The notes below the pieces were generated by a model. That model searched no databases. It was not told where the DNA came from and worked only from the letters and a program-made list of their open reading frames with translations. From IMG/VR virus record IMGVR_UViG_3300027668_000008, positions 124,001 to 188,000 of that record: a DNA stretch of 64,000 nt; one strand, written 5' to 3'. Both the position numbers and the translations under genes were made by a program. Below, one piece after another: positions 1-64,000 of this stretch. Each line of letters begins with the position of its first letter. Positions within the stretch are counted from its first letter, which is position 1.

Positions 1-131
1 AAAATGTCAACAGGCACGTCAGGCTTATCGAGCTCAGTAGTGCAAATGTATCGTACTTCGCCTCCGGTTTCGACTCCATAATATTTCTCCACTTGATCAG
101 TATCAGTTAAAGGTTCGTGATTAATCTTCAT
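1..131 (-). CDS. Conserved phage hypothetical protein, 5' part only (runs off the window edge)
   Basis: Manual translation from ATG at 131: MKINHEPLTDTDQVEKYYGVETGGEVRYICTTELDKPDVPVDI; start overlaps the stop of the upstream ORF. Confidence 0.7.
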   Translation of the reverse strand, partial: MKINHEPLTDTDQVEKYYGVETGGEVRYICTTELDKPDVPVDI

Positions 132-318
132 TATTCTCTTTATCTATTTTATCCACTGTTTGATGTATTCTGTCATCTGTTATATCAATAACACCAGATT
201 GTTGTAATACGTCTAATGTCGTAGTAACACCGTGTTCTACTCCTGCTTTCCAATTATAATAAGCACAAGCACCTGTAAAGATTATAAACGCACTGCAATG
301 CCAAACTGTTAATACCAT
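121..318 (-). CDS. Small hypothetical protein with N-terminal hydrophobic segment
   Basis: 65-aa ORF with GAGG RBS, packed in operon. Confidence 0.7.
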   Translation of the reverse strand: MVLTVWHCSAFIIFTGACAYYNWKAGVEHGVTTTLDVLQQSGVIDITDDRIHQTVDKIDKENNED

Positions 319-329
319 AACATTACCTC

Positions 330-1358
330 TTAATTGTTAAAAGATTCAAAGAATTTTATACTTGCTAAATTCTTTGCTTTTGATTCTACCATAATATCTG
401 CAAACTCATTAAATGTGGATGCCCAAGTATTTACCGCATTATTCCACATAAAGTCACTATGTCCACGCATCTTGCCTTTTTTGTAACCTTGTTCTAATAA
501 TAATTCCTTATCAGGTAATGTGTTAACATCGTGGTCTATAAGATAGTCAAGTCTACTTACTGAATAATGCATTGCAGGACGTAAGCCACGCCAACTATCT
601 ATTACGCCTTTAAATCTATCATCGGAGGGTTGTATGTATTCACCACTTTTGACCCAGTGATGGTGTATGTCAAGTACGAGTGCGAGGTGCTTGCCAAGTT
701 CGAGACTGTCTTCGATGCCCCACGAGTTTTCGTCGTTTTCAATGGTAATAACATTTCTCGCCTCTTTAGAAAGTCTTGGGAGGACATTAATGATACCGGT
801 TGGACCTTGTCTACCTGATATATGGACATTGCATTTGAAGTCTTGGAACTCCTTGCCGTAGCCCATGAATTTGATGCAATCAACATGATATTCGAACTCC
901 TCTATACTACGTTCTACAACTTCGGGCCTATCACTTGCTAATACAACAAATTGACCAGGGTGCATACTAAGACGTACATCATGTTGTCTGGCAATGTCGC
1001 CTACTTTAATTAAGTTGTCTTCTAAATATTTTTGTACATATGCTTGTTGCCAAAAGTAACGCCAACTAGGTTCTGTGTATGCTGGTAGCAAGTCACTGCC
1101 TAGTCTAAGCATTCTTAGTTCTGGTTGTAATGTACTTACATAGGTAATAAGATTTTTGTACGATTCAATATTATGAACCATAATATCCCAAAGTCGTTGT
1201 TCAGCAACTTCTTTAGTTTGCCTATTAAGCCATGAGATTGTTGTCGACCTACTGTTGTAAGGACGTTGCAGTTCTTCTAATACTTTTTTATTTTGGGTTT
1301 GATCTGCTACCATGTACTTACAAGCGAAACCAACTCTTTTTATATCTTGATTAAACAT
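330..1358 (-). CDS. uvsE: UV DNA damage endonuclease (UvdE/UvsE family)
   Basis: Motifs RVGFACK, MLRLGSDLLP, RLSMHPGQF, TIENDE, LVLDIHHHW, RGHSD. Confidence 0.93.
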   Translation of the reverse strand: MFNQDIKRVGFACKYMVADQTQNKKVLEELQRPYNSRSTTISWLNRQTKEVAEQRLWDIMVHNIESYKNLITYVSTLQPELRMLRLGSDLLPAYTEPSWRYFWQQAYVQKYLEDNLIKVGDIARQHDVRLSMHPGQFVVLASDRPEVVERSIEEFEYHVDCIKFMGYGKEFQDFKCNVHISGRQGPTGIINVLPRLSKEARNVITIENDENSWGIEDSLELGKHLALVLDIHHHWVKSGEYIQPSDDRFKGVIDSWRGLRPAMHYSVSRLDYLIDHDVNTLPDKELLLEQGYKKGKMRGHSDFMWNNAVNTWASTFNEFADIMVESKAKNLASIKFFESFNN

Positions 1359-1407
1359 AATATCCTATACATTAAACTAAACATAACACTATGTTAGCAC
1401 AATTATA

Positions 1408-2037
1408 TTATGTTGTCAACAGTTGATTTTCTAAGTTTTCGTAAGTATCGGCATACGCATTTGGGTGATTTAAAAGACTGTCCGGTGTCCAGTCATTAAC
1501 AAATATAAACTTAACATCGTTGAAGTGTTCAATAATGTGTCCTATTTGTTGGACATCATATCCCATGTCACGTTGCTTTGCAGTTTCTTTTGGATTGTTT
1601 TGTGATCCTGAATAGATACAATTAATTGCACCAAAAGGATTTTTCATTGATCGTTCGCCAGAACCAATAAAATCATAACCAATAATAGTTACAATTTCAT
1701 TTTCTAATGCGGCAAGTAGTATTGCATAAGAACCGGATGTCCAATTCTTTTCTTCATCTTTTTCGTGTGTAATAGTGTAAGGTATTTCTGGTAATACTTG
1801 TAAGTATGGATTCTTAACAATGTTGATTAAGTCAGTTGTTGTAAACAAGTAGGACTTTTTTTGTAAATTGTGTTCCACTGCTTCTTGTAAATGATGTAAC
1901 TTATTACAAACTATATTCTCTACAACAAAGTCTCTGTGAATACTGTTACACCCATATGTAATACCTCTGCCAAAAAGTTTTCGTAAATCAAAATCTTTCC
2001 TACTATTAGCATTACCTATTGCGTAACCAACATCCAT
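1408..2037 (-). CDS. Conserved phage protein, GNxxSR..YGCN Rossmann-like family (glycan-modification associated)
   Basis: True start likely ATG 2037 (TAATG overlap with upstream stop); AIGNANSRKDFDL, TYGCNSIHRDF, IIGYDF motifs. Confidence 0.55.
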   Translation of the reverse strand: MDVGYAIGNANSRKDFDLRKLFGRGITYGCNSIHRDFVVENIVCNKLHHLQEAVEHNLQKKSYLFTTTDLINIVKNPYLQVLPEIPYTITHEKDEEKNWTSGSYAILLAALENEIVTIIGYDFIGSGERSMKNPFGAINCIYSGSQNNPKETAKQRDMGYDVQQIGHIIEHFNDVKFIFVNDWTPDSLLNHPNAYADTYENLENQLLTT

Positions 2038-2954
2038 TATTGAGCTTGTCCAATAATGGCCCAAACTGTGCCACCTAAACAAATCCAACCAACCGGTTGA
2101 CCAACTGCTGGATTACTATTCCATGCAATGTCGCCTTTTTCTCCGGAATGTCCTGGTGTTTCTGTTACTGAAGAATGTCTTGTGCCTGCAAGTACAGGGT
2201 TAGATATTTTTGTTTCACCGTCTTGTGTTAATACAATGTTGTTGTGTGTCGCTGAGCCAATTTCCATATTGCTTTTGGATCTAATCTCAACTGTATGTTG
2301 TTTGCTCTTACCTATATTAAGATTTGTTTCCTCGTCCCATAAGGTTAATGTGCTTGTTGGTTCGTCTGTATTAATGCCAACTCTTTTTGTACTCGATGCG
2401 TATAATGTGTTACCAAGTAATGTTTCACCTACTACAACCAAGTCTGATAAGTTACCAACCGACTTAAGATTACTGTTAATTATAGTTTTAGGCAAACTAT
2501 CGCCTGCTACAAAATCTTGTAATTCTGATAATCCTTGTATGCTATCAGCAGTTAATAACCCTGTTACTGTTAATTTATCTACTGTAATTTCTTGTGCATT
2601 TAAGTTGTTAGTGTTTAAATTTTCTGATGTAATGTCTGGAGAGTGTAATGCGTGTGTTACTTGCACACCATTTGCGTCAACATCTAACTCTGGAGTTGAA
2701 AGTAATTCAGTACTAAGGTGTTTAAAATCGCCAGTAATCATACCAGCGTTCATTCTAAATCCTTCCCAATTAACTGCACTATTGTTAATAGACCCAGTTG
2801 GGAATTCTAAACTATCGATTGTTTCTTGTACAGATTGTTTAACAAATTCTGCGACAGATTCCTTAAGATTTACTTTATTAAGGTTCTCTCGTATTTGTTT
2901 TTCTACAGTTTCACGTATGAATGACTGTAATGCGTTTTGTAGTTCTTGTGACAT
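2037..2954 (-). CDS. Putative virion structural / tail-fibre-like protein
   Basis: Beta-rich repeats, RVGINTDEP motif, C-terminal GDIAWNSNPAVGQPVGWICLGGTVW typical of phage fibre proteins. Confidence 0.55.
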   Translation of the reverse strand: MSQELQNALQSFIRETVEKQIRENLNKVNLKESVAEFVKQSVQETIDSLEFPTGSINNSAVNWEGFRMNAGMITGDFKHLSTELLSTPELDVDANGVQVTHALHSPDITSENLNTNNLNAQEITVDKLTVTGLLTADSIQGLSELQDFVAGDSLPKTIINSNLKSVGNLSDLVVVGETLLGNTLYASSTKRVGINTDEPTSTLTLWDEETNLNIGKSKQHTVEIRSKSNMEIGSATHNNIVLTQDGETKISNPVLAGTRHSSVTETPGHSGEKGDIAWNSNPAVGQPVGWICLGGTVWAIIGQAQ

Positions 2955-2975
2955 TGTTGCCTCTTTGATTTATTA

Positions 2976-3719
2976 TTAAATCTTGGCAACTGCAATATAC
3001 TCGTAACTTCTACTGAATAGGTTTTTGTAAAACAGGCTTTGAGATATTTTAAAATCTGAACAGCCTAAGTCGTGTATATATTTTGCAAGTTGCTTGAAAT
3101 ATAATGTTCTTTTTATTTCAGTTACCTCGGATATTAATTTACCGTTGCTTAACTGATACATTGTTTCGTTGAATTTCTGCTTGTCTGCACGATCCCATGT
3201 TCTATGGCATACAAATACATGACTTGCTTCACCACTATTAATAACCATGGGTGGATCCACTAAACGGTCCACTGACTTCATATTTTTGAAATCTTTAATA
3301 GTAGTTACTAATGCTTTTCTAGTATAACCATGTGCATCAGCAATAATTTGTTTCTGAGTATCCTCAGTTCCGTATCTCGTAAAATAACTATCCAATGCTA
3401 ATGTAACATCAAACTTTTGATCTGTAATTTCATCTTTAGTTAATACTGTAACGTGCTTTAAATCTTCATGGTTACGGATAAATTCCGATTCATGATCATC
3501 TCTACACAATACATGATACTTAAAAGCATCTACGTTGTCTTTGCATAATGCCCAAAGAATAGGATTGAAGCCCAACACCAATGCAGTGCTATATTCGTCA
3601 GTTGTAAAATCGCCCATTGTATCTCTTATGATCTGAGCTTTTAATTCTACTAACTTTAGAAATTTAGTTTTATCCTGCTTATATAGATTGTCAACAGTAT
3701 TGTACCAATACATTTTCAT
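2976..3719 (-). CDS. Hypothetical protein, possibly degenerate SAM-methyltransferase fold
   Basis: 247-aa ORF; ALVLG and FDVTLAL resemble MTase motifs but the glycine loop is degenerate. Confidence 0.4.
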   Translation of the reverse strand: MKMYWYNTVDNLYKQDKTKFLKLVELKAQIIRDTMGDFTTDEYSTALVLGFNPILWALCKDNVDAFKYHVLCRDDHESEFIRNHEDLKHVTVLTKDEITDQKFDVTLALDSYFTRYGTEDTQKQIIADAHGYTRKALVTTIKDFKNMKSVDRLVDPPMVINSGEASHVFVCHRTWDRADKQKFNETMYQLSNGKLISEVTEIKRTLYFKQLAKYIHDLGCSDFKISQSLFYKNLFSRSYEYIAVAKI

Positions 3720-3784
3720 TTTTATCCTTTTGGATTGTTTTATACAATGTATTTATCAATACTATTGCGTAGCCGTATAAGACT

Positions 3785-3967
3785 CTACTTTTCGTACTTA
3801 CTAGTGTCTTTGGCTAATAGTAAACAGTCTGCTTGGATTGTTTGTATAGCAACATCAATCTCGTCTTTAGACGATTTAATTGGACCGTACTTCATATCTC
3901 GTAACTTATCCGATTGTACCTTAATGCTGTCTATCTTTTCACAGAACTGACTTATTTTATGCAACAT
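3785..3967 (-). CDS. Small hypothetical protein downstream of tRNA cluster
   Basis: 60-aa ORF with AGGAG RBS. Confidence 0.7.
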   Translation of the reverse strand: MLHKISQFCEKIDSIKVQSDKLRDMKYGPIKSSKDEIDVAIQTIQADCLLLAKDTSKYEK

Positions 3968-3984
3968 AGCATTTCTCCTTAATT

Positions 3985-4061
3985 TGGCGCACCCTACAGG
4001 ACTCGAACCTATTACCTCTGGTTCCGCAAACCAACGCTCTATCCAGATGAGCTAAGGGTGC
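3985..4061 (-). tRNA. tRNA-Arg, anticodon GCG
   Basis: GCACCCT/AGGGTGC acceptor stem, A20, anticodon arm TTGGT-TTGCGGA-ACCAG, TTCGAGT T-loop, encoded CCA. Confidence 0.9.
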
Positions 4062-4072
4062 CTTTATAGTTT

Positions 4073-4148
4073 TGGTGGAGGATACAGGGATCGAACCTGC
4101 TACCTCCTGAATGCAAATCAGGCGCTCTCCCAGATGAGCTAATCCCCC
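4073..4148 (-). tRNA. tRNA-Ala, anticodon TGC
   Basis: GGGGGAT/ATCCTCC stem with G3:U70, arm CCTGA-TTTGCAT-TCAGG, encoded CCA. Confidence 0.95.
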
Positions 4149-4181
4149 AAAACTAAATTCTTTTTGTAACATACTAATACT

Positions 4182-4210
4182 ATAATATAACATTCAACGA
4201 GTGTTGTCAA
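4182..4210 (-). promoter_or_regulatory. sigma70-type promoter for tRNA-Ala/tRNA-Arg
   Basis: TTGACA-N17-TATTAT. Confidence 0.75.
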
Positions 4211-4222
4211 GAGCCATAAAAG

Positions 4223-4312
4223 TGGCGGAGAGACTGGGATTTGAACCCAGGAAAGAGTTGCCCCTTTGCCGGTTTAGTAAACCGGTGCTTTCAACCGCTC
4301 AGCCATCTCTCC
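4223..4312 (-). tRNA. tRNA-Ser (long variable arm), anticodon ACT
   Basis: GGAGAGA/TCTCTCC stem, G73, long variable arm AAAG-GGGCAACT-CTTT, arm CCGGT-TTACTAA-ACCGG, encoded CCA. Confidence 0.88.
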
Positions 4313-4321
4313 GGAGTATTT

Positions 4322-4525
4322 TTATTTAGGTACGATTTCAAAACACTTAACTAGTGCCTGCATATCAGTCAAACCAGCCGCTTTACATTCTGCGTATAAT
4401 TTCTTTCTAGCGCCGACTACTTCGTCTGGTGCTACTTTTATACTTTGCATCCTATTTGATTTTGCATTAGGATTCATGCCACGATATCTGGTATTATGTT
4501 TATTATTTTTGTTACGATCATTCAC
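4322..4525 (-). CDS. Small basic hypothetical protein between tRNAs
   Basis: 67-aa ORF, GTG start. Confidence 0.55.
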   Translation of the reverse strand: MNDRNKNNKHNTRYRGMNPNAKSNRMQSIKVAPDEVVGARKKLYAECKAAGLTDMQALVKCFEIVPK

Positions 4526-4541
4526 GCAATTTATTTTTCTG

Positions 4542-4617
4542 TGGTGCCGCTTCCCGGATTCGAACTGGGCACCTACTGATTACAAATCAGTTGCTCTACC
4601 AAATGAGCTAAAGCGGC
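4542..4617 (-). tRNA. tRNA-Thr, anticodon TGT
   Basis: GCCGCTT/AAGCGGC stem, arm ACTGA-TTTGTAA-TCAGT, encoded CCA. Confidence 0.95.
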
Positions 4618-4695
4618 GTTGATATTATTTACCTGTTAAAATTTTCAATGTCTTATTATTGAATACAGTACAAGTATTTGTTTCATTATAACGAA

Positions 4696-4899
4696 CTATT
4701 GCTCGATTGTCAACTCTTTTTCTGCGTCTTGCCAAAAATCTTTTAACGAGTCTAATTTCTCTGTTAAGTCTTGTATTTTAATTCTTGTTTCTGCTTCTTC
4801 TTTTACATCTTCTATTAGTGGAAGATTGTCTTTCATTTCTGCTATACGCCTGGTATATTCAGATATGAGTGTCTTGTATAGTGTCTTTGATTGTTTCAT
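4696..4899 (-). CDS. Small coiled-coil hypothetical protein
   Basis: 67-aa ORF. Confidence 0.65.
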   Translation of the reverse strand: MKQSKTLYKTLISEYTRRIAEMKDNLPLIEDVKEEAETRIKIQDLTEKLDSLKDFWQDAEKELTIEQ

Positions 4900-4920
4900 T
4901 TTGTGATTATTCTTTAAAGG

Positions 4921-5817
4921 TTATGCTAGTTTGAACATTCCGCCAAAGATGTTATCAACAAATGTACTGTGGTCAATCTGCTCGTAACTTGTGCAGTTCT
5001 CGGGTAGAAACCCTCGATGCCACATATAAACAAAACTAGCAACTACACAGGCGTTAGCATAATGCCAACTGTTAAGTGTTCTTCGTCCAGGTATCAGTAA
5101 ATGACTGTGTTTTACTAAATCTTCTGTTTGATACTCTGAACTACTTGTAACCGTAGTATGGAACAATGTTTCTGTGTGCCAATCAACTTTACTAGCATCA
5201 ACGTTGTCGGTATCTGCTATCCAGTTTGTTTGTATGTCGATATTATCATCTCCTAGCCATGAATCAATTTCACTAGCGAAAAAATATTTATTTTGTAACT
5301 TAATAAGTTTAGGTTGCCCTAATACGTTATTCATTACTTCTTGGTAATCTTCTAATGACAATCCAGGTAAAGCATTTTCACCTGTTTCACTAGTTTTAGA
5401 AATTCCTGTAAAATGTTTGATAGACTTTACATTCTCGTTTACATTAACAATACGTTTAATCCACATATCCGTTGCCGCATATTGTAAATTAATATCATCT
5501 AAAATAATGTTATTGTGCGGTGCTACGTCATCTTGTAATGCAAATGTACAAAGTAACGGTATTCCGAATTCTGAACATAAGCCTACTATATTGTCATCTT
5601 CATAGTTTGGGTTTGTACAAACTACAATGTCAGCACCTCTGACAATATCATGCATTGTTAGTGTTGATGTAAATTTTCTAACATATGCTGGGTTCAAATA
5701 ATTATCACCAAAACAAGTAACTTGAATTTCATCATCGAACTGTACTGCATTAATTTCAAGTAATGTTTTTACGGCATATAAATTTTTGCCATCGCCTACT
5801 ATGTGTATATTAATCAT
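4921..5817 (-). CDS. Rossmann-fold protein, saccharopine dehydrogenase / homospermidine synthase-like (divergent)
   Basis: N-terminal IHIVGDG, DIVRGADIVVCT and CSEFGIPLL resemble the NAD(P)-binding domain of this family. Confidence 0.4.
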   Translation of the reverse strand: MINIHIVGDGKNLYAVKTLLEINAVQFDDEIQVTCFGDNYLNPAYVRKFTSTLTMHDIVRGADIVVCTNPNYEDDNIVGLCSEFGIPLLCTFALQDDVAPHNNIILDDINLQYAATDMWIKRIVNVNENVKSIKHFTGISKTSETGENALPGLSLEDYQEVMNNVLGQPKLIKLQNKYFFASEIDSWLGDDNIDIQTNWIADTDNVDASKVDWHTETLFHTTVTSSSEYQTEDLVKHSHLLIPGRRTLNSWHYANACVVASFVYMWHRGFLPENCTSYEQIDHSTFVDNIFGGMFKLA

Positions 5818-6121
5818 TGAACCTCTCCCTAACGTGTTGATAAAAAGTGTCTAATTCTCCACCAAACTGTCCGGTTAGATGGTCTACTGCTTGTAGGCAA
5901 TATTCTGTATTATTGTTGTTCAATTCAATTACAAAGTCTTCGTGCAACTTTGTCCAGTTTTCTAACTGTGGTAAACTGTCAAGGCTTAGTTTAGCAGTAT
6001 CTACAACTGCATATAGTGTAAGGTCTGTGTTCTTTTCTTTCACAGTAACCGTGTCTAGTTCAAGCACGGTGTACCTGTCTCTTAATGCTTCTGCTTGTTT
6101 TTTACCATATACTATGTGCAT
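5810..6121 (-). CDS. Stand-alone homologue of the adenylate cyclase C-terminal region
   Basis: MHIVYGKKQAEALRDRYTVLELDTVTVKEK aligns by eye with LTLLVGESSVSDEYTFIELDKIAVKGK of the cyclase at 9030-11063; the helical tail (LHEDF..ELDTFYQHVRER vs EHDKY..ELHNYYEVMSER) also aligns; ATG at 6121. Confidence 0.65.
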   Translation of the reverse strand: MHIVYGKKQAEALRDRYTVLELDTVTVKEKNTDLTLYAVVDTAKLSLDSLPQLENWTKLHEDFVIELNNNNTEYCLQAVDHLTGQFGGELDTFYQHVRERFND

Positions 6122-6201
6122 CTTTGCCTCTCTTGAATAACTTATTATACTAGTACTTATCTTCTTCAAAGATAGGTAAATAATAATGTAAGTTAAGTAT
6201 T

Positions 6202-6230
6202 ATAATAACAGAATTATGTTGTTATGTCAA
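6202..6230 (-). promoter_or_regulatory. sigma70-type promoter for the 6121-4696 operon
   Basis: TTGACA-N17-TATTAT. Confidence 0.7.
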
Positions 6231-6239
6231 GGAGAATGT

Positions 6240-6518
6240 ATGGATATTTTTAAACTCATAGCAGAACTAGGTTTCCCTATTGCAGGTGCTTTAGCGGCTG
6301 GCTTCTTTGTCTTTACAACAGTAAAATTTATACTTGCAAGTGTAACTAGTAGTATTCAAGGGCTAAAAGGTATTGTAGGCAGTTTAGACAACCGTGTACA
6401 AACAATGAATAACGACTTGGTTAAAATGGATTCATTAATAAGTTATGCATTTGGCGTTAAACCAAATGTAGACAGAATTGCCGCTAATGAAGGCAAAGAA
6501 GACGCAAGGAGAGACTAA
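6240..6518 (+). CDS. Small membrane protein with GFPI motif, paralogue 1 (one TM plus coiled coil)
   Basis: ATG 6240 with GGAGA RBS; LGFPIAGALAAGFFVF, then LDNRVQTMNNDL. Confidence 0.8.
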   Translation: MDIFKLIAELGFPIAGALAAGFFVFTTVKFILASVTSSIQGLKGIVGSLDNRVQTMNNDLVKMDSLISYAFGVKPNVDRIAANEGKEDARRD

Positions 6519-6802
6519 TGGCAGATATAGATATTAACCAAACAGTGGAAGCACCACCCGTTGATGATGGTTGCATTACTGAATGTTTTGGCGAAGCAGA
6601 CAGAGTTGGTGTAGAGTTCACTGACGCCGGTGTAGTTAAAAATATTACAATAGATGATAGTGTTTCCGGTATAGGTGATGTACAAGCAGGTATAGAATTT
6701 ATCTATAATATGCGAGAACATATGGTAGATATTAGTGTAGCCACAGTATATGCAATAACTGTGTATGCTCTTGTTTTATGGATTAAAAGGAAGTTAAGAT
6801 AG
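6518..6802 (+). CDS. Small acidic protein with C-terminal TM helix
   Basis: TAATG coupling; C-terminal hydrophobic helix followed by KRKLR. Confidence 0.75.
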   Translation: MADIDINQTVEAPPVDDGCITECFGEADRVGVEFTDAGVVKNITIDDSVSGIGDVQAGIEFIYNMREHMVDISVATVYAITVYALVLWIKRKLR

Positions 6803-6814
6803 TGATATTTAAAC

Positions 6815-7135
6815 ATGATAGTAACAGATTTAATTAGCGATTACGGATTTCCTATTGTTGCCGCGGTGGGCATGGGATATTTCGTATATTATATATGGAA
6901 ATGGGTAACTATTGAAGTTAAACCTTTAATTGGCGCAACTAGTGGAACACTTATAGGGTTAATTGACCGTATAAGAATGCTCGATAACGACATGATAAGA
7001 TTAACACAAAAGATTAACATGGTTATAGAGTTCAAAGAAGAATACGAAAAACTAACGGGGAAGAAACTCGCAATGACTGTCGATGACATCGAATCGATTA
7101 AGAAAGAGAACTTAAAGAATGCTAAAAAGAAATAA
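6815..7135 (+). CDS. Small membrane protein with GFPI motif, paralogue 2
   Basis: YGFPIVAAVGMGYFVYYIW, then LIDRIRMLDNDMIRL; clearly similar to 6240-6518. Confidence 0.8.
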   Translation: MIVTDLISDYGFPIVAAVGMGYFVYYIWKWVTIEVKPLIGATSGTLIGLIDRIRMLDNDMIRLTQKINMVIEFKEEYEKLTGKKLAMTVDDIESIKKENLKNAKKK

Positions 7136-7268
7136 CAACTGGCTTAATAGTCAAAATACTGCTACTAAAATATATTTAAAATCACAACCTATATGGCATG
7201 ATAAAGATATGCTTATCGTAATTACTGTTGCTTTATTGTCTGGATTTCTTGTAGGACTTGCAGTTTAA
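7119..7268 (+). CDS. 49-aa membrane protein (QPIWHD motif), not in the ORF track
   Basis: Manual translation MLKRNNNWLNSQNTATKIYLKSQPIWHDKDMLIVITVALLSGFLVGLAV; overlaps the end of 6815-7135. Confidence 0.65.
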   Translation: MLKRNNNWLNSQNTATKIYLKSQPIWHDKDMLIVITVALLSGFLVGLAV

Positions 7269-8241
7269 CAATTGGTAAGAATTTCCATTGTAATACGTTA
7301 TTATCTTTACAATAGTCTTCAAACCTATGTCTAATTGCAACAACATTATCTGCACCATATTTAATTCTAGTTGGCAAGTATGTAAAGATATTAGAACGCC
7401 ATATGCTAGAACCAGGCTTTATCCAGGAAAAATCTTCTATAATATCCTTATTAAGGAATTCAACTGGAATAGATTCAAACCAATCCCAAAAATCTTCTCT
7501 GTCTATACTATCAGGTAACTGATTTAATACCGTTTCTTTATTGGTATAAATTTCTTTGTAGTACTCGATACTGTGTTTGCTTATATCATAAAACACAACT
7601 GTGTCAGGTATTACGTTATTTTTATAATATTCAGTTAATGTTATAAATGGTTTGTTACCAGCACACAATAAGTAAAGTGTTTTATCATAAGAGTAAAATT
7701 TATCGTATTGTTCTTTGCTACAATCTTTGTACACAGGTTCTGTGTTTTCCACATATAACCTATCTAAGTCTAAATTATAGTTGTGTTCGGTTTCCCAATC
7801 ATCATCAGTTTTGACAAATGTATCCAATCCAACTTCTTTAGAAAACCATTTTATTGTTGTATTAACAGGAACATCTTGTACAAACGTATCAGATCCTGAC
7901 ACAAACCAATCATGATTTAATCGTATAACAAAACAAAAACTATTCATGTTTTTAAATGCAATAATATCCGGTTCATCTTTAATTGCTTCTTTTACAAAAT
8001 CTAACATTAATTCGTTACGCAAATATGTACCTTCTCGAACGATAAGTGCGTAATCTGCCTTGTTTCTGAGGTTAGTAAGAGTACTGTCTAATGTACCAGT
8101 AATTTTAAATATATCAATATGTTCGTTATCTGCTACAGTATTATCATCTCTGATCAATCCCATATCAAATATGTTTGACCAAGTTATGTTGTGTAAGTAC
8201 TCGTCACTTGTACAATTTAATGCTACTGCTACTAAATTCAT
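7222..8241 (-). CDS. Hypothetical protein
   Basis: 339-aa ORF coupled to the upstream hydroxylase. Confidence 0.7.
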   Translation of the reverse strand: MNLVAVALNCTSDEYLHNITWSNIFDMGLIRDDNTVADNEHIDIFKITGTLDSTLTNLRNKADYALIVREGTYLRNELMLDFVKEAIKDEPDIIAFKNMNSFCFVIRLNHDWFVSGSDTFVQDVPVNTTIKWFSKEVGLDTFVKTDDDWETEHNYNLDLDRLYVENTEPVYKDCSKEQYDKFYSYDKTLYLLCAGNKPFITLTEYYKNNVIPDTVVFYDISKHSIEYYKEIYTNKETVLNQLPDSIDREDFWDWFESIPVEFLNKDIIEDFSWIKPGSSIWRSNIFTYLPTRIKYGADNVVAIRHRFEDYCKDNNVLQWKFLPIVKLQVLQEIQTIKQQ

Positions 8242-8864
8242 ATCAACTTCCTGTAGTTTTCATAAGCCTGTTTCTTAAACTCTGTAGTTTTGCCACCATG
8301 TAAAATAATATGATATCTATGTTCATTGCTATTATTACGAACACTGTGCTTGTTACTTAAATCTAACCATGCACCTTTATTTTGTTTAAATGGTACAACT
8401 CCGACATCCTCCATAACAAATTCACATCCTTCTGGATTGTTAATTGCAATGTTGATAGGACCTAATCTACTTTTATCATAATCTCTATGTGATTCAATAT
8501 AACCACCGGGTGCTACAGACATAATTCTAATTCTATCAAAGTCTATAAAATAATTTTGTTCTAACAACCATTGTTTAAGTGAAGGTATACTGTTACTTGC
8601 GTTAGTCCAATCAAAGACTGCATCTTCTTCTTGTATATCATAAAACATTGGAGCATTAGTGAATTCATCACCTTGCCCGTGCATAACTAATGATGACCAA
8701 CCTTTTGATTGGTCTTCTCTGTGATTATAAAAGTTATCTTGTGCTTGTGATATTTCTTGTAAAATATTTTCTACAGGCATATTGACATCGAACATTAAAT
8801 AAGGTAACTTACTATCTGTTCTTAATTCAATTGGATTTTTACATTCTTTGTTAAAACTTAACAT
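8238..8864 (-). CDS. Aspartyl/asparaginyl beta-hydroxylase-like 2OG-Fe(II) oxygenase
   Basis: IRIMSVAPGGYIESHRDY (HxD) and HSVRNNSNEHRYHIILHG; likely start ATG 8864 (ORF extends to 8927). Confidence 0.8.
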   Translation of the reverse strand: MLSFNKECKNPIELRTDSKLPYLMFDVNMPVENILQEISQAQDNFYNHREDQSKGWSSLVMHGQGDEFTNAPMFYDIQEEDAVFDWTNASNSIPSLKQWLLEQNYFIDFDRIRIMSVAPGGYIESHRDYDKSRLGPINIAINNPEGCEFVMEDVGVVPFKQNKGAWLDLSNKHSVRNNSNEHRYHIILHGGKTTEFKKQAYENYRKLI

Positions 8865-8883
8865 TTGTCGATTGTCTTTTCTT

Positions 8884-9021
8884 TTATTCTTGTTCGCCGT
8901 TTGCTTTACTTTTTGCGTAGGCGGCATCTGCTCTCATTTGTGTTGCTATTCGCAGTTGCATATAATCTCTTAAAGGTGGCTTAGTCTTTGGTTTATCTTT
9001 TCGTGCAGAACCCAGACTCAA
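8884..9021 (-). CDS. Possible 45-aa basic peptide (TTG start)
   Basis: Manual translation MSLGSARKDKPKTKPPLRDYMQLRIATQMRADAAYAKSKANGEQE fills the intergenic gap. Confidence 0.35.
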   Translation of the reverse strand: MSLGSARKDKPKTKPPLRDYMQLRIATQMRADAAYAKSKANGEQE

Positions 9022-9029
9022 CGAATCTT

Positions 9030-11063
9030 TTATTTGCTTGTTGCGATGAATACTCCGTCCCATTGTTTTGTACCTTTTCTTTTTAGCTCATGGGCCCGTT
9101 CAGACATTACTTCATAGTAATTATGAAGCTCTTCAGGGCATACACTTTGTAATTTGGAAATTTGATTAATCGCTAGATCCCACTTGGAATCTCTATATAA
9201 CTGCAAATATTTATCATGTTCCTTGACGTAATTAACTGCACACTCACTAAACAAAGCAGTATAAATGGTAGCCGGTACTGTCTTGCCCTTAACTGCTATT
9301 TTATCTAGTTCTATGAATGTGTATTCGTCGGATACTGAACTTTCACCAACTAACAATGTTAAACCGTACTCTTTACTTTGCCCCTCTAGTCTTGCCGCTA
9401 AATTAACACAATCACCCAAAACTGAGTAGTCAAAACGTTGATTAGACCCCATATTACCTACCACAGCACTACCTGTGTTAATACCAACACCAATTTTAAT
9501 AGGCATTAATCCTTCGGATTCTAATTCTTTATTAAGTTTTCTTAATGCAACAAACATCTCATCAGCAGTTTTAATTGCTAATTCACGTTGTTTAGGAACA
9601 TCTAAAGGTGCGTTCCAAAATGCCATAAGTGCATCACCAATATACTTGTCTACTGTGCCTTCGTTTTTCATAACAATATCTGTCATAGGTGTCATGTACC
9701 TATTAATTAAAGAAGTTAACCCTTGTGGATTTGTTTTGTATTGTTCACTAATAGGAGTAAATCCTCTAATGTCACTAAACAATAAAGTTAACTCTCTTGT
9801 ATCGCCACCTAACTTTAATAGTTCTGGATTTTGTTGTAATTTCTTAACCATAGCAGGTGCTAGATAGTGCTCAAACTGTTTTTTAATTTGTTGTTTTAAA
9901 CTAAACTCTTTTACAAATCTATTAAACACTGCATGAAAGCCTGTAAGTACAAATACTATTAATGGCATTGTTACATCGAGCAAATACAAATAGTGTTGCC
10001 ATGCATACAATGAACCATATACTAATCCTGCACTAACACTTAATATCGTAAGTCCAACAATATAATATGGTAATCTAACACTTATTAAAATAATAAGGAG
10101 ACCTAACGTAACAGAAGTTAGTAATTCAACTAGCACGGCCCAATACGGGCGTTGTATCTGGTCTCCGTCGATAACTGTTTGTAGTGTTACTGCCGAAGGT
10201 ATATAATTATATTTAGGACCAGTAGGTGTAGCAATTACTCCACCGATGCCTTCTGCTGTCGAACCTATAATAACTGTTTTGCCTGCGAATAAAGAAAAGT
10301 CGTCACTACTTGCACTAATTGTTTCAAACTCTTTATTCCAACGTAACCATATTTGTCCATTGGGATCTGTACTAATAATTGGATATCCCGGAACACGAAT
10401 TTTATCTATTCCGCCTTGGTTTGCTTTAATTTGATAACTTGGTTTACCTGTACTAACTCTAATAACTTCGATTGCTATTGATGGGTATGTGTTAGTGCCT
10501 ACTCTCATAATTAAAGGAACACGTCTTACAACACCATCTATCTCATTAGGTGTATTTAGAACACCAACGCCGTCTGCATTTAAGCCTAGTAACGGAATAG
10601 GTCCTAACATACCGGGCCATTCGAACAAATAAGGTACTGCATCACCTATTGTTGCAACTCCTCTTGTTACCGCATTTTTATTTACTTTTAAACTTCCTAC
10701 TTGTGCAATAACAATCCCATTGCCGGCTATCGATTCAACAAATGCTTGGTCACCGCCTAATCTATCATCTTCACTAAACAGTATAGGTATTACAATTACA
10801 CCTGCTCCTGCTTCACGCAACTTCCAAATAAGTTCTGCTAGAACATCACGTTTCCAGGGCCACTGTCCGTATTTTTCAATAGATGCTTCATCTATTGTTA
10901 CAATACCAATGTCGTTGGATACAACCGGAGTATCGGTTTGTTGTAGTAAATCAAACTGTTTAAGTCTCAATATTTCAACTATACTACTATTGCCGTAATG
11001 GAAGAAGGTTAGAACTGCCAATGTTACAAAGGCAGTTAACCAATGCGTTAAATATTTTTTCAT
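9030..11063 (-). CDS. CHASE2-domain class III adenylate cyclase
   Basis: N-terminal TM; CHASE2 motifs IDEASIEKYGQWPWKR and DGVVRRVPL; three TMs; catalytic LFSDIRGFT, DKYIGDALMAF, VGNMGS, DYSVLGDCVNLAARLEG, IAVKGK. Confidence 0.95.
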   Translation of the reverse strand: MKKYLTHWLTAFVTLAVLTFFHYGNSSIVEILRLKQFDLLQQTDTPVVSNDIGIVTIDEASIEKYGQWPWKRDVLAELIWKLREAGAGVIVIPILFSEDDRLGGDQAFVESIAGNGIVIAQVGSLKVNKNAVTRGVATIGDAVPYLFEWPGMLGPIPLLGLNADGVGVLNTPNEIDGVVRRVPLIMRVGTNTYPSIAIEVIRVSTGKPSYQIKANQGGIDKIRVPGYPIISTDPNGQIWLRWNKEFETISASSDDFSLFAGKTVIIGSTAEGIGGVIATPTGPKYNYIPSAVTLQTVIDGDQIQRPYWAVLVELLTSVTLGLLIILISVRLPYYIVGLTILSVSAGLVYGSLYAWQHYLYLLDVTMPLIVFVLTGFHAVFNRFVKEFSLKQQIKKQFEHYLAPAMVKKLQQNPELLKLGGDTRELTLLFSDIRGFTPISEQYKTNPQGLTSLINRYMTPMTDIVMKNEGTVDKYIGDALMAFWNAPLDVPKQRELAIKTADEMFVALRKLNKELESEGLMPIKIGVGINTGSAVVGNMGSNQRFDYSVLGDCVNLAARLEGQSKEYGLTLLVGESSVSDEYTFIELDKIAVKGKTVPATIYTALFSECAVNYVKEHDKYLQLYRDSKWDLAINQISKLQSVCPEELHNYYEVMSERAHELKRKGTKQWDGVFIATSK

Positions 11064-11068
11064 ACTAG

Positions 11069-11074
11069 TATTTA
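11069..11074 (-). promoter_or_regulatory. TAAATA late-type promoter box directly upstream of the cyclase
   Basis: TAAATA 6 nt before the ATG; the same box recurs before many genes. Confidence 0.6.
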
Positions 11075-11094
11075 TTTAAAGGAAATTTGGGGTG

Positions 11095-12549
11095 CTAATC
11101 TGATTGTGTAAAGGTCGTTGTTCCACAACCAGCGGCATTAGTGCAACTTTGTGTTAAACTATATGTCTTATCTGAACTACCATCTTGGTGTAAATCCAAT
11201 GTACTTGAATACCCAGACATATTAATTGTTGCGGCATGGTCGCCTGATCCATCTTGGTCAACTGAAACAGTTTGGTTACTTCCAACTGTAATGTCTTGAA
11301 AGTGTGTTCCTGTTCCGGCTTGGTCTAAATCTAATGTGTTAGAACTTCCGTTAATATCCACAAACATCATTTTATCGCCATCGTCATTTTGTTGTAAATT
11401 TATATTGTTACTATTTCCTGCAATGTCGACATCCATAAAATGACCCAAGTTACCAACGGCTCCGTCTTCTTCTTGAGTGAAAGTTCCTGTATTACTATTA
11501 CCAACTACATTTAATCTTAAATCATGGTCACCATCATCATCGATATTGTCACCTTGTCGTATTGTCATAGTGTTACTATTTCCGTTAATATCTAGCAAAA
11601 CAGTATTGCCATCACTAAATGATCCTGAGTTATTACCCTGTGTAATTGATAGTGTATTATCGTCGCCAGTTATTTCTGCGTTGTCGATACTGCTGGAAGT
11701 TGTTCCTAAACCTGCAACTAAATTATCATTGTCGTATTGTATAATGTCTATGTTTGCATTATTACCACTTTGTGTAATATAAATTCCGTTGCCACTGTGT
11801 GTTATTCCTCTTGTAGTTGATCTTAAATTAGTTTGTGCAGTTGTAGGTTCTGAAGTATATGATGCTGGACTGAATACGCCTTCCTCTTCAAGTGTTTCTC
11901 CTAAAAAGACATACATTCTTGCTGAACGAGTTGTGTTAGCATTATTAAATTGTGCCTGGTCTAAAGTGATAATTAATTTACCACCATTACTACCATAACC
12001 ATATACTGCCCAAGATTTCCAGCCACTAAGGCCTGATGCTGTATTTGACGCTATCGCCGTACCACCCGATTGCATTGAAAAAAGATTTCTTGTTACCCAT
12101 GAATTTGAAACGGTATATTGAGAACCATTAGCGTGAGAAGTATAGTTTGCCTCACCATTGTATATTGAGATAGCACCTACACTTAATTTACTTTCAACAA
12201 GCGATTCAATGCTCAGCGTTCTAGCGCCATCATGGTCACCATTACCAGCAATTAAAACTGTGCCACCTGCACTAATGTAAGTTTCATATGCTGTCTTACA
12301 GGTACCACCACAACTGTTATTACCTGCTATGTTAATGTGTAAATCTTTACCAGTAAAATCACTTAAAGTAACTGAACCACTATTTGTGCCTGTAACTGTA
12401 AACCCATGACCCTCTAACTCACCTTTTACTTTATTGTACATATTGGTATCAGTATAGTTTATATGAGCTGTTTCGGCAAATGCTTGTATAGGTAATACTA
12501 ATAATAAACTAATTAGACTGATTAATAGTGATCTGATTAACACCGGCAT
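11095..12549 (-). CDS. Large secreted protein: N-terminal globular domain plus C-terminal curlin-like repeats
   Basis: Signal peptide; repeats of type I-x-G-x-x-N-x-x-x-I-x-Q (ITGDDNTLSITQ, INGNSNTMTIRQ, VVGNSNTGTFTQ, IAGNSNNINLQQ, INGSSNTLDLDQ). Confidence 0.8.
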   Translation of the reverse strand: MPVLIRSLLISLISLLLVLPIQAFAETAHINYTDTNMYNKVKGELEGHGFTVTGTNSGSVTLSDFTGKDLHINIAGNNSCGGTCKTAYETYISAGGTVLIAGNGDHDGARTLSIESLVESKLSVGAISIYNGEANYTSHANGSQYTVSNSWVTRNLFSMQSGGTAIASNTASGLSGWKSWAVYGYGSNGGKLIITLDQAQFNNANTTRSARMYVFLGETLEEEGVFSPASYTSEPTTAQTNLRSTTRGITHSGNGIYITQSGNNANIDIIQYDNDNLVAGLGTTSSSIDNAEITGDDNTLSITQGNNSGSFSDGNTVLLDINGNSNTMTIRQGDNIDDDGDHDLRLNVVGNSNTGTFTQEEDGAVGNLGHFMDVDIAGNSNNINLQQNDDGDKMMFVDINGSSNTLDLDQAGTGTHFQDITVGSNQTVSVDQDGSGDHAATINMSGYSSTLDLHQDGSSDKTYSLTQSCTNAAGCGTTTFTQSD

Positions 12550-13600
12550 CTCCTAACTGTACATTATCTACACCAACAAAATTCTGCTTTAATGTTATGT
12601 TATAACTGTAATCTCTATCTAATCGTAGTTCCATAAAATTACCTGCACTATCTTCTTTAATAATAAGGTAACTAGGATCGTTTGTAAATGTTATTCCTGT
12701 TGTTTCGTCGAATCCAATTTTAAAACCATTCCTAGGATCAAATGCTTGTTTAAGTTTTTTGCTTAATTCTGCATTTAATACGACTAGTAAGTCTTGTAAA
12801 AAATCTTGTAATAAGAAGTCAATGTCTAATTCGTTTGCAAGTTCCTCATTTGATTCTTCTAATAAATCTTCATCTAAATCGTTAAATTCTAAAAAGTCAA
12901 TATCTAATGCACTTGATACATCTGATAGTTGCTCTGCTAGTTCTATTGCTTCTTGTAAATCCTTGGGCTTTTGTACGATTAACAAGTTGTTAATCATATT
13001 AGCATCTAAATCCAGTATAATAGGTTTTAAAGGTTTAGATTCAAATGTTGTAACTACTGTTGTTTGAAATGCTTGATTCATTATAACAAATCCTGCATCT
13101 GTTTCAACTTCAATTTCTCCTACATAACAGTTGCCGTTGCTATCGCAACTCGGTAGTAAAATTATAAGACTGCTTCCAATCTCATCTACTGTCATCGTGA
13201 AGTCAGTGCCTCTTACTCCAATGACTGCCGTAGGTGTTTTGATCTTTACATTTTGTTTAAACTTTTTTCCTATTTGCCCACTTGCATACCTAACTGTGCC
13301 TAAACTGGCTTTGATAGATAGTGATCCAATATCATTTGCAGGGTCATAGACAAATTCATCGATTATTACATTACTGTGTGGCGTAATTTCTAATTTAGTA
13401 TCGTCTATAAATTCTATATTTTGTTTATGCTTAAATGTTTCTATTCGGTCCATAGAGAATATATCAGAATCCACATCACCTTGTTCAGTTGTGTCTTCTC
13501 TATAAATCTTACTTGGTCCGTCCGATTTAGTAATTTTACCTATACTGGCAAATCCACTAGTCGGAAGAAAGCAGATTAGTATAACACAGAGCCACTTCAT
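12509..13600 (-). CDS. Secreted FecR-domain protein
   Basis: Signal peptide; FIDDTKLEITPHSNVIIDEF, GTVRYASG, IKTPTAVIGVRGTDF. Confidence 0.85.
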   Translation of the reverse strand: MKWLCVILICFLPTSGFASIGKITKSDGPSKIYREDTTEQGDVDSDIFSMDRIETFKHKQNIEFIDDTKLEITPHSNVIIDEFVYDPANDIGSLSIKASLGTVRYASGQIGKKFKQNVKIKTPTAVIGVRGTDFTMTVDEIGSSLIILLPSCDSNGNCYVGEIEVETDAGFVIMNQAFQTTVVTTFESKPLKPIILDLDANMINNLLIVQKPKDLQEAIELAEQLSDVSSALDIDFLEFNDLDEDLLEESNEELANELDIDFLLQDFLQDLLVVLNAELSKKLKQAFDPRNGFKIGFDETTGITFTNDPSYLIIKEDSAGNFMELRLDRDYSYNITLKQNFVGVDNVQLGDAGVNQITINQSN

Positions 13601-14292
13601 TAGTCGCTCTGCGTAATGTCTATGTCAGAATTGGTGCCAACTGTTGTTAATTGTATTTTGTTGTCATAAATTCCACTTTGTGTAATGTCCACTGTAGTAC
13701 CTTCACCTGTATGATTATGTGTTAAACTATGTCCTGCACTATCTCCTGCGCCTGACATTATATAGTTCGCCGTGTTATCTACTGAACTGCCTAATGCATC
13801 ATTATCCATATCGATGTCTGCATCTGCGTTCGCGGCATTTACTGTTAGTGTGATAGTATCTTCGTTGCTAGTTGCTAAATCTATTGTTCCTACAAAGTTA
13901 GCCGATGATGCACTGGCTCCAATAGCAACTGTTACTGTTGCGTCATCGCCGACTACATCTATGCTCATACTTACTGTTTCACAATTAGAACTTGCACAAG
14001 TTAAAGCAACTGTGTTAGAGTTACCTGTTAAATCTATATTACCTGTGTAAGTAGTACCGTTAATAACTGTAGACACAACGTTACTGTTACCAACTTGATC
14101 AATATTAAATGTCATGCTGTTACCAGTTAAGGATATCGCTGTACTGCTGTTACCTGCCACGTTGTTCTGTCCGTCCTGTGTTATATCCAAGTTTAAATTA
14201 TTACCACTTTGTGTAATATAGATATCATTAGCATACACCGAACTTATAGAACAAACCAGAAACAAGAGCACATAAACTATTTTATTTGTCAT
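13600..14292 (-). CDS. Secreted curlin-like repeat protein
   Basis: Signal peptide then NDIYITQSGNNLNLDITQDGQNN; Gly/Asn/Gln beta-solenoid repeats. Confidence 0.8.
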   Translation of the reverse strand: MTNKIVYVLLFLVCSISSVYANDIYITQSGNNLNLDITQDGQNNVAGNSSTAISLTGNSMTFNIDQVGNSNVVSTVINGTTYTGNIDLTGNSNTVALTCASSNCETVSMSIDVVGDDATVTVAIGASASSANFVGTIDLATSNEDTITLTVNAANADADIDMDNDALGSSVDNTANYIMSGAGDSAGHSLTHNHTGEGTTVDITQSGIYDNKIQLTTVGTNSDIDITQSD

Positions 14293-15355
14293 TTATTTTC
14301 TCCGTCTGTTTCTGCCCTTTTAGTTTAGTTAACGTTTCCCATAGATACATATCAGCAGTGTTTTTAAAACAGTTGCCTCCTGCATTGCAAACGTTAAAGT
14401 CATCTCCCGGTGCTCCTTTTAGCATTTCACTTTCGTGCATAGTTGGGATTGAGTTAATGTCCGGTTTAGAAATAGGCACAGATTTTAATTTAGAACTTTG
14501 GAGAGTCGTATTTTTATCATCTGTATTAATTACTTCACCGGACTTATGGATTAACTTCGTAGTTTTTTGTGTCGTTTTCTTAAACTTCCACAAGCCCTTG
14601 ATTTCGCCTTCTTTGACGATCTCGACAATAGCCTGCTCAATAGCAAGTCTAACTGCCTGATTGGTAGGTTCATTAACTGCTGAACCTATCTCAATTTCTA
14701 ATGCTCTTGTACCTAAATCTAAAAATCTAAATACATCTGAGCTATCTTTATAACTTGCAATAGTCTTATCAACTGCAACCGACAGTAGTATTTCACCAGT
14801 TGATACACTAATAATTCTCATTGCCACAGATACTCTATCTGTTCTGTATTCTTTTGATGCTCCAATACCAAAGTATCTTGCACCTACACCGCCACTTTCA
14901 ATGTTGCTATCGTAACCTATAATAGCACCATCTAATAATAGTCCAGCAAATAACATAGGTTGTAATGCTAGTGCATCTTTACCTTCAAAATTTTCTCTTG
15001 TGCTTCTTATTAATTGTCTTTCTTTTACCAACGAGTCTAAACTAACACGTTCTAATACCTTAAACCATTTACCGCCTCCGGCTTGTTGCAATGCACGAAT
15101 CACATGACTCTCTGCACCTTGCGTTACTGCGGTACTTAATTGACTAAAATTTGTTGAAGGTTTACGTTGTCCTGTTTTATCTCCAAAGCCGTATAGTGCT
15201 ATGGTAATAATAGGTCCGTCGATTGGTGGTAAGTTTAGAAGTGCATTAACCCCTATTGGTATCGAAGCAGGTGGGTCGTATCTGACTTGCTTTACAGGGT
15301 TACCTGCACAAGCACCTAGTAACAATATGATGGATAATGCTACAAATATCCTCAT
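14282..15355 (-). CDS. csgG: Curli secretion channel CsgG (lipoprotein) with C-terminal extension
   Basis: Lipobox LLLGAC; FGDKTGQRKP, STAVTQGA, WFKVLERVSLDSLVKERQLIR, GAIIGYDSN, GVGARYFGIGA, GEILLSV. Confidence 0.95.
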   Translation of the reverse strand: MRIFVALSIILLLGACAGNPVKQVRYDPPASIPIGVNALLNLPPIDGPIITIALYGFGDKTGQRKPSTNFSQLSTAVTQGAESHVIRALQQAGGGKWFKVLERVSLDSLVKERQLIRSTRENFEGKDALALQPMLFAGLLLDGAIIGYDSNIESGGVGARYFGIGASKEYRTDRVSVAMRIISVSTGEILLSVAVDKTIASYKDSSDVFRFLDLGTRALEIEIGSAVNEPTNQAVRLAIEQAIVEIVKEGEIKGLWKFKKTTQKTTKLIHKSGEVINTDDKNTTLQSSKLKSVPISKPDINSIPTMHESEMLKGAPGDDFNVCNAGGNCFKNTADMYLWETLTKLKGQKQTEKINDK

Positions 15356-15358
15356 CCA

Positions 15359-15808
15359 TTAAAACCCGAAGCCACTTAATGGCACCACTAGTTCACTAAA
15401 TGAACCATCGGCTTCAGTTATCTGTACAGTAATTGTACTCGAAGATGTATCTTTAATCCAGTATATAGTTGCACCTTCGACAGTTGCAGTACCACTATTG
15501 GCACCAGTGTCAGAAAACATACTATCAACTAAATTTTTGGATAAGTTTGCGTAAATTCTTGATTCAACGTTTGCTAAGAATTTTGAAAGAGTTTCTTGGG
15601 CGGCATCTCTAACTGCTTGTCTTTCAGCCGCTTCTTTGGCTTTCTTTATTTCAGCCGCACGTTGGAATTGGAGTTGCTCTATACTTAAGACGTGTGTACT
15701 ATAACCTTTTCCACTAAAGGAAGGATTTTTAAATTCATGTGTTAAGTCGCTGGCGTATGCAGGCGTCATAACGAACATAGTCAAGGCTATAGTGATAAAA
15801 AATTTCAT
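15359..15808 (-). CDS. csgF: Curli assembly component CsgF
   Basis: Signal peptide then SDLTHEFKNPSFSG; ITVQITEADGSFSELVVP; directly upstream of csgG. Confidence 0.88.
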   Translation of the reverse strand: MKFFITIALTMFVMTPAYASDLTHEFKNPSFSGKGYSTHVLSIEQLQFQRAAEIKKAKEAAERQAVRDAAQETLSKFLANVESRIYANLSKNLVDSMFSDTGANSGTATVEGATIYWIKDTSSSTITVQITEADGSFSELVVPLSGFGF

Positions 15809-15828
15809 AATAATACGATCTCCATTAG

Positions 15829-15836
15829 TATTTATA
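15829..15836 (-). promoter_or_regulatory. TATAAATA late promoter of the csgF-csgG operon
   Basis: Exact T4 late consensus about 20 nt upstream of csgF. Confidence 0.7.
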
Positions 15837-15906
15837 ATTTATTCGATTAAATAAACCGACATTATTAAGGAAATCGTAAATATTTTTACACCTACATAAA
15901 TACTAA

Positions 15907-15968
15907 GGTATAGTAAGACGTTATTATACTGGACGGTAGTTTATAGCCCTTTACTACCGTCCTTTTAT
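15907..15968 (+). ncRNA. Candidate small RNA (hairpin plus terminator hairpin)
   Basis: TAAATA at 15897; hairpin GTATAGTAA-GACG-TTATTATAC; hairpin GGACGGTAGT/ACTACCGTCC followed by TTTT; no plus-strand ORF. Confidence 0.45.
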
Positions 15969-16205
15969 TTCTAAAACTTTCATTCTAGCAATGAGACGTG
16001 TTCTTCCCACACCCAAATATCTACTCGCGGCGGCAACTGACTTGTGCATTGTTAACGCCTCAGTTATCTCACTGGTTTCAATTTGTTTAAGTTTGTCTGG
16101 GAGGGTAGTGTCAAGGGATTCAATAGCAGAGCCTGGTGCTCCCCATATGTCGTCCATCATTTCGAACAGTACTGTCTGTTCATTTGTGAAAACGCCCTTG
16201 TTCAT
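15954..16205 (-). CDS. Stand-alone Fis-type HTH protein
   Basis: ITEALTMHKSVAAASRYLGVGRTRLIARMK matches the Fis/NtrC C-terminal HTH; ATG 16205 below TATAAATA 16211-16218. Confidence 0.75.
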   Translation of the reverse strand: MNKGVFTNEQTVLFEMMDDIWGAPGSAIESLDTTLPDKLKQIETSEITEALTMHKSVAAASRYLGVGRTRLIARMKVLEIKGR

Positions 16206-16253
16206 ACTAGTATTTATATACCGCATAAACAAAGGCGTTTCTAAGTGGTTCTG

Positions 16254-16304
16254 TTATCTTTTACCAGATAACCAATCTGATTCTTCTTCTGTGTAGGGCC
16301 ACAT
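16254..16304 (-). CDS. 16-aa peptide MWPYTEEESDWLSGKR
   Basis: ATG immediately after the DUF1127 stop, with GGAGA RBS inside the upstream gene. Confidence 0.55.
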   Translation of the reverse strand: MWPYTEEESDWLSGKR

Positions 16305-16523
16305 TTAGTTATGTTCTCCACGATAAATTTTACCGCCTTTAGAAACATAAGGAATGTCTCCACGACAAATACCTATGTCATGTAATTCTGCATCTGATAA
16401 CCTAGAAAGAGTTCTTAAAGTTGTTGCGTTTGCTCGGCGCTTTTTGTAAGCATCTTGTATTCCTAAAACATACTCTTTAATTGTGTTGCAAATTGCACAA
16501 ACATTTAGTGTTATAGTAGACAT
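16305..16523 (-). CDS. DUF1127 (YjiS-like) small protein
   Basis: RRANATTLRTLSRLSDAELHDIGICRGDI. Confidence 0.88.
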   Translation of the reverse strand: MSTITLNVCAICNTIKEYVLGIQDAYKKRRANATTLRTLSRLSDAELHDIGICRGDIPYVSKGGKIYRGEHN

Positions 16524-16705
16524 TATTTTAATTCCTTATTCTTTAGTGCCATCATAAGTGCTTTTGCTTCTTTATGATATCCCATTTGTGATAGTTGTGA
16601 CGCGGCTCTAATAGTACCTGCATTTTCGCCTAGATGTATTATTGCTGATAAAAACTTTCTTACTGCTTCGCAAAACGAACAGTAATATACTGATAATGTA
16701 TTCAT
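16523..16705 (-). CDS. Small protein, possibly divergent DUF1127-like
   Basis: Likely start ATG 16705; GTIRAASQLSQMGY; coupled to its neighbours. Confidence 0.6.
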   Translation of the reverse strand: MNTLSVYYCSFCEAVRKFLSAIIHLGENAGTIRAASQLSQMGYHKEAKALMMALKNKELK

Positions 16706-16706
16706 G

Positions 16707-16907
16707 TTATTGTGTGATCCCTGTTTCAAATTTATGTTTGTATCTGGGACCATTACCTGTCTGTTGCATAACTTCGTAAGCATATCTCCAGTCGTTTCCG
16801 TATTCTGTCTTTGCCCATAAGAGTAACTGATCGTCTTTCGCACCACGTGTAGGGGTGAATCGGACGTCAAGCCAACTCAAGATGGACGTATATAGCATTT
16901 GTGCCAT
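16707..16907 (-). CDS. Small conserved hypothetical protein (WAKTEY motif)
   Basis: 66 aa, AGGAG RBS, first gene after the structured leader. Confidence 0.75.
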   Translation of the reverse strand: MAQMLYTSILSWLDVRFTPTRGAKDDQLLLWAKTEYGNDWRYAYEVMQQTGNGPRYKHKFETGITQ

Positions 16908-16924
16908 TTGTCAATCTCCTAAGT

Positions 16925-17112
16925 ATAAAATATATATGATGCTTGAGGAAAGCAATACCCCGGAACTTCCCCGGCGGTGCGTGAACCTTTGGTTCCCGTC
17001 AGTCTTTTTAAAGCATAGCCAATGCTCTAGTCTTTCCTAGTGCCACTCTTTTTTTCTGAGCCGAGGTCGCTCTTGAATAAAAACAAACGAATGTTTGTGA
17101 TTTTTTTATTCA
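16925..17112 (-). ncRNA. Structured leader RNA with 3' pseudoknot (possibly manA-motif-like)
   Basis: Multiple hairpins and an H-type pseudoknot GGGG-TATTGCTT-TCC-TC-AAGCA, downstream of TATAAATA at 17117-17124. Confidence 0.6.
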
Positions 17113-17155
17113 ATGTTATTTATACAATAGGTCAGGATTACTGCCCTATTAGGAT

Positions 17156-17172
17156 TGCATACTCGTTATGCA
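17156..17172. promoter_or_regulatory. Palindrome TGCAT-N7-ATGCA, LysR-type (T-N11-A) box candidate
   Basis: Perfect inverted repeat upstream of the promoter of the DUF1127 operon. Confidence 0.4.
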
Positions 17173-17188
17173 TTTTTGTTATAATGGA

Positions 17189-18328
17189 TTACTCGCCTAT
17201 AGTTGAATTTTCATAGACTGTATTTAATTGATTTGCTACTTGAATAAATGTAGCACACTTCGAAAGTCGCTTTAACTTATTTGCTCCAACGTAAGTGCAG
17301 GCACTTCTGATGCCTCCTAGAATGTCTTGAATAGTTATGTCTACATCTCCGCGATAAGGTACTAGTGCAGTACGTCCTTCGCTACTACGGTAGTCTTTTA
17401 AGCCACTAAAGTGTTTTTCGTTGGCTGTTTTAGAACTCATACCGTAGAATTGCACAAACTTCTTTTCTTCTATCTTTCTAGTTGTACCAGTTGACATTTC
17501 ATTAGTCATATATTTTTTAGTAATTACTTCGCCACCGCCTTCATTATGTCCTGCTAACATACCGCCAAGCATAACAAAATCTGCTCCTCCGGCAAAAGCC
17601 TTAGCAACATCACCCGGGCAAGTACAGCCACCATCAGCAATGATATGTCCACCTAATCCGTGGGCCGCATCAGCACATTCCATAACTGCTGAAAGTTGAG
17701 GATATCCAACACCAGTTTTAAGTCTAGTAGTACAAACACTGCCAGGACCAATACCAACTTTAACAATATCGGCTCCATTTAATATCAATTCCTGTGTTTG
17801 GTCTGCCGTAACTACGTTACCGGCAATAATAACAATTTCTGGATAACTTTTCCTAAACGCACTAATAAAGTCTAAAAAGCGTTCACTATACCCGTTTGCT
17901 ACATCAATACAAACATATTTTAATTTGTTACCTGTTTGCTCGTATACATCACGAAACTTTTGTTGGTCGTGGTCTAAAATTCCTATGCTCATTGCTACAT
18001 TATTACTACGTTCGTTACCTTCTACGTCAAAGTAACTTACTAGTTCTGTAACTGTGTAAGTTTTAACTAGACAGGTAAAAATTCTTTGTTTTGCTAACTT
18101 ATCAGCCATAGCAAGTGTGCCAACACCGTCCATGTTTGAAGCCATAAGTGGTATGCCTTTAAAGTCGCCATGCTCTGAACGTCTATTTAATCCTGGTTCG
18201 CTTGGCTTATAATGACGATAAGTAAACCTACGGTGTAAATCTACTTCTTTCCGTGAACCCAATGTACTACGTTTAGGTCTCATTAATACACTAGCATAAT
18301 CTAGTTTGATATCTGATTCTATTCTCAT
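17189..18328 (-). CDS. guaC: GMP reductase
   Basis: PLMASNMDGVGT, CIDVANGYSE, IIAGNVVT, VKVGIGPGSVCTTR, ADGGCTCPGDVAKAF, FYGMSS, YRSSEG. Confidence 0.95.
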   Translation of the reverse strand: MRIESDIKLDYASVLMRPKRSTLGSRKEVDLHRRFTYRHYKPSEPGLNRRSEHGDFKGIPLMASNMDGVGTLAMADKLAKQRIFTCLVKTYTVTELVSYFDVEGNERSNNVAMSIGILDHDQQKFRDVYEQTGNKLKYVCIDVANGYSERFLDFISAFRKSYPEIVIIAGNVVTADQTQELILNGADIVKVGIGPGSVCTTRLKTGVGYPQLSAVMECADAAHGLGGHIIADGGCTCPGDVAKAFAGGADFVMLGGMLAGHNEGGGEVITKKYMTNEMSTGTTRKIEEKKFVQFYGMSSKTANEKHFSGLKDYRSSEGRTALVPYRGDVDITIQDILGGIRSACTYVGANKLKRLSKCATFIQVANQLNTVYENSTIGE

Positions 18329-19041
18329 TTTATTATCTCAATCCTTGGTGATAAATGTTTAGGTTGAAAACCTAATTTCTTCATATATGTAATGTCGGCT
18401 AATGTGTGTTGTCTTTCATGTGGCGTGTGTAATTTAATTGGTAAGTCGGGTGCATAATCTCTAACTTGCACACTATTACCCGATCCAATATCAATACACC
18501 CTATAACATCGGGATTAGTAACTAGTATCCAAATTGCATCTAAACAATCATCCATGTGTATAAAATCTCTAGTATGATTTGTTACATATTCTAATGTTTT
18601 ATTTTTTAACTTATCAAAAAACATTCCTTCTCTTGGTACATCCGAATATACAGTATGAAATCGCATACCAACTGTAAAAGGATAAGATGCTCCTAAGAAT
18701 TCCAAACAATGTTTGGAAGCCGCATACGGATTTAAATGTGGTTCATATTGTGAGCTCGAACTTGCATAAAGAATTCGTTTGCCTTTATACTTGTCAAATA
18801 AGCGTCTACTGGCTTCAATGTTATTCAACCAATAACTTGTTGGGTCTGCTAAACTTTGTCTTACTCCACTTTTACCTGCTAAATGTATAACAATGTCTAC
18901 AGTATGAGGTTCAGGCAGTTCACAATCCAGTAAATCGTTACCATCTTGTTTGTCGATACCTATTACATTATGAAAATCTCCAAGACGTTTTGTTAACTGA
19001 GATCCAATAAAACCTTTGTGTCCTGTTATTAGAATATTCAT
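18325..19041 (-). CDS. NAD-dependent epimerase/dehydratase (short SDR)
   Basis: ILITGHKGFIGS, IHLAG, YASSSS, YAASK, RDFIHMDD. Confidence 0.9.
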   Translation of the reverse strand: MNILITGHKGFIGSQLTKRLGDFHNVIGIDKQDGNDLLDCELPEPHTVDIVIHLAGKSGVRQSLADPTSYWLNNIEASRRLFDKYKGKRILYASSSSQYEPHLNPYAASKHCLEFLGASYPFTVGMRFHTVYSDVPREGMFFDKLKNKTLEYVTNHTRDFIHMDDCLDAIWILVTNPDVIGCIDIGSGNSVQVRDYAPDLPIKLHTPHERQHTLADITYMKKLGFQPKHLSPRIEIIK

Positions 19042-19574
19042 CGGGTTATTCCAAAATGTTTAAAGGACTGCTGAACACACTTTGCTTGATAATAACAATC
19101 TGCCAAGGCGTTGTGAGCATCTGTTTGTATTGCTTTACGAGGATCTACAGGCATCATACTAAACAATGTTCTACTATCTCGCACTTGCCAGAAGTTCCAT
19201 GGAATAGGTTGTTTCATCTGTCTATATAAATTTTCTAATATAACCATATCGAATGCAGGACCTTGACACCAAATTTGATCACAGCCAATTAACCATTTGT
19301 TAAGTTGTGCTAATGTATCTGCAACACTTGTGCGATTTTCATCACCTAATGCTTCGTCTTGAATTTCTTTCTTTTGTTTGCCCCACCACTCGAGTGTTCC
19401 AGGATCCACACTACGATTCATAGTAGATTGTTCATCTACATCTAAACGTAAATATAAACCTTTTGCAGGTTCTTCATTATTATATGGATTAAATTTTATT
19501 CCACCCAGTGTAAGTACTGTGCAGTCTGGTTGAGTGCCTAGTGTTTCTAGGTCAATCATTGCGTGTGTTGACAT
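19038..19574 (-). CDS. DEDDh 3'-5' exonuclease (DexA/Rv2179c-like)
   Basis: MIDLETLG, WCQGPAFD, VRDSRT, HNALADC. Confidence 0.9.
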   Translation of the reverse strand: MSTHAMIDLETLGTQPDCTVLTLGGIKFNPYNNEEPAKGLYLRLDVDEQSTMNRSVDPGTLEWWGKQKKEIQDEALGDENRTSVADTLAQLNKWLIGCDQIWCQGPAFDMVILENLYRQMKQPIPWNFWQVRDSRTLFSMMPVDPRKAIQTDAHNALADCYYQAKCVQQSFKHFGITR

Positions 19575-19582
19575 AGTTGCCC

Positions 19583-19894
19583 CTATTTGTCTTCTTCGAT
19601 TCTCACTTCTAACGGGTATCCGTCGTTTCTAGCCGCTAGTGTAACTTCGATGCCTTTTTGTTCTGCCATTTCATAAGGATAAGTTGCCACTACGGCTGAA
19701 CCATCTTCGTGTATGTCTACAACAATTTTATTGGCTTGTGCATCTGTATATTCAAAGTAATCTGTTAAACAACTAACTACAAATTCCATTGTAGTTACAT
19801 CATCATTTAACATGATAACTTTCCATAAATTAGGTTCTTTTAGCTCTACTTTAGATGCCGGTTTTACTATGGTTGCATTATTTGTATCTGTCAT
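19583..19894 (-). CDS. clpS: N-degron adaptor ClpS
   Basis: WKVIMLNDDVTTMEFVV, DIHEDGSAVV, AEQK, YPLEV. Confidence 0.93.
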   Translation of the reverse strand: MTDTNNATIVKPASKVELKEPNLWKVIMLNDDVTTMEFVVSCLTDYFEYTDAQANKIVVDIHEDGSAVVATYPYEMAEQKGIEVTLAARNDGYPLEVRIEEDK

Positions 19895-19936
19895 AAGCCC
19901 TTACTTCTTTTATGTGTTTTATTCATTTACTGTTAC

Positions 19937-19965
19937 AGTATACAATATCGTGATGTACTTGTCAA
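19937..19965 (-). promoter_or_regulatory. sigma70-type promoter of the clpS operon
   Basis: TTGACA-N17-TATACT. Confidence 0.8.
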
Positions 19966-19975
19966 CCGCTAAGAT

Positions 19976-20009
19976 AAGGATAGCGACTACAGATTACTGC
20001 AATCGCTAT
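19976..20009 (-). terminator. Hairpin after hsp20
   Basis: GATAGCGA/TCGCTATC inverted repeat. Confidence 0.55.
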
Positions 20010-20023
20010 CTACAGAATTGAAA

Positions 20024-20458
20024 TTACTTAATTTCGATTGTTTTTGGCTTCTTAGACTCTGGAATAATCTTTTCCAATGATACTGTAAGTAAACCATCTT
20101 TTAGTTCTGCACCCTGTGTTACCATATCTTCTGCAAGTGTGAACTTTCTAACAAACTGACGTTTTGAAATACCTTTATGTATTACGCCAGGTTCTGGCTC
20201 TTGCCCTTCATCTGATACTACAGATTTGATGATTAGCTCGTTTTCGATAGTTTTGACTTCAATGTCGTCTTTACCGAATCCTGCTAATGCAACTTCAATA
20301 GTATATGTAAGGTCACCTGTTTTAATGATATTGTACGGTGGGTAATTCAACTGGTTACCTGAGCTCATACGTTCGAAAGAATCGAACATCTCGTCAAAGC
20401 CGATTGTCATCGGGCGTAATTGGTTGAAAAATGATAGATTTGTTTTGTATTGTGTCAT
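20024..20458 (-). CDS. ibpA: Small heat shock protein Hsp20 (IbpA-like)
   Basis: NYPPYNII, IEVALAGF, IHKGISKRQF, LKDGLLTVSL, KPKTIEIK. Confidence 0.95.
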   Translation of the reverse strand: MTQYKTNLSFFNQLRPMTIGFDEMFDSFERMSSGNQLNYPPYNIIKTGDLTYTIEVALAGFGKDDIEVKTIENELIIKSVVSDEGQEPEPGVIHKGISKRQFVRKFTLAEDMVTQGAELKDGLLTVSLEKIIPESKKPKTIEIK

Positions 20459-20520
20459 GCTATAACTCCTTTTTTAGTAAGCAAGTTTGTTGTAATGCAA
20501 CCCTATAATTAGGCATTGCG
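20459..20520 (-). promoter_or_regulatory. ROSE-like RNA thermometer in the hsp20 5'UTR
   Basis: CTTGCTT pairs with the SD AAGGAG leaving a bulged G; upstream hairpin GCAATGCCT/AGGGTTGC. Confidence 0.7.
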
Positions 20521-20688
20521 TATAATAATATGCACTAGAACTATTTCTAATACATACTGTATTATATAGTTATTTATATTCAAAAGTCAAGTCCTTTTGG
20601 TAAAAAAACTCTATAATATGGTACTTTAAACGCACACAGACGTCATATAACGGCACTTTACAGTATATATTACTGTTTACCGTATATA

Positions 20689-20979
20689 TTAACTACGTCT
20701 TTCGTTTTCTTTTTGTAGTTTTTTAGCCCGAGCAATGCCTTGTTTCTTCTTTTCTCTTTTAATTTCCGAAGGCTTTTGATAGTATTGTCTATCTCGTTGC
20801 AGTTGTAGTATACCATCATTCATAATTCGCTTTTTGAGTTTTCTCATAGCCTTAGTCAATGCTTCTGGTCCGTCACCTACTACGTGAACCATTAGTCCCT
20901 CGTCTCGTGGTCTGTCTTCCCATTTCTTCTTGTTATTGAAGTTGTTCTTAAAATTACTTTTGTTTCCTTGGTACGCCAA
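20689..20979 (-). CDS. rpsU: Ribosomal protein bS21 with N-terminal extension
   Basis: ALTKAMRKLKKRI, RDRQYYQKPSEIKREKKK; TTG start. Confidence 0.9.
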   Translation of the reverse strand: MAYQGNKSNFKNNFNNKKKWEDRPRDEGLMVHVVGDGPEALTKAMRKLKKRIMNDGILQLQRDRQYYQKPSEIKREKKKQGIARAKKLQKENERRS

Positions 20980-20980
20980 A

Positions 20981-21355
20981 TTATCCTCCGTTGTTGCTAT
21001 CTAGTTGTTTAACTAATGAAGTAAACACATCGAAACTATAGTTATTGTTTATTGTCCGATGTTCTTCACTATTGTGGTATACGTTAGGGCGTGATAGTAC
21101 CCAACCTAAGTATAACCTGTCAATCTTTGTTTGTTTATCAACAAATACAAAATTGCTTGAATTTATTGTGTTTGCAATCCAAGTAAAGTCTTTGTCGTTT
21201 TCTGTAACACAATGAACACTTACTCTACGTTCATCTTTATCCAGTATTGGTAATATGTCGTTAATTAAAGGAGAATCTCCTACTAAACATATTTTATAAT
21301 CACTATTGTGATCAAAGTCTGGACTTGTTACTATTGTAATTTTATCGTTTATCAT
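20981..21355 (-). CDS. Hypothetical protein
   Basis: 124-aa ORF in operon. Confidence 0.7.
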   Translation of the reverse strand: MINDKITIVTSPDFDHNSDYKICLVGDSPLINDILPILDKDERRVSVHCVTENDKDFTWIANTINSSNFVFVDKQTKIDRLYLGWVLSRPNVYHNSEEHRTINNNYSFDVFTSLVKQLDSNNGG

Positions 21356-23436
21356 TCTTTACCGTTGGATAAAAAGTCTGTCATTGTTCCTTTTTCAGAA
21401 TCTGTTAAATCTTCAAGTTCTATTTCGCCTTGTGCTACTTTCTCGACAAGTGTGCGAACATAATCTTCTGTTAAGTAACCGTCTGTTCCGGACTTATCAA
21501 CTTCGATCCATTTCTTTTCATTCCACTTGTACAATTTGTGTGGGAATAAATCAGTTTTTGTAAACAGTTGTCCATTAACTGCATCTACCGGAAACTTACT
21601 TCCATATGTCGCAGGTGGTACAACGTCTCCATCTTTCATACTAGCCATCATAGTAGCAATATCATTATCTACTTGTGGTTTTAAAATATCAGGTGTCATA
21701 TCTGGAGCACCGTCAACTTCTACTAGTTTATATTTTTCGTTTAATCTAGCAATCGCGGCATCTCTTGCCTTAATTTCTTTTTCCCTTGCTGACAGATTTG
21801 CTTCTACTTCTAATTTTTGTTTTTGTACTTCCAGTTTTTCTAGTAACTGCTTTTCGCTTTCCGATAGTGCCGCTTGTATCTTCGTTTCGTCTTCCACTAG
21901 TTTTTCTACTTCCACCAGTTTCTCTACGACTTCGGGCTCTTTCTCTTCTAAGAACTTTACTGTTGCTTGTAGTTCAGCAAGATTATCATCTTTATTAGAT
22001 ATCTTTTGTTTTAAGCCGTCAGTAACTTTAAGATGTTTTGCATCTGCATCTTCCATTAGTTTCATTAAACGTTGTTCAAGTGCATCTTTGTCTTTGATAG
22101 TTTTATCAATCGCTTTTTGCAGTTTAGTAATGTCTTTATCTTTTGCAGTATTACTAGCCTGCAGAGCATCCATCTTTTCTTCAAGTTGATGGAGGAACTT
22201 CGTATAGTCGTCGATCTTCATTTGTAACTCCTCAATTTTCTGTTGTTTTGCTTCGGGACGATTATGGAATTCTTTTTCCTCACGTCTCCATTTTAATTGC
22301 ATTGTTCCTGCCAACACTAACATGATTGCTAGTGGATCAAACACTATAACAATAATAATGATTACCCAACGCACTGCGTCTTCGAGCATATTTTTGTCTG
22401 CGTCATTGCCGTATATAAACTGTGCAATATATTTAATAGGCCCTACTTCTGCTTCTAGTTTACGATACTCGCCTTCTAGTGCATACTTCTCATCTACAAG
22501 ATTATCAATCTCGTTATTAGCCGTCTTAATTCTTAAATTTTGTGTATCTACTTCTGCATCAATACTTTCTGTTTTATCAGTATCGCCAAGTTGGTTACGC
22601 AACCTATTAATTAATTCATTCGATTGTGTAATTTGTGATTCAACTGTTTTACGCAATCTTTGTATTTCTAAAGCCGCCGCTTTTGCTTGTGTATTGTTAG
22701 AGGCTTGTTCAATTTGAGATAACAAAGATAAACGTTCTTTTTGTTTTAAGTCTTTCCAATCACCAATCTTTTCAGCAGTCTTTTTACCAAACACTCCATC
22801 AGCACTTGCACCGATCATTTGTTGTGCTTTTTTAGTTTCGCCACTATCTATATAACTTTGCAGTGTTGCTAGTGATTGATCTAGTCTAGTAAGTTCTGTT
22901 CTATATAACTCTGCTTGACTATTAATAATTAATTGTTGCTCGTCGATGGAAGGTTGTACCCTAGTATATGCACTATCGATACGTTTTTGTTCCTTGTCGA
23001 TTTGCGATTGTATATTAGCGTCACCGCCAACATTACTTGTTTCTAACTTTTTAATTTTGTTTTCAGCACGGAGAATGATATCCTCTTGCCTAACAATTTC
23101 CCCAGAGATACGTTCAACTTGTGCTACACTTTCTTGTCCAGCACTTGTTTGTTCAATATGTGCTTTACTTAAAAATCCAAAAATTCCCATGCTTGTAATA
23201 AACATAAGAATAATAACTGCTATAACCAAATACCAGCGGGTAAATGCAGGTGCTCTTTTCCAATAAGTGTGTAACCATACTGTAGCAGTAATTTTGCCTA
23301 CTTCCAGTACTATACCCATAAGAATAATAGGAAAAACTGCCGCCGCAAAGATGGCTGTTAATCCTACAATACTGTAGTAAGCCGCTATTGCACTTATACT
23401 TAAAGCGACTAATAATGTTATTAATGCGTAGAACAT
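21352..23436 (-). CDS. Large membrane-anchored coiled-coil protein with a peptidoglycan-binding-like motif
   Basis: Three N-terminal TMs, long coiled coil containing QQMIGASADGVFGKKT, second TM, cytoplasmic coiled coil; TATAAATA at 23441-23448. Confidence 0.7.
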   Translation of the reverse strand: MFYALITLLVALSISAIAAYYSIVGLTAIFAAAVFPIILMGIVLEVGKITATVWLHTYWKRAPAFTRWYLVIAVIILMFITSMGIFGFLSKAHIEQTSAGQESVAQVERISGEIVRQEDIILRAENKIKKLETSNVGGDANIQSQIDKEQKRIDSAYTRVQPSIDEQQLIINSQAELYRTELTRLDQSLATLQSYIDSGETKKAQQMIGASADGVFGKKTAEKIGDWKDLKQKERLSLLSQIEQASNNTQAKAAALEIQRLRKTVESQITQSNELINRLRNQLGDTDKTESIDAEVDTQNLRIKTANNEIDNLVDEKYALEGEYRKLEAEVGPIKYIAQFIYGNDADKNMLEDAVRWVIIIIVIVFDPLAIMLVLAGTMQLKWRREEKEFHNRPEAKQQKIEELQMKIDDYTKFLHQLEEKMDALQASNTAKDKDITKLQKAIDKTIKDKDALEQRLMKLMEDADAKHLKVTDGLKQKISNKDDNLAELQATVKFLEEKEPEVVEKLVEVEKLVEDETKIQAALSESEKQLLEKLEVQKQKLEVEANLSAREKEIKARDAAIARLNEKYKLVEVDGAPDMTPDILKPQVDNDIATMMASMKDGDVVPPATYGSKFPVDAVNGQLFTKTDLFPHKLYKWNEKKWIEVDKSGTDGYLTEDYVRTLVEKVAQGEIELEDLTDSEKGTMTDFLSNGKE

Positions 23437-23455
23437 ATAGTATTTATAACTTCCT

Positions 23456-24085
23456 TTATTTCATAAACGTATGGTTTCCTAGTATACCTAGGTGTTCCAT
23501 TTTGTCTGCCCAGTAAGGATAAACTAAATTATGTGCATAATAATATACTGCACCTATTGTATTATCCGAAATCGTGTACGAACCGTGTCCACTAACTATA
23601 ATTGCAATTTGCACAGATTCTCTCCACGCCCTTGCATTACCTTCGATAGTTTGTCCAGTCGATTCTTTGTTTGCCCAAATCGTATCTGCTTTTCCATCAC
23701 AATACCAACTGAATTGGCATCTATGCTTTTTTGGATAAAATATTGCATCATCTGGATCAGGTGTCTGTTTTGTTTTCCAACTTTCTCTAACCGGACCATC
23801 CATTACAACACCACATAAAGTATTGGGCCATCTTTTATCTGCAACTCTATTTTTAGTTACGTTTGCAACTGCGGCTTTACCACTATAACTTTCAGCTCTT
23901 GCTTCAAAGTAGATATTCTCTGCTAAACACTGTATCGCTGGGTGATAAGCATTTTCTACTTTTTCGTTATTAAGTTCGCCCCACAGAATGTGCTTTGCTT
24001 GTGTTGTCAACGTTGCACCAGTAGTAGCAACTGCTGAATTGGATATTGACATTAAAATACCCGTAATAATTAATAGTTTCCGCAT
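23456..24085 (-). CDS. Cell wall hydrolase, SleB/Hydrolase_2 family
   Basis: CLAENIYFEARAE, AVANVTKNRV, WPNTLCGVV, CQFSWYCDGK, YYYAH, GNHTF. Confidence 0.92.
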   Translation of the reverse strand: MRKLLIITGILMSISNSAVATTGATLTTQAKHILWGELNNEKVENAYHPAIQCLAENIYFEARAESYSGKAAVANVTKNRVADKRWPNTLCGVVMDGPVRESWKTKQTPDPDDAIFYPKKHRCQFSWYCDGKADTIWANKESTGQTIEGNARAWRESVQIAIIVSGHGSYTISDNTIGAVYYYAHNLVYPYWADKMEHLGILGNHTFMK

Positions 24086-24120
24086 ACATATCTCCTTATG
24101 TTTGTTTAACTTACTTTATA

Positions 24121-24148
24121 AGTATAACACAAACAGATATATTGTCAA
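24121..24148 (-). promoter_or_regulatory. sigma70-type promoter (extended -10) with conserved early leader
   Basis: TTGACA-N16-TATACT with TGn; followed by TAAGTTAAACAAACATAAGGAG. Confidence 0.75.
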
Positions 24149-24155
24149 CCTTTAA

Positions 24156-24989
24156 TTAGGCCCTATCTTGCACACTTTTTAAATACTTTTCTAGCATTTT
24201 TCCCCAAGTATCGTCAAAATTGTCACTTATCTTCAGTTGTGCTTCTCTTATTAGTGTAGAATCGCACCCACAGTAGTTTATATTCGCCCCTATATGTTGT
24301 AAAAACGTACTGTAAAAGTTGTGCCCTATTAAGTAGGATTTGGCTTTTACTTCGTTTTCTGCATAAAATTTGTTGAATAATTCGATATGGTTTTTTATTG
24401 AATGTGCATTGTAATCTTTTATGAAATCAGATGTTAATCCTGCATACAACCAATCGTTAGTATGTAATAATCCGTGTTTTTCATTTTGTACACCTGTAAA
24501 AACGTATGCTTTATTGTTCCATGCACTTTGTACAAAGTCTTGCAAGAAGTTTGTATTTCTAATAGCACAATCCCAACGAGCATGGAGTACAACATCTGAT
24601 TTTGCTATGTTATCTCTGTGTAAAGAAAGTATGTTATTTAACATGAATAATCTACCAAAGTAGTAGTCAAATGTGACATTGTGACCTAGATGCGATTCGT
24701 TTGAATTGTTTAAGTACTGTTTTAAAACAGGCGAGCATAGGTACTCTTTTGTAAGTACTTGTTCCGGAGATGTTGTCATAACACTACCCCAAAGTGCTTT
24801 GCCTTTAGTATAGTTTTTATGTTTGGCGTTATCCGGTAACTTGTGTAGTTTCTTTATATCGTCTGAATAGTAAGTGTTACTATAAAACGTTACATTGTAT
24901 GTTGACTTGTCAACTAGATTTTGCCACCATTCTAAACAGAAGTCCAAATGTCTTGGATCTCCTGTTAGTATAATAGCAATGCTCTTCAT
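24156..24989 (-). CDS. Hypothetical glycosyltransferase-like protein
   Basis: IAIILTGDPR, DVVLHARWD, HTNDWLYAG. Confidence 0.5.
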   Translation of the reverse strand: MKSIAIILTGDPRHLDFCLEWWQNLVDKSTYNVTFYSNTYYSDDIKKLHKLPDNAKHKNYTKGKALWGSVMTTSPEQVLTKEYLCSPVLKQYLNNSNESHLGHNVTFDYYFGRLFMLNNILSLHRDNIAKSDVVLHARWDCAIRNTNFLQDFVQSAWNNKAYVFTGVQNEKHGLLHTNDWLYAGLTSDFIKDYNAHSIKNHIELFNKFYAENEVKAKSYLIGHNFYSTFLQHIGANINYCGCDSTLIREAQLKISDNFDDTWGKMLEKYLKSVQDRA

Positions 24990-25420
24990 TAAAGCACAAC
25001 TACGCCTTCTTTAAGTAATCTTTTACGATTCTTTTCATGTTGTTTAGCAACATCTTCTTTAGCACCGCCAAAGTACGCAACTGCGTGTCCTGATTTAATC
25101 ATAATCTCTGTGGCACGTTTATCGTCAATTAGGAAGTCACCTAATATTCTACCAAATTTACCTTTTGCATCTTCACCACTTCTGTCAATTTCAGTTTTAA
25201 GTACTGACGTTGATCCCAGTGGCAACATTTCTTTAAGTTTAGCCTTTGCCGCCAAGCCAAATTTCTTTTCAACTTTGTCTCTTGTTCTAGATTCTGGTGT
25301 ATCAATACCCATCATTCTAACACGTTCTTTTTTAAGCCAGACGCCAAAGCCTAAGTCAATATCTACATCAACTGTGTCGCCGTCTACTACTTTAATAATT
25401 TTGCATTTATATTCGTACAT
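24989..25420 (-). CDS. Thermonuclease (SNase-like)
   Basis: VVDGDTVDV, RVRMMGIDTPESRT, GKFGRILG, GHAVAYFGG. Confidence 0.92.
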   Translation of the reverse strand: MYEYKCKIIKVVDGDTVDVDIDLGFGVWLKKERVRMMGIDTPESRTRDKVEKKFGLAAKAKLKEMLPLGSTSVLKTEIDRSGEDAKGKFGRILGDFLIDDKRATEIMIKSGHAVAYFGGAKEDVAKQHEKNRKRLLKEGVVVL

Positions 25421-25422
25421 TT

Positions 25423-25566
25423 TTATTTTCCTTGTCCTCGGTATTTTTTGTAACTTCGTTTTTTACTTTTGTTCATAGAACTAAACTTTGTTCTAGAGTG
25501 GTTGTTCCCAATACTTGTTTTTTTTGGGCTTGTGACATGACCTTCATGTCCTTTATGTAATTTCAT
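25423..25566 (-). CDS. 47-aa highly basic peptide, not in the ORF track
   Basis: MKLHKGHEGHVTSPKKTSIGNNHSRTKFSSMNKSKKRSYKKYRGQGK. Confidence 0.7.
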   Translation of the reverse strand: MKLHKGHEGHVTSPKKTSIGNNHSRTKFSSMNKSKKRSYKKYRGQGK

Positions 25567-25590
25567 AAAACCTTTGGGTTAATGGGTTAA

Positions 25591-26265
25591 TTATATACTA
25601 ATATTTAGTTGTTTAAGTCTAGGGTTGACTACTAGTTCAGCCCAGTCTTTATGTGCTTGTTCGCCTGGGTGATCTGCTATCCATTCATAATTGTAATCAT
25701 CTGTAAACTGCCAAAGTCCGCTTTTTTCTTCATGAAACATCCAATTATTCCAATTTACTTGATTCCATAATTGTTCTATATAATGTTTCTCATCATTTGT
25801 TTTTAGTTTTTCAAAAAATGAATTATCACGTTTATTCATATCCCAATCTGCGTAAACCATATCTCCCATATGGGAGAACAAAACAGGAATATTATTTACT
25901 TTACAAGTATTTTGTATTAATAATATATATTCTAATGTTTTTGCAAATTGATTGAAATCTGTATAAAAGTATTTTAAGTAATTTTCTTTAGGGCCTGTAT
26001 AACTAGCACCTTCTGATTTGTATGCATTATATTCAGGCATATACCAATCATAACGTTCAATAGTACTCCACATAATAACTACTGCTTCAGTACTACTATC
26101 AATGTTGTCTAACACTCTACGAGCAATTAATCTGTTACCTGCTCCACCTATTGCTACATTTTTAGAATTTGGGATAAAGTTGGGCCAGTGTTTATAATCG
26201 ACATCATTATTATTGACGTCTTTGTGTGATCCGATTGTAAAACTACAACCACTACATAATATCAT
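25591..26265 (-). CDS. SGNH/GDSL-like hydrolase-fold protein
   Basis: GCSFT, NVAIGGAGN, C-terminal DHPGEQAH. Confidence 0.65.
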   Translation of the reverse strand: MILCSGCSFTIGSHKDVNNNDVDYKHWPNFIPNSKNVAIGGAGNRLIARRVLDNIDSSTEAVVIMWSTIERYDWYMPEYNAYKSEGASYTGPKENYLKYFYTDFNQFAKTLEYILLIQNTCKVNNIPVLFSHMGDMVYADWDMNKRDNSFFEKLKTNDEKHYIEQLWNQVNWNNWMFHEEKSGLWQFTDDYNYEWIADHPGEQAHKDWAELVVNPRLKQLNISI

Positions 26266-26310
26266 TGAATACCTCTTATTGTAATATACTTATCTTATCT
26301 TATTTTAACC

Positions 26311-26340
26311 AAAAAAAATCCCCAGGCAGAGTGGGGATTT
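26311..26340 (-). terminator. Rho-independent terminator downstream of tmRNA
   Basis: AAATCCCCA-CTCTGCC-TGGGGATTT followed by a T tract. Confidence 0.85.
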
Positions 26341-26479
26341 AAAATTACTTGGTACTTTTTATATATCTGTATATAGTTCGTCACGTTCACTGAAACGTGT
26401 GCAATTAGAAAGTGTATTTCCATGTTACCAGTGTATGCTTGTAACAATCCTTTGTCACTAATGTTTCTAACTTTGGTAT

Positions 26480-26745
26480 ATGCAACGATTTCTGTTGCTA
26501 GGTACGTTGCCAACCCCCACGTGCTTATTTTACTAAGCCGCTAATGCCATTTCTGGCTGATAATTGTTATTTGCAATTATAAAGTTTCTTCGCGATAACG
26601 GTGCTTAGATCCCGAGAACTCCACTAACTCTAGTAATTACCTGTCGATCCTATTCATCCCCATATGAAAAATCTGTTGTATTTGGTGGAGATGCCGGGAT
26701 TCGCACCCGGGTCCAGTTTAACTTTTGAATTGCTTCAACGTTCTA
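26480..26745 (-). ncRNA. ssrA: Circularly permuted two-piece tmRNA (alphaproteobacterial type), tag ANNNYQPEMALAA
   Basis: Acceptor piece ends with T-arm and CATCTCCACCA at 26683; 21-nt spacer; coding piece starts GGGGATGAATAGGATCGAC at 26661 (G3:U70); tag ORF 26574-26533; CCTAGCAACAGAA near the 3' end. Confidence 0.93.
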
Positions 26746-26749
26746 AGTA

Positions 26750-26780
26750 TATTTATACACTATTCACTTGACTTTGTCAA
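26750..26780 (-). promoter_or_regulatory. Hybrid sigma70 / late promoter of tmRNA
   Basis: TTGACA-N17-TATAAA, where the -10 is part of TATAAATA. Confidence 0.8.
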
Positions 26781-26865
26781 CCAAATAATATACAAATAAA
26801 GTACTAATATTAAAAATAAAAGATAAGTATTCTATAAAAGCAAAATACATCAACTAAAGGTAATT

Positions 26866-27114
26866 ATGAAGAAATTAAGAACTTACACGTTTATTGACGG
26901 AGAAGACACAAAAACAATCGAAGCCCTATCTTATAGGAAAGCAGTAAGATCATTCCAAGGTGGATCAGAAAGCAAAGTTGTTAGAGTAGAATGGGAAGCC
27001 AAAAAAGGCGGTGAATACGAAAAGATCCAAACATTACCCTTAGGTAGAAAAATAAGACAAGCGGCAATAATACAAGCGAAAAAAGATATTGCCAAAGCAA
27101 AGATCGGAAAATAA
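26866..27114 (+). CDS. Small basic hypothetical protein
   Basis: 82-aa ORF below a TAAGTA box. Confidence 0.75.
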   Translation: MKKLRTYTFIDGEDTKTIEALSYRKAVRSFQGGSESKVVRVEWEAKKGGEYEKIQTLPLGRKIRQAAIIQAKKDIAKAKIGK

Positions 27115-27140
27115 ACGTGAGTGTAAATCATAACCCAATA

Positions 27141-27272
27141 ATGAAACAACTAGTAAAACTAATTGTGAAACTTCGTATGTCCTATGCAGATATCAGAGGA
27201 CACCACGGTAAAAAGTGGAACTATGAACCAAGTAAGAATTACATGGGCATGGCTAAACGAAGAGTCAAGTAA
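27141..27272 (+). CDS. 43-aa basic peptide, not in the ORF track
   Basis: MKQLVKLIVKLRMSYADIRGHHGKKWNYEPSKNYMGMAKRRVK. Confidence 0.6.
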   Translation: MKQLVKLIVKLRMSYADIRGHHGKKWNYEPSKNYMGMAKRRVK

Positions 27273-27279
27273 GGAATAA

Positions 27280-27474
27280 ATGGCTGGAGTCAAAGCAAGA
27301 GGCATTATCTCTGTTAATAACAAGAGAATGCGAGAAAACGCAAACGGCGAGTTAACTGAAGTAAGACCTGTAAAATATTACGGTGCAGGTTCAAATGGTA
27401 GAATGTGTGGTAGCATCGATGGTGAAATGATCGTAGATGACAATGGAAGACCCATACCTTTAAGCCAGTGTTAG
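27280..27474 (+). CDS. Small hypothetical protein
   Basis: 64 aa with AAGGA RBS. Confidence 0.75.
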   Translation: MAGVKARGIISVNNKRMRENANGELTEVRPVKYYGAGSNGRMCGSIDGEMIVDDNGRPIPLSQC

Positions 27475-27478
27475 ATTT

Positions 27479-27880
27479 ATGGAACATCTTGTACATAAAC
27501 ATATTATCATCAGAGCTGATGTAATAAATCCACCGTTAGATGCTACAAGTACATCTGACAGTGTAAAAGAATTAATTCAACAAATAGGTATGAAAATACT
27601 TATGGGACCTTACGCAACATATTGCGATATGCCAGGTAACAGAGGTCTTACAGTTGCAACAATAATAGAAACTTCACATATAGTATTACATTCATGGGAC
27701 GAATCAAGTCCTGCTAATCTACAATTAGATGTTTATACTTGCGGTGAGTTTAATCCCCAAATAGTATTCGATTGGTTAAAACAATTTAACCCTGTCAGAG
27801 TAGACTACAAATACTTAGACAGAGAACACGGTTTAACCGAAATAGATATACACCCCTCAACAGTAAATATAGCAGTTTAA
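27479..27880 (+). CDS. speD: Pyruvoyl-dependent S-adenosylmethionine decarboxylase family protein
   Basis: HKHIII, GLTVATIIETSHIVLHSWDE, QLDVYTCG. Confidence 0.85.
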   Translation: MEHLVHKHIIIRADVINPPLDATSTSDSVKELIQQIGMKILMGPYATYCDMPGNRGLTVATIIETSHIVLHSWDESSPANLQLDVYTCGEFNPQIVFDWLKQFNPVRVDYKYLDREHGLTEIDIHPSTVNIAV

Positions 27881-27889
27881 TTCAGTCAT

Positions 27890-27925
27890 AAAAAAAGGCC
27901 CTTTGCTATTATGCATTGGGCCTTT
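27890..27925. terminator. Bidirectional terminator between convergent genes
   Basis: AAAGGCCC/GGGCCTTT inverted repeat with A/T flanks. Confidence 0.75.
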
Positions 27926-27950
27926 AAATTTACTTAATTATTTAAAATAA

Positions 27951-28208
27951 TTATGCAGATACTCTACGTCTTGGAATAGAGTAAGTTGCCGCTGGTCTTC
28001 CAACAGATCCTGAATCAGATTTTGTTGCTTTTACGTTAAAGCCTGCATCTCTTAATTCAGTTAGTCTAGCACCCGGAGATGCGATACCTAGGTCTGATCT
28101 TAGGTCATCAGCAGTAAACGTTGAACCGTTACCCCAATAGTTTGCTAGAATTGTTTGATTTTGAGTTCCTTCTTTGAAGAACTTTGTTCCTATTGCTTTA
28201 GTCATCAT
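27951..28208 (-). CDS. Small winged-HTH DNA-binding protein
   Basis: TFTADDLRSDLGIASPGARLTELRDAGFNV; both sigma70 (28255-28283) and TATAAATA (28222-28229) upstream. Confidence 0.7.
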   Translation of the reverse strand: MMTKAIGTKFFKEGTQNQTILANYWGNGSTFTADDLRSDLGIASPGARLTELRDAGFNVKATKSDSGSVGRPAATYSIPRRRVSA

Positions 28209-28313
28209 ATGTTTCCTTTTCTATTTATAAATGTTAATGTTAACTAACTTCTATAATATAACAGATTGCGAGGTAAATGTCAACCTTTTATTTTACCTAT
28301 ATAAACTGCGAGT

Positions 28314-28637
28314 TTAAGTGATGATTTTAGGTGCACCTGGGGAAATAATCTTAGATGTTAACTGTTTAACTACAGTATGATATCCGTCAACCATTTCTTT
28401 CTTAGGTTCACCAGTCATTGTGATTGCACTTTTGTATATATTAATAGGTACATTTTCCCAATCAACACTAATAAACATAGGTGCCATTGCAGGGCCAGTT
28501 TTTTGCATAAGAAATGCAAATGGCTTTTCTACTACATAATGAGCGATATGCTCTTCTTTTACTTCAGTAATTACTTCTTCGCCTGTAACTAACTTGAATG
28601 TTAGTACTACGTCTTTTAGCCCTTTTTCTAATAACAT
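28314..28637 (-). CDS. Conserved phage protein, Sm-like beta fold likely
   Basis: TFKLVTGEEVI motif. Confidence 0.55.
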   Translation of the reverse strand: MLLEKGLKDVVLTFKLVTGEEVITEVKEEHIAHYVVEKPFAFLMQKTGPAMAPMFISVDWENVPINIYKSAITMTGEPKKEMVDGYHTVVKQLTSKIISPGAPKIIT

Positions 28638-28640
28638 ATT

Positions 28641-28898
28641 CTATCCTATTTTTGATCCACCTGTGCCATTATAGCCAGTGTTTTCGATGTATTCTAATAA
28701 TTGGTCGTATCCGCCGATTTTGTCTTTATATACTTTAATCTGCGGAAATGTTCTTGCTCCCGGAAACTCTTCCATTACATCTTCTCTTTGAAAGTCTGTT
28801 CCCAACTGTTTGTATACAAACTCGTATCCACGTTGCTCACATAATGCTTTTGCTTTTGTGCAACTTGGACAAGCAGGTTTGCCCCATATTTCTATCAT
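28641..28898 (-). CDS. nrdC: Glutaredoxin (NrdC-like)
   Basis: CPSC, ARTFPQI, IGGYDQL; follows nrdB. Confidence 0.93.
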   Translation of the reverse strand: MIEIWGKPACPSCTKAKALCEQRGYEFVYKQLGTDFQREDVMEEFPGARTFPQIKVYKDKIGGYDQLLEYIENTGYNGTGGSKIG

Positions 28899-30013
28899 AA
28901 ACTAAATCCCTTAAATGTATCTGTGTCAACGTCTTGTTTAGTACCGCCGGTTACATAAGAACTAATCTCTGTTTCTTGTGGTGCTACTTGTACTTCTGCT
29001 CCACTAATCCAATTTTGTGTCCAAGGTAACGGGTTACTTCCACCTTTATAAGGACTAGTCAATCCAACTGCTAACATACGTTTATGTGCAGTCCATTCAA
29101 CATAGTCTTTTAGTAATTGTGCATTAAGACCAATCATACTGCCATCTTTAAACAAATACTCGGCCCATGCACTTTCTTGTTCAACTGCTTCAACAAACAT
29201 CTTTTCACACTCTTCTTTTGTTTCTTCTGCAATCTTAATAAAGTCTTTATCATCTTTTGGAAGGATCTTTAACAATGCTTGTGTACTTGCCAAGTGTACG
29301 TTTTCATCACGGCAAATAAATTTGATAATTTTTGCATTGCCTTCCATTTTTTTAAGTTCTGCAAATGCCCAACTACAGGCAAAAGAAACATAAAAACGAA
29401 TTCCTTCTAATATGTTAACACTGTTAATTGCTAACCATAATTTTTTCTTTAGTTCATATAAGTCTACTTCAACTTTTTTACCATTAACTGTATGTGTTCC
29501 TTCACCCATTAGTTGGTATGCTAAACTTAACTGAATAAGATCATCATAGTTCTTACTAATGTCATCAGCACAATCTGTAATTTCTGAAATGTCCATCATC
29601 TCGTCAAAGATTTTACTTGGATCGCTATAGATATTACGGATAATATGTGTATAACTACGTGAGTGAATTGTTTCACTAAATGTCCAAGTTTGAACCCATG
29701 CTTCTAATTCAGGGATACTAATTAACGGACCAAATGCTTCAGTAGGTGCTCTACCTTGTACACTGTCTAGCAAGATTTGTCTTTTAAGATTACTTGTAAA
29801 GATGTGTTGTTCATGTGGTGTCAAATCTTTAAAATCTTTACTATCTTTACCAATGTCAACTTCTTCAGGTCTCCAAAAGAATCCTAGTTGTTTATCTGTA
29901 AACTTGTCAAATTGTCTATACTTAACGGCATCATACCTTTGTATATTAACACCGCCGTCTAAGAAGGCTTTGCTTTCAAGGTGATTTCGTTTCTCATTAC
30001 TGAATACTGTCAT
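28895..30013 (-). CDS. nrdB: Class Ia ribonucleotide reductase beta subunit
   Basis: FFWRPEEVD, ILLDSVQGR, ETIHSRSY, LEGIRFYVSF, RDENVH, VAPQETEISSY. Confidence 0.97.
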   Translation of the reverse strand: MTVFSNEKRNHLESKAFLDGGVNIQRYDAVKYRQFDKFTDKQLGFFWRPEEVDIGKDSKDFKDLTPHEQHIFTSNLKRQILLDSVQGRAPTEAFGPLISIPELEAWVQTWTFSETIHSRSYTHIIRNIYSDPSKIFDEMMDISEITDCADDISKNYDDLIQLSLAYQLMGEGTHTVNGKKVEVDLYELKKKLWLAINSVNILEGIRFYVSFACSWAFAELKKMEGNAKIIKFICRDENVHLASTQALLKILPKDDKDFIKIAEETKEECEKMFVEAVEQESAWAEYLFKDGSMIGLNAQLLKDYVEWTAHKRMLAVGLTSPYKGGSNPLPWTQNWISGAEVQVAPQETEISSYVTGGTKQDVDTDTFKGFSL

Positions 30014-30037
30014 TTTATTTTATCTCTCCGTATCTAT

Positions 30038-32356
30038 CTATATTGTGCAGGCTTCACAATAATCATCATACTCAGCATCGGTTTTAAATTCATCTCTGCC
30101 TAATAATTCTGCCTTATTAATGTTAAACTTATCAACATCAATTTCACCTTGTCCGTCATATGTATTAAAGTAGTAAAGTTGTTTACCACCATACTTATAG
30201 AACATAATTAAATGTTGTAACATCACACTCATTGGAATCTTTTCATCTTCGTAGTGTGTTGGATTATAACTGGTATTAACACTAATACCTTGATCAATAT
30301 ATTTTTGCATCACTGCCATAATCTTCAGATAACCCTCTGGAGATTTTTGATCCCATAACATTTCATACTTATTTTTAAGTCTTCGATATTCTGGTACAAC
30401 TTGCTTTAAAATACCATCTTTGCTTTGTTTAACACTTACAAATGCACGTGGTGGTTCAATTCCGTTGGTACTGTTACTTATCTGTGCTGACGTTTCTGCA
30501 GGCATAAGTGCCATCAAAGTACTGTTTCTGATACCTGTTTTTTGCAGTTGTTTACGCAAACTAGTCCATGCCATACGTTCTTTGTGTGGCACTAACTCGT
30601 CTACATCAGTCTTATATGTCATATTAGGCGTAATACCTGCACCATACTTTGTTTCGTCTATTCCTGGACAAGCACCTTGCTCTACTGCCAAATCCGCACT
30701 TGCTTTAATTAAGTAGTAACTCCATGCTTCTGCATATCTGTCAACTAACTCTAAGTTTGGATTTGTGTAAGTCATGTCATGTTTAGCCATCCAATATGCT
30801 AAATTAATAATACCAATACCTAAAGGACGTCTTTTGTTTGTGCTATTCTCTGCCGCTTTTACAGGATAATGTTGATACGTTAGTAACGCATCTAATCCAC
30901 GCACTGCAAGTCTGCATACACGTTCAAAGTCTGCAATGTCTTTAATGTTTCCCCAGTTGACTGCACTTAATGTACACAATGCAATTTCACCTTCTTCGTC
31001 ATTAAAGTCGTTAAGAGGTTTAGTTGGTAAGTTAATCTCACAACATAAATTACTTTGTTTAATTGGTGCTTTACTGGCAATGAATGAACTGTGGTCGTTT
31101 GCATGGTCTACATTCATTAAATAAATTCTACCTGTGTTTTTACGTTCTTCCATAAACGCACTAAACAAGTCACTAGCACGGATACTTTTCTTTCGAATTT
31201 TTGTATTACGTTCTGCACGTTCATAAAGTTCTTTAAACTTATCTTGATCTTTAAAAAATGATTCGTATAATCCAGGTACATCTTGAGGCGAGAAAAGAGT
31301 TATGTTGTCGTTTGTAAGTAAACGTTCATACATTAATTTGTTAAACTGAACTCCATAATCCATGTGCCTAACTCGATTTTCTTCTGTGCCTTTGTTATTT
31401 TTTAGCACAAGCATATCTTCAATTTCTAAATGCCATAAAGGATAATACAATGTTGCCGCTCCATTACGCACACCTCCTTGTGAACAAGAACGTGTTGCCG
31501 CTTGGAACATTTTATAAAAAGGTATAACACCTGTATGGTATGCGTCACCGTTACGAATAGGACTACCTAATGCACGAATACTTCCTGCACCAATACCAAT
31601 ACCTGCCTTTTGTGAAACATACTTAACAATAGCACTTGTTGTTGCATTAATACTGTCTAAACTATCGCCTGTTTCTACTAGTACACAACTACTAAACTGT
31701 CGTTGTGGAGTTCTAACTCCTGCCATTACTGGCGTAGGTAAACTAATGTCGAAAGTACTTGTAGCATCATAATACTCTTTAACATATTGCATTCTTGTTT
31801 CTTTTGGGTAGTTACTAAACAGTGTTGCCGCAATTAACATATATGCTACTTGTGGTGTTTCATATATTACTTTTGTTACACGATTTTGTACAAGATACTT
31901 ACCACGCCATTGTTCCATAGCCGCATAAGTCATGCTCTCGTCACGGTCGTGTTTTATGTATTTGTCAAAGTCATTAAATTCTTCTTCTGAATAAAGTTCT
32001 AAAATTTCTGCATCATAAAATCCTAGTTCAATATTCTTCTTTACAATATCTAAAATGTGTTTGGGTTTAAACGAATCATAAACCATTTTACGCAAATGGT
32101 AGTTAATAAGTCTACCTGCTACCCATTGATAATTAGGAGTGTCTTCGCTGATTAAATCAGCCGCACTCTTTATCATTGTTTCTTGTATTTCTGTTGAAGT
32201 GATTCCTGTATAAAAGGAAAGGTGGGATTTAATTTCTACTTCACTTGCACTTACACCTGTTATATTCTCACACGCATAAAATACTACTTTATGCATTTTT
32301 TCTAGGTCTAAGTCTTCTTTTGTTCCGTCTCTTTTCGTTACTTGAATTTGTGTCAT
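30038..32356 (-). CDS. nrdA: Class Ia ribonucleotide reductase alpha subunit with ATP cone
   Basis: VTKRDG ATP cone, QFSSCVL, SNLCCEI, ALMPAETSAQI, C-terminal CEAC. Confidence 0.98.
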   Translation of the reverse strand: MTQIQVTKRDGTKEDLDLEKMHKVVFYACENITGVSASEVEIKSHLSFYTGITSTEIQETMIKSAADLISEDTPNYQWVAGRLINYHLRKMVYDSFKPKHILDIVKKNIELGFYDAEILELYSEEEFNDFDKYIKHDRDESMTYAAMEQWRGKYLVQNRVTKVIYETPQVAYMLIAATLFSNYPKETRMQYVKEYYDATSTFDISLPTPVMAGVRTPQRQFSSCVLVETGDSLDSINATTSAIVKYVSQKAGIGIGAGSIRALGSPIRNGDAYHTGVIPFYKMFQAATRSCSQGGVRNGAATLYYPLWHLEIEDMLVLKNNKGTEENRVRHMDYGVQFNKLMYERLLTNDNITLFSPQDVPGLYESFFKDQDKFKELYERAERNTKIRKKSIRASDLFSAFMEERKNTGRIYLMNVDHANDHSSFIASKAPIKQSNLCCEINLPTKPLNDFNDEEGEIALCTLSAVNWGNIKDIADFERVCRLAVRGLDALLTYQHYPVKAAENSTNKRRPLGIGIINLAYWMAKHDMTYTNPNLELVDRYAEAWSYYLIKASADLAVEQGACPGIDETKYGAGITPNMTYKTDVDELVPHKERMAWTSLRKQLQKTGIRNSTLMALMPAETSAQISNSTNGIEPPRAFVSVKQSKDGILKQVVPEYRRLKNKYEMLWDQKSPEGYLKIMAVMQKYIDQGISVNTSYNPTHYEDEKIPMSVMLQHLIMFYKYGGKQLYYFNTYDGQGEIDVDKFNINKAELLGRDEFKTDAEYDDYCEACTI

Positions 32357-32375
32357 TTGATGCCTTGCTATTGTA

Positions 32376-32816
32376 TTATAGATACTTCTGTGCCTTTAGA
32401 TCCTCTACTGTGAAGACCTTCTGGATTGATAAATCTTGTGGTATCGATGTTGTATTTACTACTTGTCGATACACTATATTAAGAGCATATTTTGTTATAT
32501 GCACTGCGTTAACGAATTTGTTTTCACTCTTATATATTACTACACTTATAGTACTATTGTCAAGTATTTCCGACAAATAAATTGTATAAAAGATCCCTAG
32601 TGCTATTGCTACGTCACAATAGTGATTGTCGTTAAGTAATGTCCACGGATCTGGCCATTCTTCACAACGTGTCCAATCTAAGTAACCGTTGGTTGTAGGA
32701 GCCTTGCCCCATAAATCAACTACGGCTTGTAGAGCTTCTTCTTCAGGTAAACTCTTTAGGTCGGCACGAAATTGCCTCCAGAAATGTAGCCTGTCTTCGG
32801 GTTTTAAATCAAACAT
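32376..32816 (-). CDS. Hypothetical protein, transglutaminase-like (BTLCP) fold candidate
   Basis: WPDPWTLLNDNHYCDVAIALGIFYT resembles the W-x-T-P-x-E..G-D-C-E-D motif. Confidence 0.45.
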   Translation of the reverse strand: MFDLKPEDRLHFWRQFRADLKSLPEEEALQAVVDLWGKAPTTNGYLDWTRCEEWPDPWTLLNDNHYCDVAIALGIFYTIYLSEILDNSTISVVIYKSENKFVNAVHITKYALNIVYRQVVNTTSIPQDLSIQKVFTVEDLKAQKYL

Positions 32817-32822
32817 TCTTAA

Positions 32823-34388
32823 TTAAGAAAAATTAGTTATACGATATTTAAGTGTTGCGTCTGCACCTGTTGATGTTGTTGTGTACTGAACAGTACCATC
32901 AGAGGCTAATAGTGTTAATCCTGCACCTACGTCTGCATTTTCAGTGAAGGCTTGTTCAAAAGTATAACCAGCAGTATTACTACCAGCAACTTTCATAACA
33001 CCCATTCGTCTTGCATTACCACGTTCAATAACAAAGTCTATTTCTGCATTAATTAAAACACTTGAATCAAAGTCAATTGCAGTGCTCGTTACTGAAGTAG
33101 TGTTATCAACTAATGTAAAACTTTTTCCTGGCTCTTGAGTATGTAAACCATAAGTTAGTTTATCACCTGCAATTAAACCAAATACTGCTTTACCATTATT
33201 TTGTAGGTTTGGGTGTGTTGCCTGTTGTGATACAGTTCTGTCGAACCCATCACCGAGGCTAATATTGTTGTCTGCATCAAAGTCAATAATTGGACAAGTA
33301 GGTGTTCCACCACTAGCAATGTTTGCCACGCCACAAGTTGTAAATGTATTAAACGAACTCGTAAACTCTTGTACTGTTACAGTTTTGATTGCTTCTTTGT
33401 ATATAAGTTCAAACAAAGAATTTGTTACTTTAACACCACGTGGGCCTGATCCTGATCCAACTGCTGAAAGTAAAATACCTGCAAAGTTATCGTGTATGTA
33501 ACAATTATTTAATATTACATTTGTAGCATCGTTATTACTATATAATCCAACATCTAATTTTGCAAAGTCACAGTTTTCAAATTTAACATTTTTAGTATCT
33601 GTTGAAGCAGTTTGTGTAATAATTACACCTGCTTTACCGTTGCTTAATGATGATGGATTAGTAACGTGTCTTCCTTTAAATCTAACGTTAGTAAACGTTA
33701 CCATGTTTGCTTGGTCAACTAAAAAGTTGTGATCATCTTGTGTATGATAAAATTGTATATTCGAAATGTTTATGTTTTTAGGTTTTAATGCTCCACCTAT
33801 TCCAACATTGGCTCCTACTTGTTGCTTACTATCAGAAGTTTCGCCAACATATCCTGAAACAGATGTTCTTTTAAGTATAGTAGCACCTGGACCGTCACCA
33901 ACAATGTTTGCATTCCTAGGAAACTTAATTGAATCAGATACAAGATACACGCCTGCAGGAAAGTAAACTGTTTTTAATGTTTCTTTGTTTGTTGCTTCAC
34001 GTGAATAAATTTGATTTAACATAAAGTTAATTTTAGCAGTATGATCCGTGACACCGTCTCCTTCAATGCCAAAATCTTTAGCATTAATGAAGTCATCTAA
34101 TTTGTTTTGGAGAGAACGTTGTATACTAGCACCACTTGATGTAGTTTGTGCAGTATATCCTACTTCAGCGCCTTTATATGTATAACTGTTAATACTTCCT
34201 AATATATCACTATATTGTGTTAATATTTCTGTATTACCAATAGCCGGTGCACCCTCTGATGTGGTTCCGTTACCAATGTATAATTTACGTTCGTCAATCA
34301 CCCAGCCAATTTCTGCACTTGACAGTTGTGGCAAGTCAGCGTTCAGACCCCTGCGATGTTGAATTTTTGATATTTGAATTACTGCCAT
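32823..34388 (-). CDS. Virion fibre/spike protein with pectate-lyase-like beta-helix
   Basis: N-terminal QHRRG..LPQLSSAEIGW..LYIGNG; AKDFGIEGDGVTDHT, VYFPAGVY; TATAAATA at 34406-34413. Confidence 0.8.
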   Translation of the reverse strand: MAVIQISKIQHRRGLNADLPQLSSAEIGWVIDERKLYIGNGTTSEGAPAIGNTEILTQYSDILGSINSYTYKGAEVGYTAQTTSSGASIQRSLQNKLDDFINAKDFGIEGDGVTDHTAKINFMLNQIYSREATNKETLKTVYFPAGVYLVSDSIKFPRNANIVGDGPGATILKRTSVSGYVGETSDSKQQVGANVGIGGALKPKNINISNIQFYHTQDDHNFLVDQANMVTFTNVRFKGRHVTNPSSLSNGKAGVIITQTASTDTKNVKFENCDFAKLDVGLYSNNDATNVILNNCYIHDNFAGILLSAVGSGSGPRGVKVTNSLFELIYKEAIKTVTVQEFTSSFNTFTTCGVANIASGGTPTCPIIDFDADNNISLGDGFDRTVSQQATHPNLQNNGKAVFGLIAGDKLTYGLHTQEPGKSFTLVDNTTSVTSTAIDFDSSVLINAEIDFVIERGNARRMGVMKVAGSNTAGYTFEQAFTENADVGAGLTLLASDGTVQYTTTSTGADATLKYRITNFS

Positions 34389-34415
34389 ATTCGTCTCCTA
34401 TAACGTATTTATACT

Positions 34416-35099
34416 CTAAAAATGATTTGTATAAAAGTCTTCTACTCTTTTCCACCATTCTTTAACAGTTTTATCCCACTCGTCACCTTCAAGTACCCAA
34501 TACTGGTATTCATAGTCTTTACTACACATTAAAATAGCACCTTGATGTATATCAGTACCGTGTATTTCGTTGTGAGCAGTGGCATAGGCTGTTAACTGTA
34601 AGAAGTAATCACCTACCCATTCGGTCTTTTTAGGTTTATTAGTTTGCTTGAAATCTATAATAGAGGGTTTACCGTCATACAATCCAACACAGTCCGTTGT
34701 ACCAGCATAGATACTTGGGAAATACAACGGAACTTCTGTTCCCCATATTTCGCTTACATGAGACATACCTTTTTCAATAACAATCTCAGCCATTTTATGA
34801 CTTTGTTGGCTGAATGGGTTACTGCCTGGTGCTTTAATTTTATCTTCTATGCAATAGTCTTCTAACCATTTATGCATACGAGTTCCACGTCCAGATGCTT
34901 CAGTTACAATTTCTTGTGCCTTTGCTTCACCTACACGTTTTTTCCAGTTACGAAGTATCTGTTTTTTCTCTTCTGATTTTGTTTTGTCAAGGATTGTTGT
35001 AACACTTGGAACGGCTACACCTGATGGTGTTGTGTATAATCTTTTGCCGTCTACTTGTTTACGTTTGATTGGTGTATAATCGTACCGTTCAGTTATCAT
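34416..35099 (-). CDS. PD-(D/E)XK exonuclease (Cas4/MGME1-like)
   Basis: VPSVTTIL, RGTRMH, YAGTTDCVG, IIDFKQT, QLTAYA; sigma70 promoter at 35133-35162. Confidence 0.9.
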   Translation of the reverse strand: MITERYDYTPIKRKQVDGKRLYTTPSGVAVPSVTTILDKTKSEEKKQILRNWKKRVGEAKAQEIVTEASGRGTRMHKWLEDYCIEDKIKAPGSNPFSQQSHKMAEIVIEKGMSHVSEIWGTEVPLYFPSIYAGTTDCVGLYDGKPSIIDFKQTNKPKKTEWVGDYFLQLTAYATAHNEIHGTDIHQGAILMCSKDYEYQYWVLEGDEWDKTVKEWWKRVEDFYTNHF

Positions 35100-35165
35100 G
35101 AATAATTCTCTTATTGATTATGTATAACTTTAATTATACAGTAGTATTGCCTACAATGTCAAGTA

Positions 35166-35528
35166 TTATTTTCTTTTATTTAAGGCACGTTTAGCCATTT
35201 TGTCAACTTGCGTTGTTGGCTCTAACTCAACATCAGATGCATTTGCAATAGACTGGTCGTCCTGTCCATCTGTGTTTTTAAATATAATAAGATCTTTATT
35301 ATAATCTGTAACTAAATTTTGTATAGATTGATTATTTTGGAATAGCTCACTAAAACTATCGTAAGATAAAGGCACACCTAAACGATTTGCCATAGAAGAA
35401 AATGCTTTCATAGAGATTTGTGTTTTAGCACCCATCTGTTCAGCACGGTTTCTAAGGAACAATAACAAACTTATAAGTTTGTCTATTCCGACTGGTGCTT
35501 TTTCTGTGATGAAATCACTTGCTTTCAT
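35166..35528 (-). CDS. Hypothetical, putative internal head protein
   Basis: N-terminus MKASDFITEK. Confidence 0.6.
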   Translation of the reverse strand: MKASDFITEKAPVGIDKLISLLLFLRNRAEQMGAKTQISMKAFSSMANRLGVPLSYDSFSELFQNNQSIQNLVTDYNKDLIIFKNTDGQDDQSIANASDVELEPTTQVDKMAKRALNKRK

Positions 35529-36529
35529 TATGAACGTTCTTGTCGATCTAAATCGTCAACGCCTTCTTGTCCAGAAGCGTCTGCGTCTAAGTCTATATCT
35601 AATGTATCATCGACTGCATTTACTTCTGCGTCTGCATCAGCATCTGCTACAGGCTCTTCAAGTTCAAGGTCGTCAGCAGTAGTTAAGTCTGTTCCAGACT
35701 CGTCTGCATTTCCAGTTAAAATACGTGATGCATTATCCATGTCGCCTCTTGCAGTTGTTAACGCATCATATAGTGCATCCAACGAACCTTTAGCGGCATT
35801 TATAAATGCTTCTGCTTTTTCATTACCCATTTCATCACGGATTTGATCCGTTAATGGAAGTAAATCTTCTGCCTGCATATCACTCACATCTTCTAACATA
35901 GATTGAATTCTGTCAACTAGGTCTTTTGATGCTAGTACTAATTCAGCACTCTCAACATCACCTTCGTTAATTTGTTTAGACTCTGCAATGCCTAATTGTT
36001 TTTTAGCACGTTTGTCTACCATTTGTAAGAAACGCACATTTGCTAAATTACTAGACATAATTTCATCAATCATATCTATAATTGGCATAAGTCCTGTCAT
36101 TAAAGTCGGGGGAACTGTTTGACCTTTTTTGTACATTTCTAAAGCACGTTTGGCTTTCATATAATTTTGTGGGCCTACTAGTAGTCTTAAAGCATTTGCT
36201 TTTCTACTTTGTGCCGCTGGAGATTCTTGTTCTGGTTCTACTTTACCATCATTGGGCTCAATCTCACCTTTTTCTTTTGTAGTTGGACCTTCGTTAACAC
36301 CTAAGTTATTTTCAATTTGCCATGCTTCAACTGTTTCTAAAACAACTTTAGACATCATATACTTCTTGCCCTCAGTTTCTTCTGCCATTTCTCTTTTAGC
36401 AGTTTTTATCATTTGGTTGGCGATGTCTTCGTTCATTTTGCTTAAATCAAAACCGAATCCAAAACGAGTAGACAGTAATTTGTTTAACTTACTACTTCTC
36501 GATACTTTGTTTAAATCATTTAATTCCAT
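35528..36529 (-). CDS. Putative prohead core/scaffold-like protein with acidic tail
   Basis: Multiple [LIV]-x-E sites (VNEG, IAES, INEG); acidic C-terminus; TAAATA upstream. Confidence 0.55.
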   Translation of the reverse strand: MELNDLNKVSRSSKLNKLLSTRFGFGFDLSKMNEDIANQMIKTAKREMAEETEGKKYMMSKVVLETVEAWQIENNLGVNEGPTTKEKGEIEPNDGKVEPEQESPAAQSRKANALRLLVGPQNYMKAKRALEMYKKGQTVPPTLMTGLMPIIDMIDEIMSSNLANVRFLQMVDKRAKKQLGIAESKQINEGDVESAELVLASKDLVDRIQSMLEDVSDMQAEDLLPLTDQIRDEMGNEKAEAFINAAKGSLDALYDALTTARGDMDNASRILTGNADESGTDLTTADDLELEEPVADADADAEVNAVDDTLDIDLDADASGQEGVDDLDRQERS

Positions 36530-36559
36530 GTGAGTTCCCTAATTCTATGTTATTACTAT

Positions 36560-37000
36560 TTAGTTGATTTTAATCTTTTTAATTGTTTCATCTAACTGTC
36601 CTCTAACGTAATTCTTATGGTATTCGCTCTCTTCATACCTAATATACATCAAATCTTTGCGAAATTCGTCATTTGCAGTACGATATCTTTGATGAAATAT
36701 CATCGAATCATTAGCAAACCTACTAAACTTCAAATCCTGTGCTTCAACTAGTTGTGCTTCTGTCTGTTGCCCTTGTAATGAAGCGACAGCCCATGCTAGA
36801 GCACTGTTTCGTAGTGTAAAGGAGTTAACTAACTCTCCGTTATCATATACTTGCCATACACCATTACGTTCTAAGCAATAGTATTTACCCACTTTAACAT
36901 GAGCACCATTTATTGATACAACGGGTAAGTTATCAGATTTTTCTTCTAAGAAGTTTTTAATCTTTGTTATACTTACTTTACTTTTTATTTTCTTTGACAT
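36560..37000 (-). CDS. Hypothetical protein
   Basis: Likely start ATG 37000 (ORF extends to 37039). Confidence 0.65.
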   Translation of the reverse strand: MSKKIKSKVSITKIKNFLEEKSDNLPVVSINGAHVKVGKYYCLERNGVWQVYDNGELVNSFTLRNSALAWAVASLQGQQTEAQLVEAQDLKFSRFANDSMIFHQRYRTANDEFRKDLMYIRYEESEYHKNYVRGQLDETIKKIKIN

Positions 37001-37184
37001 AGTAGAGATCACCATTTTTCTTTTTCCTATTGAGTACACTTTTATTCACTAACATAAATGCCAACTTTAGTTGACCTGGGCTTAACTCAGTCATTATAAT
37101 TGACTGCTTAAATTCTCCTAAAAAGTCTTCTTCTTCCTTTGTCAATGAAACTCTTGCTCCATCGGAAAACTTATAGTATGTCAT
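36978..37184 (-). CDS. Small hypothetical protein
   Basis: 68 aa, coupled to the upstream stop. Confidence 0.7.
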   Translation of the reverse strand: MTYYKFSDGARVSLTKEEEDFLGEFKQSIIMTELSPGQLKLAFMLVNKSVLNRKKKNGDLYYVKENKK

Positions 37185-38091
37185 TACTTGCCTTGTTGCG
37201 TCTTAATCCATGCTTTTGCAACAGGATTAGTATGCGGTGTTTCTGTGTATGCTTTCATTCTTCTATACATACTCAGTAATACACCCTTTAGGCTTTCATT
37301 ATTTGAATTGTCTACTACGAACATATTTCTACCAAAAAAGTTGTGGAATTTTCCAATGTTTGTTTGTACACTTTTCCACATTTTAGTAACTAGTTCGTTG
37401 GGTAATCTTCTATCTCTTTTAGCATTACGTTCTAATGCCGTATCTAAGTCAGTGTTAACAAACACCATTGCACAATCGTATCCGATTTTACGCAATTCTC
37501 CACTTAGATGTTCTATTTTGTCATAATCTTTACCGGTGCCATCTATAACTACGCCTAGGCGTCCATCTAAAAAAGATTGTTGTTTTATATCAGTTAAGGC
37601 TTTAGCACGTTGTCTTGTCGCTTGTCCGTCAGTACTAGCAAGTGCATCTGGATCTGTTAAATCAATATTGCTCTTTTTTGCTAGATACTCATAAGCATCG
37701 TCGGTGTTTATTATTTTATATCCTAAAGACACAAATGCAACATTCTTAGCAATAAAGCTCTTACCACTACCAGGACCACCTGCTAGGAATACTGCTTTAA
37801 AAATTGCGGGATCGTTTACACCTTCTTCAAGGTCAGTCAGTCTTTTTTTTTGACCTCGGTAGCAATGGATACTGTTTGTCCGGGTTTAATTTTGGAGCCT
37901 TGTCCTTGGGGTTTAGCGGATTTTGGCTTAATGGTTGGAGCATTAGGATTTGAAGTATCTATATCCATTTTCTTTAGGTCAATTTTAGTCGTAACACCTG
38001 GCTTCTTTGGATCGATAATTTCAACATTATCGCCAGCAACCTTAGTTACTTTACCTTGCATAGGTTCTTCAAATAAATCACTAATTCTCAT
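37184..38091 (-). CDS. P-loop kinase (AAA_33/Pnk-like) fused to the 84-aa upstream ORF via a -1 frameshift at A9 (37843-37851)
   Basis: Walker A in AVFLAGGPGSGKSF lies upstream of the first canonical start (GTG 37732); no ATG/GTG/TTG in frame between the in-frame TAA and Walker A; VVIDGTG and ERNAKR lid downstream. Confidence 0.7.
37837..38091 (-). CDS. 84-aa unshifted product (MRISDLFEE...)
   Basis: ORF ends AAA AAA AAA GAC TGA. Confidence 0.75.
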   Translation of the reverse strand: MRISDLFEEPMQGKVTKVAGDNVEIIDPKKPGVTTKIDLKKMDIDTSNPNAPTIKPKSAKPQGQGSKIKPGQTVSIATEVKKKD

Positions 38092-38092
38092 T

Positions 38093-38410
38093 TTAACTCC
38101 GTTTATTCAATGCTTGAACACGTTTACTTGCTGGGTTGATACGTTTAGTACGTTTTGATTTCAACTTCATTCTGGATCCAAGTTTTGCTTTAGTCATTTT
38201 TAGTTTAATACGTTTTCTTATATCAGGTGCTTTAAAACACGCACCAGGACTACTTACTATTTTACCTTTTAATCTACCAATTGAGCATCTGTACTTTCGT
38301 ACAACTTTGTTACCCGAACGGCCCCAAGCCATTTTGGTTTCATCTAAAGAAGTAGGATGTACTTCTTCGATAGGTGTATTTTCGTCGCTGAATAGTTCTA
38401 ATATAAGCAT
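38093..38410 (-). CDS. Small basic putative internal head protein
   Basis: MLILELF, LDE site, basic C-terminus; TAAATA upstream. Confidence 0.65.
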   Translation of the reverse strand: MLILELFSDENTPIEEVHPTSLDETKMAWGRSGNKVVRKYRCSIGRLKGKIVSSPGACFKAPDIRKRIKLKMTKAKLGSRMKLKSKRTKRINPASKRVQALNKRS

Positions 38411-38459
38411 AACACTACTATTTAGTTAAGTTTAATCGGTTTTAATTTTTTGTGAATTA

Positions 38460-38717
38460 CTATATGAATAAGTTGTAGGATAGTATGCCTACTGCACTGA
38501 TTAAAGAACCAATGATAGTCATACCCCACATGATAAGTTGAGATTGACGTTTTTCTCTATCTTTGACAACAGTGTCTCGGATTTCCCCAAGTACAGTTTC
38601 AATGCCGATAACTCGGCCCTCTAAATTGTCTAATTTTTCTTCCAATCGTGAATACCTCGCCGCACATAATTCTACATGGGCCTCTAGGCTTTCTTTCTCA
38701 ATTTCTCTTGTACTCAT
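38460..38717 (-). CDS. Coiled coil plus C-terminal TM protein (XhlA/holin-like architecture)
   Basis: SLEAHVELCAARYSRLEEKL coiled coil, then one TM. Confidence 0.6.
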   Translation of the reverse strand: MSTREIEKESLEAHVELCAARYSRLEEKLDNLEGRVIGIETVLGEIRDTVVKDREKRQSQLIMWGMTIIGSLISAVGILSYNLFI

Positions 38718-38737
38718 TCTCTTTTAGTTCCTGTTAC

Positions 38738-38840
38738 GCCTACCTGGGGCGGGTTGATAATTTCGGAGCCTTAATGAATGCCTTTGATTTGCCTATAAAT
38801 TGTTGCCTGTATGCCTAAGTTTGTTGCCTTAATTTTGCCT
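38738..38840 (-). repeat. Leader with eight AGGC (six AGGCA) motifs
   Basis: GCCT on the plus strand at 38738, 38768, 38780, 38791, 38805, 38813, 38826, 38837; TATAAATA at 38875-38882. Confidence 0.8.
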
Positions 38841-38926
38841 ATGTAACAAACGTTTATTACGTTTCTTACTAATGTATTTATAAAAGTCAAACAGTAGTAA
38901 AACACAAATATAATGTATAGGGTGTT

Positions 38927-39679
38927 TTACGCCTTTTTAATCTTATATTTCTTATGTACGTTTTGAATGTTCTTATCTCGGATTGCTTTGTATCCTATAA
39001 CTGCACCAACTGCCACACCTGCAATAGTTTTTGCGAATGTGTTACCAGTGTACGGACTTTTAGCATTTTGTGAAACTATACCAGTAACACTTTTGTTATA
39101 CGGTCCTGCTAAATCACTGCCTCTGGCATAATGATTAAGCATAAACCCTAAACGTGTTGCTCCTGCTTTTTGTTCATTTGGTAAAGCACGAGGCCAGTCT
39201 GAAATGATTCGTCTCATTGCAGTTAGTTTTGGATCTCTAATTTGTAGTGAACGTTCAACGGCAAGCATAGTACGTCTGTCTAATTGTGTATCTACTACAC
39301 CATTTTGTACGTTCTTTAAATATCTTTTAATTTGTGCAGTCGGAATACTGTATCCGCCTTTACGTTCCAATCCTGCAATTAAGTTATGCAAGTCTGTTGC
39401 ACCGGTTCTTACTCCGTCGAAGCCGTTGTATGACATAGTTTTCCTAGCATATGTACTTGCTTGTCCAGGATCAGTATAACGCATTGCTTGTACACCCATT
39501 AAGTGTGCATACACGTTCTTTGCAATATCTTCTTTATTTGATGTAGCGAATTGTGTTGGGTTTCTAAACAATCTTGCTTCAACTAGTTCATCGTTCATAA
39601 ATCCAAACATCTTTTGTTTAGGTTCAATTGTATGACCACCGTCCATTGCCGCCCATTCACTTGCAGTATACTTGTCCAT
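38927..39679 (-). CDS. Conserved phage hypothetical, putative virion protein
   Basis: LVE site near the N-terminus; C-terminal hydrophobic GVAVGAVIGY. Confidence 0.6.
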   Translation of the reverse strand: MDKYTASEWAAMDGGHTIEPKQKMFGFMNDELVEARLFRNPTQFATSNKEDIAKNVYAHLMGVQAMRYTDPGQASTYARKTMSYNGFDGVRTGATDLHNLIAGLERKGGYSIPTAQIKRYLKNVQNGVVDTQLDRRTMLAVERSLQIRDPKLTAMRRIISDWPRALPNEQKAGATRLGFMLNHYARGSDLAGPYNKSVTGIVSQNAKSPYTGNTFAKTIAGVAVGAVIGYKAIRDKNIQNVHKKYKIKKA

Positions 39680-39683
39680 TAAC

Positions 39684-40940
39684 TTATTTGCTCCAAGTTT
39701 TAGTTGCTGAGAAATTCAATGCATTGAATTCCATTCTATCATTTAGTTTAACTGCTCCACCGTCTATACCAAATGCTACAAATCCTTCATGGTTTGTAAC
39801 TCTGTATCCATTTTCAGTTTTTACAAATGTTCCAATTTTATCTACATTACTTAATTTACTAATTAATAATAGTTTAGCACTAATTATACGACGATACACT
39901 GCTAGTGTCAAGAGCAACGTATTACTATTGTCTGCTAAAAATTTCTTTTGTTGTTCAATTTTTTCAAAACGTTTTTGTGCCGCTGGACTTTCAGCGCCGC
40001 CTTTTAATTTTTCAACTTCTTTATTCATCTTATCATTATAATAATTCATAAAGTCTTGTAGGAACTTTGTCGGTTCACCGACTTGTTCCCCTGCTCTTAC
40101 ATTATTATTAATAAAAGGTTTAATAAACTTTGCAAATTCAGCCTGTAGTACTTGATCCATTTTAGGACCTACTTTTTTAAGTGTAGTACGCCCTGTTGCA
40201 ATAGTACCGTCTATAGCCTTTTCTTCGCTAGGTGTTAGTGTTGCAATACCGGATACATCTTTATAATTTGCGTCATCATACCATACATCTGCTGTAGGTT
40301 GTAAACCTCTAACACTGTAACCAAAATTTGCAGTCATTTCTGGTAGTGTAGCACCTGTATATTCTGTATGAAATACTATTCCGATTTTTGCTTTAGCGAC
40401 ACGTTTGCCAATAGCACTATCCACAGGAACTGCGTATGTAATAGTGTTAGGGGTAAACGTATAACAGTTGTCATCACCAACGTCTTCTGTTTTAACATCA
40501 CCTGGGCCAAAAAGGAAGTCGCCTTGTACAACTGATCCTATGCCTAATTTAGGTAATAGTTTAAACGCCATTAATAATTTTGCTTCTAGTGAAGGTTGCT
40601 CGGAATACCATTCTTTAATTTGTGCTACTGATTTAGCAACTTTAGGTGTCTTTGCATTAAACACTGATTTAGTGCCTACAAAGAATTTACTATCTTCTGG
40701 ATCTATTCCGCAAATAATTGCCGGGGCACCATCCCACTTAACAGTAACTTTACCTTCTGGTTGTCCGCCTTCTAATAAACCTTTAACTGCATCTAGATAA
40801 TTAAATGCTCTTTGGGCACCTGCGTAACCTTCATTAAAGATTAAGTCTTCAATATGTTCTAAGTGTGTGTTTTTACCTTCTGCTTCGTTAAGAATATTCC
40901 AGTAATGTGTTTTAGGTTCAAAAATTTCTTTTATAATCAT
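39684..40940 (-). CDS. ATP-dependent ligase-superfamily nucleotidyltransferase (RNA-ligase-like)
   Basis: KWDG (motif I), VGTKS (Ia), VQGDFLF (III), HEGFV (IV), AVKL (V). Confidence 0.6.
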   Translation of the reverse strand: MIIKEIFEPKTHYWNILNEAEGKNTHLEHIEDLIFNEGYAGAQRAFNYLDAVKGLLEGGQPEGKVTVKWDGAPAIICGIDPEDSKFFVGTKSVFNAKTPKVAKSVAQIKEWYSEQPSLEAKLLMAFKLLPKLGIGSVVQGDFLFGPGDVKTEDVGDDNCYTFTPNTITYAVPVDSAIGKRVAKAKIGIVFHTEYTGATLPEMTANFGYSVRGLQPTADVWYDDANYKDVSGIATLTPSEEKAIDGTIATGRTTLKKVGPKMDQVLQAEFAKFIKPFINNNVRAGEQVGEPTKFLQDFMNYYNDKMNKEVEKLKGGAESPAAQKRFEKIEQQKKFLADNSNTLLLTLAVYRRIISAKLLLISKLSNVDKIGTFVKTENGYRVTNHEGFVAFGIDGGAVKLNDRMEFNALNFSATKTWSK

Positions 40941-40941
40941 G

Positions 40942-41205
40942 TTATGCCGCTCGCTTACTTCTGGCTAAGATAGCTCTTACTTCGTCGTCTAAGTCTAGTG
41001 ATTTAATAACCATTGCTAGTGCTTCTACATCAACAGTTGCTTGTGTTACTTCTGGTGCTTGTGCTGTAGGCTCTACTGTAGGCTCTACTGTAGGCTTTGC
41101 TTTAGGTATTGCGTTTGCTTTTTGCTGGCGCTTTTTTGCTTGTTGCTTTTTACGTTGTTTACGACTTTTCTTTTCAGTTAAATCGTTTAACTCATTAAGT
41201 TTCAT
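40942..41205 (-). CDS. Small putative internal head protein
   Basis: MKLNELNDLTEK, basic stretch, PTVE repeats. Confidence 0.6.
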   Translation of the reverse strand: MKLNELNDLTEKKSRKQRKKQQAKKRQQKANAIPKAKPTVEPTVEPTAQAPEVTQATVDVEALAMVIKSLDLDDEVRAILARSKRAA

Positions 41206-41747
41206 TATGCTTTGCTCCCAGCCTTATTAAGTAGAGCATCTAATTGGGCTTTTTGCTCATCTGTTAAATTTTGTAATGTTTGTGATATATCATCTGGAAG
41301 TTTTTCAGGATTCTTTTGTTCTTCGCCTCTAATAAATCTACCAAACACTTGGTCTGCTATGTTAACTAACTGCGGATCTACTATCTTAACAATTTTCATA
41401 AAAGTGTTAGCACCTTGAAACGGAGTTTTAGGTTTTAAGTAGTAATTCTGTGATGCATATGCAACTACAAGTTTTCCAACTTTTTTAATGTTAGCATCTG
41501 AAAGTTTTAATGCAGGTATATTCAATACCTTTTCAACATCATTTTTAAACATATGTTTAAACCAATTAGCAAAGGCTTGCATTGGTTCTGCGTCAAATTG
41601 CTCAGCATTTTCAATTTCGACATCTGCGAAATTTTGTTGTGCTTTTTCATACATTCCCTTAACTTTTTTACCAAGTTCTTTTAGTTCTTGTATTTTTGCT
41701 TTGCTGTCTGTGACTCGTTTTCCAAAGTCAATTTCATCTATTCTCAT
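41205..41747 (-). CDS. Hypothetical, putative internal head protein
   Basis: N-terminus MRIDEI. Confidence 0.6.
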   Translation of the reverse strand: MRIDEIDFGKRVTDSKAKIQELKELGKKVKGMYEKAQQNFADVEIENAEQFDAEPMQAFANWFKHMFKNDVEKVLNIPALKLSDANIKKVGKLVVAYASQNYYLKPKTPFQGANTFMKIVKIVDPQLVNIADQVFGRFIRGEEQKNPEKLPDDISQTLQNLTDEQKAQLDALLNKAGSKA

Positions 41748-41986
41748 TTTTTTAACTTCTTTAATCCGTTATTAAACTTGGCAGGGTCCTGCCTCTTAAT
41801 TGCTAGTAGCAATTTACGTTCCATTTCTTCTACAACTTCATCATCGTAACACTCTCTAATTAAGTTAACTAGGTTTATGGCGCCTGCAATAATATGTTGA
41901 GCCCTTGATTCGATAAGATGTACACGATCTCGAGGAATTGCTATTTTGTCTAGTTCTTCTAGTAGACTACGATGTTTGTGTTGCAT
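41744..41986 (-). CDS. Conserved small phage protein
   Basis: 80 aa; TAAATA boxes upstream. Confidence 0.75.
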   Translation of the reverse strand: MQHKHRSLLEELDKIAIPRDRVHLIESRAQHIIAGAINLVNLIRECYDDEVVEEMERKLLLAIKRQDPAKFNNGLKKLKK

Positions 41987-42074
41987 TAAAATTATCTCCG
42001 TATTATATGTTATTTATTTAAAAAATTTGGTTAAATACATATTATTAAGTTAACTAAAGAAGGAGTCTGATAAT

Positions 42075-42857
42075 ATGAACTATGATTCACACCATGCAAT
42101 GCTTTCTGCCTGTGCATACACGGATCTAAACCCATCTATTGAAGCAACTTTTAGTAAAATAGGGTATAAAACCATCCATTTTTTGAATACCGATGGGGCT
42201 CAAGCATATTTGTTGAGCAATGATGACCTTATTACGATTGCTTTTAGAGGTACTGAACCTAGTCAACCTAGCGATCTTATTGCTGATGCCAAAAGTTGGA
42301 AAAGTAAGAGTAAAGTTGCAGGTAAAGTACATGATGGATTTTATGATGAAATTGAAAAGATTTGGGATGAAATTGAAGAATTTGCAAATAACAACCCAAA
42401 AAAACAAATGACTATTACCGGTCACAGTTTAGGTGCCGCGATGGCAACACTCTGTGCCGCAAGGTTACAAGATAAGTTTGAGGATTTAGCATTATATACA
42501 TATGGTTCGCCACGTGTTGGTAATAAAGAATTCATAAACAGTTGTAAATTTAAACACTATCGTTGGGTTAATAACAATGATGCGGTAACTAGAGTTCCAC
42601 CTGCGTTTATTGGTTTTAGACATCACGGTCAAATGAAATATTTAAACCATTTTGGCAATATTAGAAACGGGTTAAGTACATGGCAACGTTTCAAAGACAG
42701 GATACGAGGAAGAATTTCTGCTTGGAAAAAGTGGCAATTATTTGATGGTGCATATGATCACAGTATTAGTGATTACCATAGAAAAATTAATAAAGCACAT
42801 TTATCTAAAACAAAAGATGGTAAAGTGATACTAGACCAATTTAAACCTAAAGACTAA
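42075..42857 (+). CDS. Lipase class 3
   Basis: IAFRGTE, VHDGFY, ITGHSLGAAMA, YGSPRVGN, NNDAVTRVPP, DHSISDY; AGGAG RBS; TAAATA at 42032. Confidence 0.92.
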   Translation: MNYDSHHAMLSACAYTDLNPSIEATFSKIGYKTIHFLNTDGAQAYLLSNDDLITIAFRGTEPSQPSDLIADAKSWKSKSKVAGKVHDGFYDEIEKIWDEIEEFANNNPKKQMTITGHSLGAAMATLCAARLQDKFEDLALYTYGSPRVGNKEFINSCKFKHYRWVNNNDAVTRVPPAFIGFRHHGQMKYLNHFGNIRNGLSTWQRFKDRIRGRISAWKKWQLFDGAYDHSISDYHRKINKAHLSKTKDGKVILDQFKPKD

Positions 42858-44251
42858 GTCTTTAAATTTTTAAGCATATCATTCAGTTTATTAGACTGTA
42901 CTTCGGCTCGGACAATCTTTTCTGGTTGTTCGGCTGATTGGTTCCCTACATTAGATTGTGCTTTAATTTTATTCATCACATCTGTACTAATAGTAGAAGA
43001 AGCCGATGCAGAATCACTATCAGATTCATCACAATCTCTAATACGCAAACTATTGTTATCAAATTCTAAGTCTACTTTTTGCCCTACTCCACTACTACTT
43101 CTAGTTTTCATAAATTGTATTTGATATCTTCCACGTTCTCTCATTGCCCTACTAGTAAATATACCAATAACGTTATCAGCAGTATTAATTTTACTAATAC
43201 CACCAGCGATATGAGAATGGTCAAATTCAATTTCTTCAACTGCCGCTCTGTTTAACTGCGAAGCAGTTACCATAATAAAGTCCATTTCTTTTGCCAAGTT
43301 ACGCAATTCTTCACTTACATATTTGTCTTTAATAAACTGATCATTTGGACTAACTTTTGCACTAACAGGCATTAACAAGTCTAAGTAATCAACACAAATA
43401 TAATCTAGTTTTTTACCTATTTTAACTTGTAATTCTTTTATGTATGACCTAATATCGTTAATGTTACTTTGTGCTGGCATATACTTAATACGCAAACTTC
43501 CTGCTTTTTTACCAGCCATGCCAATTTTCATTTCAAGTGTATCTAAATCTTTAAAGACATCTTTAGTTGGAATTTCGGAAACCATACTGTCTAAACGCAT
43601 AGCACACAATCCTTCACTTAACTCTAATGTTAAGTATACACCATTAAGTCCTGCCATTGTCCAGTTAACTGCAAGATTTTGCATAAACAAACTCTTACCA
43701 GATCCACTACCACCTGCAAAGATGTTTAGTTCGCCTCTGTTAAATCCACCAAATAATTTCTTATCTAAGTTTGCCCAGCCAGTACTTACTTGACCATTGC
43801 CGTCTTTAAGAGCCATAAGTCTTGCTCTAGGATCTTCCCAATACTCGATACCTAAGTCTTTTGTTAAACTTATTTGTACTGCATCTTTAATTAGTTTCTC
43901 TACAGGATCATACTCGCCTTTTTCAAGTAAGTCTGCACTTTTTAAAATAGCACGTTCTAATTCGTTACGTCTAGTAAATGCTTCAAACTCAGACATAAAC
44001 CAATCATAATGACCTTCGGTTAATTCTTTTACTGGTTTAAGTTTACTTCCAGTAGCCGCATTAATCTGGTCTGCCGTAGGCATAGTGCTATATTCAGAAG
44101 TATGCTTTTCGATAAACTTTGCCGGTTCTCTTAAACTTTTATCAAAGTTTTCTGCGTTAAAAATATTTTGTACTCTAACGTAAGACTCTGCATCGTTGAG
44201 CATCATCTCTAAGAATAGTCTTTGTAAGTCTATTGTATATTCAGTTGCCAA
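42854..44251 (-). CDS. Replicative DnaB-like helicase (gp41-like)
   Basis: AGGSGSGKS, TLELSE, CVDYLDL, TASQLNR, IQFMKTRSS. Confidence 0.95.
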   Translation of the reverse strand: MATEYTIDLQRLFLEMMLNDAESYVRVQNIFNAENFDKSLREPAKFIEKHTSEYSTMPTADQINAATGSKLKPVKELTEGHYDWFMSEFEAFTRRNELERAILKSADLLEKGEYDPVEKLIKDAVQISLTKDLGIEYWEDPRARLMALKDGNGQVSTGWANLDKKLFGGFNRGELNIFAGGSGSGKSLFMQNLAVNWTMAGLNGVYLTLELSEGLCAMRLDSMVSEIPTKDVFKDLDTLEMKIGMAGKKAGSLRIKYMPAQSNINDIRSYIKELQVKIGKKLDYICVDYLDLLMPVSAKVSPNDQFIKDKYVSEELRNLAKEMDFIMVTASQLNRAAVEEIEFDHSHIAGGISKINTADNVIGIFTSRAMRERGRYQIQFMKTRSSSGVGQKVDLEFDNNSLRIRDCDESDSDSASASSTISTDVMNKIKAQSNVGNQSAEQPEKIVRAEVQSNKLNDMLKNLKT

Positions 44252-45248
44252 GTTTTTTCCTCATAAGTTCGATTTTAATTTTACTAGTTTGTGCAGTGTT
44301 TATAATGCTCCACAATGTATACAGTTTACCATATGTATCTATTGCATCACTTACATCCTTAACATCTGCGTCCCAGTCTGGAAAGGCTACACTCCAACCA
44401 TATTCGATTGCAGTGTCAATTACTTTACTTCCTGCATTGTCCTGGTCTGGTACTACTATAACATCTTTTCCTAAAGAGTCAAGTAAATCCGCTTGGGTAT
44501 CGTTAATCATATTACTGTTTATTCCAACACCACCAATCTTTAGTGCATCTATTGGGCCTTCCATAACTAATACAATCTTTCTATCTTTTTGTTGTTCATC
44601 AACATTAAACACATACCCTGGTTGCATATAATTCATATACTTAGGTTGTATGTTATTGTTAATCGATCTTCCTGTATGACCAACACATTTATTCTTGTAA
44701 TAAAACGGAATAATTAATCGTTGATTCAAGTTTCCTGCTCTACTAGGTGACCATCTCAATGTGTCAAGTTTAGATTCAAGTCCTCTAGTTATGGCATACT
44801 CTGCCACCGCTGAAATTTGTTCTTCGTGATCGCCTGGATTATGTATCCAATGCATAAGTGTTTGTGATCCATCTGGGAAGTCTTTTTCTTCAAAAGTAAT
44901 TTCTTCTACTACTTCGACTTCACCTATTTCTTCTGCATACTCTTTTAATCGTAATGCTTCAATTTGCAAACCTTTTATTTGCTTATCGTCAGCACCAAAC
45001 CATTGAAATAACTTTCTTACTTTATATGTAAGATGATATCCAGGTTTCCAATGTGCTTTATAGCCACAGTTAAAACAATGGTAACTTAAAACTCCGTCAC
45101 CACCGGCTATACCTGCTCTGCCTCGTTTGTCTTGTGACTCTCCATTGTGAGTACAACACGCACCATTAAAAGATATCCAACCACTTGGGCTAGTCTTCTT
45201 TTTAGAAGGCAGTAAAGCGATAAATGTATTATAGATTATATTTTGCAT
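44241..45248 (-). CDS. DNA primase (gp61-like; Zn finger plus TOPRIM)
   Basis: CC..H..CFNC Zn site, VMEGPIDA, VPDQDNAG, KDVSDA. Confidence 0.9.
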   Translation of the reverse strand: MQNIIYNTFIALLPSKKKTSPSGWISFNGACCTHNGESQDKRGRAGIAGGDGVLSYHCFNCGYKAHWKPGYHLTYKVRKLFQWFGADDKQIKGLQIEALRLKEYAEEIGEVEVVEEITFEEKDFPDGSQTLMHWIHNPGDHEEQISAVAEYAITRGLESKLDTLRWSPSRAGNLNQRLIIPFYYKNKCVGHTGRSINNNIQPKYMNYMQPGYVFNVDEQQKDRKIVLVMEGPIDALKIGGVGINSNMINDTQADLLDSLGKDVIVVPDQDNAGSKVIDTAIEYGWSVAFPDWDADVKDVSDAIDTYGKLYTLWSIINTAQTSKIKIELMRKKLGN

Positions 45249-45270
45249 ATGCTATTATTATAGCACAGAA

Positions 45271-46053
45271 CTACGAACGATACAAGACTTTTGTTAAGGT
45301 TCCGTAAGTTTTTACGTCTTTAAATCTAACGGCAGTAAAAACTCCATTAAATTCAACGTATTCATTGCCAGTTTTTGATGTATAAGTGTTAGATTTTACA
45401 TCAATCCAGTTAGCAGATAGTAGATTTGTAACATCATCCATAGTCGCTTGGACTGTTATTGTACCGGTGTATCCACTTAGATAGTACTGAGCAGTATGAA
45501 GTGCTTTATTTTGATTTAATTCTGGGTATGAGTTTGTAGAAGAGGTAAATTTGGTTGTTTCGGTTCCTGTACCAACTACGTCACTAATAACTAGTACTGT
45601 TGCACTATCTTTAAATTGGTTATAAACACCGTCAACAATATCGATAGTTCCGCCTGCATCATAGTTATCACCGCTGAATACTACTTTTCTAGTACCATCA
45701 GCAAGTTGTTCGTGTACACTATAAGTGTACATACTAGCGTCTGTATTTCTTAAATCTGAATCAGAAAGTTCAAAGTCTACTTTGCCTAGATTCGCATTCG
45801 TTATGGTCCCGGTTTTAGAAAGGATAACTACATATGTAGAAGGATTTAAAATATTAAAAACAAAAGTTTTGCCAGTAATGACAACGGGTTTTTGGTCTGA
45901 ATCTTTCAGTTGAAGTTGTAGAGTGTTTTTAATTCCTCTATATGCTTTTAAGGGACGTGAGTACACTGTTCTATTCCTATGTTCTACAGATGTATCTGTT
46001 GAATATACAACTGTTTGTTTCTGATCTACTAAATAACCTGTTAATTTCTGCAT
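45271..46053 (-). CDS. Putative baseplate/structural Ig-like protein
   Basis: YRGIKNTLQLQLKDSDQKP..GKVDFEL, BppU-N-like pattern; TAAATA at 46080. Confidence 0.5.
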   Translation of the reverse strand: MQKLTGYLVDQKQTVVYSTDTSVEHRNRTVYSRPLKAYRGIKNTLQLQLKDSDQKPVVITGKTFVFNILNPSTYVVILSKTGTITNANLGKVDFELSDSDLRNTDASMYTYSVHEQLADGTRKVVFSGDNYDAGGTIDIVDGVYNQFKDSATVLVISDVVGTGTETTKFTSSTNSYPELNQNKALHTAQYYLSGYTGTITVQATMDDVTNLLSANWIDVKSNTYTSKTGNEYVEFNGVFTAVRFKDVKTYGTLTKVLYRS

Positions 46054-46099
46054 TATATTTTATCTTCCACATACAACTATATTTATGTAAAAAGGCGCC

Positions 46100-46474
46100 A
46101 TGGACGAGTTACTAGAAAAATTACTTAATCAATACCCATTTTTAAGCCATATTAGTTATGGGCAAAAAGAGTATATCGGGATAATTCAAAACCGAGACTC
46201 TCATTGCACTAGTTTTTATGACTACGAAAAAGTTCAAGACATAGAGCTAAAAAGGCACTATCTGTCATTAGCCGAAACTTGGTGGTGGGAATCAAATAGA
46301 ATGATTCCAATCAACATATTCCTTAAACAAGATTGGGTCTGCTTTAGACCTTACCTAACAACTTTTGTTAGTAAGGACTGTAATGTACTTGCAGGACCAC
46401 AAGTTAGTCTTAGTGAATTGTCTAAAAAGCGTACTAAAAGACGCTCTATTCAATTGGTCAAAAAAGTAAACTAA
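46100..46474 (+). CDS. Conserved hypothetical protein
   Basis: 124-aa ORF, convergent with the ferredoxin. Confidence 0.75.
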
Positions 46475-46830
46475 ACTTCCTCACCAGGATTTTCACTTAA
46501 AAATTCTGTCTTATCACCTATGTCCGGATTCAGTTTTGGATTATTAGCATCTGCATCATCCATTTCATCAATTTTTTCAGTAATGACAGGCCATAGTTCA
46601 GACATTCTAGTATTAATGTCTAACCATTTTTCTCGCTCTTCTGGTTCAAAGTCTGTATCTGCTCTAATAGCACCTGCTGGACATTCCGGTTCACACACTC
46701 CACAATCAATACATTCATCTGGATTAATTGCTATTGAATTCTCTCCTATGTAGAAACAATCTACTGGGCATACTGATACGCAATCTGTATACCTACATTT
46801 AATACATTTATCGTCTACTAGATATGTCAC
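46471..46830 (-). CDS. fdxA: 7Fe ferredoxin (FdxA type)
   Basis: [18 protein letters not shown] and [13 protein letters not shown]-terminal W..IN...S..WP. Confidence 0.93.
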
Positions 46831-47408
46831 TTATACTCCTCGCATAATAAGTTTATATGAACTGCTACTAAATGAGCATACGCAACTGCGTGAGCTTTTT
46901 TAAAATAGTAAGCACTGCCCTCAGGTTTGTTCCAAACACTTTCCGAAACTTCCTTCCAAGTCTTACCTTGTAAGTTTGCTTTACCGGGTCTTATAATGCT
47001 TAACAACATTGCCATTCTAGGTATGCTATCGGGTTTCATTTTTTTGATTAAATCGTGATAGTTTCCTATATGAATAACTTGCTCACAAAATTCTTTACTT
47101 TTCCAAAGCAATTCCCATAAAGGTTCTTGCTTTATTAATTTATCTAAATGTGCTTCATCTTTTACTTTTTGATACACTGCTACATTAAGTAAATCTAATT
47201 TAAAATATCCTCTATCTTCTGCAATCTTATAATCTAACGTACTCATGTTAGTTGCTGGATCTACAGGTATCTGTGTATAATAAACACCAGTGTTATGTTT
47301 CTTAACAACCCCGTGTTCGTTCATAGAAGCCGCTATAGCAGGCAAGGCACTTAATACTTGTTCTCTGTCTGCAAAGTCTATATCGACGTCTGGTAATCTA
47401 TGACTCAT
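46827..47408 (-). CDS. Miniature family C (DnaE-like) polymerase catalytic core
   Basis: [35 protein letters not shown] in order within 193 aa. Confidence 0.85.
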
Positions 47409-48139
47409 AATTTTGCTTCTTTTAATGCATCTTTAACTATTGCAGTTTCTGTATGAAACTTTACAAAGTTCTTACGCCAATAATCAGGATCAATATATTC
47501 ATAAATTATTCCTAATTGTTCTTGGCTTAATTTTCCTAAGAATGCAACGCCTGAATCACAGTTAAATATAATCCACGGACTTAGTCTGCCATTTACAATA
47601 TGGCTACAAATTTTGTTTGGATTTGCCGCAAAGAAATAAGTGTGTAAATGTACACCATGTTCTTTCATATGGGATTCCATTGTTTTTAAACTTCTTGTAA
47701 TAGCATCTTGCCATGTTTCAGTTCTTAAATGTGTTTCTAAATATTCCTGATAATACTTGTCATGTGTCCATTGGTCTAATTTAATATTGTTCTTAACAAC
47801 AAACTTAATAAATGCACTAGTGTTAATACAAGAAATACTAACCATATGCTTACCAAACTTTACAAATGCATTATAATACTGACTGTTAACAAAGTCGCCA
47901 TATGACTTCTTAGCCGCATCGCCTCCTTGAGTCATTTCATAAAAACGTAAGTATGCTTGTAAGCCTAACTGTACACCTTTGTCACCTTCTTGTTGCCATC
48001 TGCGTTTTTGTTCGCATACATGGGTAGTTAAAGTTTTTTCTCTACTAAACCCTCGTTCACAATATTTACATATAAACGCCTTTGTTGGCGGTTTGTAATT
48101 TTCTTTAGTTTGTTTTGCTATAGCCATTAAGTTGATCAC
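47405..48139 (-). CDS. Zn-finger-containing conserved hypothetical protein
   Basis: CKYCERGFSREKTLTTHVC (C2HC-type). Confidence 0.7.
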   Translation of the reverse strand: MINLMAIAKQTKENYKPPTKAFICKYCERGFSREKTLTTHVCEQKRRWQQEGDKGVQLGLQAYLRFYEMTQGGDAAKKSYGDFVNSQYYNAFVKFGKHMVSISCINTSAFIKFVVKNNIKLDQWTHDKYYQEYLETHLRTETWQDAITRSLKTMESHMKEHGVHLHTYFFAANPNKICSHIVNGRLSPWIIFNCDSGVAFLGKLSQEQLGIIYEYIDPDYWRKNFVKFHTETAIVKDALKEAKL

Positions 48140-48660
48140 AATTTCAAATTCTTTTCATGGTATTGAATAATACTTTTATCCCACTCTGGGAATACAGTTC
48201 GGTTAACGTAAATATCATTATAGTCGAATCTTTGTAGATTGTCAATCTTTTTTGCTACTTTATCAACAATCGCATTGTATTCATCTAAATGACGTTGCTT
48301 AACCGTCTTCTTGCCTGCGGAGCCGTATATTTTCTTTAAACGTAAATCCATAACATACTGTAGTGTTTGTAAATCGCTTATTGTTATTGCCCATGCTTGT
48401 TCACATTTAAAATTGTAGTTATCTAAATAAAAGTCACTTGGGTTATGAGCACTTATCATGTTTGCACCTTCGACACTATGTATGTCATTCATTGTGTCAA
48501 TTTGTGCTACACTAGGTAAAGGTGTGCTATCATATAAATTATTATGTATTTCACATGGTACATTTTCAATATCTTTCCAAGTATATAGACTCTGCAGGAA
48601 GTTGCCGCCTGAACCTGGTCGCCAAAGGAGAAATAATTTACAATTTATTGTCGGGGTCAT
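48136..48660 (-). CDS. Sulfotransferase-like P-loop protein
   Basis: LWRPGSGGNF motif, shared with 63319-63999. Confidence 0.4.
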   Translation of the reverse strand: MTPTINCKLFLLWRPGSGGNFLQSLYTWKDIENVPCEIHNNLYDSTPLPSVAQIDTMNDIHSVEGANMISAHNPSDFYLDNYNFKCEQAWAITISDLQTLQYVMDLRLKKIYGSAGKKTVKQRHLDEYNAIVDKVAKKIDNLQRFDYNDIYVNRTVFPEWDKSIIQYHEKNLKL

Positions 48661-49124
48661 AGCATCTCTTTTATTTGTTTGTCATCATATCCTAAATCTA
48701 TCAAATGTGCTTTCACATCTTTCTTTGTATTCAAACTTGCTAGTAATTCTAGCTCATCTTCTTTTGCTGAAGGATATAAAACTTTTAGTGTTTTCAATAT
48801 CTTGTTATTTACTGCATTCTTCTTTTTACCGCCTGCAATCCATTCGTGATATGCAGTACCCAATCCCGGACTTGCAGTTGTCATTAATAACCATTGCAGT
48901 TTAGGATGTTTTGTTAAATCAAAGAAGTTTGTATTAACACGTTTATTAGTTGCAATAAGCCACCACTCTTGTAATGCAGACTCGCCTTTCACACTACTAG
49001 CATATCTGTTCATAAGAAACGGACTAAAAGCCTTCTTTTCCTCGTCGCTTAAGGTATCAAAGAAGCCCTTGTGCTTACGATCCATTGCTCCGAGTACTTT
49101 GTTAAGTGGTAGTTTGTTTGCCAT
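48657..49124 (-). CDS. Clamp-loader small-subunit-like protein (gp62-like)
   Basis: FSPFLMNRYAS, HPKLQWLL, LYPSAKEDELELL; replication context. Confidence 0.55.
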   Translation of the reverse strand: MANKLPLNKVLGAMDRKHKGFFDTLSDEEKKAFSPFLMNRYASSVKGESALQEWWLIATNKRVNTNFFDLTKHPKLQWLLMTTASPGLGTAYHEWIAGGKKKNAVNNKILKTLKVLYPSAKEDELELLASLNTKKDVKAHLIDLGYDDKQIKEML

Positions 49125-49142
49125 GTTGTTATTATAACACCT

Positions 49143-49415
49143 TTATAAATATTCTGCAAATGTTATTTCAAATAAATTTGCATCATCGATACTTTCAAAT
49201 TTGATGTAGTACCATCTGTTGTTATCTTTGCCCCAATCGATCCGTATAGTTACACCCTTATTTACTAATTGTCTGTCATTAAAAAAGTTTATAACATTCT
49301 CTATTAAAGACCTCTGTACATTGATCCAATACTCTTCGTTTTCTGCGTTAAGTTTTAAATCATATTCGTGCGAGTTTTGTTTAACAATCAACTTACCAAA
49401 CTTGGGAGACATCAA
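49143..49415 (-). CDS. Small hypothetical protein
   Basis: 90-aa ORF. Confidence 0.6.
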   Translation of the reverse strand: MMSPKFGKLIVKQNSHEYDLKLNAENEEYWINVQRSLIENVINFFNDRQLVNKGVTIRIDWGKDNNRWYYIKFESIDDANLFEITFAEYL

Positions 49416-49893
49416 CTACTTCCGACGTTCTGCTAATTTCTTCAACAAAGTACACGCAAGGTGGATTCTCGCCCTCACACAAAGGTACTGCTAATAAATG
49501 CCCAGGTTTAAGTTTAGGGAAATACCATTTAACTTCCTGATACACATCTACTATTTCTACTGGATAAAACTCAGGTCTAAAATCACCACGTGGATTAAAC
49601 GTAAATGCATTAAACCCTCTATCGTTTAAACTTGTTAACGGAACAACTTCTAAGTCGCCTACTTCTGCTTCACCAATTAATAGTTGCCAATCACGTGGCA
49701 TTCTAATTGTATACTCTCCGATTCTTAATACTAATGCCGGAGCATTAAAACTTTGTAGGAAAATAAGTGGAATAAAGTAATAATCAGGATCTTTAGGATT
49801 ACTGTTGTCTAAAACGGCAAACCTTAAATCATCTACTTCTTCAGGCAAGTCGTTCATTACAAAAGTTTTATTTTCTAATGTAAGAATTTGCAT
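49393..49893 (-). CDS. Conserved beta-rich protein, Hint-like fold candidate
   Basis: ILTLE at the N-terminus, IRMPRDWQLL, VEIVDVYQEVKWYFP. Confidence 0.45.
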   Translation of the reverse strand: MQILTLENKTFVMNDLPEEVDDLRFAVLDNSNPKDPDYYFIPLIFLQSFNAPALVLRIGEYTIRMPRDWQLLIGEAEVGDLEVVPLTSLNDRGFNAFTFNPRGDFRPEFYPVEIVDVYQEVKWYFPKLKPGHLLAVPLCEGENPPCVYFVEEISRTSEVVDVSQVW

Positions 49894-49894
49894 A

Positions 49895-50503
49895 TTAATA
49901 TAACTCCTTAATTTTGTCTGCTATACCAAATTTGACTGCTTCTTTGGCTGATAACCAAATGTCCTGTGGTGGTAACAATACTTCTCTGATTTTCTTTTCA
50001 GATAATCCAGTACATTTTTTATAATGTTGCATCATACGTTCGCTTGATAGTTCAAACTCTCTAACACGGGCAAATAACTCATGTTCTTTACCTGTTGAAC
50101 CCCAACTGTATTGATGTGATAAAATACTTGTATTAGGCGTAATGATACGTTTGCCTTTTGCTCCACTCATAAATGTAAGTATACCACAACTTGCAATAAG
50201 TCCTAGTCCTACGGTTTTGATTGGAATACCACTTGCCTTCATTGTATCAATTAAAGCAAATGCACTATGCACATCACCGCCTGGACTATTAATAATAAGT
50301 GTTAGCTCTTTAGGGCGTTCAGTATCCGGTGCCAAGTTCTTTTCAATAATCCACTGAATTACTGGCTTTGTAGTTTCAGTTGTAAATGGATCTGCAAAGT
50401 AATAAACACCTGCCTCCCACATAAGTATTCCAGGTGGTTTAGGTTGCACTGTAGGTTTTCCTTGTTTAACGTTTTTCATTATTTGATTCTCCATATTATT
50501 CAT
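49895..50503 (-). CDS. clpP: ClpP-family protease
   Basis: INSPGGDV, GLIASCG (Ser), ILSHQY (His), DIWLSAKEAVKFGIAD. Confidence 0.92.
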   Translation of the reverse strand: MNNMENQIMKNVKQGKPTVQPKPPGILMWEAGVYYFADPFTTETTKPVIQWIIEKNLAPDTERPKELTLIINSPGGDVHSAFALIDTMKASGIPIKTVGLGLIASCGILTFMSGAKGKRIITPNTSILSHQYSWGSTGKEHELFARVREFELSSERMMQHYKKCTGLSEKKIREVLLPPQDIWLSAKEAVKFGIADKIKELY

Positions 50504-51959
50504 TCCAATCTGTCTTTTTTACAACAAATGGATAATTTGCTTCTTTATAGAAGTTTTTTCGTTTAGTTAAATGTCGCTTGGCATATTTACAAGTACTTGT
50601 AATATCCCATATTTTAACAAAATCTTTATCACTTGCTTTACGAATACCACGTCCAATACTTTGTATTACTCTTACAAAACTTTTTCCTGGTTCGATTAAT
50701 ACAAGGTTAAATATCCTTGGTATATTAATACCTACTGCCGCAACACCATATGTTGCTACAATAATCTTATTGTCAACGTCTGCAATCTCGTCATAGTGTG
50801 CTTTTCTGTCACTTGTTTTAGTGGCACCACTTACAAATACTGCTTTGTCTCCAAGTCTGCTTACTAGTTCTTTACCCGATTCTACTCTGTCTACTAATAC
50901 AAGAGTATTGCCATCTTGCCCTATTGTACCGAGCAGTTTAGCAAGATAATCCAATCTTTTTGCGTTTGTTAGCAAATACTTTAATTCACTTTGATAGTTT
51001 CCATAATCTCCATGGTCAATTAATTGCAATACATTAACTTCACAGTTAGCAAGTACACCCTGTTCTTGTAATTCACTTGCAGTTTTTCTACCAACTACTT
51101 CTCCTAAACTTACCATAATACTCATAAATTCAAAATCTTCTTTTGGCACTGTTCCTGTTAGTCCCCAACGAATTGGTATTTGACTCATAGGTCCTGTTAA
51201 CAATGTTTTCAATGCATCCGCTTTTGCCATATGCACTTCATCTACCATAACACAAACTACACCTGCAATAAATTCTTGTATAGTAATAGGTGCAACTGCG
51301 TTCTTTGTATTCTTTAAAAGAATGTTTAGACTTTGCCAAGTACAAATAGTATGCTTGTGTCCAAACTCTTTTCGGTCTCCGTAAAACACACCAACGTCTA
51401 GTCCCATGTTGACATAGTCTTCTTCTGTTTGTGTTACTAGCGACTTATTTGGCACTATTACAATGCTTCTACCGTACTGTTCGACTTTACTACTTAATGC
51501 GGCAGTTATTAATGTCTTACCTGCACCAGTGGCAATCTCCTGCATACTTTGTGGATTCTTTAAGAAATTATTAATAATCTCTACTTGGTAATCACGCAAT
51601 ACAATTGGTTCGCCTACAAGTTGATGACCTTTGGGCCACATCACATCATTAAATGCAGTTTCGTCAATTTCATCAAAATCAAATCTTGTTTGATAATCTC
51701 GTTGATCATCTAGTTCAATTTGATATTTCATTTCTTCTAACACAGGAATAATCTTTGGAAGAAGATTAATGTATGTGCTACCACCTAACTGAAAGTATGC
51801 AACTTTTCCGTCCCACCGTCCTAAACGAACTGCTGGAAGATATCGTGCATAAGGAACTTCGTACTTAAACATATTAGACAATCGACGCCTAGCGTCTAGT
51901 TCTAACCCTTTTATAGAAACGTTTACTTCGTCTCTAATCAATAATTTTGCTTGTGGCAT
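50496..51959 (-). CDS. uvsW: SF2 helicase (UvsW-like)
   Basis: LRDYQ, ATGAGKT, DEVH, GLTGT, QSIGRGIR. Confidence 0.9.
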   Translation of the reverse strand: MPQAKLLIRDEVNVSIKGLELDARRRLSNMFKYEVPYARYLPAVRLGRWDGKVAYFQLGGSTYINLLPKIIPVLEEMKYQIELDDQRDYQTRFDFDEIDETAFNDVMWPKGHQLVGEPIVLRDYQVEIINNFLKNPQSMQEIATGAGKTLITAALSSKVEQYGRSIVIVPNKSLVTQTEEDYVNMGLDVGVFYGDRKEFGHKHTICTWQSLNILLKNTKNAVAPITIQEFIAGVVCVMVDEVHMAKADALKTLLTGPMSQIPIRWGLTGTVPKEDFEFMSIMVSLGEVVGRKTASELQEQGVLANCEVNVLQLIDHGDYGNYQSELKYLLTNAKRLDYLAKLLGTIGQDGNTLVLVDRVESGKELVSRLGDKAVFVSGATKTSDRKAHYDEIADVDNKIIVATYGVAAVGINIPRIFNLVLIEPGKSFVRVIQSIGRGIRKASDKDFVKIWDITSTCKYAKRHLTKRKNFYKEANYPFVVKKTDWNE

Positions 51960-53154
51960 TTATTTTCCCTAGTGTGTAATAACAAATCCACGCATCATTA
52001 ACAAATGTCACTCCGGATTGTCCGTTGATGACATTGAAGCCATATTGTCTAAACTTGCTTATAGAATTCGTACTAATAACAAAGTCAGGCTTCCAGTCAC
52101 TTTTTACTTTAGGATTGGAATACCTTTGTATACTATCTATTATAGCAAATTTTGTGTCCGAAGTCAATGACTTATTAACGTTAAAGTAGTGGTGATTGTT
52201 CTTTAACTGCACTGTACAGACGTCTTTGCCCAACTTAGACACCAAATCTTCCAGGTTATTAGTTAGTTCGGGTGTAAGTGTTCTACCGTCTATAACGAAT
52301 GCAACTCGTTTAAAGCCAAAATCGTTAACTGCTGAATTATAAATTTCTTCTGGTTTTACTTCTGTCCAGTCGAACTTACCGCCTCTATTTTGTAACATTT
52401 CTGTTCCAACTTTAGAAAGTTTTATGTTTGTACTGTTATTAACAATGTCTAAGTTTTGATTAGCCGCAGTAACTATTTGGTTCATACGGTTCTTACTCGA
52501 CATATTAGTTGTCCACCATTCGTTTAAAGTGTCCGGTGCGTTACGCAATAAACAAGTATCGTCTTCGACTACTAATTGTATTGCATACTCGCTTCGATTA
52601 CTAGTAATCGATTTACATTTCTTGTACACGTCTTTTACTGCATCAGAATAGTCAAACTTATATTTGGCTGACCAATTATATAATGCAAGTAAGTTATATT
52701 CATTATATGTTGTTTGGTATTGTTTTGTCTCTTTTTCAAAATATGTTTTATTAGATTTTAACTTCTTTGCTAATGAATTTATTTCCCTAATCATTTCCTT
52801 GTTATAAGGAAACTTCATAATAATCTTGTCGTCTTCGATATCAATATATTTTGTTCTATCTACTTGACGTAATTCGCTTGTCCAAGTCGGAGATTGCACT
52901 AGCTCAGTAACATCGATACCTAATCGTTTATACTGGCGTTCGTATTTGCTTACAAGTTTGATTGTAAGAGCTCGTTGCCTATCGCTTAATCCTTCACCTT
53001 TGTTAATACTACGAACCGCATTATTAACAAAACCAACATCATAATTTGCTAGACTAATAGGCTTATGTATAAACTTCGGAGGTACCGGACTTGCTATCAC
53101 ACCTATTGCTATTTTTAAGCAATACTCTAGGTCTGTGGGTTTATAAAATTGCAT
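51934..53154 (-). CDS. Conserved hypothetical protein
   Basis: 406 aa; LSDRQRALTIKLVSKYERQ. Confidence 0.7.
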   Translation of the reverse strand: MQFYKPTDLEYCLKIAIGVIASPVPPKFIHKPISLANYDVGFVNNAVRSINKGEGLSDRQRALTIKLVSKYERQYKRLGIDVTELVQSPTWTSELRQVDRTKYIDIEDDKIIMKFPYNKEMIREINSLAKKLKSNKTYFEKETKQYQTTYNEYNLLALYNWSAKYKFDYSDAVKDVYKKCKSITSNRSEYAIQLVVEDDTCLLRNAPDTLNEWWTTNMSSKNRMNQIVTAANQNLDIVNNSTNIKLSKVGTEMLQNRGGKFDWTEVKPEEIYNSAVNDFGFKRVAFVIDGRTLTPELTNNLEDLVSKLGKDVCTVQLKNNHHYFNVNKSLTSDTKFAIIDSIQRYSNPKVKSDWKPDFVISTNSISKFRQYGFNVINGQSGVTFVNDAWICYYTLGKINATSKIID

Positions 53155-53172
53155 TCTTATTCCTTAAAGGTA

Positions 53173-53193
53173 AAAAGCGGTCCGAAGACCGCC
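53173..53193 (-). terminator. Rho-independent terminator
   Basis: GCGGTC-TTCG-GACCGC followed by TTTTT on the minus strand. Confidence 0.85.
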
Positions 53194-53204
53194 TTATTAA
53201 TTTG

Positions 53205-54230
53205 TTATGCTCTTCGCATACACGTTGAAGCCGCCAAGTTCTGCCAATTGCTCGGACTTAACTTTTTAAGGTCCGCAATCTTTAGTGCCATCCTTAACGA
53301 CATTTCCCTTAGGAACTTTCTTTTCTCAAACATGAATTGAAGTATTTCTTTCTCTTCATCATCTGACATCTTAAAGTTTTGAAACAAATCACCTTTTCGA
53401 GCAATTTGTTGAATTCTAAGATACTTGTCTCGTTCAGTATCAAGTGTTAAGTCAATGTAATGACAACGTGACATTAAAGCATCTAAGTGATCTTTAAGTC
53501 TTTTGCTTTTAACATTGTCAAACTTGATGTTTGTAATAAAGCAAACACTTCCTTGGAAGTCGAAACTGTTAGGAATACCTTCTGCTCTCAATTTACTTGA
53601 ATCTGCATTCCAGTAAATCTTACGTCTAGCACCACTATCAAGTGCCGCTTTAAGAATGTTAAGAGCTAAATCATCTAGCAATACACTATCACAGTCATCA
53701 AATACAACTACGTTACCACGAGCACTGTATTCATAAAGTTTAGCATAAAGACCTAGTGCCGTCATTGCACCTTTTACAAATTCAAACTTCCTATTACCAG
53801 CAAGGTCATCGAAACCCGACTGTTCTTCTAGTGTAGTTTCGACACCGTATGATTTACCAACACCTGGAGGTCCAGTAACAATCATTGCCCTAATGTCATT
53901 ATTTTTAAGAGCACCTGTCATTTCATTCAGGATCTCAAACCTATCCTGGATTTCTATGATCCTCTTTTCGTCTTTTGCATTTAACTTGGAACTTTCTTTA
54001 GGTGTATCTGCTTCAACTTGTGAAGCATATTCTGACCTATCAACGAAAGTAATTGCGGTAGGGGTTTTAATCTTTACCCTAATTTTGTCTGATCCAAAGC
54101 CCTCTGTTCCATCTACAGTAACAAACATTCCTGTTTTGCTTTCTGTAATGTTTTTCACTAATGGGAAAACTTTGTTCTTTATTGCTTGGTTTCTGTATGA
54201 ACCACTTTTAACTAAAACGTAACTATTCAT
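53205..54230 (-). CDS. AAA+ ATPase
   Basis: IVTGPPGVGKS, VVFDDCD, FITN, ALMSR; sigma70 promoter at 54276-54303. Confidence 0.9.
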   Translation of the reverse strand: MNSYVLVKSGSYRNQAIKNKVFPLVKNITESKTGMFVTVDGTEGFGSDKIRVKIKTPTAITFVDRSEYASQVEADTPKESSKLNAKDEKRIIEIQDRFEILNEMTGALKNNDIRAMIVTGPPGVGKSYGVETTLEEQSGFDDLAGNRKFEFVKGAMTALGLYAKLYEYSARGNVVVFDDCDSVLLDDLALNILKAALDSGARRKIYWNADSSKLRAEGIPNSFDFQGSVCFITNIKFDNVKSKRLKDHLDALMSRCHYIDLTLDTERDKYLRIQQIARKGDLFQNFKMSDDEEKEILQFMFEKRKFLREMSLRMALKIADLKKLSPSNWQNLAASTCMRRA

Positions 54231-54315
54231 GTATGACTCCTATTCGTCGTTTTTTGTTTAAATGTTTATATTACTATAATAACACATCTGTACTATGTGT
54301 CAACCTTTTATTTCA

Positions 54316-54753
54316 TTATGCGGCAACCTTTTGGTTAGTTGTTTCATAATTTTTGTTCCATGCACCAACGGCAATGTTGATATAATATGCAGTATGGAAA
54401 TAATCTGTTTGGCAGTCTGACTCATCAAACCAACCTTTGCCTTTATGATAACCGTTTCCGTTAATTGGAGCAGTTTTACATATTTCATATATGCTATCAA
54501 ACAATGCTTTATGTATACCATAAAAATTTGTATGATAATGATTAATTTGTGCCGAGCCTGGAAATGGTGTAATTTTCTGTGAATACCTGTCAAAGAAATC
54601 TAAAGATCCATCATAAAAGTCAACATCACCTGAAACCAATGTAACTTGTACACTTGAATGGTGATCTTTTCTTACACTAAACTTAATGTTAGGATATTGT
54701 TTTTTAAGTTCTTGTCTAATTGCTTTAACATCTTCTTTATTAACAAACGCCAT
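54316..54753 (-). CDS. LPD29-like polyvalent-protein domain
   Basis: AIRQELKKQYPNIKFSVR, DCQTDYFH; sigma70 promoter at 54790-54817. Confidence 0.7.
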   Translation of the reverse strand: MAFVNKEDVKAIRQELKKQYPNIKFSVRKDHHSSVQVTLVSGDVDFYDGSLDFFDRYSQKITPFPGSAQINHYHTNFYGIHKALFDSIYEICKTAPINGNGYHKGKGWFDESDCQTDYFHTAYYINIAVGAWNKNYETTNQKVAA

Positions 54754-54813
54754 ATTATGTATCTCCTTATTTGTTTAACTTATATTACTAGTATAGCATC
54801 TTACGTCTATCTG

Positions 54814-55134
54814 TCAACCTTTTAGACCCCATTTCTTTAATAATGGTGCAATATTAACCATTGATTTTACTGGATTTTCTGACTCAATGGAAGTTTTTAA
54901 AACTTTTTTCTTCTTTTTTAAACGTATTTGGTAAGATCCAGGACCTCTCATAGGTGTTAATACTTCGGATATACTAGGTATTGCTTCACACCATTTGTGC
55001 ATTTCGTCATATATCTTGCCCTGTCCTGTAATTACTGTAAACTTTACAACACCATTTAATTCACATAACTCAACGTGTACTTTAAATTTACGCCAAGCAT
55101 CGTGTAATGTGTATCCGTGTAAATCTAACCGCAT
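54814..55134 (-). CDS. Stand-alone Smr domain protein
   Basis: LDLHGYT, VITGQG, GPGSYQI. Confidence 0.85.
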   Translation of the reverse strand: MRLDLHGYTLHDAWRKFKVHVELCELNGVVKFTVITGQGKIYDEMHKWCEAIPSISEVLTPMRGPGSYQIRLKKKKKVLKTSIESENPVKSMVNIAPLLKKWGLKG

Positions 55135-55340
55135 TAATCAAAACTGAATGTTAATTCCATACCACTAAAATTTGCAACATATAAGTTCTTACCCTTATAT
55201 CTATTAAAGTTTAGAGGTACTCCCTCTAACATTACTTTAACTACATCATTATGTGATTGAATAACAGTCCCTTCCCATTTCCTATCGTTATCAGTACAAT
55301 GTACCATAACTTTATCTGGTTCTCCACTATCAAATTGCAT
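55134..55340 (-). CDS. Small beta-rich hypothetical protein
   Basis: 68-aa coupled ORF. Confidence 0.65.
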   Translation of the reverse strand: MQFDSGEPDKVMVHCTDNDRKWEGTVIQSHNDVVKVMLEGVPLNFNRYKGKNLYVANFSGMELTFSFD

Positions 55341-55839
55341 TGACTACTCCTTGTGCTTGTTTGTATATATCCATTAAATGTATCTTTGTCATTGCTTTTA
55401 ATAACAAGTCCATTTCAGCGATATAAGTTACTGCGAACTTTGGATCGTTAACTTTGATATCCTTACCATTGCTAATCATATCTGCCGCTTTTATTAATTG
55501 TGCCGCCGCTGATGCTTGGCTTAACCGGTCTCTATCAATGCCTTTACGCACTGTACGATTCCCGTCTCCGGGCTTTGAAGTATCAGTTAACCATTTAACC
55601 ATGTCAGCAGTAGAATTGCCAAATAAGACTCGTATTTCATCATTTGTTACGTTAGTGTCTTCTACTACATCATGTAATAAAGCCGCGGCAATCATTTCTT
55701 TACTGCCGTTGTGACTACGAACAATGTCTGCTACTTCTTCTGTGTGAGTAACATAAGGTAAGCCTGTGTATTTGCGAACTTGCCCTGTGTGTGACACACG
55801 GGCAAATTCTTTGGCTTTTTCTATAAACACTTCGTCCAT
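55330..55839 (-). CDS. RelA/SpoT-type HD hydrolase (small alarmone hydrolase, Mesh1-like)
   Basis: HTGQVRK, PYVTH, AALLHDVVEDT, VKWLTD, IKAADMISN. Confidence 0.9.
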   Translation of the reverse strand: MDEVFIEKAKEFARVSHTGQVRKYTGLPYVTHTEEVADIVRSHNGSKEMIAAALLHDVVEDTNVTNDEIRVLFGNSTADMVKWLTDTSKPGDGNRTVRKGIDRDRLSQASAAAQLIKAADMISNGKDIKVNDPKFAVTYIAEMDLLLKAMTKIHLMDIYKQAQGVVNAI

Positions 55840-55840
55840 C

Positions 55841-56209
55841 TTATTGAATCCCTGTCCAACTAATTATATTCATGTTATTGGCATCTTCATAAACGTTACC
55901 ACGTTTAAAGTTCATCGCAGGAGCATTATACCCTGCCGCTTTAAGCATATCGCCTTCTACAAATCCTTTAGTAGGAACCTTAACAATAAAGCCTTGCACA
56001 CTGCCACCTTGCATTGAACTTTTGTGGTCTTTTTTGATTAGTTTAATATACTTTTGACCATCTTTAATTTCAATGTTCCAGTTATCAACAACTTCCTTAC
56101 TGTACTCTGACATTGCTTTTTTGCCGTCTTGTGTAGACCAACGAATATAATCGTTCTTCATTGTTTCAACAACTTGCTCAACTGCTTGTTTAAGTAAAAT
56201 GTTCATCAT
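55841..56209 (-). CDS. Conserved early phage protein
   Basis: GSVQGFI..GDMLKAAGYNAPA..RGNV; sigma70 promoter at 56243-56270. Confidence 0.75.
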   Translation of the reverse strand: MMNILLKQAVEQVVETMKNDYIRWSTQDGKKAMSEYSKEVVDNWNIEIKDGQKYIKLIKKDHKSSMQGGSVQGFIVKVPTKGFVEGDMLKAAGYNAPAMNFKRGNVYEDANNMNIISWTGIQ

Positions 56210-56286
56210 ATCAATAACTCCTTTAATTAACTTACTATAACTATAATAACATCTATAGCAGATCTGTCAACCTTTTCAGTCATAAA

Positions 56287-56311
56287 AAAAGCCTTGATAA
56301 ACAAGGCTTTA
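56287..56311 (-). terminator. Rho-independent terminator
   Basis: AAAGCCTTG/CAAGGCTTT with a T tract on the minus strand. Confidence 0.8.
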
Positions 56312-56326
56312 ATTATTAATTTTTAT

Positions 56327-56533
56327 TTAACTAAAATATGTTTCTGCTTCTTTGCGTGATTCCTTTGCAGATGCTTGGTTTGTGATGCTCAAAACGTTAA
56401 TATAATCAACTATATCTAAGAACTCGTCTTCTAGTTGCTTTTTAGCATCTTGTTCATCGCCTGCTAACATAATAACTTCTTTACTTCTGGGATCGTCGTC
56501 TGTAACGTATCGTACAATATACTTGTGTGTCAT
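56327..56533 (-). CDS. Small hypothetical protein
   Basis: 68 aa with RBS and sigma70-like promoter. Confidence 0.7.
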   Translation of the reverse strand: MTHKYIVRYVTDDDPRSKEVIMLAGDEQDAKKQLEDEFLDIVDYINVLSITNQASAKESRKEAETYFS

Positions 56534-56596
56534 TTTTGCTAGTCTCCAATTTAATTACTATAGTGTTAATATACACTCAGTAATGCGTCTTGTCAA

Positions 56597-57421
56597 CTAG
56601 TATTCTAATCTTTTATACATCTTTACATAAGTATCATCAATACCTAACACCGGCTGTAATGCTTTGTTCAAAATTTCGGAGTTTTGCTTACTTCTATGTA
56701 CTGCTATAATATTCACTACACCACTATTTAAGAAGATGTTTGCTCGTTGACCTTTGAAATTTGTTGGATTGTAGTTTTTAACCGGTAACCACCATAAGCC
56801 GTAATCTTTGTTTACTAATGTATTCCACAGAAACTCTACATGGGTCTTGCTATCGTTTACTTCAATAAGCATACTTGGTTTAAACTTTTCAATAGATTTT
56901 ATAGCACCTTGTATTACTTCCTTTTCGTACCCTTCAACATCTATTTTCATAAAGTCAATTTTTACAGGGTCTAGGTCATCAACAGTTACCATTTGTGATG
57001 TATGGAAAGGTCCTGCACGTTTGTTCAATACAGTGCATTCTCCATAATTACCTGGAACGTGTGGACTATACGAACTTATAAAAACCGAACTAACCTTATT
57101 ACCCAAACAGTTGTTGTACACTGTTACATTTTTAATTTGATTGTTGTGTAAATTCTTTTGTAATAATTCTCTACTAAATTCATTTGGTTCAAATGCACTA
57201 ACAAATCCTTGAAATGCGTGTTTGGCAAACCATATAGTATGTACACCAATATTAGCACCTATGTCTAATACATAATCAGTTGGTTTAACCATATGTTGCA
57301 TAATTGTGAACTCTTGTTCACAATACTCGCCATACAGATCCAAACTTTTACCAATAATAACATCATTAGTAAAGTAAGAAAACTTACCATGTTTGCATTG
57401 TGTTGTTTTAATGCTACTCAT
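56597..57421 (-). CDS. FkbM-family methyltransferase
   Basis: LDIGANIG, AFEPN, FMKIDVEGYE. Confidence 0.92.
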   Translation of the reverse strand: MSSIKTTQCKHGKFSYFTNDVIIGKSLDLYGEYCEQEFTIMQHMVKPTDYVLDIGANIGVHTIWFAKHAFQGFVSAFEPNEFSRELLQKNLHNNQIKNVTVYNNCLGNKVSSVFISSYSPHVPGNYGECTVLNKRAGPFHTSQMVTVDDLDPVKIDFMKIDVEGYEKEVIQGAIKSIEKFKPSMLIEVNDSKTHVEFLWNTLVNKDYGLWWLPVKNYNPTNFKGQRANIFLNSGVVNIIAVHRSKQNSEILNKALQPVLGIDDTYVKMYKRLEY

Positions 57422-58187
57422 TTTTATGTTCTATGTCTTCCTCTGTACACTTATCGCCGTATTGTATTTCAATTAACTTTACGTCTTCGTTACTAGGATT
57501 ATTTAACTGATGCCATGTGCCTACTGTTATATTTGTGAATTCATGCTTATTAAAAGTTTCTGTTTTAAGTAATCTACGATCCGCCGGATGTTCTGTATTA
57601 TTAGCAAGTACACCTTTTGTTACAAACCATATTTCACTTCTAAGATTATGTCTTTGGTACGACAACGTTTCTCCAGGACGTATAACAATTTCTTTTACTT
57701 TAACGTTATCGTCTCTGTATAATACTTTGTAATGACCCCAGGATTTTTCTGTTTGTTGGTTTACCCAAGATGCTAAAAAGTCACGTGAACCGTATTTCTT
57801 TTCTTCACCTACACCATAAGCAAATGTTAATCTGTCTTTAAGTGCAAAACTTTTGTGTTCGGGTGTTGTCTCGTCTGTTCTGTCTCCACCATTTGCAAAT
57901 ACGATTTCATCTTCTGGATATTTCTCTAAAAGAACTTGTATAGCATCTTTGGCAGTTCCATCTGAATCATCGAAATGAATACATTCCGATACCATGTCTA
58001 AATGTTGTATGATTGTTGTTCGAATTTCCAATGATTGAAATTCTTTACCCTTCTTGCGTCTTAACCATTCGTCACTATTAATGCCGACAATAAGTTTGTC
58101 GCCTAGTTTCTTGGCTTCGACGAAGTAGGAGATATGTCCATCGTGAATGGGATCAAAGCCTCCTGTAACTAATACAAGTTTCTTCAT
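57414..58187 (-). CDS. Cytidylyltransferase (RfaE-like) fused to a mannose-6-phosphate isomerase cupin
   Basis: GGFDPIHDGH, FANGGDR; WGHYKVL, LSYQRH..RSEIW, LIEIQYG. Confidence 0.9.
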   Translation of the reverse strand: MKKLVLVTGGFDPIHDGHISYFVEAKKLGDKLIVGINSDEWLRRKKGKEFQSLEIRTTIIQHLDMVSECIHFDDSDGTAKDAIQVLLEKYPEDEIVFANGGDRTDETTPEHKSFALKDRLTFAYGVGEEKKYGSRDFLASWVNQQTEKSWGHYKVLYRDDNVKVKEIVIRPGETLSYQRHNLRSEIWFVTKGVLANNTEHPADRRLLKTETFNKHEFTNITVGTWHQLNNPSNEDVKLIEIQYGDKCTEEDIEHKNE

Positions 58188-58218
58188 ATATACTACTTAT
58201 CTGATTTACTGCTATAAT

Positions 58219-58971
58219 TTAGACGTTTGAATAGTCTACTATGGTGCCTGTTAACCATTTTAGGATCAATCCCTTGTTTGTTATATAACCAAACTTTTCA
58301 ATTTGTTGTGTACATACTTCGGGCATAAAGTCCAGTAACTCGTGTATTGACTTTTCGTTATAATCAAACACTTCTGCTGAATCTTTGTATACAAATGCAT
58401 TGATAACATTCGTGTTAGGTTGTTTGTAGATAAAACCATCTCTACTATTGAATCCACTTAATGCCAACATATAAATTAAACTTGGTATAGTAATTTGATG
58501 TTTTGCAGTTTCGTAAATTCTATGATCTGGTTCGCCATAAAATGTGTTTATTGTTGTAGGGAAACTTAAACACATAACTCCACCATCACTAGTGAATTCA
58601 TTCATTCTGTGTAAAAACTTTAAAGGGTTATTTGCTTCTTGTAAAACACTATGAGCCCATACTACATCAAACTTTTTATCAAATGTAATAGTGTCCCAGT
58701 CGGCTTTTACCTTGTTAACATTACTATGTTCAAAGTCTTTATTCCAATTAGGATTATTATCCAATGCAGTAACATTAATGTTTAATGGTAAAGGATTTGT
58801 CTCGTCTCCATCATCACACTCTGCCCACCAATGAGCATCATGTCCATCTCTACTTCCAACATCTAACACACTGTCGATGCTTTCTAGCATTTCAGGATAT
58901 TCGTATATTATCTTTAAAAAATTAAGACTGTGTAGTCTAGAGTTCGCTGGGTTACTTAACAGAAAATCCAT
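58219..58971 (-). CDS. SAM-dependent methyltransferase
   Basis: VLDVGSRDG, FDVVWAHSVL. Confidence 0.85.
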   Translation of the reverse strand: MDFLLSNPANSRLHSLNFLKIIYEYPEMLESIDSVLDVGSRDGHDAHWWAECDDGDETNPLPLNINVTALDNNPNWNKDFEHSNVNKVKADWDTITFDKKFDVVWAHSVLQEANNPLKFLHRMNEFTSDGGVMCLSFPTTINTFYGEPDHRIYETAKHQITIPSLIYMLALSGFNSRDGFIYKQPNTNVINAFVYKDSAEVFDYNEKSIHELLDFMPEVCTQQIEKFGYITNKGLILKWLTGTIVDYSNV

Positions 58972-59245
58972 CGTTTAACATTCCCTTCATGAACTCTACT
59001 TTAACATCTTCGAGTTTGTTTTTTGTATTAGTTATTTTCTTATTAAATACATCTGCTTTAACTCGATTAAAACTACGATTCAAGTCTTCTGCTAGTTGAT
59101 CTAACAAATATTTATTGCGTTTAAAATCTAAACTAGCCGAACTATCGTCTTTTAACGATGTAAGAAACGTGTTATAATCCTTAGTAAACTTGTTGTATTC
59201 GTACAGTATATCTACTGCACGTTTACTTGTTTTATAATGATACAT
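58952..59245 (-). CDS. Hypothetical protein
   Basis: 97-aa coupled ORF. Confidence 0.65.
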   Translation of the reverse strand: MYHYKTSKRAVDILYEYNKFTKDYNTFLTSLKDDSSASLDFKRNKYLLDQLAEDLNRSFNRVKADVFNKKITNTKNKLEDVKVEFMKGMLNDGFSVK

Positions 59246-59687
59246 CTTCCATTCCGGCTGTTCTAAGTTTTACAATATGACCTAGTTGCCATTGTTTAGC
59301 ATCTATGCCTTTAAGTATACCTAACCACTTGTTACGCAATAACGCAACTTCGTTAATTAAGGTTTCAAAGTCTATTACTTCGTCTTCTCCGTCAACATAT
59401 TTTTCTGCATCACGGCTTGTTAAAGCCCTAGCATATGTTTCTAGATATTTTTGAAAATACTTACGTCTAATTTTTCGTAATTGAATGTGTAGGTGATTAA
59501 GCACCGCCTCAACCTCTTGTAACTGGTTAAAACGATGCTCAGTAATACCTGGTAAAGACCTTAAACTTTTTTCAACAATACCATATATACCCACATCTTT
59601 TCGTGCATTTTCTAATTCTGTTTCAAAATGCATTATAAATCCAGGTAAGTTAGATAAGTCATGTGTTACTTTACCGTACCAACTCAT
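59232..59687 (-). CDS. uvsY: Recombination mediator UvsY-like
   Basis: KYLETYARALTSRDAEKYVDGE; located downstream of uvsX. Confidence 0.75.
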   Translation of the reverse strand: MSWYGKVTHDLSNLPGFIMHFETELENARKDVGIYGIVEKSLRSLPGITEHRFNQLQEVEAVLNHLHIQLRKIRRKYFQKYLETYARALTSRDAEKYVDGEDEVIDFETLINEVALLRNKWLGILKGIDAKQWQLGHIVKLRTAGMEDVSL

Positions 59688-59918
59688 TTATTCGTCTCCG
59701 TATTCATCTTCGTCATCTACTAATTCATCATCAGGAATAGCGTCTGCTACTGCACTACGGATTTGTGGATCTTCTTTCCCCAAGTCTGTTAGTGTTTCGT
59801 CTGCTACACCTAAGTCAATCAATGACGACACCCAATGATCGGCGGCTGTTTGTCTATCTTTTGCTGGAATATATTCTTTGAGAACATTCCATATTTCTGG
59901 CAAACAATCTTCGTCCAT
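59688..59918 (-). CDS. Small acidic hypothetical protein
   Basis: 76 aa. Confidence 0.75.
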   Translation of the reverse strand: MDEDCLPEIWNVLKEYIPAKDRQTAADHWVSSLIDLGVADETLTDLGKEDPQIRSAVADAIPDDELVDDEDEYGDE

Positions 59919-59927
59919 AATAACCTC

Positions 59928-60998
59928 TTATTCAGTTTCAACAGTTTCGATTTCTGTTTCTGCTTCTGTTTCTAAATCTAAGCCGACATCGCTAGATTGA
60001 ACATCATTCATAACAACTTGTAGTTTTTCACCAATCCAGTTCTTACGAAATTCTATCATCTCTGTTCCATCTTTAGCCTTATAGGCAAGTCTGTTACCTT
60101 GCTTTTTAAGTAACCCGGCTTTTTCAAATAAATCAACAAGTCCACTATAAGGATCCATTCCTGTTTCATAAGGGATCTTAACTTGTACGCCTTCGAACGG
60201 TTTTGCATAACGAGTTTTCATTACTTTACAACCTGCTCTAATACCACGTACATCACTTACTTTATTACCATCTTGATCTTCTTTAAGTTTCATCTTCTTC
60301 ATTGCAATAACAATACTTGAAGCATAGATAAAGCCTTGTCCGCCCGAAATCTTATCGTCTGGGTCAAACATATCTTGTGATTGGTAAGTGTGGTTTGTTG
60401 CTACTAGCCCTACATTATAACTACCGAACATATTAACACAGTTCATTACTAATGCCTTTAGAGCTTTTGCTTTACGACCCATATCGCCTTTCATGTCACC
60501 TGCATCGAACTGATTAAGTTCTGTCGGTGTCATCATCATGCCTAATGAGTCAATTACGAATAGTACTTTAGGTCTTTCACCCTCAGCCATATCCCTATAA
60601 TCTTTCATAAACGTACTAATAGTTTTAGCAACATCATCTAGCATTGCCATACTTAACTTTAATAGTTTACTTTCGCTTGTGTCTACGCCTAATGCTTTTA
60701 GCCACGTTTCATCTAATGCGTTCTCAGAATCAATTAATACTACAAAGATACCTTGTTCTTGTGCAGACTTAACTACATTACCTGATGCAAAATAACTTTT
60801 ACCTGCACCGGATTCTCCTGCGAATACACTTACTTTTCCTAGTGGAAGTCCTTTATTAAAGTCTCCACTTATTAGATAGTTTAGTGCATAACTGCCTGTG
60901 CTGACCCAATCTGTTGGATCATTAAAGCCTACACTTAAACCACTAATGCTTTTCGTAATATCTTTACGAAATTTACTAACGTCAAATGGTCTTACCAT
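59928..60998 (-). CDS. uvsX: RecA-like recombinase UvsX
   Basis: STGSYALN, AGESGAGKS, IDSLG, ISGGQG, KTRYAKPF. Confidence 0.95.
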   Translation of the reverse strand: MVRPFDVSKFRKDITKSISGLSVGFNDPTDWVSTGSYALNYLISGDFNKGLPLGKVSVFAGESGAGKSYFASGNVVKSAQEQGIFVVLIDSENALDETWLKALGVDTSESKLLKLSMAMLDDVAKTISTFMKDYRDMAEGERPKVLFVIDSLGMMMTPTELNQFDAGDMKGDMGRKAKALKALVMNCVNMFGSYNVGLVATNHTYQSQDMFDPDDKISGGQGFIYASSIVIAMKKMKLKEDQDGNKVSDVRGIRAGCKVMKTRYAKPFEGVQVKIPYETGMDPYSGLVDLFEKAGLLKKQGNRLAYKAKDGTEMIEFRKNWIGEKLQVVMNDVQSSDVGLDLETEAETEIETVETE

Positions 60999-61015
60999 GT
61001 TTGTTTCTCCATGTT

Positions 61016-61047
61016 AAAAATGAGAGACGACATAAAGCCGTCTCTCT
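61016..61047 (-). terminator. Terminator after ssb
   Basis: AGAGACG/CGTCTCT stem followed by a T tract on the minus strand. Confidence 0.75.
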
Positions 61048-61059
61048 ATTATTTTTAAT

Positions 61060-62085
61060 TTATGCTTGGCGTGAACGAATCATTGCTAAAATGTCTTCTG
61101 CATTTTGAGATGATCCACCAGCAGGTGCACTTGGCTCAGGTGTTGCAACAGGTGTTGCTACTGCCTCAGTTTGTACAGGTGCTGATATTGGTGCCGCCGG
61201 AGTTGGTGTTGGTTCTGCAAACGGTGCCGCAGTAGGTGTTGCCACTGGTGTTGCCACTGGTGTTGCTACTGGTGCCTTGTTAGCCGATTCCGGTAATTGT
61301 ACTCCTGAAGGACGGAAGTATTGCGAATACTTCTCGGAATCATAAGCCTTACCGTCAACACTATCTTCAAACATTTGTTTGATAATGCCTAGTTCTGCTT
61401 CGTTCGGCTTCTTTGGTAAGAAGTCGTTCAAATCATACAGACCATAAGTTTCGATTGCTTTTTGTTCTTCCTCAGTTAGAGCAGTTTCTTTCCTTGCCCA
61501 GTTAGAAGTAGAATAATCTGCATATCCGCCTTTACTAGTTTTTAGTACACGGAAGTCGATACCCTTTGTATAATCAGTAGGTAATTCTTCCATATCAGGA
61601 TCCATTAAACTTGCTTTAATAATATTAAAGAGTTGTGGTCCCATAATAAACCTACGAATTGGATTCTCAGGTGCATCTTCGTCTAATGCCGAATCGCGAA
61701 CAATACCTTGGAAAACATAAGATTTCTTTTTCCAATATTTACGACCCATGTCCTCTAAAGAACTGTCTTTAAACCACGGACGTACTTCCGCTAGTATTGG
61801 ACAAGAACCTACTGGTTCCCACATTTCCATACAAGGTACTTGTACAGTAATTGGCTTACTGTCCATTTGACCTTTAATGCCATTGAACGGTAAACGAATC
61901 ATCGCTCGCTCTGCCCAAAAGAATGTGTTTTGATTGTTGGAGTCTGGAAGGAATCGCAGTGTACTACTTGTTCCTTCTGCTATGTTCCAGTGTGGATAAA
62001 TTGCGTTGTCGCCGCCGCGGTTTCCGCCTTGTGAACGGGTATCCTGTGCTTGTAGTTTTGCACGGATTTCTGCTAATGATGCCAT
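61060..62085 (-). CDS. Single-stranded DNA-binding protein (gp32-like)
   Basis: LRFLPD, VPCMEMW..CPI, RKYWKKKSY; Pro/Ala linker; EDILAMIRSR tail. Confidence 0.92.
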   Translation of the reverse strand: MASLAEIRAKLQAQDTRSQGGNRGGDNAIYPHWNIAEGTSSTLRFLPDSNNQNTFFWAERAMIRLPFNGIKGQMDSKPITVQVPCMEMWEPVGSCPILAEVRPWFKDSSLEDMGRKYWKKKSYVFQGIVRDSALDEDAPENPIRRFIMGPQLFNIIKASLMDPDMEELPTDYTKGIDFRVLKTSKGGYADYSTSNWARKETALTEEEQKAIETYGLYDLNDFLPKKPNEAELGIIKQMFEDSVDGKAYDSEKYSQYFRPSGVQLPESANKAPVATPVATPVATPTAAPFAEPTPTPAAPISAPVQTEAVATPVATPEPSAPAGGSSQNAEDILAMIRSRQA

Positions 62086-62180
62086 GTTATGTGCCTCTCT
62101 GTTGCCTAGTTAATAGCCTAGTTATGTTGTTTTAATATTGCCTTGATAGCAATGTGTACACCTTCCTGATGTACTGCTAA
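62086..62180 (-). promoter_or_regulatory. ssb 5' leader: 5' hairpin plus four AGGC motifs
   Basis: TAGCAGTACA..TGTAC..TGCTA hairpin; GCCT at 62093, 62104, 62116, 62140; promoter TTGACT-N17-TATAAT at 62183-62211. Confidence 0.6.
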
Positions 62181-62239
62181 CAATTATACTTATCTTTAAA
62201 CCCAAAGTCAACCTTTATTTTCTGAATCTAATATAATTG

Positions 62240-62462
62240 TTACAACTAACTGTTTGGAAGGACTTGCTGTGAACTCACCTCCAACTTTCTAATAGCAGAT
62301 CACATCTAATATTGCAAGGTTTCGACGTGAAATTTACTAGAACCACCGCTTCTTAAACCAACCCACTTGGGCGCCTAAAAAGATTAAGTGTGCGTTACCC
62401 CTCTGCCGAAGAGTTATTCCGCCACAAACACAAAAGAATTATAAGCCCTTTTGTTTTAGTTG
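62240..62462 (-). ncRNA. Unassigned ~220-nt structured RNA
   Basis: Own promoter TTGACT-N17-TATATT (62471-62499); no ORF; GC-richer than its flanks; multiple helices. Confidence 0.65.
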
Positions 62463-62517
62463 TTAAGTATAATATACATTAGAATGTATCCGAAGTCAAC
62501 CATTTTTTTAAATTATT

Positions 62518-62889
62518 TTATAAATCGCCGTTTTTTCGCATATTTGCACGGATTTTAGTAGCACTAATGTCGTGTATCTCTTTACCTAAGTCATGTTCTG
62601 TAATAGTATATCCTACTCCACGCCCATAACTAATGTCTACAATATTTGGAACATTGATAATATTGTACTCTTTACGATACTCGAATCCTTCGAAACTTAA
62701 TCCATTAATGATGTTTTTACGGACTGTATCAATATCAAATGGATTATCGTCTACACCCTGTACATTACGAATCATAATGCAAACTTGCCCGGTTTGTGCT
62801 AGTGCTTTTTTAAATAATGCTGTGTGGCCATCATGCCACGGTTGCCAGCGACCCAACATCTGAACTGTTGGCTTCTTACTATCAAACAT
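62518..62889 (-). CDS. Cytidyltransferase-like nucleotidyltransferase
   Basis: LGRWQPWHDGH (HxGH), ISATKIR. Confidence 0.85.
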   Translation of the reverse strand: MFDSKKPTVQMLGRWQPWHDGHTALFKKALAQTGQVCIMIRNVQGVDDNPFDIDTVRKNIINGLSFEGFEYRKEYNIINVPNIVDISYGRGVGYTITEHDLGKEIHDISATKIRANMRKNGDL

Positions 62890-63307
62890 TGTTTCTGTTC
62901 ATATAGTTTAGTATTACTTCAGATAATTGTGCGTGTGTATCGTCAAACCATTCACGTACATGGTAATTAACCTTGTTAGGCATTTGAAACATTCTGTTAG
63001 TATCCTCGTACTTGCCAATTTTAATTGTATCCATCCAAACTGTATAATCAGCATTAAACTCTTTTCTTGCTGTTTCAGTAGGACAAATAAAATCACAAAC
63101 TGCGATTTTATCAGACATAACTACTCCATCTGCTAAATGTTTCATGCGTTGTGCTTGTCTTATTCTTCCCTCAGGACTAAAATCCCAATCGTCATATTTT
63201 TTGCGTACTACATCGGCATTGATGTGTACTGCACCAATTAAGTTAGCAAATGGTTTTGCTAGTGTTGTTTTACCACTTCCAGGTAACCCAAAGATTAAAA
63301 TTTTCAT
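62882..63307 (-). CDS. Adenylylsulfate (APS) kinase-like protein
   Basis: GLPGSGKTT, NADVVR, WDFSPEGRIRQA, DFICPT. Confidence 0.85.
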   Translation of the reverse strand: MKILIFGLPGSGKTTLAKPFANLIGAVHINADVVRKKYDDWDFSPEGRIRQAQRMKHLADGVVMSDKIAVCDFICPTETARKEFNADYTVWMDTIKIGKYEDTNRMFQMPNKVNYHVREWFDDTHAQLSEVILNYMNRNNV

Positions 63308-63318
63308 ATTGCACTCCT

Positions 63319-63999
63319 CTAAACCAAACTATCAAGTTTAGGTAAAAAATGTTGTTGTTGCTCTGTGCTTAAATATTCTTTTACAAAGTTTCTAACTAAT
63401 GTTATGTTATCGTGTGTGTATTGTTCTACTACATCTTTAGTTAAGTTATATCTTTTCATTACTTCTTCATCATATTTAAAGAATAAACTTTCATAATCAA
63501 TGATGTATGTTTTGTTTGTTGCAAAACTATTAACTTCGTTAACTCGCTGTTTGTAGTCTGATTCCAATAATTTTAAGTCGTTGTCTTCTAATGCGTTGTT
63601 TACAAACTTATTATATGTATTTGTTGTTCGGTTTTTAAGTAAAGTTAAAAAACTAATGTACCACTGTATTTCGGGCTTTGGCAAAATGTAATGTATCTCA
63701 TTTATATCCAAATATTCTTTTAGATATATTGGCACCCAATGCCACGATAAGTTTTCCTCTTTGCTTTCAACTAACTTGCGTATATTATCTTCGTAAATGT
63801 CTTGTCTTATAGTATGCCCAATTTTTAGATAATGATATGCATGAATTTTGTTAAAGAACATTGGTATCCATTTGACCGGACCTTCGACTTGAAATTCGTT
63901 GTTAGGTTTTTCTGTACCGCTTCCGTAATGGTTAACCATTACAAAATTCCCACTTGCTCCGGGTGGCCATATCCATAGTTCGTTAACTTGTTTTTTCAT
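63319..63999 (-). CDS. Sulfotransferase-like P-loop protein
   Basis: WIWPPGASGNF, IIDYESLF. Confidence 0.4.
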   Translation of the reverse strand: MKKQVNELWIWPPGASGNFVMVNHYGSGTEKPNNEFQVEGPVKWIPMFFNKIHAYHYLKIGHTIRQDIYEDNIRKLVESKEENLSWHWVPIYLKEYLDINEIHYILPKPEIQWYISFLTLLKNRTTNTYNKFVNNALEDNDLKLLESDYKQRVNEVNSFATNKTYIIDYESLFFKYDEEVMKRYNLTKDVVEQYTHDNITLVRNFVKEYLSTEQQQHFLPKLDSLV

Positions 64000-64000
64000 A

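What the first reader, a model, noticed from the sequence alone, without database searches (positions are those of the whole stretch)
5810..6121. Stand-alone copy of the cyclase C-terminal tail without catalytic residues
This 103-aa ORF matches the end of the cyclase (TVLELDTVTVKEK vs TFIELDKIAVKGK, plus the helical tail) but lacks both metal-binding Asp residues and the N/R pair. It is the first gene under its own sigma70 promoter, while the full cyclase has a late-type box. Inference: an early-expressed inhibitor or decoy that binds the phage or host cyclases.
Basis: partly seen in the sequence, partly recalled or inferred. Interest (0 to 1): 0.65.

Follow-up and report, generated by a model that had tools for sequence, protein, structure and literature searches.

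The report
Phage stand-alone cyclase-tail protein family
A 103-residue gene of a large marine phage is a true, conserved, non-catalytic relative of the last ~110 residues of membrane-sensor cAMP/cGMP cyclases. It belongs to a large, undescribed family of phage proteins, and whether it controls such cyclases is still untested.

Summary
Window 5810-6121 (-) encodes a 103-aa protein homologous to the C-terminus of the window's CHASE2 class III cyclase (9030-11063 -). Evidence: BLASTP E 5e-7; profile-profile probability 99.1%, E 1.6e-18 over 111 columns; predicted fold superposes on viral CHASE2-cyclase models at TM 0.81, rmsd 1.9 Å over 97 of 103 residues.

It covers only the last strand-helix-strand-strand of the catalytic domain plus a three-helix tail. 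Both metal Asp and the Asn/Arg pair are therefore missing.

It is neither a recent copy nor a remnant. At least 262 clusters (50% identity) of 82-144-aa stand-alone proteins exist, almost all viral, forming one clade apart from all cyclase tails. dN/dS is about 0.26.

Its usual neighbour is an Rv2179c-like exoribonuclease gene (63 of 80 loci), upstream of a curli-like cluster. Eight of 11 long contigs also carry a cyclase, one 92%-complete genome has none, and Melnitz and HTVC008M have the cyclase without it.

A strong sigma-70-type promoter is present and conserved. The exact late box lies before CsgF, not the cyclase.

The inhibitor/decoy idea is plausible but untested, and the complex prediction gave no verdict. 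The family is new and its function is open.

The parts
5810..6121 (-). Gene for the 103-aa stand-alone cyclase C-terminal-module protein (P0001); the stop codon is at 5810-5812.
   Evidence: Translation. Family of intact ~100-aa proteins. Homology to the cyclase C-terminus. AF2 model with pLDDT 84 and pTM 0.71. Fold match to cyclase models. dN/dS about 0.26.
6127..6132 (-). Shine-Dalgarno-like GAGAGG, 5 nt before the ATG at 6121.
   Evidence: Sequence; invariant in relatives.
6202..6230 (-). Sigma-70-type promoter TTGACA-17-TGtTATTAT, with the palindrome ATAACA-N9-TGTTAT inside the spacer.
   Evidence: Scores 11 of 12 with a TG extension. Invariant in four relatives. One of 12 such sites in the window, all on the minus strand, against 1.43 expected by chance.
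4921..5817 (-). Downstream gene (298 aa) whose start overlaps the end of the small gene by 8 nt. It is the partner gene only in the window's clade.
   Evidence: ORF list. The same pair occurs in L010-L013, L018 and L019. No Pfam or PHROG match. Language-model lead to saccharopine-dehydrogenase-like proteins.
9030..11063 (-). CHASE2 class III nucleotidyl cyclase, 677 aa (P0002), the only cyclase in the 306.7-kb record.
   Evidence: Pfam CHASE2 at 15-323 and Guanylate_cyc at 423-597. phrog_35576. Single PF00211 match in the whole record.
9033..9368 (-). Part of the cyclase (residues 566-677) that is homologous to the small protein: the last strand-helix-strand-strand of the catalytic domain plus a three-helix tail ending in W-D-G-V.
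   Evidence: Alignments. AF2 model of residues 400-677, tail blocks 210-270 at pLDDT 87-96. Solved cyclases align fully only to about residue 608, and a few reach model residue ~250 (P0002 ~650) with one extra helix.
15829..15836 (-). Exact T4-late-type box TATAAATA, 20 nt before the CsgF start, at the head of the curli-FecR-cyclase cluster.
   Evidence: Nine of the 10 boxes in the window lie on the coding strand.
14282..15808 (-). CsgF-like (15359-15808) and CsgG (14282-15355) genes. In most related phages the small gene sits directly before CsgF.
   Evidence: Pfam CsgG. Contexts.
19038..19574 (-). Rv2179c-like 3'-5' exoribonuclease gene. In 63 of 80 related loci its stop abuts the start of the small gene, but in this window the two are 13 kb apart.
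   Evidence: Pfam PF16473; neighbourhood counts.
6240..6518 (+). Divergently transcribed 92-aa membrane-protein gene that shares the conserved intergenic region.
   Evidence: phrog_18771. 90% identical in L012, where the small protein is only 61% identical.

Best explanation
Shown: the gene encodes a stand-alone, catalytically dead version of the C-terminal module of CHASE2-type class III cyclases. The module is the last strand-helix-strand-strand of the catalytic domain plus a TPR-like three-helix tail. The gene belongs to a large, old family that is almost entirely phage-borne and under purifying selection. In this phage it is the first gene behind a sigma-70-type promoter.

Inferred: it acts by protein binding rather than catalysis. 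Its most likely targets are cyclases that carry the same module. The host's own CHASE2 cyclase is the first candidate and the phage's late-expressed cyclase the second. It would either pair with, or compete with, their C-terminal module. The effect would be to change cAMP or cGMP output early in infection, in the way domain-only decoys act.
For: Homology and fold:
- BLASTP, profile-profile, HMM and whole-genome profile searches all agree.
- The fold search matches cyclase models over nearly the full length.
- The order of secondary-structure elements is the same in both AF2 models.

Not catalytic:
- No Pfam cyclase hit.
- The homology starts after D431, D477, N554 and R558.
- The KGK lysines are not kept across the family.

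A real, constrained gene:
- 363 clusters at E <= 1e-3 and 262 at E <= 1e-10; the 150 listed are all 82-144 aa and nearly all match from residue 1.
- dN/dS about 0.26.
- Seven invariant and nine nearly invariant positions across 46 sequences.

Phage-borne: Atlas clusters are 93-100% viral, and there are no stand-alone copies in 47 cellular genomes.

Early-type promoter.

Candidate targets exist:
- Cyclases with this tail occur in at least 489 cellular genomes. These are mostly marine Alphaproteobacteria, including a Pelagibacteraceae MAG, plus SAR86.
- They occur in 28 of 42 genomes of that MAG's order.
- The family profile scores cellular Curvivirga tails at 53 bits and tails of the Pelagibacteraceae-MAG order at 29-39 bits, against 21 bits for the window's own cyclase.

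Co-occurrence: 8 of 11 long contigs with the small gene also carry a ~680-aa cyclase.
Against: - No evidence of binding: the complex prediction gave no verdict.
- The family has its own nearly invariant motifs (YTVLEL[DE]T, G-K-F-G-G-E-L-D-x-F-Y) that cyclases lack. It is only 18-26% identical to cyclase tails. This fits a new function.
- One 92%-complete, 320-kb phage genome has the small gene but no cyclase.
- Melnitz and HTVC008M have the cyclase but no small gene.
- The constant neighbours are an exoribonuclease gene and chaperone-type genes, not the cyclase.
- The host is unknown, so a host target cyclase is assumed, not shown.
- What the tail does in cyclases is itself unknown. No solved structure covers the whole three-helix tail.
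Confidence: 0.35

Rival explanations
1. Exapted binding module. The protein descends from a cyclase 3' fragment but now binds something unrelated to cyclases. Examples would be a component of host RNA decay or proteostasis, or host RNA polymerase, as part of the early takeover gene set in which it usually lies.
For: - Its start abuts the stop of the Rv2179c-like exoribonuclease gene in 63 of 80 loci.
- It lies at the end of a conserved S21-HSP20-ClpS-(CTP transferase)-exoribonuclease row.
- The subtype ending in W-D-G-V lies next to ClpS and GroEL, without curli genes.
- The family forms one clade far from all cyclase tails and has motifs of its own.
- It is present without a cyclase in a 92%-complete genome.
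- The helical part looks like a generic TPR-like three-helix unit, a common protein-binding shape.
Against: - The neighbour is not constant. In the window's clade the gene is 13 kb from the exoribonuclease gene and is coupled to a different 298-aa gene.
- In L015-L017 another 79-aa gene intervenes.
- Adjacency in related phages may be inherited synteny only.
- Residues shared with cyclase tails (His, Tyr seven residues on, F/Y-Y, Arg) are still kept.
Confidence: 0.3
2. A self-associating small sensor or adaptor. The sheet face that packs on the cyclase core in the enzyme is used here for homodimerisation. The glycine-rich loop and the conserved His/Tyr/Arg would bind a small anionic ligand, such as a nucleotide or phosphate compound.
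For: - The three strands are the best conserved part of the family. In the cyclase these strands belong to the catalytic-domain sheet.
- A nearly invariant G-K-F-G-G-E-L-D loop precedes the last helix.
Against: No test of oligomeric state or ligand binding was possible. The lysines that touch the triphosphate in cyclases are not conserved. No match to any known nucleotide-binding family.
Confidence: 0.1
3. A decaying remnant of a second cyclase gene, or a chance ORF.
For: It corresponds to a 3' fragment of a cyclase gene.
Against: - Intact in every locus read.
- Nearly all of the 150 listed family representatives match the profile from residue 1, and all are of like length.
- dN/dS about 0.26.
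- Own promoter and ribosome-binding site, conserved in relatives.
- Confident compact fold.
- Pieces of it occur in contigs of two marine RNA libraries (weak, since DNA carry-over is not excluded).
Confidence: 0.02

Closest known systems
Class III nucleotidyl cyclase catalytic domain (Pfam PF00211), as in P. aeruginosa CyaB (3r5g), Spirulina CyaC (1wc0) and Cya2 (2w01)
   Same: Residues 1-40 of the small protein are homologous to the last strand-helix-strand-strand of this domain. They superpose locally on solved cyclases over about 40 residues at rmsd 2.1-2.2 Å, although the Foldseek E-values are not significant.
   Different: About three quarters of the domain is absent, including both metal-binding Asp, the Asn/Arg pair and the dimerisation arm. 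There is no Pfam hit. It cannot be a cyclase.
C-terminal tail of CHASE2 cyclases of phages (Melnitz type, phrog_35576) and of marine Alphaproteobacteria and SAR86. A similar tail is predicted on dCache_1- and hemerythrin-linked cyclases.
   Same: Homologous over the whole length, with the same order of secondary-structure elements. It keeps the His, the Tyr seven residues on, the F/Y-Y and the Arg. The 117-122-aa subtype also keeps the terminal W-D-G-V.
   Different: It is free-standing and forms one separate clade. It has motifs of its own. P0001 ends before the W-D-G motif. The function of the tail in the enzymes is not described in the papers I could find.
Domain-only decoys and dominant-negative 'microproteins', such as viral K3L, FLIPs, pyrin-only proteins and Id proteins (from general knowledge)
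   Same: A short paralogue that keeps an interaction module of a larger signalling protein and lacks its active part. This is the mode of action proposed here.
   Different: No binding or inhibition has been shown for this family. This is a resemblance of logic, not of sequence.
Phage proteins that blunt cyclic-nucleotide signalling (Acb1, Apyc1, Tad1/Tad2, Acb2; from general knowledge)
   Same: A possible shared aim: control of nucleotide second messengers during infection.
   Different: No sequence or fold relation was found. Those proteins degrade or sequester the messenger. This one would act on the synthase, if it acts on this pathway at all.

Membership tests
Class III nucleotidyl cyclase catalytic domain (PF00211) | Scores above the Pfam gathering threshold | tested here: not met
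   No Pfam family for P0001 even at E <= 1. The window's cyclase scores 70 bits in the same call.
Class III nucleotidyl cyclase catalytic domain (PF00211) | Two metal-binding Asp (D431 and D477 in P0002) | tested here: not met
   The homology begins at P0002 residue ~566, after both Asp. P0001 has no counterpart region.
Class III nucleotidyl cyclase catalytic domain (PF00211) | Transition-state Asn/Arg pair (N554 and R558 in P0002) | tested here: not met
   The pair lies before the homologous part.
Class III nucleotidyl cyclase catalytic domain (PF00211) | Complete palm-like core with dimerisation arm | tested here: not met
   The model has only three strands and one short helix from the domain, followed by three helices. 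Compare the cyclase model.
C-terminal module of CHASE2-type cyclases (undescribed; defined here by alignment A5) | Profile-level sequence homology over the whole module | tested here: met
   hhalign 99.1%, E 1.6e-18, 111 columns. Reciprocal HMM hits.
C-terminal module of CHASE2-type cyclases (undescribed; defined here by alignment A5) | Same fold: strand-helix-strand-strand followed by three helices | tested here: met
   Secondary structure of both models. TM 0.81, rmsd 1.9 Å over 97 residues to a viral CHASE2-cyclase model. Both sides are predictions.
C-terminal module of CHASE2-type cyclases (undescribed; defined here by alignment A5) | Conserved His in the first tail helix and F/Y-Y...R in the last helix | tested here: met
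   H60, Y94 and R100 of P0001 align with H616, Y650 and R656 of P0002.
C-terminal module of CHASE2-type cyclases (undescribed; defined here by alignment A5) | Terminal W-(D/N)-G-V...K motif | tested here: not met
   P0001 ends at residue 103, before this motif. It is present in the 117-122-aa subtype (L061, L071, L077, L092, L096, P0022, P0023).
Tetratricopeptide (TPR) repeat proteins | Repeated 34-residue helix pairs with a significant structural match | tested here: inconclusive
   Residues 46-103 align with TPR-like and other three-helix units at Z 5.7-7.2, within the range the tool calls common for helical models. No Pfam TPR hit.
Known anti-phage defence proteins and Pycsar cyclases (PADLOC-DB) | Match to a PADLOC model | tested here: not met
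   No PADLOC hit for P0001. The full cyclase matches PycC models only through the shared catalytic domain, ending at residues 562-581.

The most novel reading that the evidence does not exclude
This family is a new class of phage takeover protein: an early-made mimic of the C-terminal module of the host's CHASE2 cyclase. It would bind that enzyme (or the partner of its tail) and switch off or rewire host cAMP or cGMP sensing. The phage later expresses its own sensor cyclase together with the curli-like secretion cluster. This would be the first phage factor known to act on a second-messenger synthase by domain mimicry, and it would give a handle on the unknown role of the cyclase tail.
Probability: 0.2. 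Interest if true: 0.75.

Novelty: new variant of a known kind. Interest (0 to 1): 0.5.

Why it matters
- The family is large: at least 262 clusters at 50% identity. It is nearly all viral and carries no annotation in Pfam or PHROGs.
- It lies in abundant marine phages related to pelagimyophages, whose curli-cyclase cluster is itself unexplained in the literature (PMC7029224).
- Knowing that it derives from the end of a sensor cyclase gives a concrete, cheap experiment: co-expression with a CHASE2 cyclase and a cAMP read-out.
- It also points to a conserved but unstudied C-terminal module of bacterial class III cyclases. That module occurs in hundreds of marine Alphaproteobacteria and SAR86 genomes.
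- If the protein does act on cyclases, it would add a new way for phages to control host second messengers. If not, it is a clean example of a gene fragment becoming an independent protein family.

Tried and rejected
- **Complex prediction.** Cyclase residues 400-677 with the small protein gave ipSAE 0.00, 'no answer'. It counts neither for nor against binding.
- **Foldseek against the PDB.** Nothing significant. There were only local ~40-residue matches to cyclases.
- **VIA-align against 48,161 chains.** Only generic three-helix or TPR-like matches at Z about 7, too common to interpret.
- **PHROGs.** One weak hit to an 'acyl carrier protein' family (E 0.06), dismissed because it is not supported by fold or profile.
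- **PADLOC.** No hit.
- **Phage GenBank collection.** Neither megablast nor tblastn found a match.
- **Profile search of whole HTVC008M and Melnitz.** It found only the Melnitz cyclase tail and an HTVC008M stretch with six stops, which I dismissed.
- **RNA fold of the 5' leader.** Not better than shuffles (z -1.25), so I make no riboswitch or attenuator claim.
- **First count of cyclase co-occurrence.** Counting within 10 kb wrongly suggested most carriers lack a cyclase. Whole-contig searches corrected this.
- **Idea of a recent duplicate of the window's own cyclase tail.** Rejected by the tree and by profile scores.

No other genetic code was used.

Full report
**Where the window lies**

The window is bases 124001-188000 of a 306.7-kb IMG/VR virus record estimated to be 87% complete. 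By its cyclase it is related to Pelagibacter phage HTVC008M and Methylophilales phage Melnitz, at about 50% identity. Other contigs that carry the small gene reach 320-329 kb, one of them complete with terminal repeats. This is therefore a group of large marine T4-like phages.

**The observation**

- The ORF at 5810-6121 (-) gives 103 aa (P0001).
- The cyclase at 9030-11063 (-) is 677 aa (P0002), with CHASE2 at 15-323 and the class III catalytic domain at 423-597. It is the only cyclase in the record.
- BLASTP aligns P0001 12-100 with P0002 576-656 at 26% identity, E 5e-7.
- The ATG at 6121 follows GAGAGG and is the start used by all relatives.

**Is the similarity real?**

Yes, by five independent routes.

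1. Word search found 22 proteins of 74-141 aa related to P0001, and 314 IMG/VR contigs encode one. Profile-profile comparison of 46 such proteins with 35 cyclase tails gives probability 99.1%, E 1.6e-18, over 111 columns, which is the whole small protein. An earlier run against 108 full-length cyclases placed the match at P0002 577-658.
2. A profile of full-length cyclases hits other stand-alone members at 40-47 bits. The alignment starts at the strand that follows the Asn/Arg helix and, for a 117-122-aa subtype, runs to the terminal W-D-G-V.
3. The small-family profile alone, run over whole cellular genomes, finds one place per genome. That place is always the end of a 675-800-aa open frame (one contig-truncated at 497 aa), at 29-39 bits.
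4. AF2 models have the same order of elements.
   - P0001: strands 2-5, 18-27 and 32-40, with helices 7-13, 47-68, 72-82 and 91-102. pLDDT 84, pTM 0.71.
   - Cyclase 400-677: strands 171-174, 183-190 and 199-205, then helices 213-225, 229-242 and 245-263.
5. A shape search of the ESM Atlas with the P0001 model returns three groups.
   - Viral hypothetical proteins, at TM up to 0.90.
   - A 100%-viral cluster of 685-aa CHASE2 cyclases, at TM 0.81 and rmsd 1.9 Å over 97 residues.
   - Bacterial dCache_1- and hemerythrin-linked cyclases, at TM 0.70-0.71.

**What is missing**

The metal-binding Asp (D431, D477) and the Asn/Arg pair (N554, R558) lie before residue 566, where the homology starts. 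The lysines of the A-V-K-G-K strand are kept in P0001 as V-K-E-K, but not across the family. Pfam sees no cyclase domain. The protein cannot be a cyclase.

**What the homologous part is**

Solved class III cyclases align fully with the cyclase model only up to about model residue 207-209, which is P0002 ~608. A few reach ~250 through one extra helix. No solved structure covers the whole three-helix tail. The helical part of P0001 resembles generic TPR-like three-helix units at Z about 7, which is not distinctive.

Tail-bearing cyclases are common in cells. At least 489 genome contigs match, mostly marine Alphaproteobacteria (Rhodospirillaceae, Thalassospira, Curvivirga, single-cell genomes, a Pelagibacteraceae MAG) and SAR86. 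They occur in 28 of 42 genomes of that MAG's order. I found no paper that describes this tail or the small protein. The pelagimyophage papers discuss the curli genes but not the cyclase, and the CHASE2-cyclase literature I could reach does not treat the C-terminus.

**The family**

- A full HMMER scan of 1.84 billion representatives gives 363 clusters at E <= 1e-3 and 262 at E <= 1e-10. The best 150 are all 82-144 aa, and nearly all match from residue 1.
- Atlas clusters are 93-100% viral.
- Seven positions are invariant across 46 sequences (M1, L20, L22, H60, L82, G84, Y94), and nine more are nearly so.
- Pairwise dN/dS has a median of 0.26, though dS is mostly saturated.
- In a tree of 46 small proteins and 85 cyclase tails, the small proteins form one clade (SH-aLRT 99) apart from phage and cellular tails alike. 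The tree has only 120 columns, and I claim no root.
- The family profile scores two metagenomic tails of unknown origin at 51-56 bits (P0056, P0071), cellular Curvivirga tails at 53 bits, and the window's own cyclase at 21 bits.

So this is an old offshoot, not a copy of the resident cyclase.

**Genomic context**

In 63 of 80 IMG/VR loci, the stop of an Rv2179c-like 3'-5' exoribonuclease gene abuts the small gene's start. In 40 of 65 loci with enough downstream sequence, CsgF follows within about 4-90 nt.

The usual order is S21, HSP20, ClpS, (CTP transferase), exoribonuclease, small gene. Then come CsgF, CsgG, curlin-like, FecR-like and curlin-repeat genes, and further on the cyclase.

The window's clade is rearranged. 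The small gene lies after cyclase, Asp/Arg-hydroxylase-like gene, a 339-aa gene and three divergent membrane-protein genes. It overlaps the start of a 298-aa gene. The subtype ending in W-D-G-V lies after ClpS, near GroEL, without exoribonuclease or curli genes.

**Co-occurrence with the cyclase**

- Within 10 kb most loci seemed to lack a cyclase. Whole-contig searches then found a 677-707-aa cyclase 13-21 kb away in 7 of 10 long contigs.
- With the window's own record, that makes 8 of 11.
- Three contigs have none, one of them 320 kb and 92% complete.
- Melnitz has a tailed cyclase and no small gene. HTVC008M has a 611-aa cyclase without the tail and no small gene.
- All carriers are related phages, so this pattern is weak evidence for a functional link.

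**Expression signals**

TTGACA-17-TGtTATTAT at 6230-6202 (-) is the best sigma-70 match in the region. The pattern TTGACA-N16-18-TANNAT occurs 12 times in the window, all on the coding strand, against 1.43 expected. Such promoters are therefore a real feature of this phage.

The whole intergenic region is about 95% identical in relatives whose small protein is 61-82% identical.

The exact late box TATAAATA lies before CsgF. Before the cyclase there is only a 7-of-8 match.

Contigs from two marine RNA libraries cover 5955-6128 (no differences) and 5793-6019 (six differences). This is compatible with transcription but does not prove it.

**Mechanism**

- Shown: a non-catalytic, compact, conserved phage protein that is homologous to the cyclase C-terminal module, behind an early-type promoter.
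- Inferred: it works by binding.
- Most likely (0.35): it targets cyclases with the same module, host first and phage second. A gene fragment of a dimeric enzyme is most easily selected for interplay with its parent or the parent's partner. Candidate host-type enzymes are common. The family resembles some cellular tails more than the window's own cyclase tail.
- Nearly as likely (0.3): the module has been exapted to another partner. This is suggested by its own invariant motifs, its constant exoribonuclease and chaperone neighbourhood, and its presence without a cyclase.
- The one complex prediction allowed gave no verdict.

**Verdict**

Noticed in passing
window 6122-6239: The intergenic region between the small gene (-) and the 92-aa membrane-protein gene (+) is about 95% identical in relatives whose small protein is only 61-82% identical, and dS in the small gene is about 1. 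It holds back-to-back promoter-like sites, the palindrome ATAACA-N9-TGTTAT inside the promoter spacer, and a second imperfect palindrome (TATCTT..AAGATA) before a TAGTATAAT box. It may be an operator-controlled bidirectional early promoter. The adjacent 92-aa protein is also 90% identical, so a recombination boundary is an alternative.
   Followed up: partly
window, minus strand: 1391, 4182, 4685, 6202, 21094, 29881, 32534, 35133, 39883, 48217, 54276, 56243: Twelve TTGACA-N16-18-TANNAT sites lie on the coding strand, against 1.43 expected by chance. Several have a TGTTATTAT-type extended -10 box. They look like a set of host-sigma-70 early promoters.
   Followed up: partly
window 11095-15836 (-): A curli-like cluster (CsgF, CsgG, two curlin-repeat-like proteins, a FecR-domain protein) sits behind an exact T4-late box and is followed directly by the CHASE2 cyclase. 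The published pelagimyophage paper I read (PMC7029224) describes the curli genes but never mentions the cyclase.
   Followed up: partly
window 4921-5817 (-): The 298-aa protein coupled to the small gene has no Pfam or PHROG match. A language-model search gives saccharopine-dehydrogenase-like families at 0.92-0.93, some of them viral. This is a lead towards a polyamine or amino-acid dehydrogenase-type enzyme.
   Followed up: partly
window 26442-26775 (-) and 3985-4617 (-): A phage-borne tmRNA gene (tag ANNNYQPEMALAA) and four tRNA genes (Arg-GCG, Ala-TGC, Ser-ACT, Thr-TGT). The Ser tRNA has the unusual anticodon ACT.
   Followed up: no
window 9030-11063 (-): The phage cyclase matches Pycsar defence cyclase (PycC) models at up to 95 bits through the shared catalytic domain. 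The matches stop at residues 562-581, before the tail. The substrate (ATP or GTP, or a pyrimidine) was not examined.
   Followed up: no
window 6240-7268 (+): A block of small membrane-protein genes is transcribed against the prevailing direction. The first matches phrog_18771 (unknown function) and matches a holin family only weakly.
   Followed up: no
window 17189-19574 (-) and 8238-8927 (-): Auxiliary genes near the cluster: an IMPDH/GMP-reductase-like gene, an NAD-dependent epimerase, the Rv2179c-like exoribonuclease and an Asp/Arg beta-hydroxylase-like gene.
   Followed up: no
window 4900-7300: This stretch occurs at 60-100% of sampled words in marine metagenomes of many studies. Parts of it occur in six marine metatranscriptome libraries, so the phage is widespread in the sea.
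   Followed up: partly
L061, L071, L077, L092, L096 (IMG/VR loci); P0022, P0023: A 117-141-aa subtype of the small family keeps the cyclase-like terminal W-D-G-V motif and scores highest against the cyclase profile (44-47 bits). It may be closest to the ancestral fragment.
   Followed up: partly

What the first reader, a model, noticed from the sequence alone, without database searches (positions are those of the whole stretch)
6240..7268. Divergent operon of four tiny membrane proteins, including a GFPI paralogue pair
Two paralogues share D/E-x-G-F-P-I-x-A-A-x-x-x-G-x-F, followed by a heptad segment (LDNRVQTMNND / LIDRIRMLDND). They are interleaved with two C-terminally anchored peptides, one of which the ORF track missed. 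A TAAATA box lies at 6177. Inference: a hetero-oligomeric inner-membrane complex (scaffold, channel or energiser) serving the cyclase/curli module.
Basis: partly seen in the sequence, partly recalled or inferred. Interest (0 to 1): 0.6.

Follow-up and report, generated by a model that had tools for sequence, protein, structure and literature searches.

The report
Phage holin-like membrane protein pair
Two related small membrane proteins of a marine T4-like phage, made late in infection and usually encoded next to the phage's puzzling curli-secretion genes, sit directly beside the cell-wall-degrading enzyme in relatives that lack curli genes, so they most likely help time host-cell lysis.

Summary
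Window 6240-7268 (+) carries four small ORFs: paralogues A1 (92 aa) and A3 (106 aa), interleaved with the C-terminally anchored S2 (94 aa) and S4 (49 aa). The window is a marine T4-like myophage related to Pelagibacter phage HTVC008M and Methylophilales phage Melnitz.

A1 and A3 belong to PHROG 18771, annotated "unknown function". A profile search found 917 clusters, all viral or metagenomic. The two types always occur as a tandem pair behind a conserved TAAATA late-promoter box.

However, curli-less phages carry the pair inside lysis cassettes. There it is followed at once, or after one membrane-protein gene, by endolysins of three unrelated types, or it is preceded by endolysin plus spanins. 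In two contigs the curli module lies between the pair and the spanins. A Clostridium phage gene just downstream of an endolysin is a remote homologue (hhalign 97%).

Best reading (0.55): a holin-type, lysis-timing inner-membrane pair. S2 and S4 are accessory. Main rival (0.2): an inner-membrane part of the curli/cyclase module. No function has been tested experimentally.

The parts
6177..6182 (+). TAAATA box, T4-type late-promoter-like, 63 nt upstream of the A1 start
   Evidence: Read from sequence. The same box is upstream of A1 in 93% of 68 distinct related loci, against 12% of shuffles and 3% of random 70-mers. It is absent upstream of A3 (3%).
6230..6234 (+). Shine-Dalgarno AGGAG, 5 nt before the A1 ATG
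   Evidence: Read from sequence. It supports 6240, not 6216, as the start.
6240..6518 (+). A1-type gene (92 aa): acidic N-tail, GFPI membrane helix, long helical stalk, conserved C-terminal ...DRIAxxEGKxDARRD
   Evidence: phrog_18771 at 1.3e-28. AlphaFold2 gives one helix over residues 3-71, pLDDT 80. In the A1-type alignment G11, G21, L49, M56, D64, R90 and D92 are invariant. RNA-library contigs cover 6211-6518.
6518..6802 (+). S2 (94 aa): acidic N-terminal domain, C-terminal membrane anchor followed by KRKLR; accessory gene
   Evidence: It has 162 homologues. In other phages they lie just upstream of, and overlapping, the CHASE2 cyclase (L216-L218), or just upstream of the i-/o-spanin genes (L219-L221). 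An RNA-library contig spans 6516-7023 with no differences.
6815..7135 (+). A3-type gene (106 aa): same N-terminal GFPI helix, RMLDNDMIRL stalk motif, variable charged tail
   Evidence: phrog_18771 at 1.5e-30 and phrog_4898 'holin' at 1.8e-5 over residues 3-20. AlphaFold2 gives a helix over residues 12-81, pLDDT 88. It is the paralogue of A1.
7119..7268 (+). S4 (49 aa): basic N-terminal part, C-terminal membrane anchor; accessory gene. Its last 47 nt overlap the 3' end of the convergent gene 7222-8241.
   Evidence: A profile HMM built from 10 copies finds 30 S4-like ORFs in 211 loci. Of these, 17 lie just after A3 and 11 lie between A1 and A3. Gene callers recorded it on 34 contigs. No RNA-library contig covers it.
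6202..6230 (-). Near-consensus sigma-70-like promoter (TTGACA-17-TATTAT, with TG) pointing at the divergent gene 5810-6169
   Evidence: 11 of 12 matches. It implies that the divergent neighbour is early-type and the A1 unit late-type. This is an inference.
9030..11063 (-). CHASE2 adenylate/guanylate cyclase, the end of the curli module nearest the pair (convergent)
   Evidence: PF05226 at 9e-42 and PF00211 at 3e-19; phrog_35576 at 1e-229.
11095..15808 (-). Rest of the phage T8SS module: curlin-repeat protein, FecR-domain protein, curlin-repeat protein, CsgG (357 aa), CsgF
   Evidence: Pfam hits: CsgG 1e-49, CsgF 3e-14, FecR 1e-7, and sub-threshold Curlin_rpt hits.
15829..15836 (-). Perfect TATAAATA late-promoter box, 20 nt upstream of csgF
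   Evidence: Read from sequence. The curli operon and the A1 unit therefore both carry late-type boxes.

Best explanation
A1 and A3 are a co-inherited pair of paralogous, single-pass inner-membrane proteins. They are made late in infection from one transcript and act together in controlling host lysis. They are either a two-subunit holin or a holin with its antiholin or regulator.

Each protein has a short acidic N-tail, probably periplasmic. A membrane helix follows, starting at the invariant GFP(I) turn. It continues as a roughly 40-50-residue helical stalk and ends in a charged C-terminal tail, probably cytoplasmic.

The proposed mechanism follows known holins and is inferred, not shown. 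The proteins accumulate harmlessly in the membrane. At a set time they oligomerise and permeabilise or depolarise it. This gives the endolysin access to the wall, after which the spanins finish the outer membrane.

S2 and S4 are optional small tail-anchored proteins that ride in the same late unit, and their relatives also sit next to spanin genes or the cyclase. In the pelagimyophage/Melnitz lineage the curli (T8SS)/FecR/CHASE2-cyclase module was placed right beside this pair, and in some genomes between it and the spanin/endolysin genes.

Shown here: paralogy, membrane character, the conserved late-type box, the gene neighbourhoods and the remote homology. Inferred: topology, hetero-oligomerisation, hole formation and timing.
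For: 1. Lysis-cassette position in phages with no curli genes.
- L240, L245 and L248: an XhlA-like 71-aa gene (phrog_689 'holin' 6.6e-7), then A1, A3 and a GH24 lysozyme, with overlapping stops and starts in L240, the locus read in detail.
- L246: tail fibre, a 141-aa gene, A1, A3, then an M15 endolysin (phrog_894, 2e-38).
- L236 (69% GC, with an integrase): A1, A3, a 173-aa membrane protein, then a GH108 endolysin.
- L098: A1, A3, a 160-aa membrane protein, then a GH24 lysozyme.
- L092: M15 endolysin, i-spanin (phrog_739), o-spanin (phrog_812), then A1, A3, FecR and the cyclase.
- Three unrelated endolysin types paired with one membrane-protein family is the mosaic pattern typical of holin genes.

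2. In L253 and L093 the curli/cyclase module lies between the pair and the i-/o-spanin genes, with a GH24 endolysin after the spanins in L253.

3. Remote homology. The family profile against the family of Clostridium phage phi8074-B1 gp23, the gene just downstream of endolysin CS74L, gives hhalign probability 97.1%, E=6.6e-11. In the other direction, gp23 hits phrog_18771 at 1.2e-6. Nine of 24 members hit phrog_4898 'holin'. The nearest named ESM-Atlas clusters are YvrJ (0.85) and Holin_BhlA/UviB (0.83), which are leads only.

4. A conserved late-promoter-like box lies before A1 and not before A3.

5. General holin traits are present: 80-125 aa, one membrane helix and a charged C-terminus.

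6. The family is phage-only. All 32 hits in 185,579 species genomes lie on MAG contigs assigned to unrelated phyla.

7. Buchholz et al. 2022 (PMC9004378) never use the word holin and report no lysin-like gene in Melnitz other than gp67.
Against: - No experiment exists for any member.
- Other holin candidates sit in the same cassettes: the 160-173-aa membrane proteins in L098 and L236, and the XhlA-like gene in L240. The pair could therefore be a regulator rather than the hole-former.
- In the window's own genome, the endolysin (GH108), the i-/o-spanins and three other small membrane or lipoprotein genes lie about 50 kb from the pair.
- The large majority of loci (203 of 245) link the pair to the curli/cyclase module and not visibly to an endolysin.
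- The cyclase stays adjacent to the pair even when CsgG/CsgF are inverted away (L033), where the cyclase lies directly upstream of the pair (L158, L167), and in L092, which has FecR and the cyclase but no csgG/csgF.
- Membrane and coiled-coil segments inflate profile-profile scores.
- No Pfam holin family is matched at threshold.
- L088 (pair, then rIIA/rIIB) and L089 (pair, then PstS) show neither type of neighbour.
Confidence: 0.55

Rival explanations
1. The pair is the inner-membrane component of the phage T8SS/FecR/CHASE2-cyclase module. It would act as a membrane anchor, partner or regulator of the cyclase or of curli export, with no direct role in lysis.
For: - The pair is adjacent to csgF or csgG (55) or the cyclase (22) in 77 of 84 motif-sampled contigs.
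- It is adjacent to one of them in every one of the first 80 loci that reaches past the pair.
- Among isolate phages, the pair and CsgG occur in exactly the same genomes: Melnitz (4 records) and HTVC008M (2 records).
- The whole cassette also occurs on a different backbone with a T5-type small terminase (L084).
- L092 has pair-FecR-cyclase without CsgG/CsgF. In L158 and L167 the cyclase lies directly upstream of the pair.
- S2 homologues overlap the cyclase start.
- Both units carry late-type boxes.
Against: - At least seven contigs carry the pair with no curli or cyclase gene in view: L098, L236, L240, L245, L246, L248 and L088. There it sits beside endolysins, or beside rIIA/rIIB in L088.
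- A remote homologue exists in Gram-positive Clostridium phages, which cannot use an outer-membrane T8SS.
- Canonical bacterial curli systems have no inner-membrane component of this kind (textbook knowledge of csgBAC/csgDEFG).
- Synteny within one abundant phage clade partly reflects shared descent.
Confidence: 0.2
2. A late membrane function unrelated to both lysis and curli, such as superinfection exclusion, membrane remodelling or virion-assembly help. The gene neighbourhoods would then only reflect a hot spot for small late membrane genes.
For: - The slot between A1 and A3 and the slot after A3 collect varied small membrane ORFs.
- T4-like genomes cluster small membrane genes in plastic regions (general knowledge; Zaragoza-Solas 2020, PMC7029224, describes this region as hypervariable).
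- L088 and L089 show neither type of neighbour.
Against: Direct abutment with overlapping start and stop codons onto endolysin genes, recurring in phages of different GC content, habitat and endolysin type, is hard to explain by chance. The same holds for the hhalign link to an endolysin-adjacent Clostridium phage gene.
Confidence: 0.12
3. A spanin-like or membrane-fusion pair: inner-membrane anchored coiled coils that reach across the periplasm to act on the outer membrane, possibly through CsgG/CsgF.
For: The N-terminal anchor plus long helical stalk resembles the i-spanin architecture. The pair is adjacent to outer-membrane CsgG/CsgF. No Rz/Rz1-type genes are in view in L240, L246 or L236.
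Against: - Both partners are inner-membrane anchored, and neither has a lipobox.
- Phages carrying the pair also carry ordinary Rz-like i-/o-spanins: L092, L253, L093, L230 and the window's own genome.
- Neither protein hits the spanin PHROGs.
- Charge bias suggests the stalk is cytoplasmic.
- The remote homologue is in Gram-positive phages.
Confidence: 0.05

Closest known systems
Melnitz gp97/gp98 (QZI94826/QZI94827) and HTVC008M AGE60345/AGE60346, the two 'hypothetical proteins' just upstream of csgF
   Same: They are direct orthologues: A1 is 75% and 42% identical, A3 54% and 46%. They form the same tandem pair, and the curli/FecR/cyclase module follows.
   Different: In those phages the module is co-directional and starts right after the pair. 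In the window the module is inverted (convergent) and two extra genes (7222-8927) lie in between. S2 is absent from both isolates. HTVC008M has an unrelated 41-aa tail-anchored ORF in the S4 position.
Clostridium phage phi8074-B1 gp23 family (phrog_9829), encoded just downstream of endolysin CS74L
   Same: It has the same length (92 aa), the same N-terminal ...LGFPIA...GYFV membrane helix and a coiled-coil stalk. hhalign gives 97.1%, E=6.6e-11.
   Different: It is a single copy rather than a paralogue pair, in a Gram-positive host. The function is equally untested. Similarity is concentrated in the membrane helix and the start of the stalk.
Small bitopic holin-like proteins of Bacillus prophages: BhlA/BhlB beside BlyA (SPbeta), XhlA/XhlB beside XlyA (PBSX); Pfam Holin_BhlA PF10960 and XhlA PF10779
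   Same: The working analogy is two small membrane proteins with coiled-coil parts, encoded together beside the endolysin (recalled knowledge). The ESM-Atlas lists a Holin_BhlA/UviB cluster among the nearest named clusters (0.83). L240 has an XhlA-like gene directly before the pair.
   Different: A1 and A3 have no Pfam match to PF10960 or PF10779. The hosts are Gram-negative. It is a resemblance of architecture and position, not shown homology.
YvrJ family (Pfam PF12841), small Firmicute proteins with a conserved GFP motif
   Same: It shares the N-terminal GFP(I) motif at the start of the membrane helix. Seven of 24 members give weak hits, and the nearest named Atlas cluster scores 0.85.
   Different: The best E-value is 0.07, far under the curated cut-off of 29.5 bits. 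YvrJ proteins are shorter (the Pfam model has 36 positions), and their function is unknown.
T4 holin T with antiholins RI and RIII
   Same: The logic is the same in a T4-like phage: a late single-pass membrane holin whose timing is set by partner proteins (textbook knowledge).
   Different: There is no sequence relation. PF11031 is not found in the window's genome, although the control search rang nowhere either. T has a large periplasmic domain, whereas A1 and A3 have almost none if the N-tail is the periplasmic side.

Membership tests
PHROG 18771 (unknown function) | Full-length profile match | tested here: met
   A1 1.3e-28, A3 1.5e-30; 24 of 24 aligned relatives match.
Holins (functional class) | Small protein with at least one membrane helix and a hydrophilic, charged C-terminus | tested here: met
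   92 and 106 aa. Hydropathy peaks are 1.96 (A1) and 1.41 (A3, marginal). From residue 49 to the end there are about 8-10 K+R and 8-9 D+E.
Holins (functional class) | Encoded beside the endolysin (lysis cassette) | tested here: inconclusive
   Met in relatives L098, L236, L240, L245, L246, L248 and L092. Not met in the window's own genome, where the GH108 endolysin and the spanins lie about 50 kb away.
Holins (functional class) | Late expression | tested here: inconclusive
   A conserved TAAATA late-type box is present. Contigs from marine RNA libraries cover A1, S2 and A3, but contigs cannot show timing, and DNA carry-over is possible.
Holins (functional class) | Lethal, energy-poison-triggerable permeabilisation of the cytoplasmic membrane that releases the endolysin | not testable with these tools
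   Needs expression and lysis assays.
PHROG 4898 (annotated holin) | Profile match | tested here: inconclusive
   Only the N-terminal roughly 18 residues match. A3 gives 1.8e-5 and A1 0.09; 9 of 24 relatives match.
Pfam YvrJ (PF12841) | Score over the curated cut-off of 29.5 bits | tested here: not met
   A3 scores 12.3 bits (E 0.13). The best E-value among relatives is 0.07.
Pfam Holin_BhlA (PF10960) and XhlA (PF10779) | Profile match | tested here: not met
   No hit at E<=1 for A1, A3 or 22 relatives. There is only an Atlas feature score of 0.83, under the tool's 0.9 lead threshold.
T4 holin T (PF11031) | Profile match | tested here: not met
   No match in the 306,714-bp record. The control search rang in no genome, so this is weak evidence.
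Rz-like i-/o-spanins (phrog_739, phrog_812; PF26831) | Profile match; an inner-membrane subunit paired with an outer-membrane lipoprotein | tested here: not met
   A1 and A3 give no spanin hit, and neither has a lipobox. Separate spanins exist in the same genomes.
Sensor histidine kinase (PMC9599517 labels the gene or genes preceding csgF in podophage T8SS clusters this way) | HisKA/DHp with a conserved phospho-acceptor His, plus a HATPase_c domain | tested here: not met
   There are no kinase Pfam hits. The proteins are only 80-125 aa, and no His column exceeds 27% frequency. I could not check whether the paper's 'HK' genes are this family.
Canonical curli (Csg) components | Match to CsgA/B/C/D/E/F/G families | tested here: not met
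   A1, S2, A3 and S4 give no Csg hit. CsgF and CsgG are separate genes at 14282-15808.

The most novel reading that the evidence does not exclude
The pair, S2, the FecR protein, the CHASE2 cyclase and the CsgG/CsgF outer-membrane pore form one integrated, signal-regulated lysis system. A periplasmic sensor (CHASE2/FecR) and cAMP would set when the holin-type pair fires. The T8SS pore would act on the outer membrane at the lysis stage. The curli genes of pelagiphages would then be part of the lysis cassette rather than an adhesion or biofilm module.
Probability: 0.15. Interest if true: 0.8.

Novelty: new member of a known kind. Interest (0 to 1): 0.5.

Why it matters
Pelagimyophages and OM43 phages infect some of the most abundant bacteria in the sea. 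Their lysis control is not understood, and their curli (T8SS) gene cluster has no agreed function. Buchholz et al. (PMC9004378) never use the word holin for Melnitz and speculate that CsgG itself acts like a pinholin.

This analysis gives a concrete, testable candidate for the missing holin-type component: Melnitz gp97/gp98, HTVC008M AGE60345/AGE60346 and the window's A1/A3. It also shows that the curli/cyclase module lies next to this pair, and in two contigs between the pair and the spanin genes.

That turns 'what is the phage curli module for?' into a lysis-timing experiment. It also assigns a likely role to a large family, PHROG 18771, with 917 clusters in public metagenomes.

Tried and rejected
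- Complex prediction on A1+A3 with my own alignments returned 'no answer' (score 0.01). It is not evidence either way.
- Foldseek of the A3 model against PDB and BFVD found nothing with E<=0.001. A single long helix cannot be typed by fold.
- Pfam finds no family at threshold for any of the four proteins.
- A SAR-type (releasable) membrane helix was considered. The G+A+S+T fraction is only 35% (A1-type) and 28% (A3-type), so I do not claim it.
- A spanin role was considered and rejected (see rivals).
- A histidine-kinase role was rejected: no kinase domain and no conserved His.
- I could not establish whether the 'HK' genes of PMC9599517 are this family. The deposited podophage 023Pt_psg01 shows no T8SS gene and no family member in its first 50 kb. 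Five 58-68-kb IMG/VR contigs were fragments of larger phages. L084 shares almost nothing with that podophage, and its record could not be searched.
- The search for related loci with single divergent members found 0 and 1 loci, and a broad alignment was too diverse to seed a scan. I used a back-translated motif scan instead.
- The tree of concatenated pairs (105 rows, quick method) leaves the deep nodes unresolved. I draw from it only that curli, lysis and neither contexts are intermixed, not an order of events.
- My tblastn context labels miss divergent endolysins. L246 was first scored 'neither' and later shown to have an M15 endolysin. The 'curli only' count may therefore hide nearby lysis genes.
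- No other genetic code was used.
Full report
**What the window is.** The region is AT-rich. It has a tRNA cluster and a permuted alpha-type tmRNA. Its closest isolate relatives are Methylophilales phage Melnitz and Pelagibacter phage HTVC008M, both T4-like Kyanoviridae. The window is bases 124001-188000 of a 306,714-bp IMG/VR virus record. An identical copy of the locus lies on IMGVR_UViG_3300027704_000009 (L003).

**The observation.** Four + strand ORFs lie at 6240-7268.
- A1: 6240-6518, 92 aa, with AGGAG 5 nt upstream of the start.
- S2: 6518-6802, 94 aa. Its start overlaps the A1 stop (TAATG).
- A3: 6815-7135, 106 aa.
- S4: 7119-7268, 49 aa. It overlaps A3 by 17 nt and the 3' end of the convergent gene 7222-8241 by 47 nt.

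A1 and A3 align without gaps over 84 residues (25% identity, E=4e-13). Both match PHROG 18771 at 1e-28 to 1e-30. In a 24-sequence alignment of both types, G11, F12, P13, A17 and L49 are invariant, and G21, F23, K29, R52, N58 and D59 are nearly so.

Hydropathy gives an N-proximal membrane segment in A1 (1.96) and a weaker one in A3 (1.41). S2 (1.93) and S4 (2.67) have C-terminal anchors. AlphaFold2 models both paralogues as one long helix that runs from the membrane segment into a stalk: A1 residues 3-71 at pLDDT 80, and A3 residues 12-81 at pLDDT 88. The N-tails are net acidic, and K/R follow the helix in A1-type proteins. By the positive-inside rule this suggests N-out/C-in, which is an inference.

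**Expression signals.** The TAAATA box at 6177-6182 is not a chance match. The box is on the sense strand within 70 nt upstream of A1 in 93% of 68 distinct related loci. The upstream sequences are otherwise unalignable. The figure is 12% for shuffles and 3% for random 70-mers from the same loci. Upstream of A3 it is 3%.

The pair therefore looks like one late, gp55-type transcription unit. csgF has a perfect TATAAATA at 15829-15836 on the minus strand. The divergent neighbour 5810-6169 has a near-consensus sigma-70-like promoter. Contigs assembled from marine metatranscriptome libraries cover A1, S2 and A3 but not S4. Contigs cannot prove transcription.

**How big the family is.** A profile of the pair finds 917 representative clusters at E<=1e-3, and 328 at E<=1e-10, among 1.84 billion proteins. 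In 185,579 species genomes, all 32 hits lie on MAG contigs assigned to unrelated phyla such as Pirellulales, Thaumarchaeota, Synechococcus and Legionellales. None is an isolate genome, so these are most likely binned phage contigs. Both an A1-type and an A3-type gene are present in 231 of 245 loci, always in that order. The remaining loci are cut by contig ends. The duplication is therefore old, and both copies are kept. This is the best available argument that the two proteins work together. The structure-based binding test gave no answer.

**Linkage to the curli/cyclase module.**
- The window's module lies on the minus strand: cyclase 9030-11063, curlin-repeat protein 11095-12549, FecR 12509-13600, curlin-repeat protein 13600-14292, CsgG 14282-15355 and CsgF 15359-15808.
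- In the 80 closest IMG/VR loci, the pair is next to either csgF (co-directional, as in Melnitz and HTVC008M) or the 3' end of the cyclase (convergent, as in the window) wherever the locus reaches past the pair.
- A similarity-independent sample came from a back-translated MLDNDxIRL motif scan (120 loci, all true members). Of the 84 loci with at least 1.2 kb downstream, 54 have csgF and one has csgG as the next module gene, and 22 have the cyclase convergent. Two of the other seven have the cyclase directly upstream.
- Among isolate phages, the pair and CsgG occur in exactly the same genomes.
- The cassette also occurs beside a T5-type small terminase gene (L084).

**The second association: lysis cassettes.** Members that have no curli genes nearby sit in lysis cassettes.
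- L240, L245, L248 (freshwater): an XhlA-like 71-aa gene (Pfam XhlA 1.3e-3; phrog_689 'holin' 6.6e-7), then A1, A3 and a GH24 lysozyme. Starts and stops overlap in L240.
- L246: tail fibre, a 141-aa gene, A1, A3, then an M15 endolysin.
- L236 (69% GC, with an integrase): A1, A3, a 173-aa membrane protein, then a GH108 endolysin.
- L098: tail-fibre-like gene, a 79-aa gene, A1, A3, a 160-aa membrane protein (phrog_6637), then a GH24 lysozyme.
- L092: M15 endolysin, i-spanin (phrog_739), o-spanin (phrog_812), then A1, A3, FecR and the CHASE2 cyclase, with no CsgG/CsgF.
- L253 and L093: the curli/cyclase module lies between the pair and the i-/o-spanin genes, and L253 also has a GH24 lysozyme after the spanins. 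L230 has spanins a few genes upstream.

A remote homologue is Clostridium phage phi8074-B1 gp23. It has the same length, GFPI helix and coil, and it lies directly after endolysin CS74L. Profile-profile comparison gives probability 97.1%, E=6.6e-11. Weaker pointers agree: phrog_4898 'holin' in 9 of 24 members, YvrJ below threshold, and Atlas neighbours YvrJ (0.85) and Holin_BhlA/UviB (0.83).

**S2 and S4.**
- S2 is not an orphan; it has 162 relatives. One subgroup lies between the FecR-region genes and the cyclase and overlaps the cyclase start (L216-L218). Another lies immediately upstream of i-/o-spanin genes (L219-L221). S2 thus shows the same double association as the pair.
- S4-like ORFs share a W..QN..T..WL..Q..WH..D motif followed by a hydrophobic tail. 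They occur in 30 of 211 pair-bearing loci, and 28 of these lie inside or right after the pair.
- Other loci carry different small membrane ORFs in the same slots. The core is the pair, and the interleaved peptides are optional.

**Interpretation.** I commit to the following: A1 and A3 are a holin-type, lysis-timing pair of inner-membrane proteins, either a two-subunit holin or a holin plus antiholin or regulator. Confidence is 0.55.

Several results together give the classic signature of holin genes:
- Small size, one membrane helix and a charged C-terminus.
- Late-type promoter boxes.
- Phage-only distribution.
- Direct abutment onto endolysins of three unrelated families in phages that differ in GC content, habitat and endolysin type.

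Cautions:
- Nothing has been tested experimentally.
- Some cassettes hold other candidate holins.
- In the window's own genome the endolysin and spanin cluster lies about 50 kb away. It comprises the GH108 endolysin, the i- and o-spanins, a 62-aa membrane protein, a 70-aa lipoprotein and an 86-aa membrane protein.
- Most loci show only the curli linkage, and my tblastn labelling under-detects endolysins, as L246 showed.

The main rival is an inner-membrane partner of the T8SS/FecR/cyclase module (0.2). It keeps real support from the persistent adjacency of the cyclase. The two readings need not exclude each other. The most novel reading still open is that the whole module is a signal-regulated lysis device (0.15).

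**Relation to the literature.**
- Zaragoza-Solas et al. 2020 (PMC7029224) count 'two hypothetical proteins' within the curli operon.
- Buchholz et al. 2022 (PMC9004378) never use the word holin and suggest CsgG may act like a pinholin.
[quoted passage not shown] In every locus I examined, the genes preceding csgF are this pair. The pair has no kinase domain and no conserved His. I could not check whether the two are the same genes.
- I found no paper that assigns a function to this family.

**Limits.**
- Sampling is dominated by abundant marine myophages.
- Context labels rest on tblastn with a few query proteins.
- The tree is short (178 columns) and unresolved at depth.
- Topology, oligomerisation and pore formation are inferences.

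Noticed in passing
window 26481-26799 (-): A permuted (two-piece) alpha-proteobacterial-type tmRNA gene, with tag ANNNYQPEMALAA. Melnitz is reported to have the same kind. I did not check for the glutamine riboswitch described there; no Rfam riboswitch reached the gathering score.
   Followed up: partly
window 3985-4617 (-): A cluster of four tRNA genes: Arg-GCG, Ala-TGC, Ser-ACT and Thr-TGT. ARAGORN's ACT anticodon for Ser is unusual and may be a mis-call or a modified-A34 tRNA.
   Followed up: no
G000:C1 (whole record, 306,714 bp): The record is about twice the size of Melnitz (141.5 kb) and HTVC008M (147 kb), yet it has no self-match longer than 2 kb, so it is not a simple concatemer. It could be a larger genome or a chimeric assembly. 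CheckV completeness is given as 87%.
   Followed up: partly
window 7222-8927 (-): Two genes lie between the pair and the cyclase: a 339-aa gene with no family, and a 229-aa Asp/Asn beta-hydroxylase-like gene (PF05118, 3e-9). Among the first 82 loci, tblastn found them only in this phage's own contig (L003), so they are a lineage-specific insertion.
   Followed up: partly
G000:C1:79300-81300 (-), locus L214: This is the phage's own lysis cluster, outside the window. It holds a GH108 endolysin (169 aa), an i-spanin (161 aa, phrog_739), an overlapping o-spanin with a lipobox (128 aa), a 62-aa membrane protein (phrog_33111), a 70-aa lipoprotein and an 86-aa membrane protein with a charged tail. 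The last three are alternative holin-type candidates.
   Followed up: partly
window 14282-15355 (-): The window's CsgG is 357 aa, but only residues 1-256 align with the CsgG of HTVC008M and Melnitz (annotated genes 843 and 837 nt). It therefore carries a C-terminal extension of about 100 residues with no known family.
   Followed up: no
window 15954-16232 (-): A 92-aa Fis-type HTH protein (PF02954, 6e-5) is encoded just upstream of csgF. A homologue lies near the module in L004, L018, L020 and L025, in the opposite orientation. It may be a regulator of the module.
   Followed up: no
L021:9795-9992, L027:9776-9973, L032:9885-9998, L002:6221-6346: The slot between A1 and A3 and the slot after A3 hold unrelated small membrane ORFs in different phages: a 65-aa two-helix protein, a 65-aa tail-anchored protein, a 37-aa N-anchored peptide and a 41-aa tail-anchored peptide in HTVC008M. 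This looks like a hot spot for tiny membrane genes.
   Followed up: partly
window 6518-6673: One RNA-library contig (run X16) joins 6518 to 6673 with six other letters in between. A related strain therefore has a different or shorter N-terminal part of S2.
   Followed up: no
L222-L253 (genome contigs): All 32 family hits in species-representative genomes lie on MAG contigs labelled Pirellulales, Thaumarchaeota, Synechococcus, Bifidobacterium, Legionellales and others. These are most likely phage contigs mis-binned into MAGs, which is a caution for host assignment from such bins.
   Followed up: partly
L088:5624-8741: In one divergent T4-like contig the pair is followed by two small ORFs and then rIIA (phrog_612, 5e-75) and rIIB. 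PHROGs labels these genes 'lysis inhibitor'. There is no curli gene anywhere on the 12.5-kb contig.
   Followed up: partly

What the first reader, a model, noticed from the sequence alone, without database searches (positions are those of the whole stretch)
9030..11074. Phage cyclase looks catalytically intact, ATP-specific and late-expressed
Both metal Asp residues (SDIRG, GDA), the ATP-selecting Lys (DKY) and Asp (FDYS), and the transition-state Asn/Arg (VNLAAR) are all present. A TAAATA box sits 6 nt from the start. No CRP-like effector is in the window, so the cAMP would act on host Clr/CRP or on a phage target elsewhere.
Basis: partly seen in the sequence, partly recalled or inferred. Interest (0 to 1): 0.6.

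Follow-up and report, generated by a model that had tools for sequence, protein, structure and literature searches.

The report
Receptor adenylate cyclase in phage curli cassette
The gene is an intact membrane-bound sensor adenylate cyclase, the last gene of a "curli secretion + FecR" cassette already described in marine phages, here found in a jumbo phage; what its cAMP acts on is still unknown.

Summary
The ORF (window 9030-11063, minus strand, 677 aa) is real. It has a CHASE2 periplasmic sensor, four membrane helices, a class III cyclase domain and a short helical tail. Both metal Asp (D431, D477), the purine Lys (K473) and the transition-state Asn/Arg (N554, R558) are present. That gives a class IIIb-type K/S pair, identical to 20 alphaproteobacterial homologues, so ATP to cAMP remains the best call.

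The cyclase is the last gene of CsgF-CsgG-curlin-FecR-curlin-AC, a cassette published for pelagiphages (PMC9599517) and annotated in HTVC008M and Melnitz.

New here:
- The host genome is a roughly 307 kb jumbo phage of the PA5oct/PBECO4 type.
- An ATAAATA late-promoter box sits exactly 5 nt before the ATG and is conserved in relatives, which suggests a leaderless late mRNA.
- The phage record has no cNMP-binding, GAF or Crp-HTH domain and no CRP/Clr box enrichment.
- Only 2 of 61 SAR11-family genomes have a cNMP-binding domain.

Verdict: a new member of a known kind. The late timing and the cAMP target are untested.

The parts
9030..11063 (-). CHASE2-receptor class III adenylate cyclase, 677 aa
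   Evidence: ORF; Pfam CHASE2 + Guanylate_cyc; phrog_35576 full length, E 1e-229
11069..11075 (-). ATAAATA late-promoter-like box, 5 nt before the cyclase ATG, inside the 31-nt gap after the upstream gene
   Evidence: conserved in L002, L011, L081, L084 and as TAAATA in L003, L010, L013
10095..11021 (-). CHASE2 periplasmic sensor domain (aa 15-323), preceded by membrane helix 1 (aa 6-23)
   Evidence: Pfam; helices in the AF2 model; the CHASE2 core is poorly modelled
9909..10139 (-). Membrane helices 2-4 (aa 309-385), running into the conserved helical linker before the cyclase
   Evidence: hydropathy; AF2 helices 309-330, 333-358, 365-397
9273..9797 (-). Class III cyclase catalytic domain (aa 423-597): D431, K473, D477, S547, N554, R558
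9069..9236 (-). C-terminal three-helix tail (aa 610-665); conserved in bacterial homologues, absent from the HTVC008M-type cyclase
   Evidence: AF2 pLDDT about 90; bacterial matches run to residue 677; the HTVC008M match ends at 601
11095..12549 (-). Secreted protein: N-terminal globular part plus C-terminal curlin-like repeats (second CsgA/B-like gene)
   Evidence: Curlin_rpt 20.2 bits, just under the cut-off; signal peptide by eye; syntenic in relatives
12509..13600 (-). Secreted FecR-domain protein
   Evidence: Pfam FecR; phrog_37870 E 2e-112; 7641 relatives at E<=1e-10 among 8000 candidates scored
13600..14292 (-). Curlin-repeat protein (first CsgA/B-like gene)
   Evidence: weak Curlin_rpt; 44-48% identical to the annotated curlin proteins of Melnitz and HTVC008M
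14282..15355 (-). CsgG outer-membrane channel lipoprotein
   Evidence: Pfam CsgG E 1e-49; lipobox by eye
15359..15808 (-). CsgF
   Evidence: Pfam CsgF E 3e-14
15829..15835 (-). ATAAATA box before CsgF, followed by GGAG and a 20-nt spacer (ordinary leadered late promoter of the cassette)
15954..16205 (-). 83-aa Fis-type HTH protein just upstream of the cassette, with its own ATAAATA + 5 nt + ATG box at 16211-16217
   Evidence: HTH_8 23.5 bits; same gene at the same place in L084; box

Best explanation
The gene encodes a receptor-type adenylate cyclase. An N-terminal membrane helix is followed by a periplasmic CHASE2 sensor, three more membrane helices, a helical linker, a class III (IIIb-type, Lys/Ser) catalytic domain that works as a homodimer, and a short helical tail.

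It is the terminal gene of a phage-borne envelope cassette: CsgF, CsgG, curlin-like protein, FecR-domain protein, second curlin-like protein, cyclase. The five proteins before it all carry signal peptides.

In the infected cell the cyclase would sit in the inner membrane, with CHASE2 facing the compartment through which the cassette's secreted proteins pass. By analogy with S. meliloti CyaD1, where removing CHASE2 gives constitutive cAMP, the sensor keeps the enzyme off until a periplasmic or envelope cue arrives. The FecR-domain protein or the state of the curli-type secretion apparatus may relay that cue. The enzyme then converts ATP to cAMP in the cytoplasm.

The gene has a T4-type late box (ATAAATA) exactly 5 nt before its ATG and no Shine-Dalgarno sequence. 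It is therefore probably transcribed late by the phage's gp55-type sigma factor as a leaderless mRNA, in addition to read-through from the late box before CsgF.

Shown: architecture, intact catalytic residues, cassette membership, the box and its conservation.
Inferred: cAMP as product, late timing, leaderless start, the input signal.
Unknown: the receptor of the cAMP.
For: Architecture.

Catalytic residues: they are invariant in relatives, and the motif is identical to 20 alphaproteobacterial full-length homologues. S547 aligns with Thr of the adenylate cyclase CyaB and with Gly of the guanylate cyclase Cya2, and K473 aligns with Glu of Cya2. The fold matches CyaC and CyaB.

Cassette. The same order is found in HTVC008M and Melnitz. 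Every one of the 11 other loci with upstream flank carries the cassette genes in that order ahead of the cyclase, and 7 of them the whole cassette from CsgF on. It is published as a T8SS + FecR + AC module (PMC9599517).

CHASE2 autoinhibition and FecR-domain neighbours: CyaD1 lacking CHASE2 is constitutive, with smc02177 (FecR domain) nearby (PMC5498481). FecR + CHASE2-kinase operons occur in Burkholderia and Pseudomonas (PMC5192318). Three of 20 alphaproteobacterial loci have a FecR neighbour.

Late box: depletion and upstream enrichment; a gp55-like sigma factor; the box stands before the portal, baseplate-wedge and tail genes; it is conserved before the cyclase in relatives even where the upstream gene differs. 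TATAAAT is the accepted late motif in Melnitz (PMC9004378).

RNA libraries: short metatranscriptome contigs, 97-100% identical, lie on the cyclase and the other cassette genes.
Against: There is no enzyme assay for any phage member.

In S. meliloti the FecR-domain neighbour was not needed for signal perception by CyaD1; it is a Clr target. The FecR-relay idea therefore rests on gene neighbourhood only. Only 3 of 20 bacterial loci pair the two genes, and the complex prediction could not be run. The CHASE2 core is poorly modelled.

Seven of 15 AC starts examined, the window's included, lack the box. The major capsid gene has no box within 70 nt.

The RNA evidence consists of contigs, which cannot show transcript starts or timing, and DNA carry-over is possible.

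No cAMP receptor was found in the phage.
Confidence: 0.6

Rival explanations
1. One reading: the phage-made cAMP takes over the host by loading a host CRP/Clr-family regulator.
For: The closest studied system, S. meliloti CyaD1/D2/K, signals through the Crp-family regulator Clr. The host of this jumbo phage is unknown and could have such a regulator.
Against: Only 2 of 61 sampled SAR11-family genomes have a cNMP-binding domain, and 2 of 61 a class III cyclase. Cassette-bearing phages infect SAR11. The phage genome has no perfect CRP core site (0.7 expected) and no Clr-box excess (27 against 22 +/- 3).
Confidence: 0.2
2. The gene is not late-specific. It is simply co-transcribed with the cassette, and the ATAAATA before the ATG is an AT-rich translation-start context or a chance match.
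For: The gap to the upstream gene is only 31 nt. No terminator lies inside the cassette. About half of the relatives lack the box. Upstream regions are AT-rich.
Against: Five ORFs carry the exact 5-nt spacing against 0.34 expected (Poisson p 3e-5), and none of the other 20 A5T2 permutations exceeds 3. The box is kept in L081 even though the upstream gene is different. The word is otherwise avoided in the genome.
Confidence: 0.25
3. The enzyme makes another cyclic nucleotide (cGMP, or cCMP/cUMP as in Pycsar defence cyclases).
For: PADLOC PycC models match the catalytic domain (best E 1e-27). The best PDB sequence matches include the guanylate cyclase Cya2.
Against: Cya2 has Glu and Gly where this protein has Lys and Ser. 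No effector gene with a cNMP-binding domain lies nearby or anywhere in the record. The active-site motif equals that of the alphaproteobacterial CHASE2 cyclases, whose studied member yields cAMP. The PycC hits reflect the shared class III fold.
Confidence: 0.07
4. The cyclase has no signalling role: it is an ATP drain or a decaying passenger of the transferred cassette.
For: No receptor was found. According to PMC9599517, the cyclase is absent from many podophage cassettes.
Against: All catalytic residues are invariant across relatives of 57-85% identity, and the full length is conserved. Phage cyclases form one well-supported clade, which implies long retention.
Confidence: 0.05

Closest known systems
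Adenylate cyclase of the pelagiphage T8SS (curli) module: HTVC008M gp019, Melnitz gp104 (PMC9599517; GenBank NC_020484, MZ577097)
   Same: Same domain order, same position as the last gene after FecR and the second curlin gene, and 50-51% identity. The phage cyclases form one clade. The late box stands before the ATG in Melnitz.
   Different: The carrier here is a roughly 307 kb jumbo phage whose capsid protein is 59-65% identical to PA5oct/PBECO4-type phages and only 32% to HTVC008M. HTVC008M lacks the C-terminal tail. Melnitz has the derived Lys/Asp + Ser active site, while the window keeps the ancestral Lys/Ser + Asn.
Sinorhizobium meliloti CyaD1 (SMc02176), a CHASE2 receptor adenylate cyclase
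   Same: CHASE2 + class III cyclase, with a FecR-domain gene in the neighbourhood. Loss of CHASE2 makes it constitutive. Alphaproteobacterial homologues of the window protein are 33-44% identical over the full length.
   Different: CyaD1 is bacterial, is linked to Clr (a Crp-family regulator) and has no curli genes nearby. Its FecR-domain neighbour was not required for signal perception. I did not align CyaD1's own sequence.
Class IIIb adenylate cyclases with solved structures: P. aeruginosa CyaB (3r5g), Spirulina CyaC (1wc0)
   Same: Same fold (TM 0.80-0.86, rmsd 2.0-2.5 A) and 35-38% identity. Lys plus a hydroxyl residue at the two specificity positions.
   Different: Ser instead of Thr. The sensor is CHASE2. 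From my own knowledge, CyaB has a MASE2 membrane module and the crystallised CyaC is a soluble fragment.
FecR-domain protein + CHASE2 histidine kinase operon of Burkholderia and P. aeruginosa (PMC5192318)
   Same: A secreted FecR-domain protein is encoded next to a CHASE2 membrane sensor.
   Different: The output there is a histidine kinase, not a cyclase, and the FecR protein carries LysM.

Membership tests
Class III nucleotidyl cyclase (PF00211) | Catalytic-domain profile match and fold | tested here: met
   70 bits against a cut-off of 21.9; Foldseek matches to CyaC, CyaB and Cya2 with TM 0.80-0.86
Class III nucleotidyl cyclase (PF00211) | Two metal-binding Asp, transition-state Asn and Arg | tested here: met
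   D431, D477, N554 and R558. D431, D477 and R558 are invariant in 44 relatives
Class IIIb adenylate cyclase | Lys at the first specificity position and Thr/Ser (not Asp) at the second, 7 residues before the Asn | tested here: met
   K473 and S547. S547 aligns with Thr of CyaB. The residue spacing rule comes from my own knowledge of CyaC and mammalian AC numbering
Class IIIb adenylate cyclase | cAMP as product (and CO2/bicarbonate response in some members) | not testable with these tools
   Needs an enzyme assay
CHASE2 receptor cyclase (CyaD1 type) | CHASE2 domain between membrane helix 1 and a three-helix membrane block, with a cytoplasmic cyclase | tested here: met
   Pfam CHASE2 E 9e-42; helices
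CHASE2 receptor cyclase (CyaD1 type) | CHASE2 holds the enzyme off | not testable with these tools
   Known only for CyaD1
Phage T8SS/curli + FecR + AC module (PMC9599517) | Gene order CsgF, CsgG, CsgA/B-like, FecR, (CsgA/B-like), AC on one strand | tested here: met
Phage T8SS/curli + FecR + AC module (PMC9599517) | The cyclase groups with phage cyclases, not bacterial ones | tested here: met
   Quick ML tree: 14 phage rows form one clade against 20 bacterial rows, SH-aLRT 100. The careful search was not finished
T4-type late gene | TATAAATA-like box upstream, and a gp55-type sigma factor in the genome | tested here: met
   Box at 11075-11069; late sigma phrog_12791 E 5.5e-62
T4-type late gene | Transcript appears late and depends on replication | not testable with these tools
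   Only metatranscriptome contigs were available
Pycsar cyclase (PycC) | Adjacent effector with a cNMP-binding domain | tested here: not met
   No PADLOC hit for the neighbours; no PF00027 in the whole record

The most novel reading that the evidence does not exclude
The cyclase is the output of a phage-private envelope-to-cytoplasm circuit. CHASE2, with the secreted FecR-domain protein, reads the state of the phage's own curli-type secretion apparatus or of the host envelope. The resulting cAMP acts on a non-canonical receptor, in hosts such as SAR11 that have essentially no cAMP signalling of their own, to time late events such as lysis or fibre export. The gene would be expressed from a leaderless late mRNA, a gene-start arrangement shared by at least seven genes of this phage.
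Probability: 0.2. Interest if true: 0.7.

Novelty: new member of a known kind. Interest (0 to 1): 0.35.

Why it matters
Phages carrying this cassette infect some of the most abundant bacteria in the sea, and the cassette proteins are very common in marine metagenomes.

A sensor cyclase at the end of the cassette means that the phage brings both a second messenger and an envelope sensor into cells that mostly lack cAMP signalling. Finding the receptor would say what the puzzling phage curli genes are for.

The practical gain here is a sharper set of testable statements: product, sensor autoinhibition, late leaderless start, and the missing receptor. The finding itself (an intact phage cyclase) is not new.

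Tried and rejected
- Nucleotide search of the region against cultured phages: no match.
The pairing was therefore not tested.
- AF2 of the full cyclase: the CHASE2 core came out at low confidence, so no fold search of that part is meaningful. AF2 of the FecR-like protein: only aa 20-110 are confident, and I did not pursue it.
- Genome-contig scan for cellular carriers of the close family: all 16 loci lie in metagenome bins of mutually discordant taxonomy, on contigs of at most 50 kb (most under 12 kb), and carry the phage cassette. I read them as mis-binned phage DNA, not as hosts.
- Curli genes near bacterial homologues: none within +/-8 kb in 20 alphaproteobacterial loci.
- Host inference from the tmRNA: only 74-75% identity over about 70 nt to SAR11 genomes, which is uninformative. 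No psbA, so probably not a cyanophage. The host remains unknown.
- Sigma-70 promoter and terminator scans of the cassette: no more than in shuffles.
- CRP and Clr box counts: at chance level.
- Metatranscriptome contigs: they show presence in RNA libraries only. X17 and X18 gave identical pieces and count as one.
- Pycsar membership: rejected (see the membership test).
- The large representative-protein search was not used, because the family was already clear.
Full report
**What is at the coordinates**

The window is bases 124001-188000 of a 306,714-bp IMG/VR virus record that CheckV rates 87% complete. At 9030-11063 on the minus strand lies a 677-codon ORF. The frame is open for only four more codons upstream, so the ATG is fixed.

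Pfam finds a CHASE2 domain (aa 15-323, E 9e-42) and a class III cyclase domain (aa 423-597, E 3e-19). Hydropathy and the AlphaFold model give this layout:
- one membrane helix before CHASE2 (aa 6-23);
- three after it (309-330, 333-358, 365 onward);
- a helical linker;
- the catalytic domain;
- a confident three-helix tail (aa 612-663).

With Lys-Lys at the N-terminus, this places CHASE2 in the periplasm and the cyclase in the cytoplasm. The topology is inferred.

**Catalytic residues**

D431 and D477 are the metal ligands. K473, four residues before D477, is the purine-selecting Lys. N554 and R558 are the transition-state pair.

The second specificity position lies seven residues before that Asn. 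This is the spacing of D1018/N1025 in mammalian cyclase and T1139/N1146 in CyaC, which I cite from my own knowledge.

The PDB alignments agree. S547 pairs with Thr of the P. aeruginosa adenylate cyclase CyaB (3r5g) and with Gly of the guanylate cyclase Cya2 (2w01). K473 pairs with Glu of Cya2. The enzyme is therefore a class IIIb-type Lys/Ser cyclase, and ATP remains the expected substrate.

In 44 relatives of 57-85% identity, D431, K473, D477 and R558 never change. The modelled catalytic domain superposes on CyaC and CyaB with TM 0.80-0.86 and rmsd 2.0-2.5 A. All 20 full-length alphaproteobacterial homologues I fetched carry the same K/S/N/R active-site residues, in a nearly identical motif.

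**Context**

The cyclase is the last of six co-oriented genes:

| Gene | Window coordinates |
|---|---|
| CsgF | 15359-15808 |
| CsgG | 14282-15355 |
| curlin-repeat protein | 13600-14292 |
| FecR-domain protein | 12509-13600 |
| second protein with curlin-like repeats | 11095-12549 |
| cyclase | 9030-11063 |

The first five all start with signal peptides, and CsgG has a lipobox (by eye).

The same cassette in the same order stands in Pelagibacter phage HTVC008M (gp014-019) and Methylophilales phage Melnitz (gp99-104). Both records annotate the last gene as an adenylate/guanylate cyclase, and it is 50-51% identical to this one. The cassette genes also precede the cyclase, in the same order, in every other locus I recovered that has upstream flank. 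In L081 a radical SAM gene replaces the second curlin gene.

**Prior work**

- Zaragoza-Solas et al. 2020 and Buchholz et al. 2022 discuss the curli genes but never mention the cyclase.
- Wittmers et al. 2022 (PMC9599517) describe the full module, including FecR and 'an adenylate cyclase catalyzing cyclic AMP production'. They build an AC tree and report metatranscriptome hits.

The object is therefore known. That paper's main text does not mention CHASE2 (0 hits), and in the passages I read it does not examine the catalytic residues, the promoter or the question of a receptor.

**The carrier phage**

HTVC008M core proteins match this record only distantly: capsid 32%, terminase 33%, portal 31%, polymerase 26%. 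The cassette proteins match at 42-56%.

The capsid protein is 59-65% identical to those of PA5oct, PBECO4-like, Vibrio 2.275.O and Sinorhizobium Phosso jumbo phages. None of these has the cyclase.

An independent 68-kb JGI contig (L084, cyclase 82% identical) shows the same flanking genes on both sides, so the placement is not an assembly chimera.

In a quick maximum-likelihood tree the phage cyclases form one clade against the 20 bacterial ones (SH-aLRT 100). The window sequence is sister (91) to the Melnitz-type group. The careful tree search was not finished. I read this as a further transfer of the cassette between phage lineages, into a jumbo phage.

**Late expression**

Upstream of the ATG the minus strand reads ATAAATA, then five bases, then ATG, with no Shine-Dalgarno sequence. 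This sits within a 31-nt gap after the previous gene.

Genome-wide evidence that the box is meaningful:
- The word is the rarest of the 21 permutations of its letters (77 copies on both strands against a median of 158).
- 37 copies lie within 45 nt upstream of 376 crudely called ORFs. Shuffles give 13.2 (maximum 23), and the word is 20-fold enriched upstream, on a par with the ribosome-binding words.
- It precedes the portal, a baseplate-wedge-like gene and a tail protein gene.
- The record encodes a gp55-type late sigma factor (phrog_12791, E 5.5e-62).

There are two spacing classes. Most boxes lie 19-32 nt from the ATG with a GGAG in between, as before CsgF at 15835. Seven ORFs have the box 4-6 nt from the ATG, five of them at exactly 5 nt against 0.34 expected (Poisson p 3e-5).

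In T4, transcription starts about six bases after the box (my own knowledge). That would put the start on the A of the ATG, giving a leaderless mRNA.

The arrangement recurs before the cyclase in relatives:
- exact ATAAATA + 5 nt + ATG in Melnitz, L011, L081 (where the box overlaps the stop codon of a different upstream gene) and L084;
- TAAATA in HTVC008M, L010 and L013;
- absent in seven other loci.

The late reading is therefore well motivated. No data here show timing. The metatranscriptome evidence is short contigs (150-465 nt, 97-100% identical) over the cyclase and the other cassette genes, from three studies.

**Where the cAMP could act**

The whole record has no cNMP-binding domain, no GAF domain and no Crp-type HTH. 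It has no perfect CRP core site, and Clr-type boxes are at chance level.

Through the genome that holds the mis-binned locus L015 (titled Candidatus Pelagibacter), I sampled its family. Two of 61 genomes have a cNMP-binding domain and two of 61 have a class III cyclase. The known SAR11 hosts of cassette-bearing phages thus mostly lack canonical cAMP signalling.

The host of this jumbo phage is unknown. It carries an alpha-type permuted tmRNA, but this resembles SAR11 tmRNAs only weakly.

**The sensor input**

- In S. meliloti, the CHASE2 cyclase CyaD1 becomes constitutive when CHASE2 is removed. A FecR-domain gene (smc02177) lies nearby, yet that gene was not needed for signal perception.
- Burkholderia and P. 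aeruginosa pair a secreted FecR-domain protein with a CHASE2 histidine kinase.
- Among 20 alphaproteobacterial loci, three have a FecR neighbour, three have a GAF + HD protein, and none has curli genes.

The FecR/CHASE2 pairing is thus recurrent but not obligatory.

**Verdict**

The object is a new member, in a new viral lineage, of a published phage module.

Noticed in passing
window 9405-9425 (aa 547-553 region of the cyclase); L002, L007, L010, L016-L018: The phage cyclase family has two active-site versions. The window, HTVC008M and all 20 bacterial homologues have Asp-Tyr-Ser ... Asn. Melnitz and five metagenomic loci have Ser/Gly-Tyr-Asp ... Ser, meaning a canonical Lys/Asp pair but Ser in place of the transition-state Asn. 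In my sample the second version is seen only in phage sequences and forms one clade.
   Followed up: partly
window 11075, 16217, 23447; G000 24454, 67505, 103418 (+), 205188 (+): Seven ORFs have ATAAATAC + 3-5 nt + ATG with no ribosome-binding site. This suggests a class of leaderless late mRNAs in this phage.
   Followed up: partly
window 26442-26799 (-): A permuted (two-piece) alphaproteobacterial-type tmRNA (RF01849, 107 bits; tag ANNNYQPEMALAA), as reported for Melnitz and relatives.
   Followed up: partly
window 3985-4617 (-): A cluster of four tRNA genes: Arg-GCG, Ala-TGC, Ser-ACT, Thr-TGT.
   Followed up: no
window 15954-16205 (-): An 83-aa Fis-type HTH protein lies directly upstream of CsgF and is conserved at the same place in L084. 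It is a candidate regulator of the cassette. In podophages a histidine kinase occupies this position (PMC9599517).
   Followed up: partly
window 8238-8927 (-): An Asp/Asn beta-hydroxylase-like 2OG oxygenase lies right after the cyclase. The same neighbour is present in L084.
   Followed up: no
L057-L075 (alphaproteobacterial loci): Three of 25 ORFs just upstream of bacterial CHASE2 cyclases are GAF + HD (HD_5) proteins. These are plausible cAMP-responsive partners, and the phage has nothing like them.
   Followed up: no
L081 8934-9992: In a 71%-identical relative a radical SAM gene replaces the second curlin-like gene before the cyclase. The late box is kept and overlaps that gene's stop codon.
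   Followed up: partly
window 17189-19574 (-): IMPDH/GMP-reductase-like, NAD-epimerase and Rv2179c-like exoribonuclease genes lie upstream of the cassette and are syntenic in L084. Class Ia ribonucleotide reductase at 28895-32356 is 51-52% identical to HTVC008M's, far above the core genes.
   Followed up: no
L007-L022 (genome contigs): Cassette-bearing contigs are filed in bins named Legionellales, Flavobacteriaceae, Pirellulales, Rhodobacteraceae, Chitinophagales, Pelagibacter and Verrucomicrobiaceae. This looks like phage DNA mis-binned into bacterial MAGs.
   Followed up: partly
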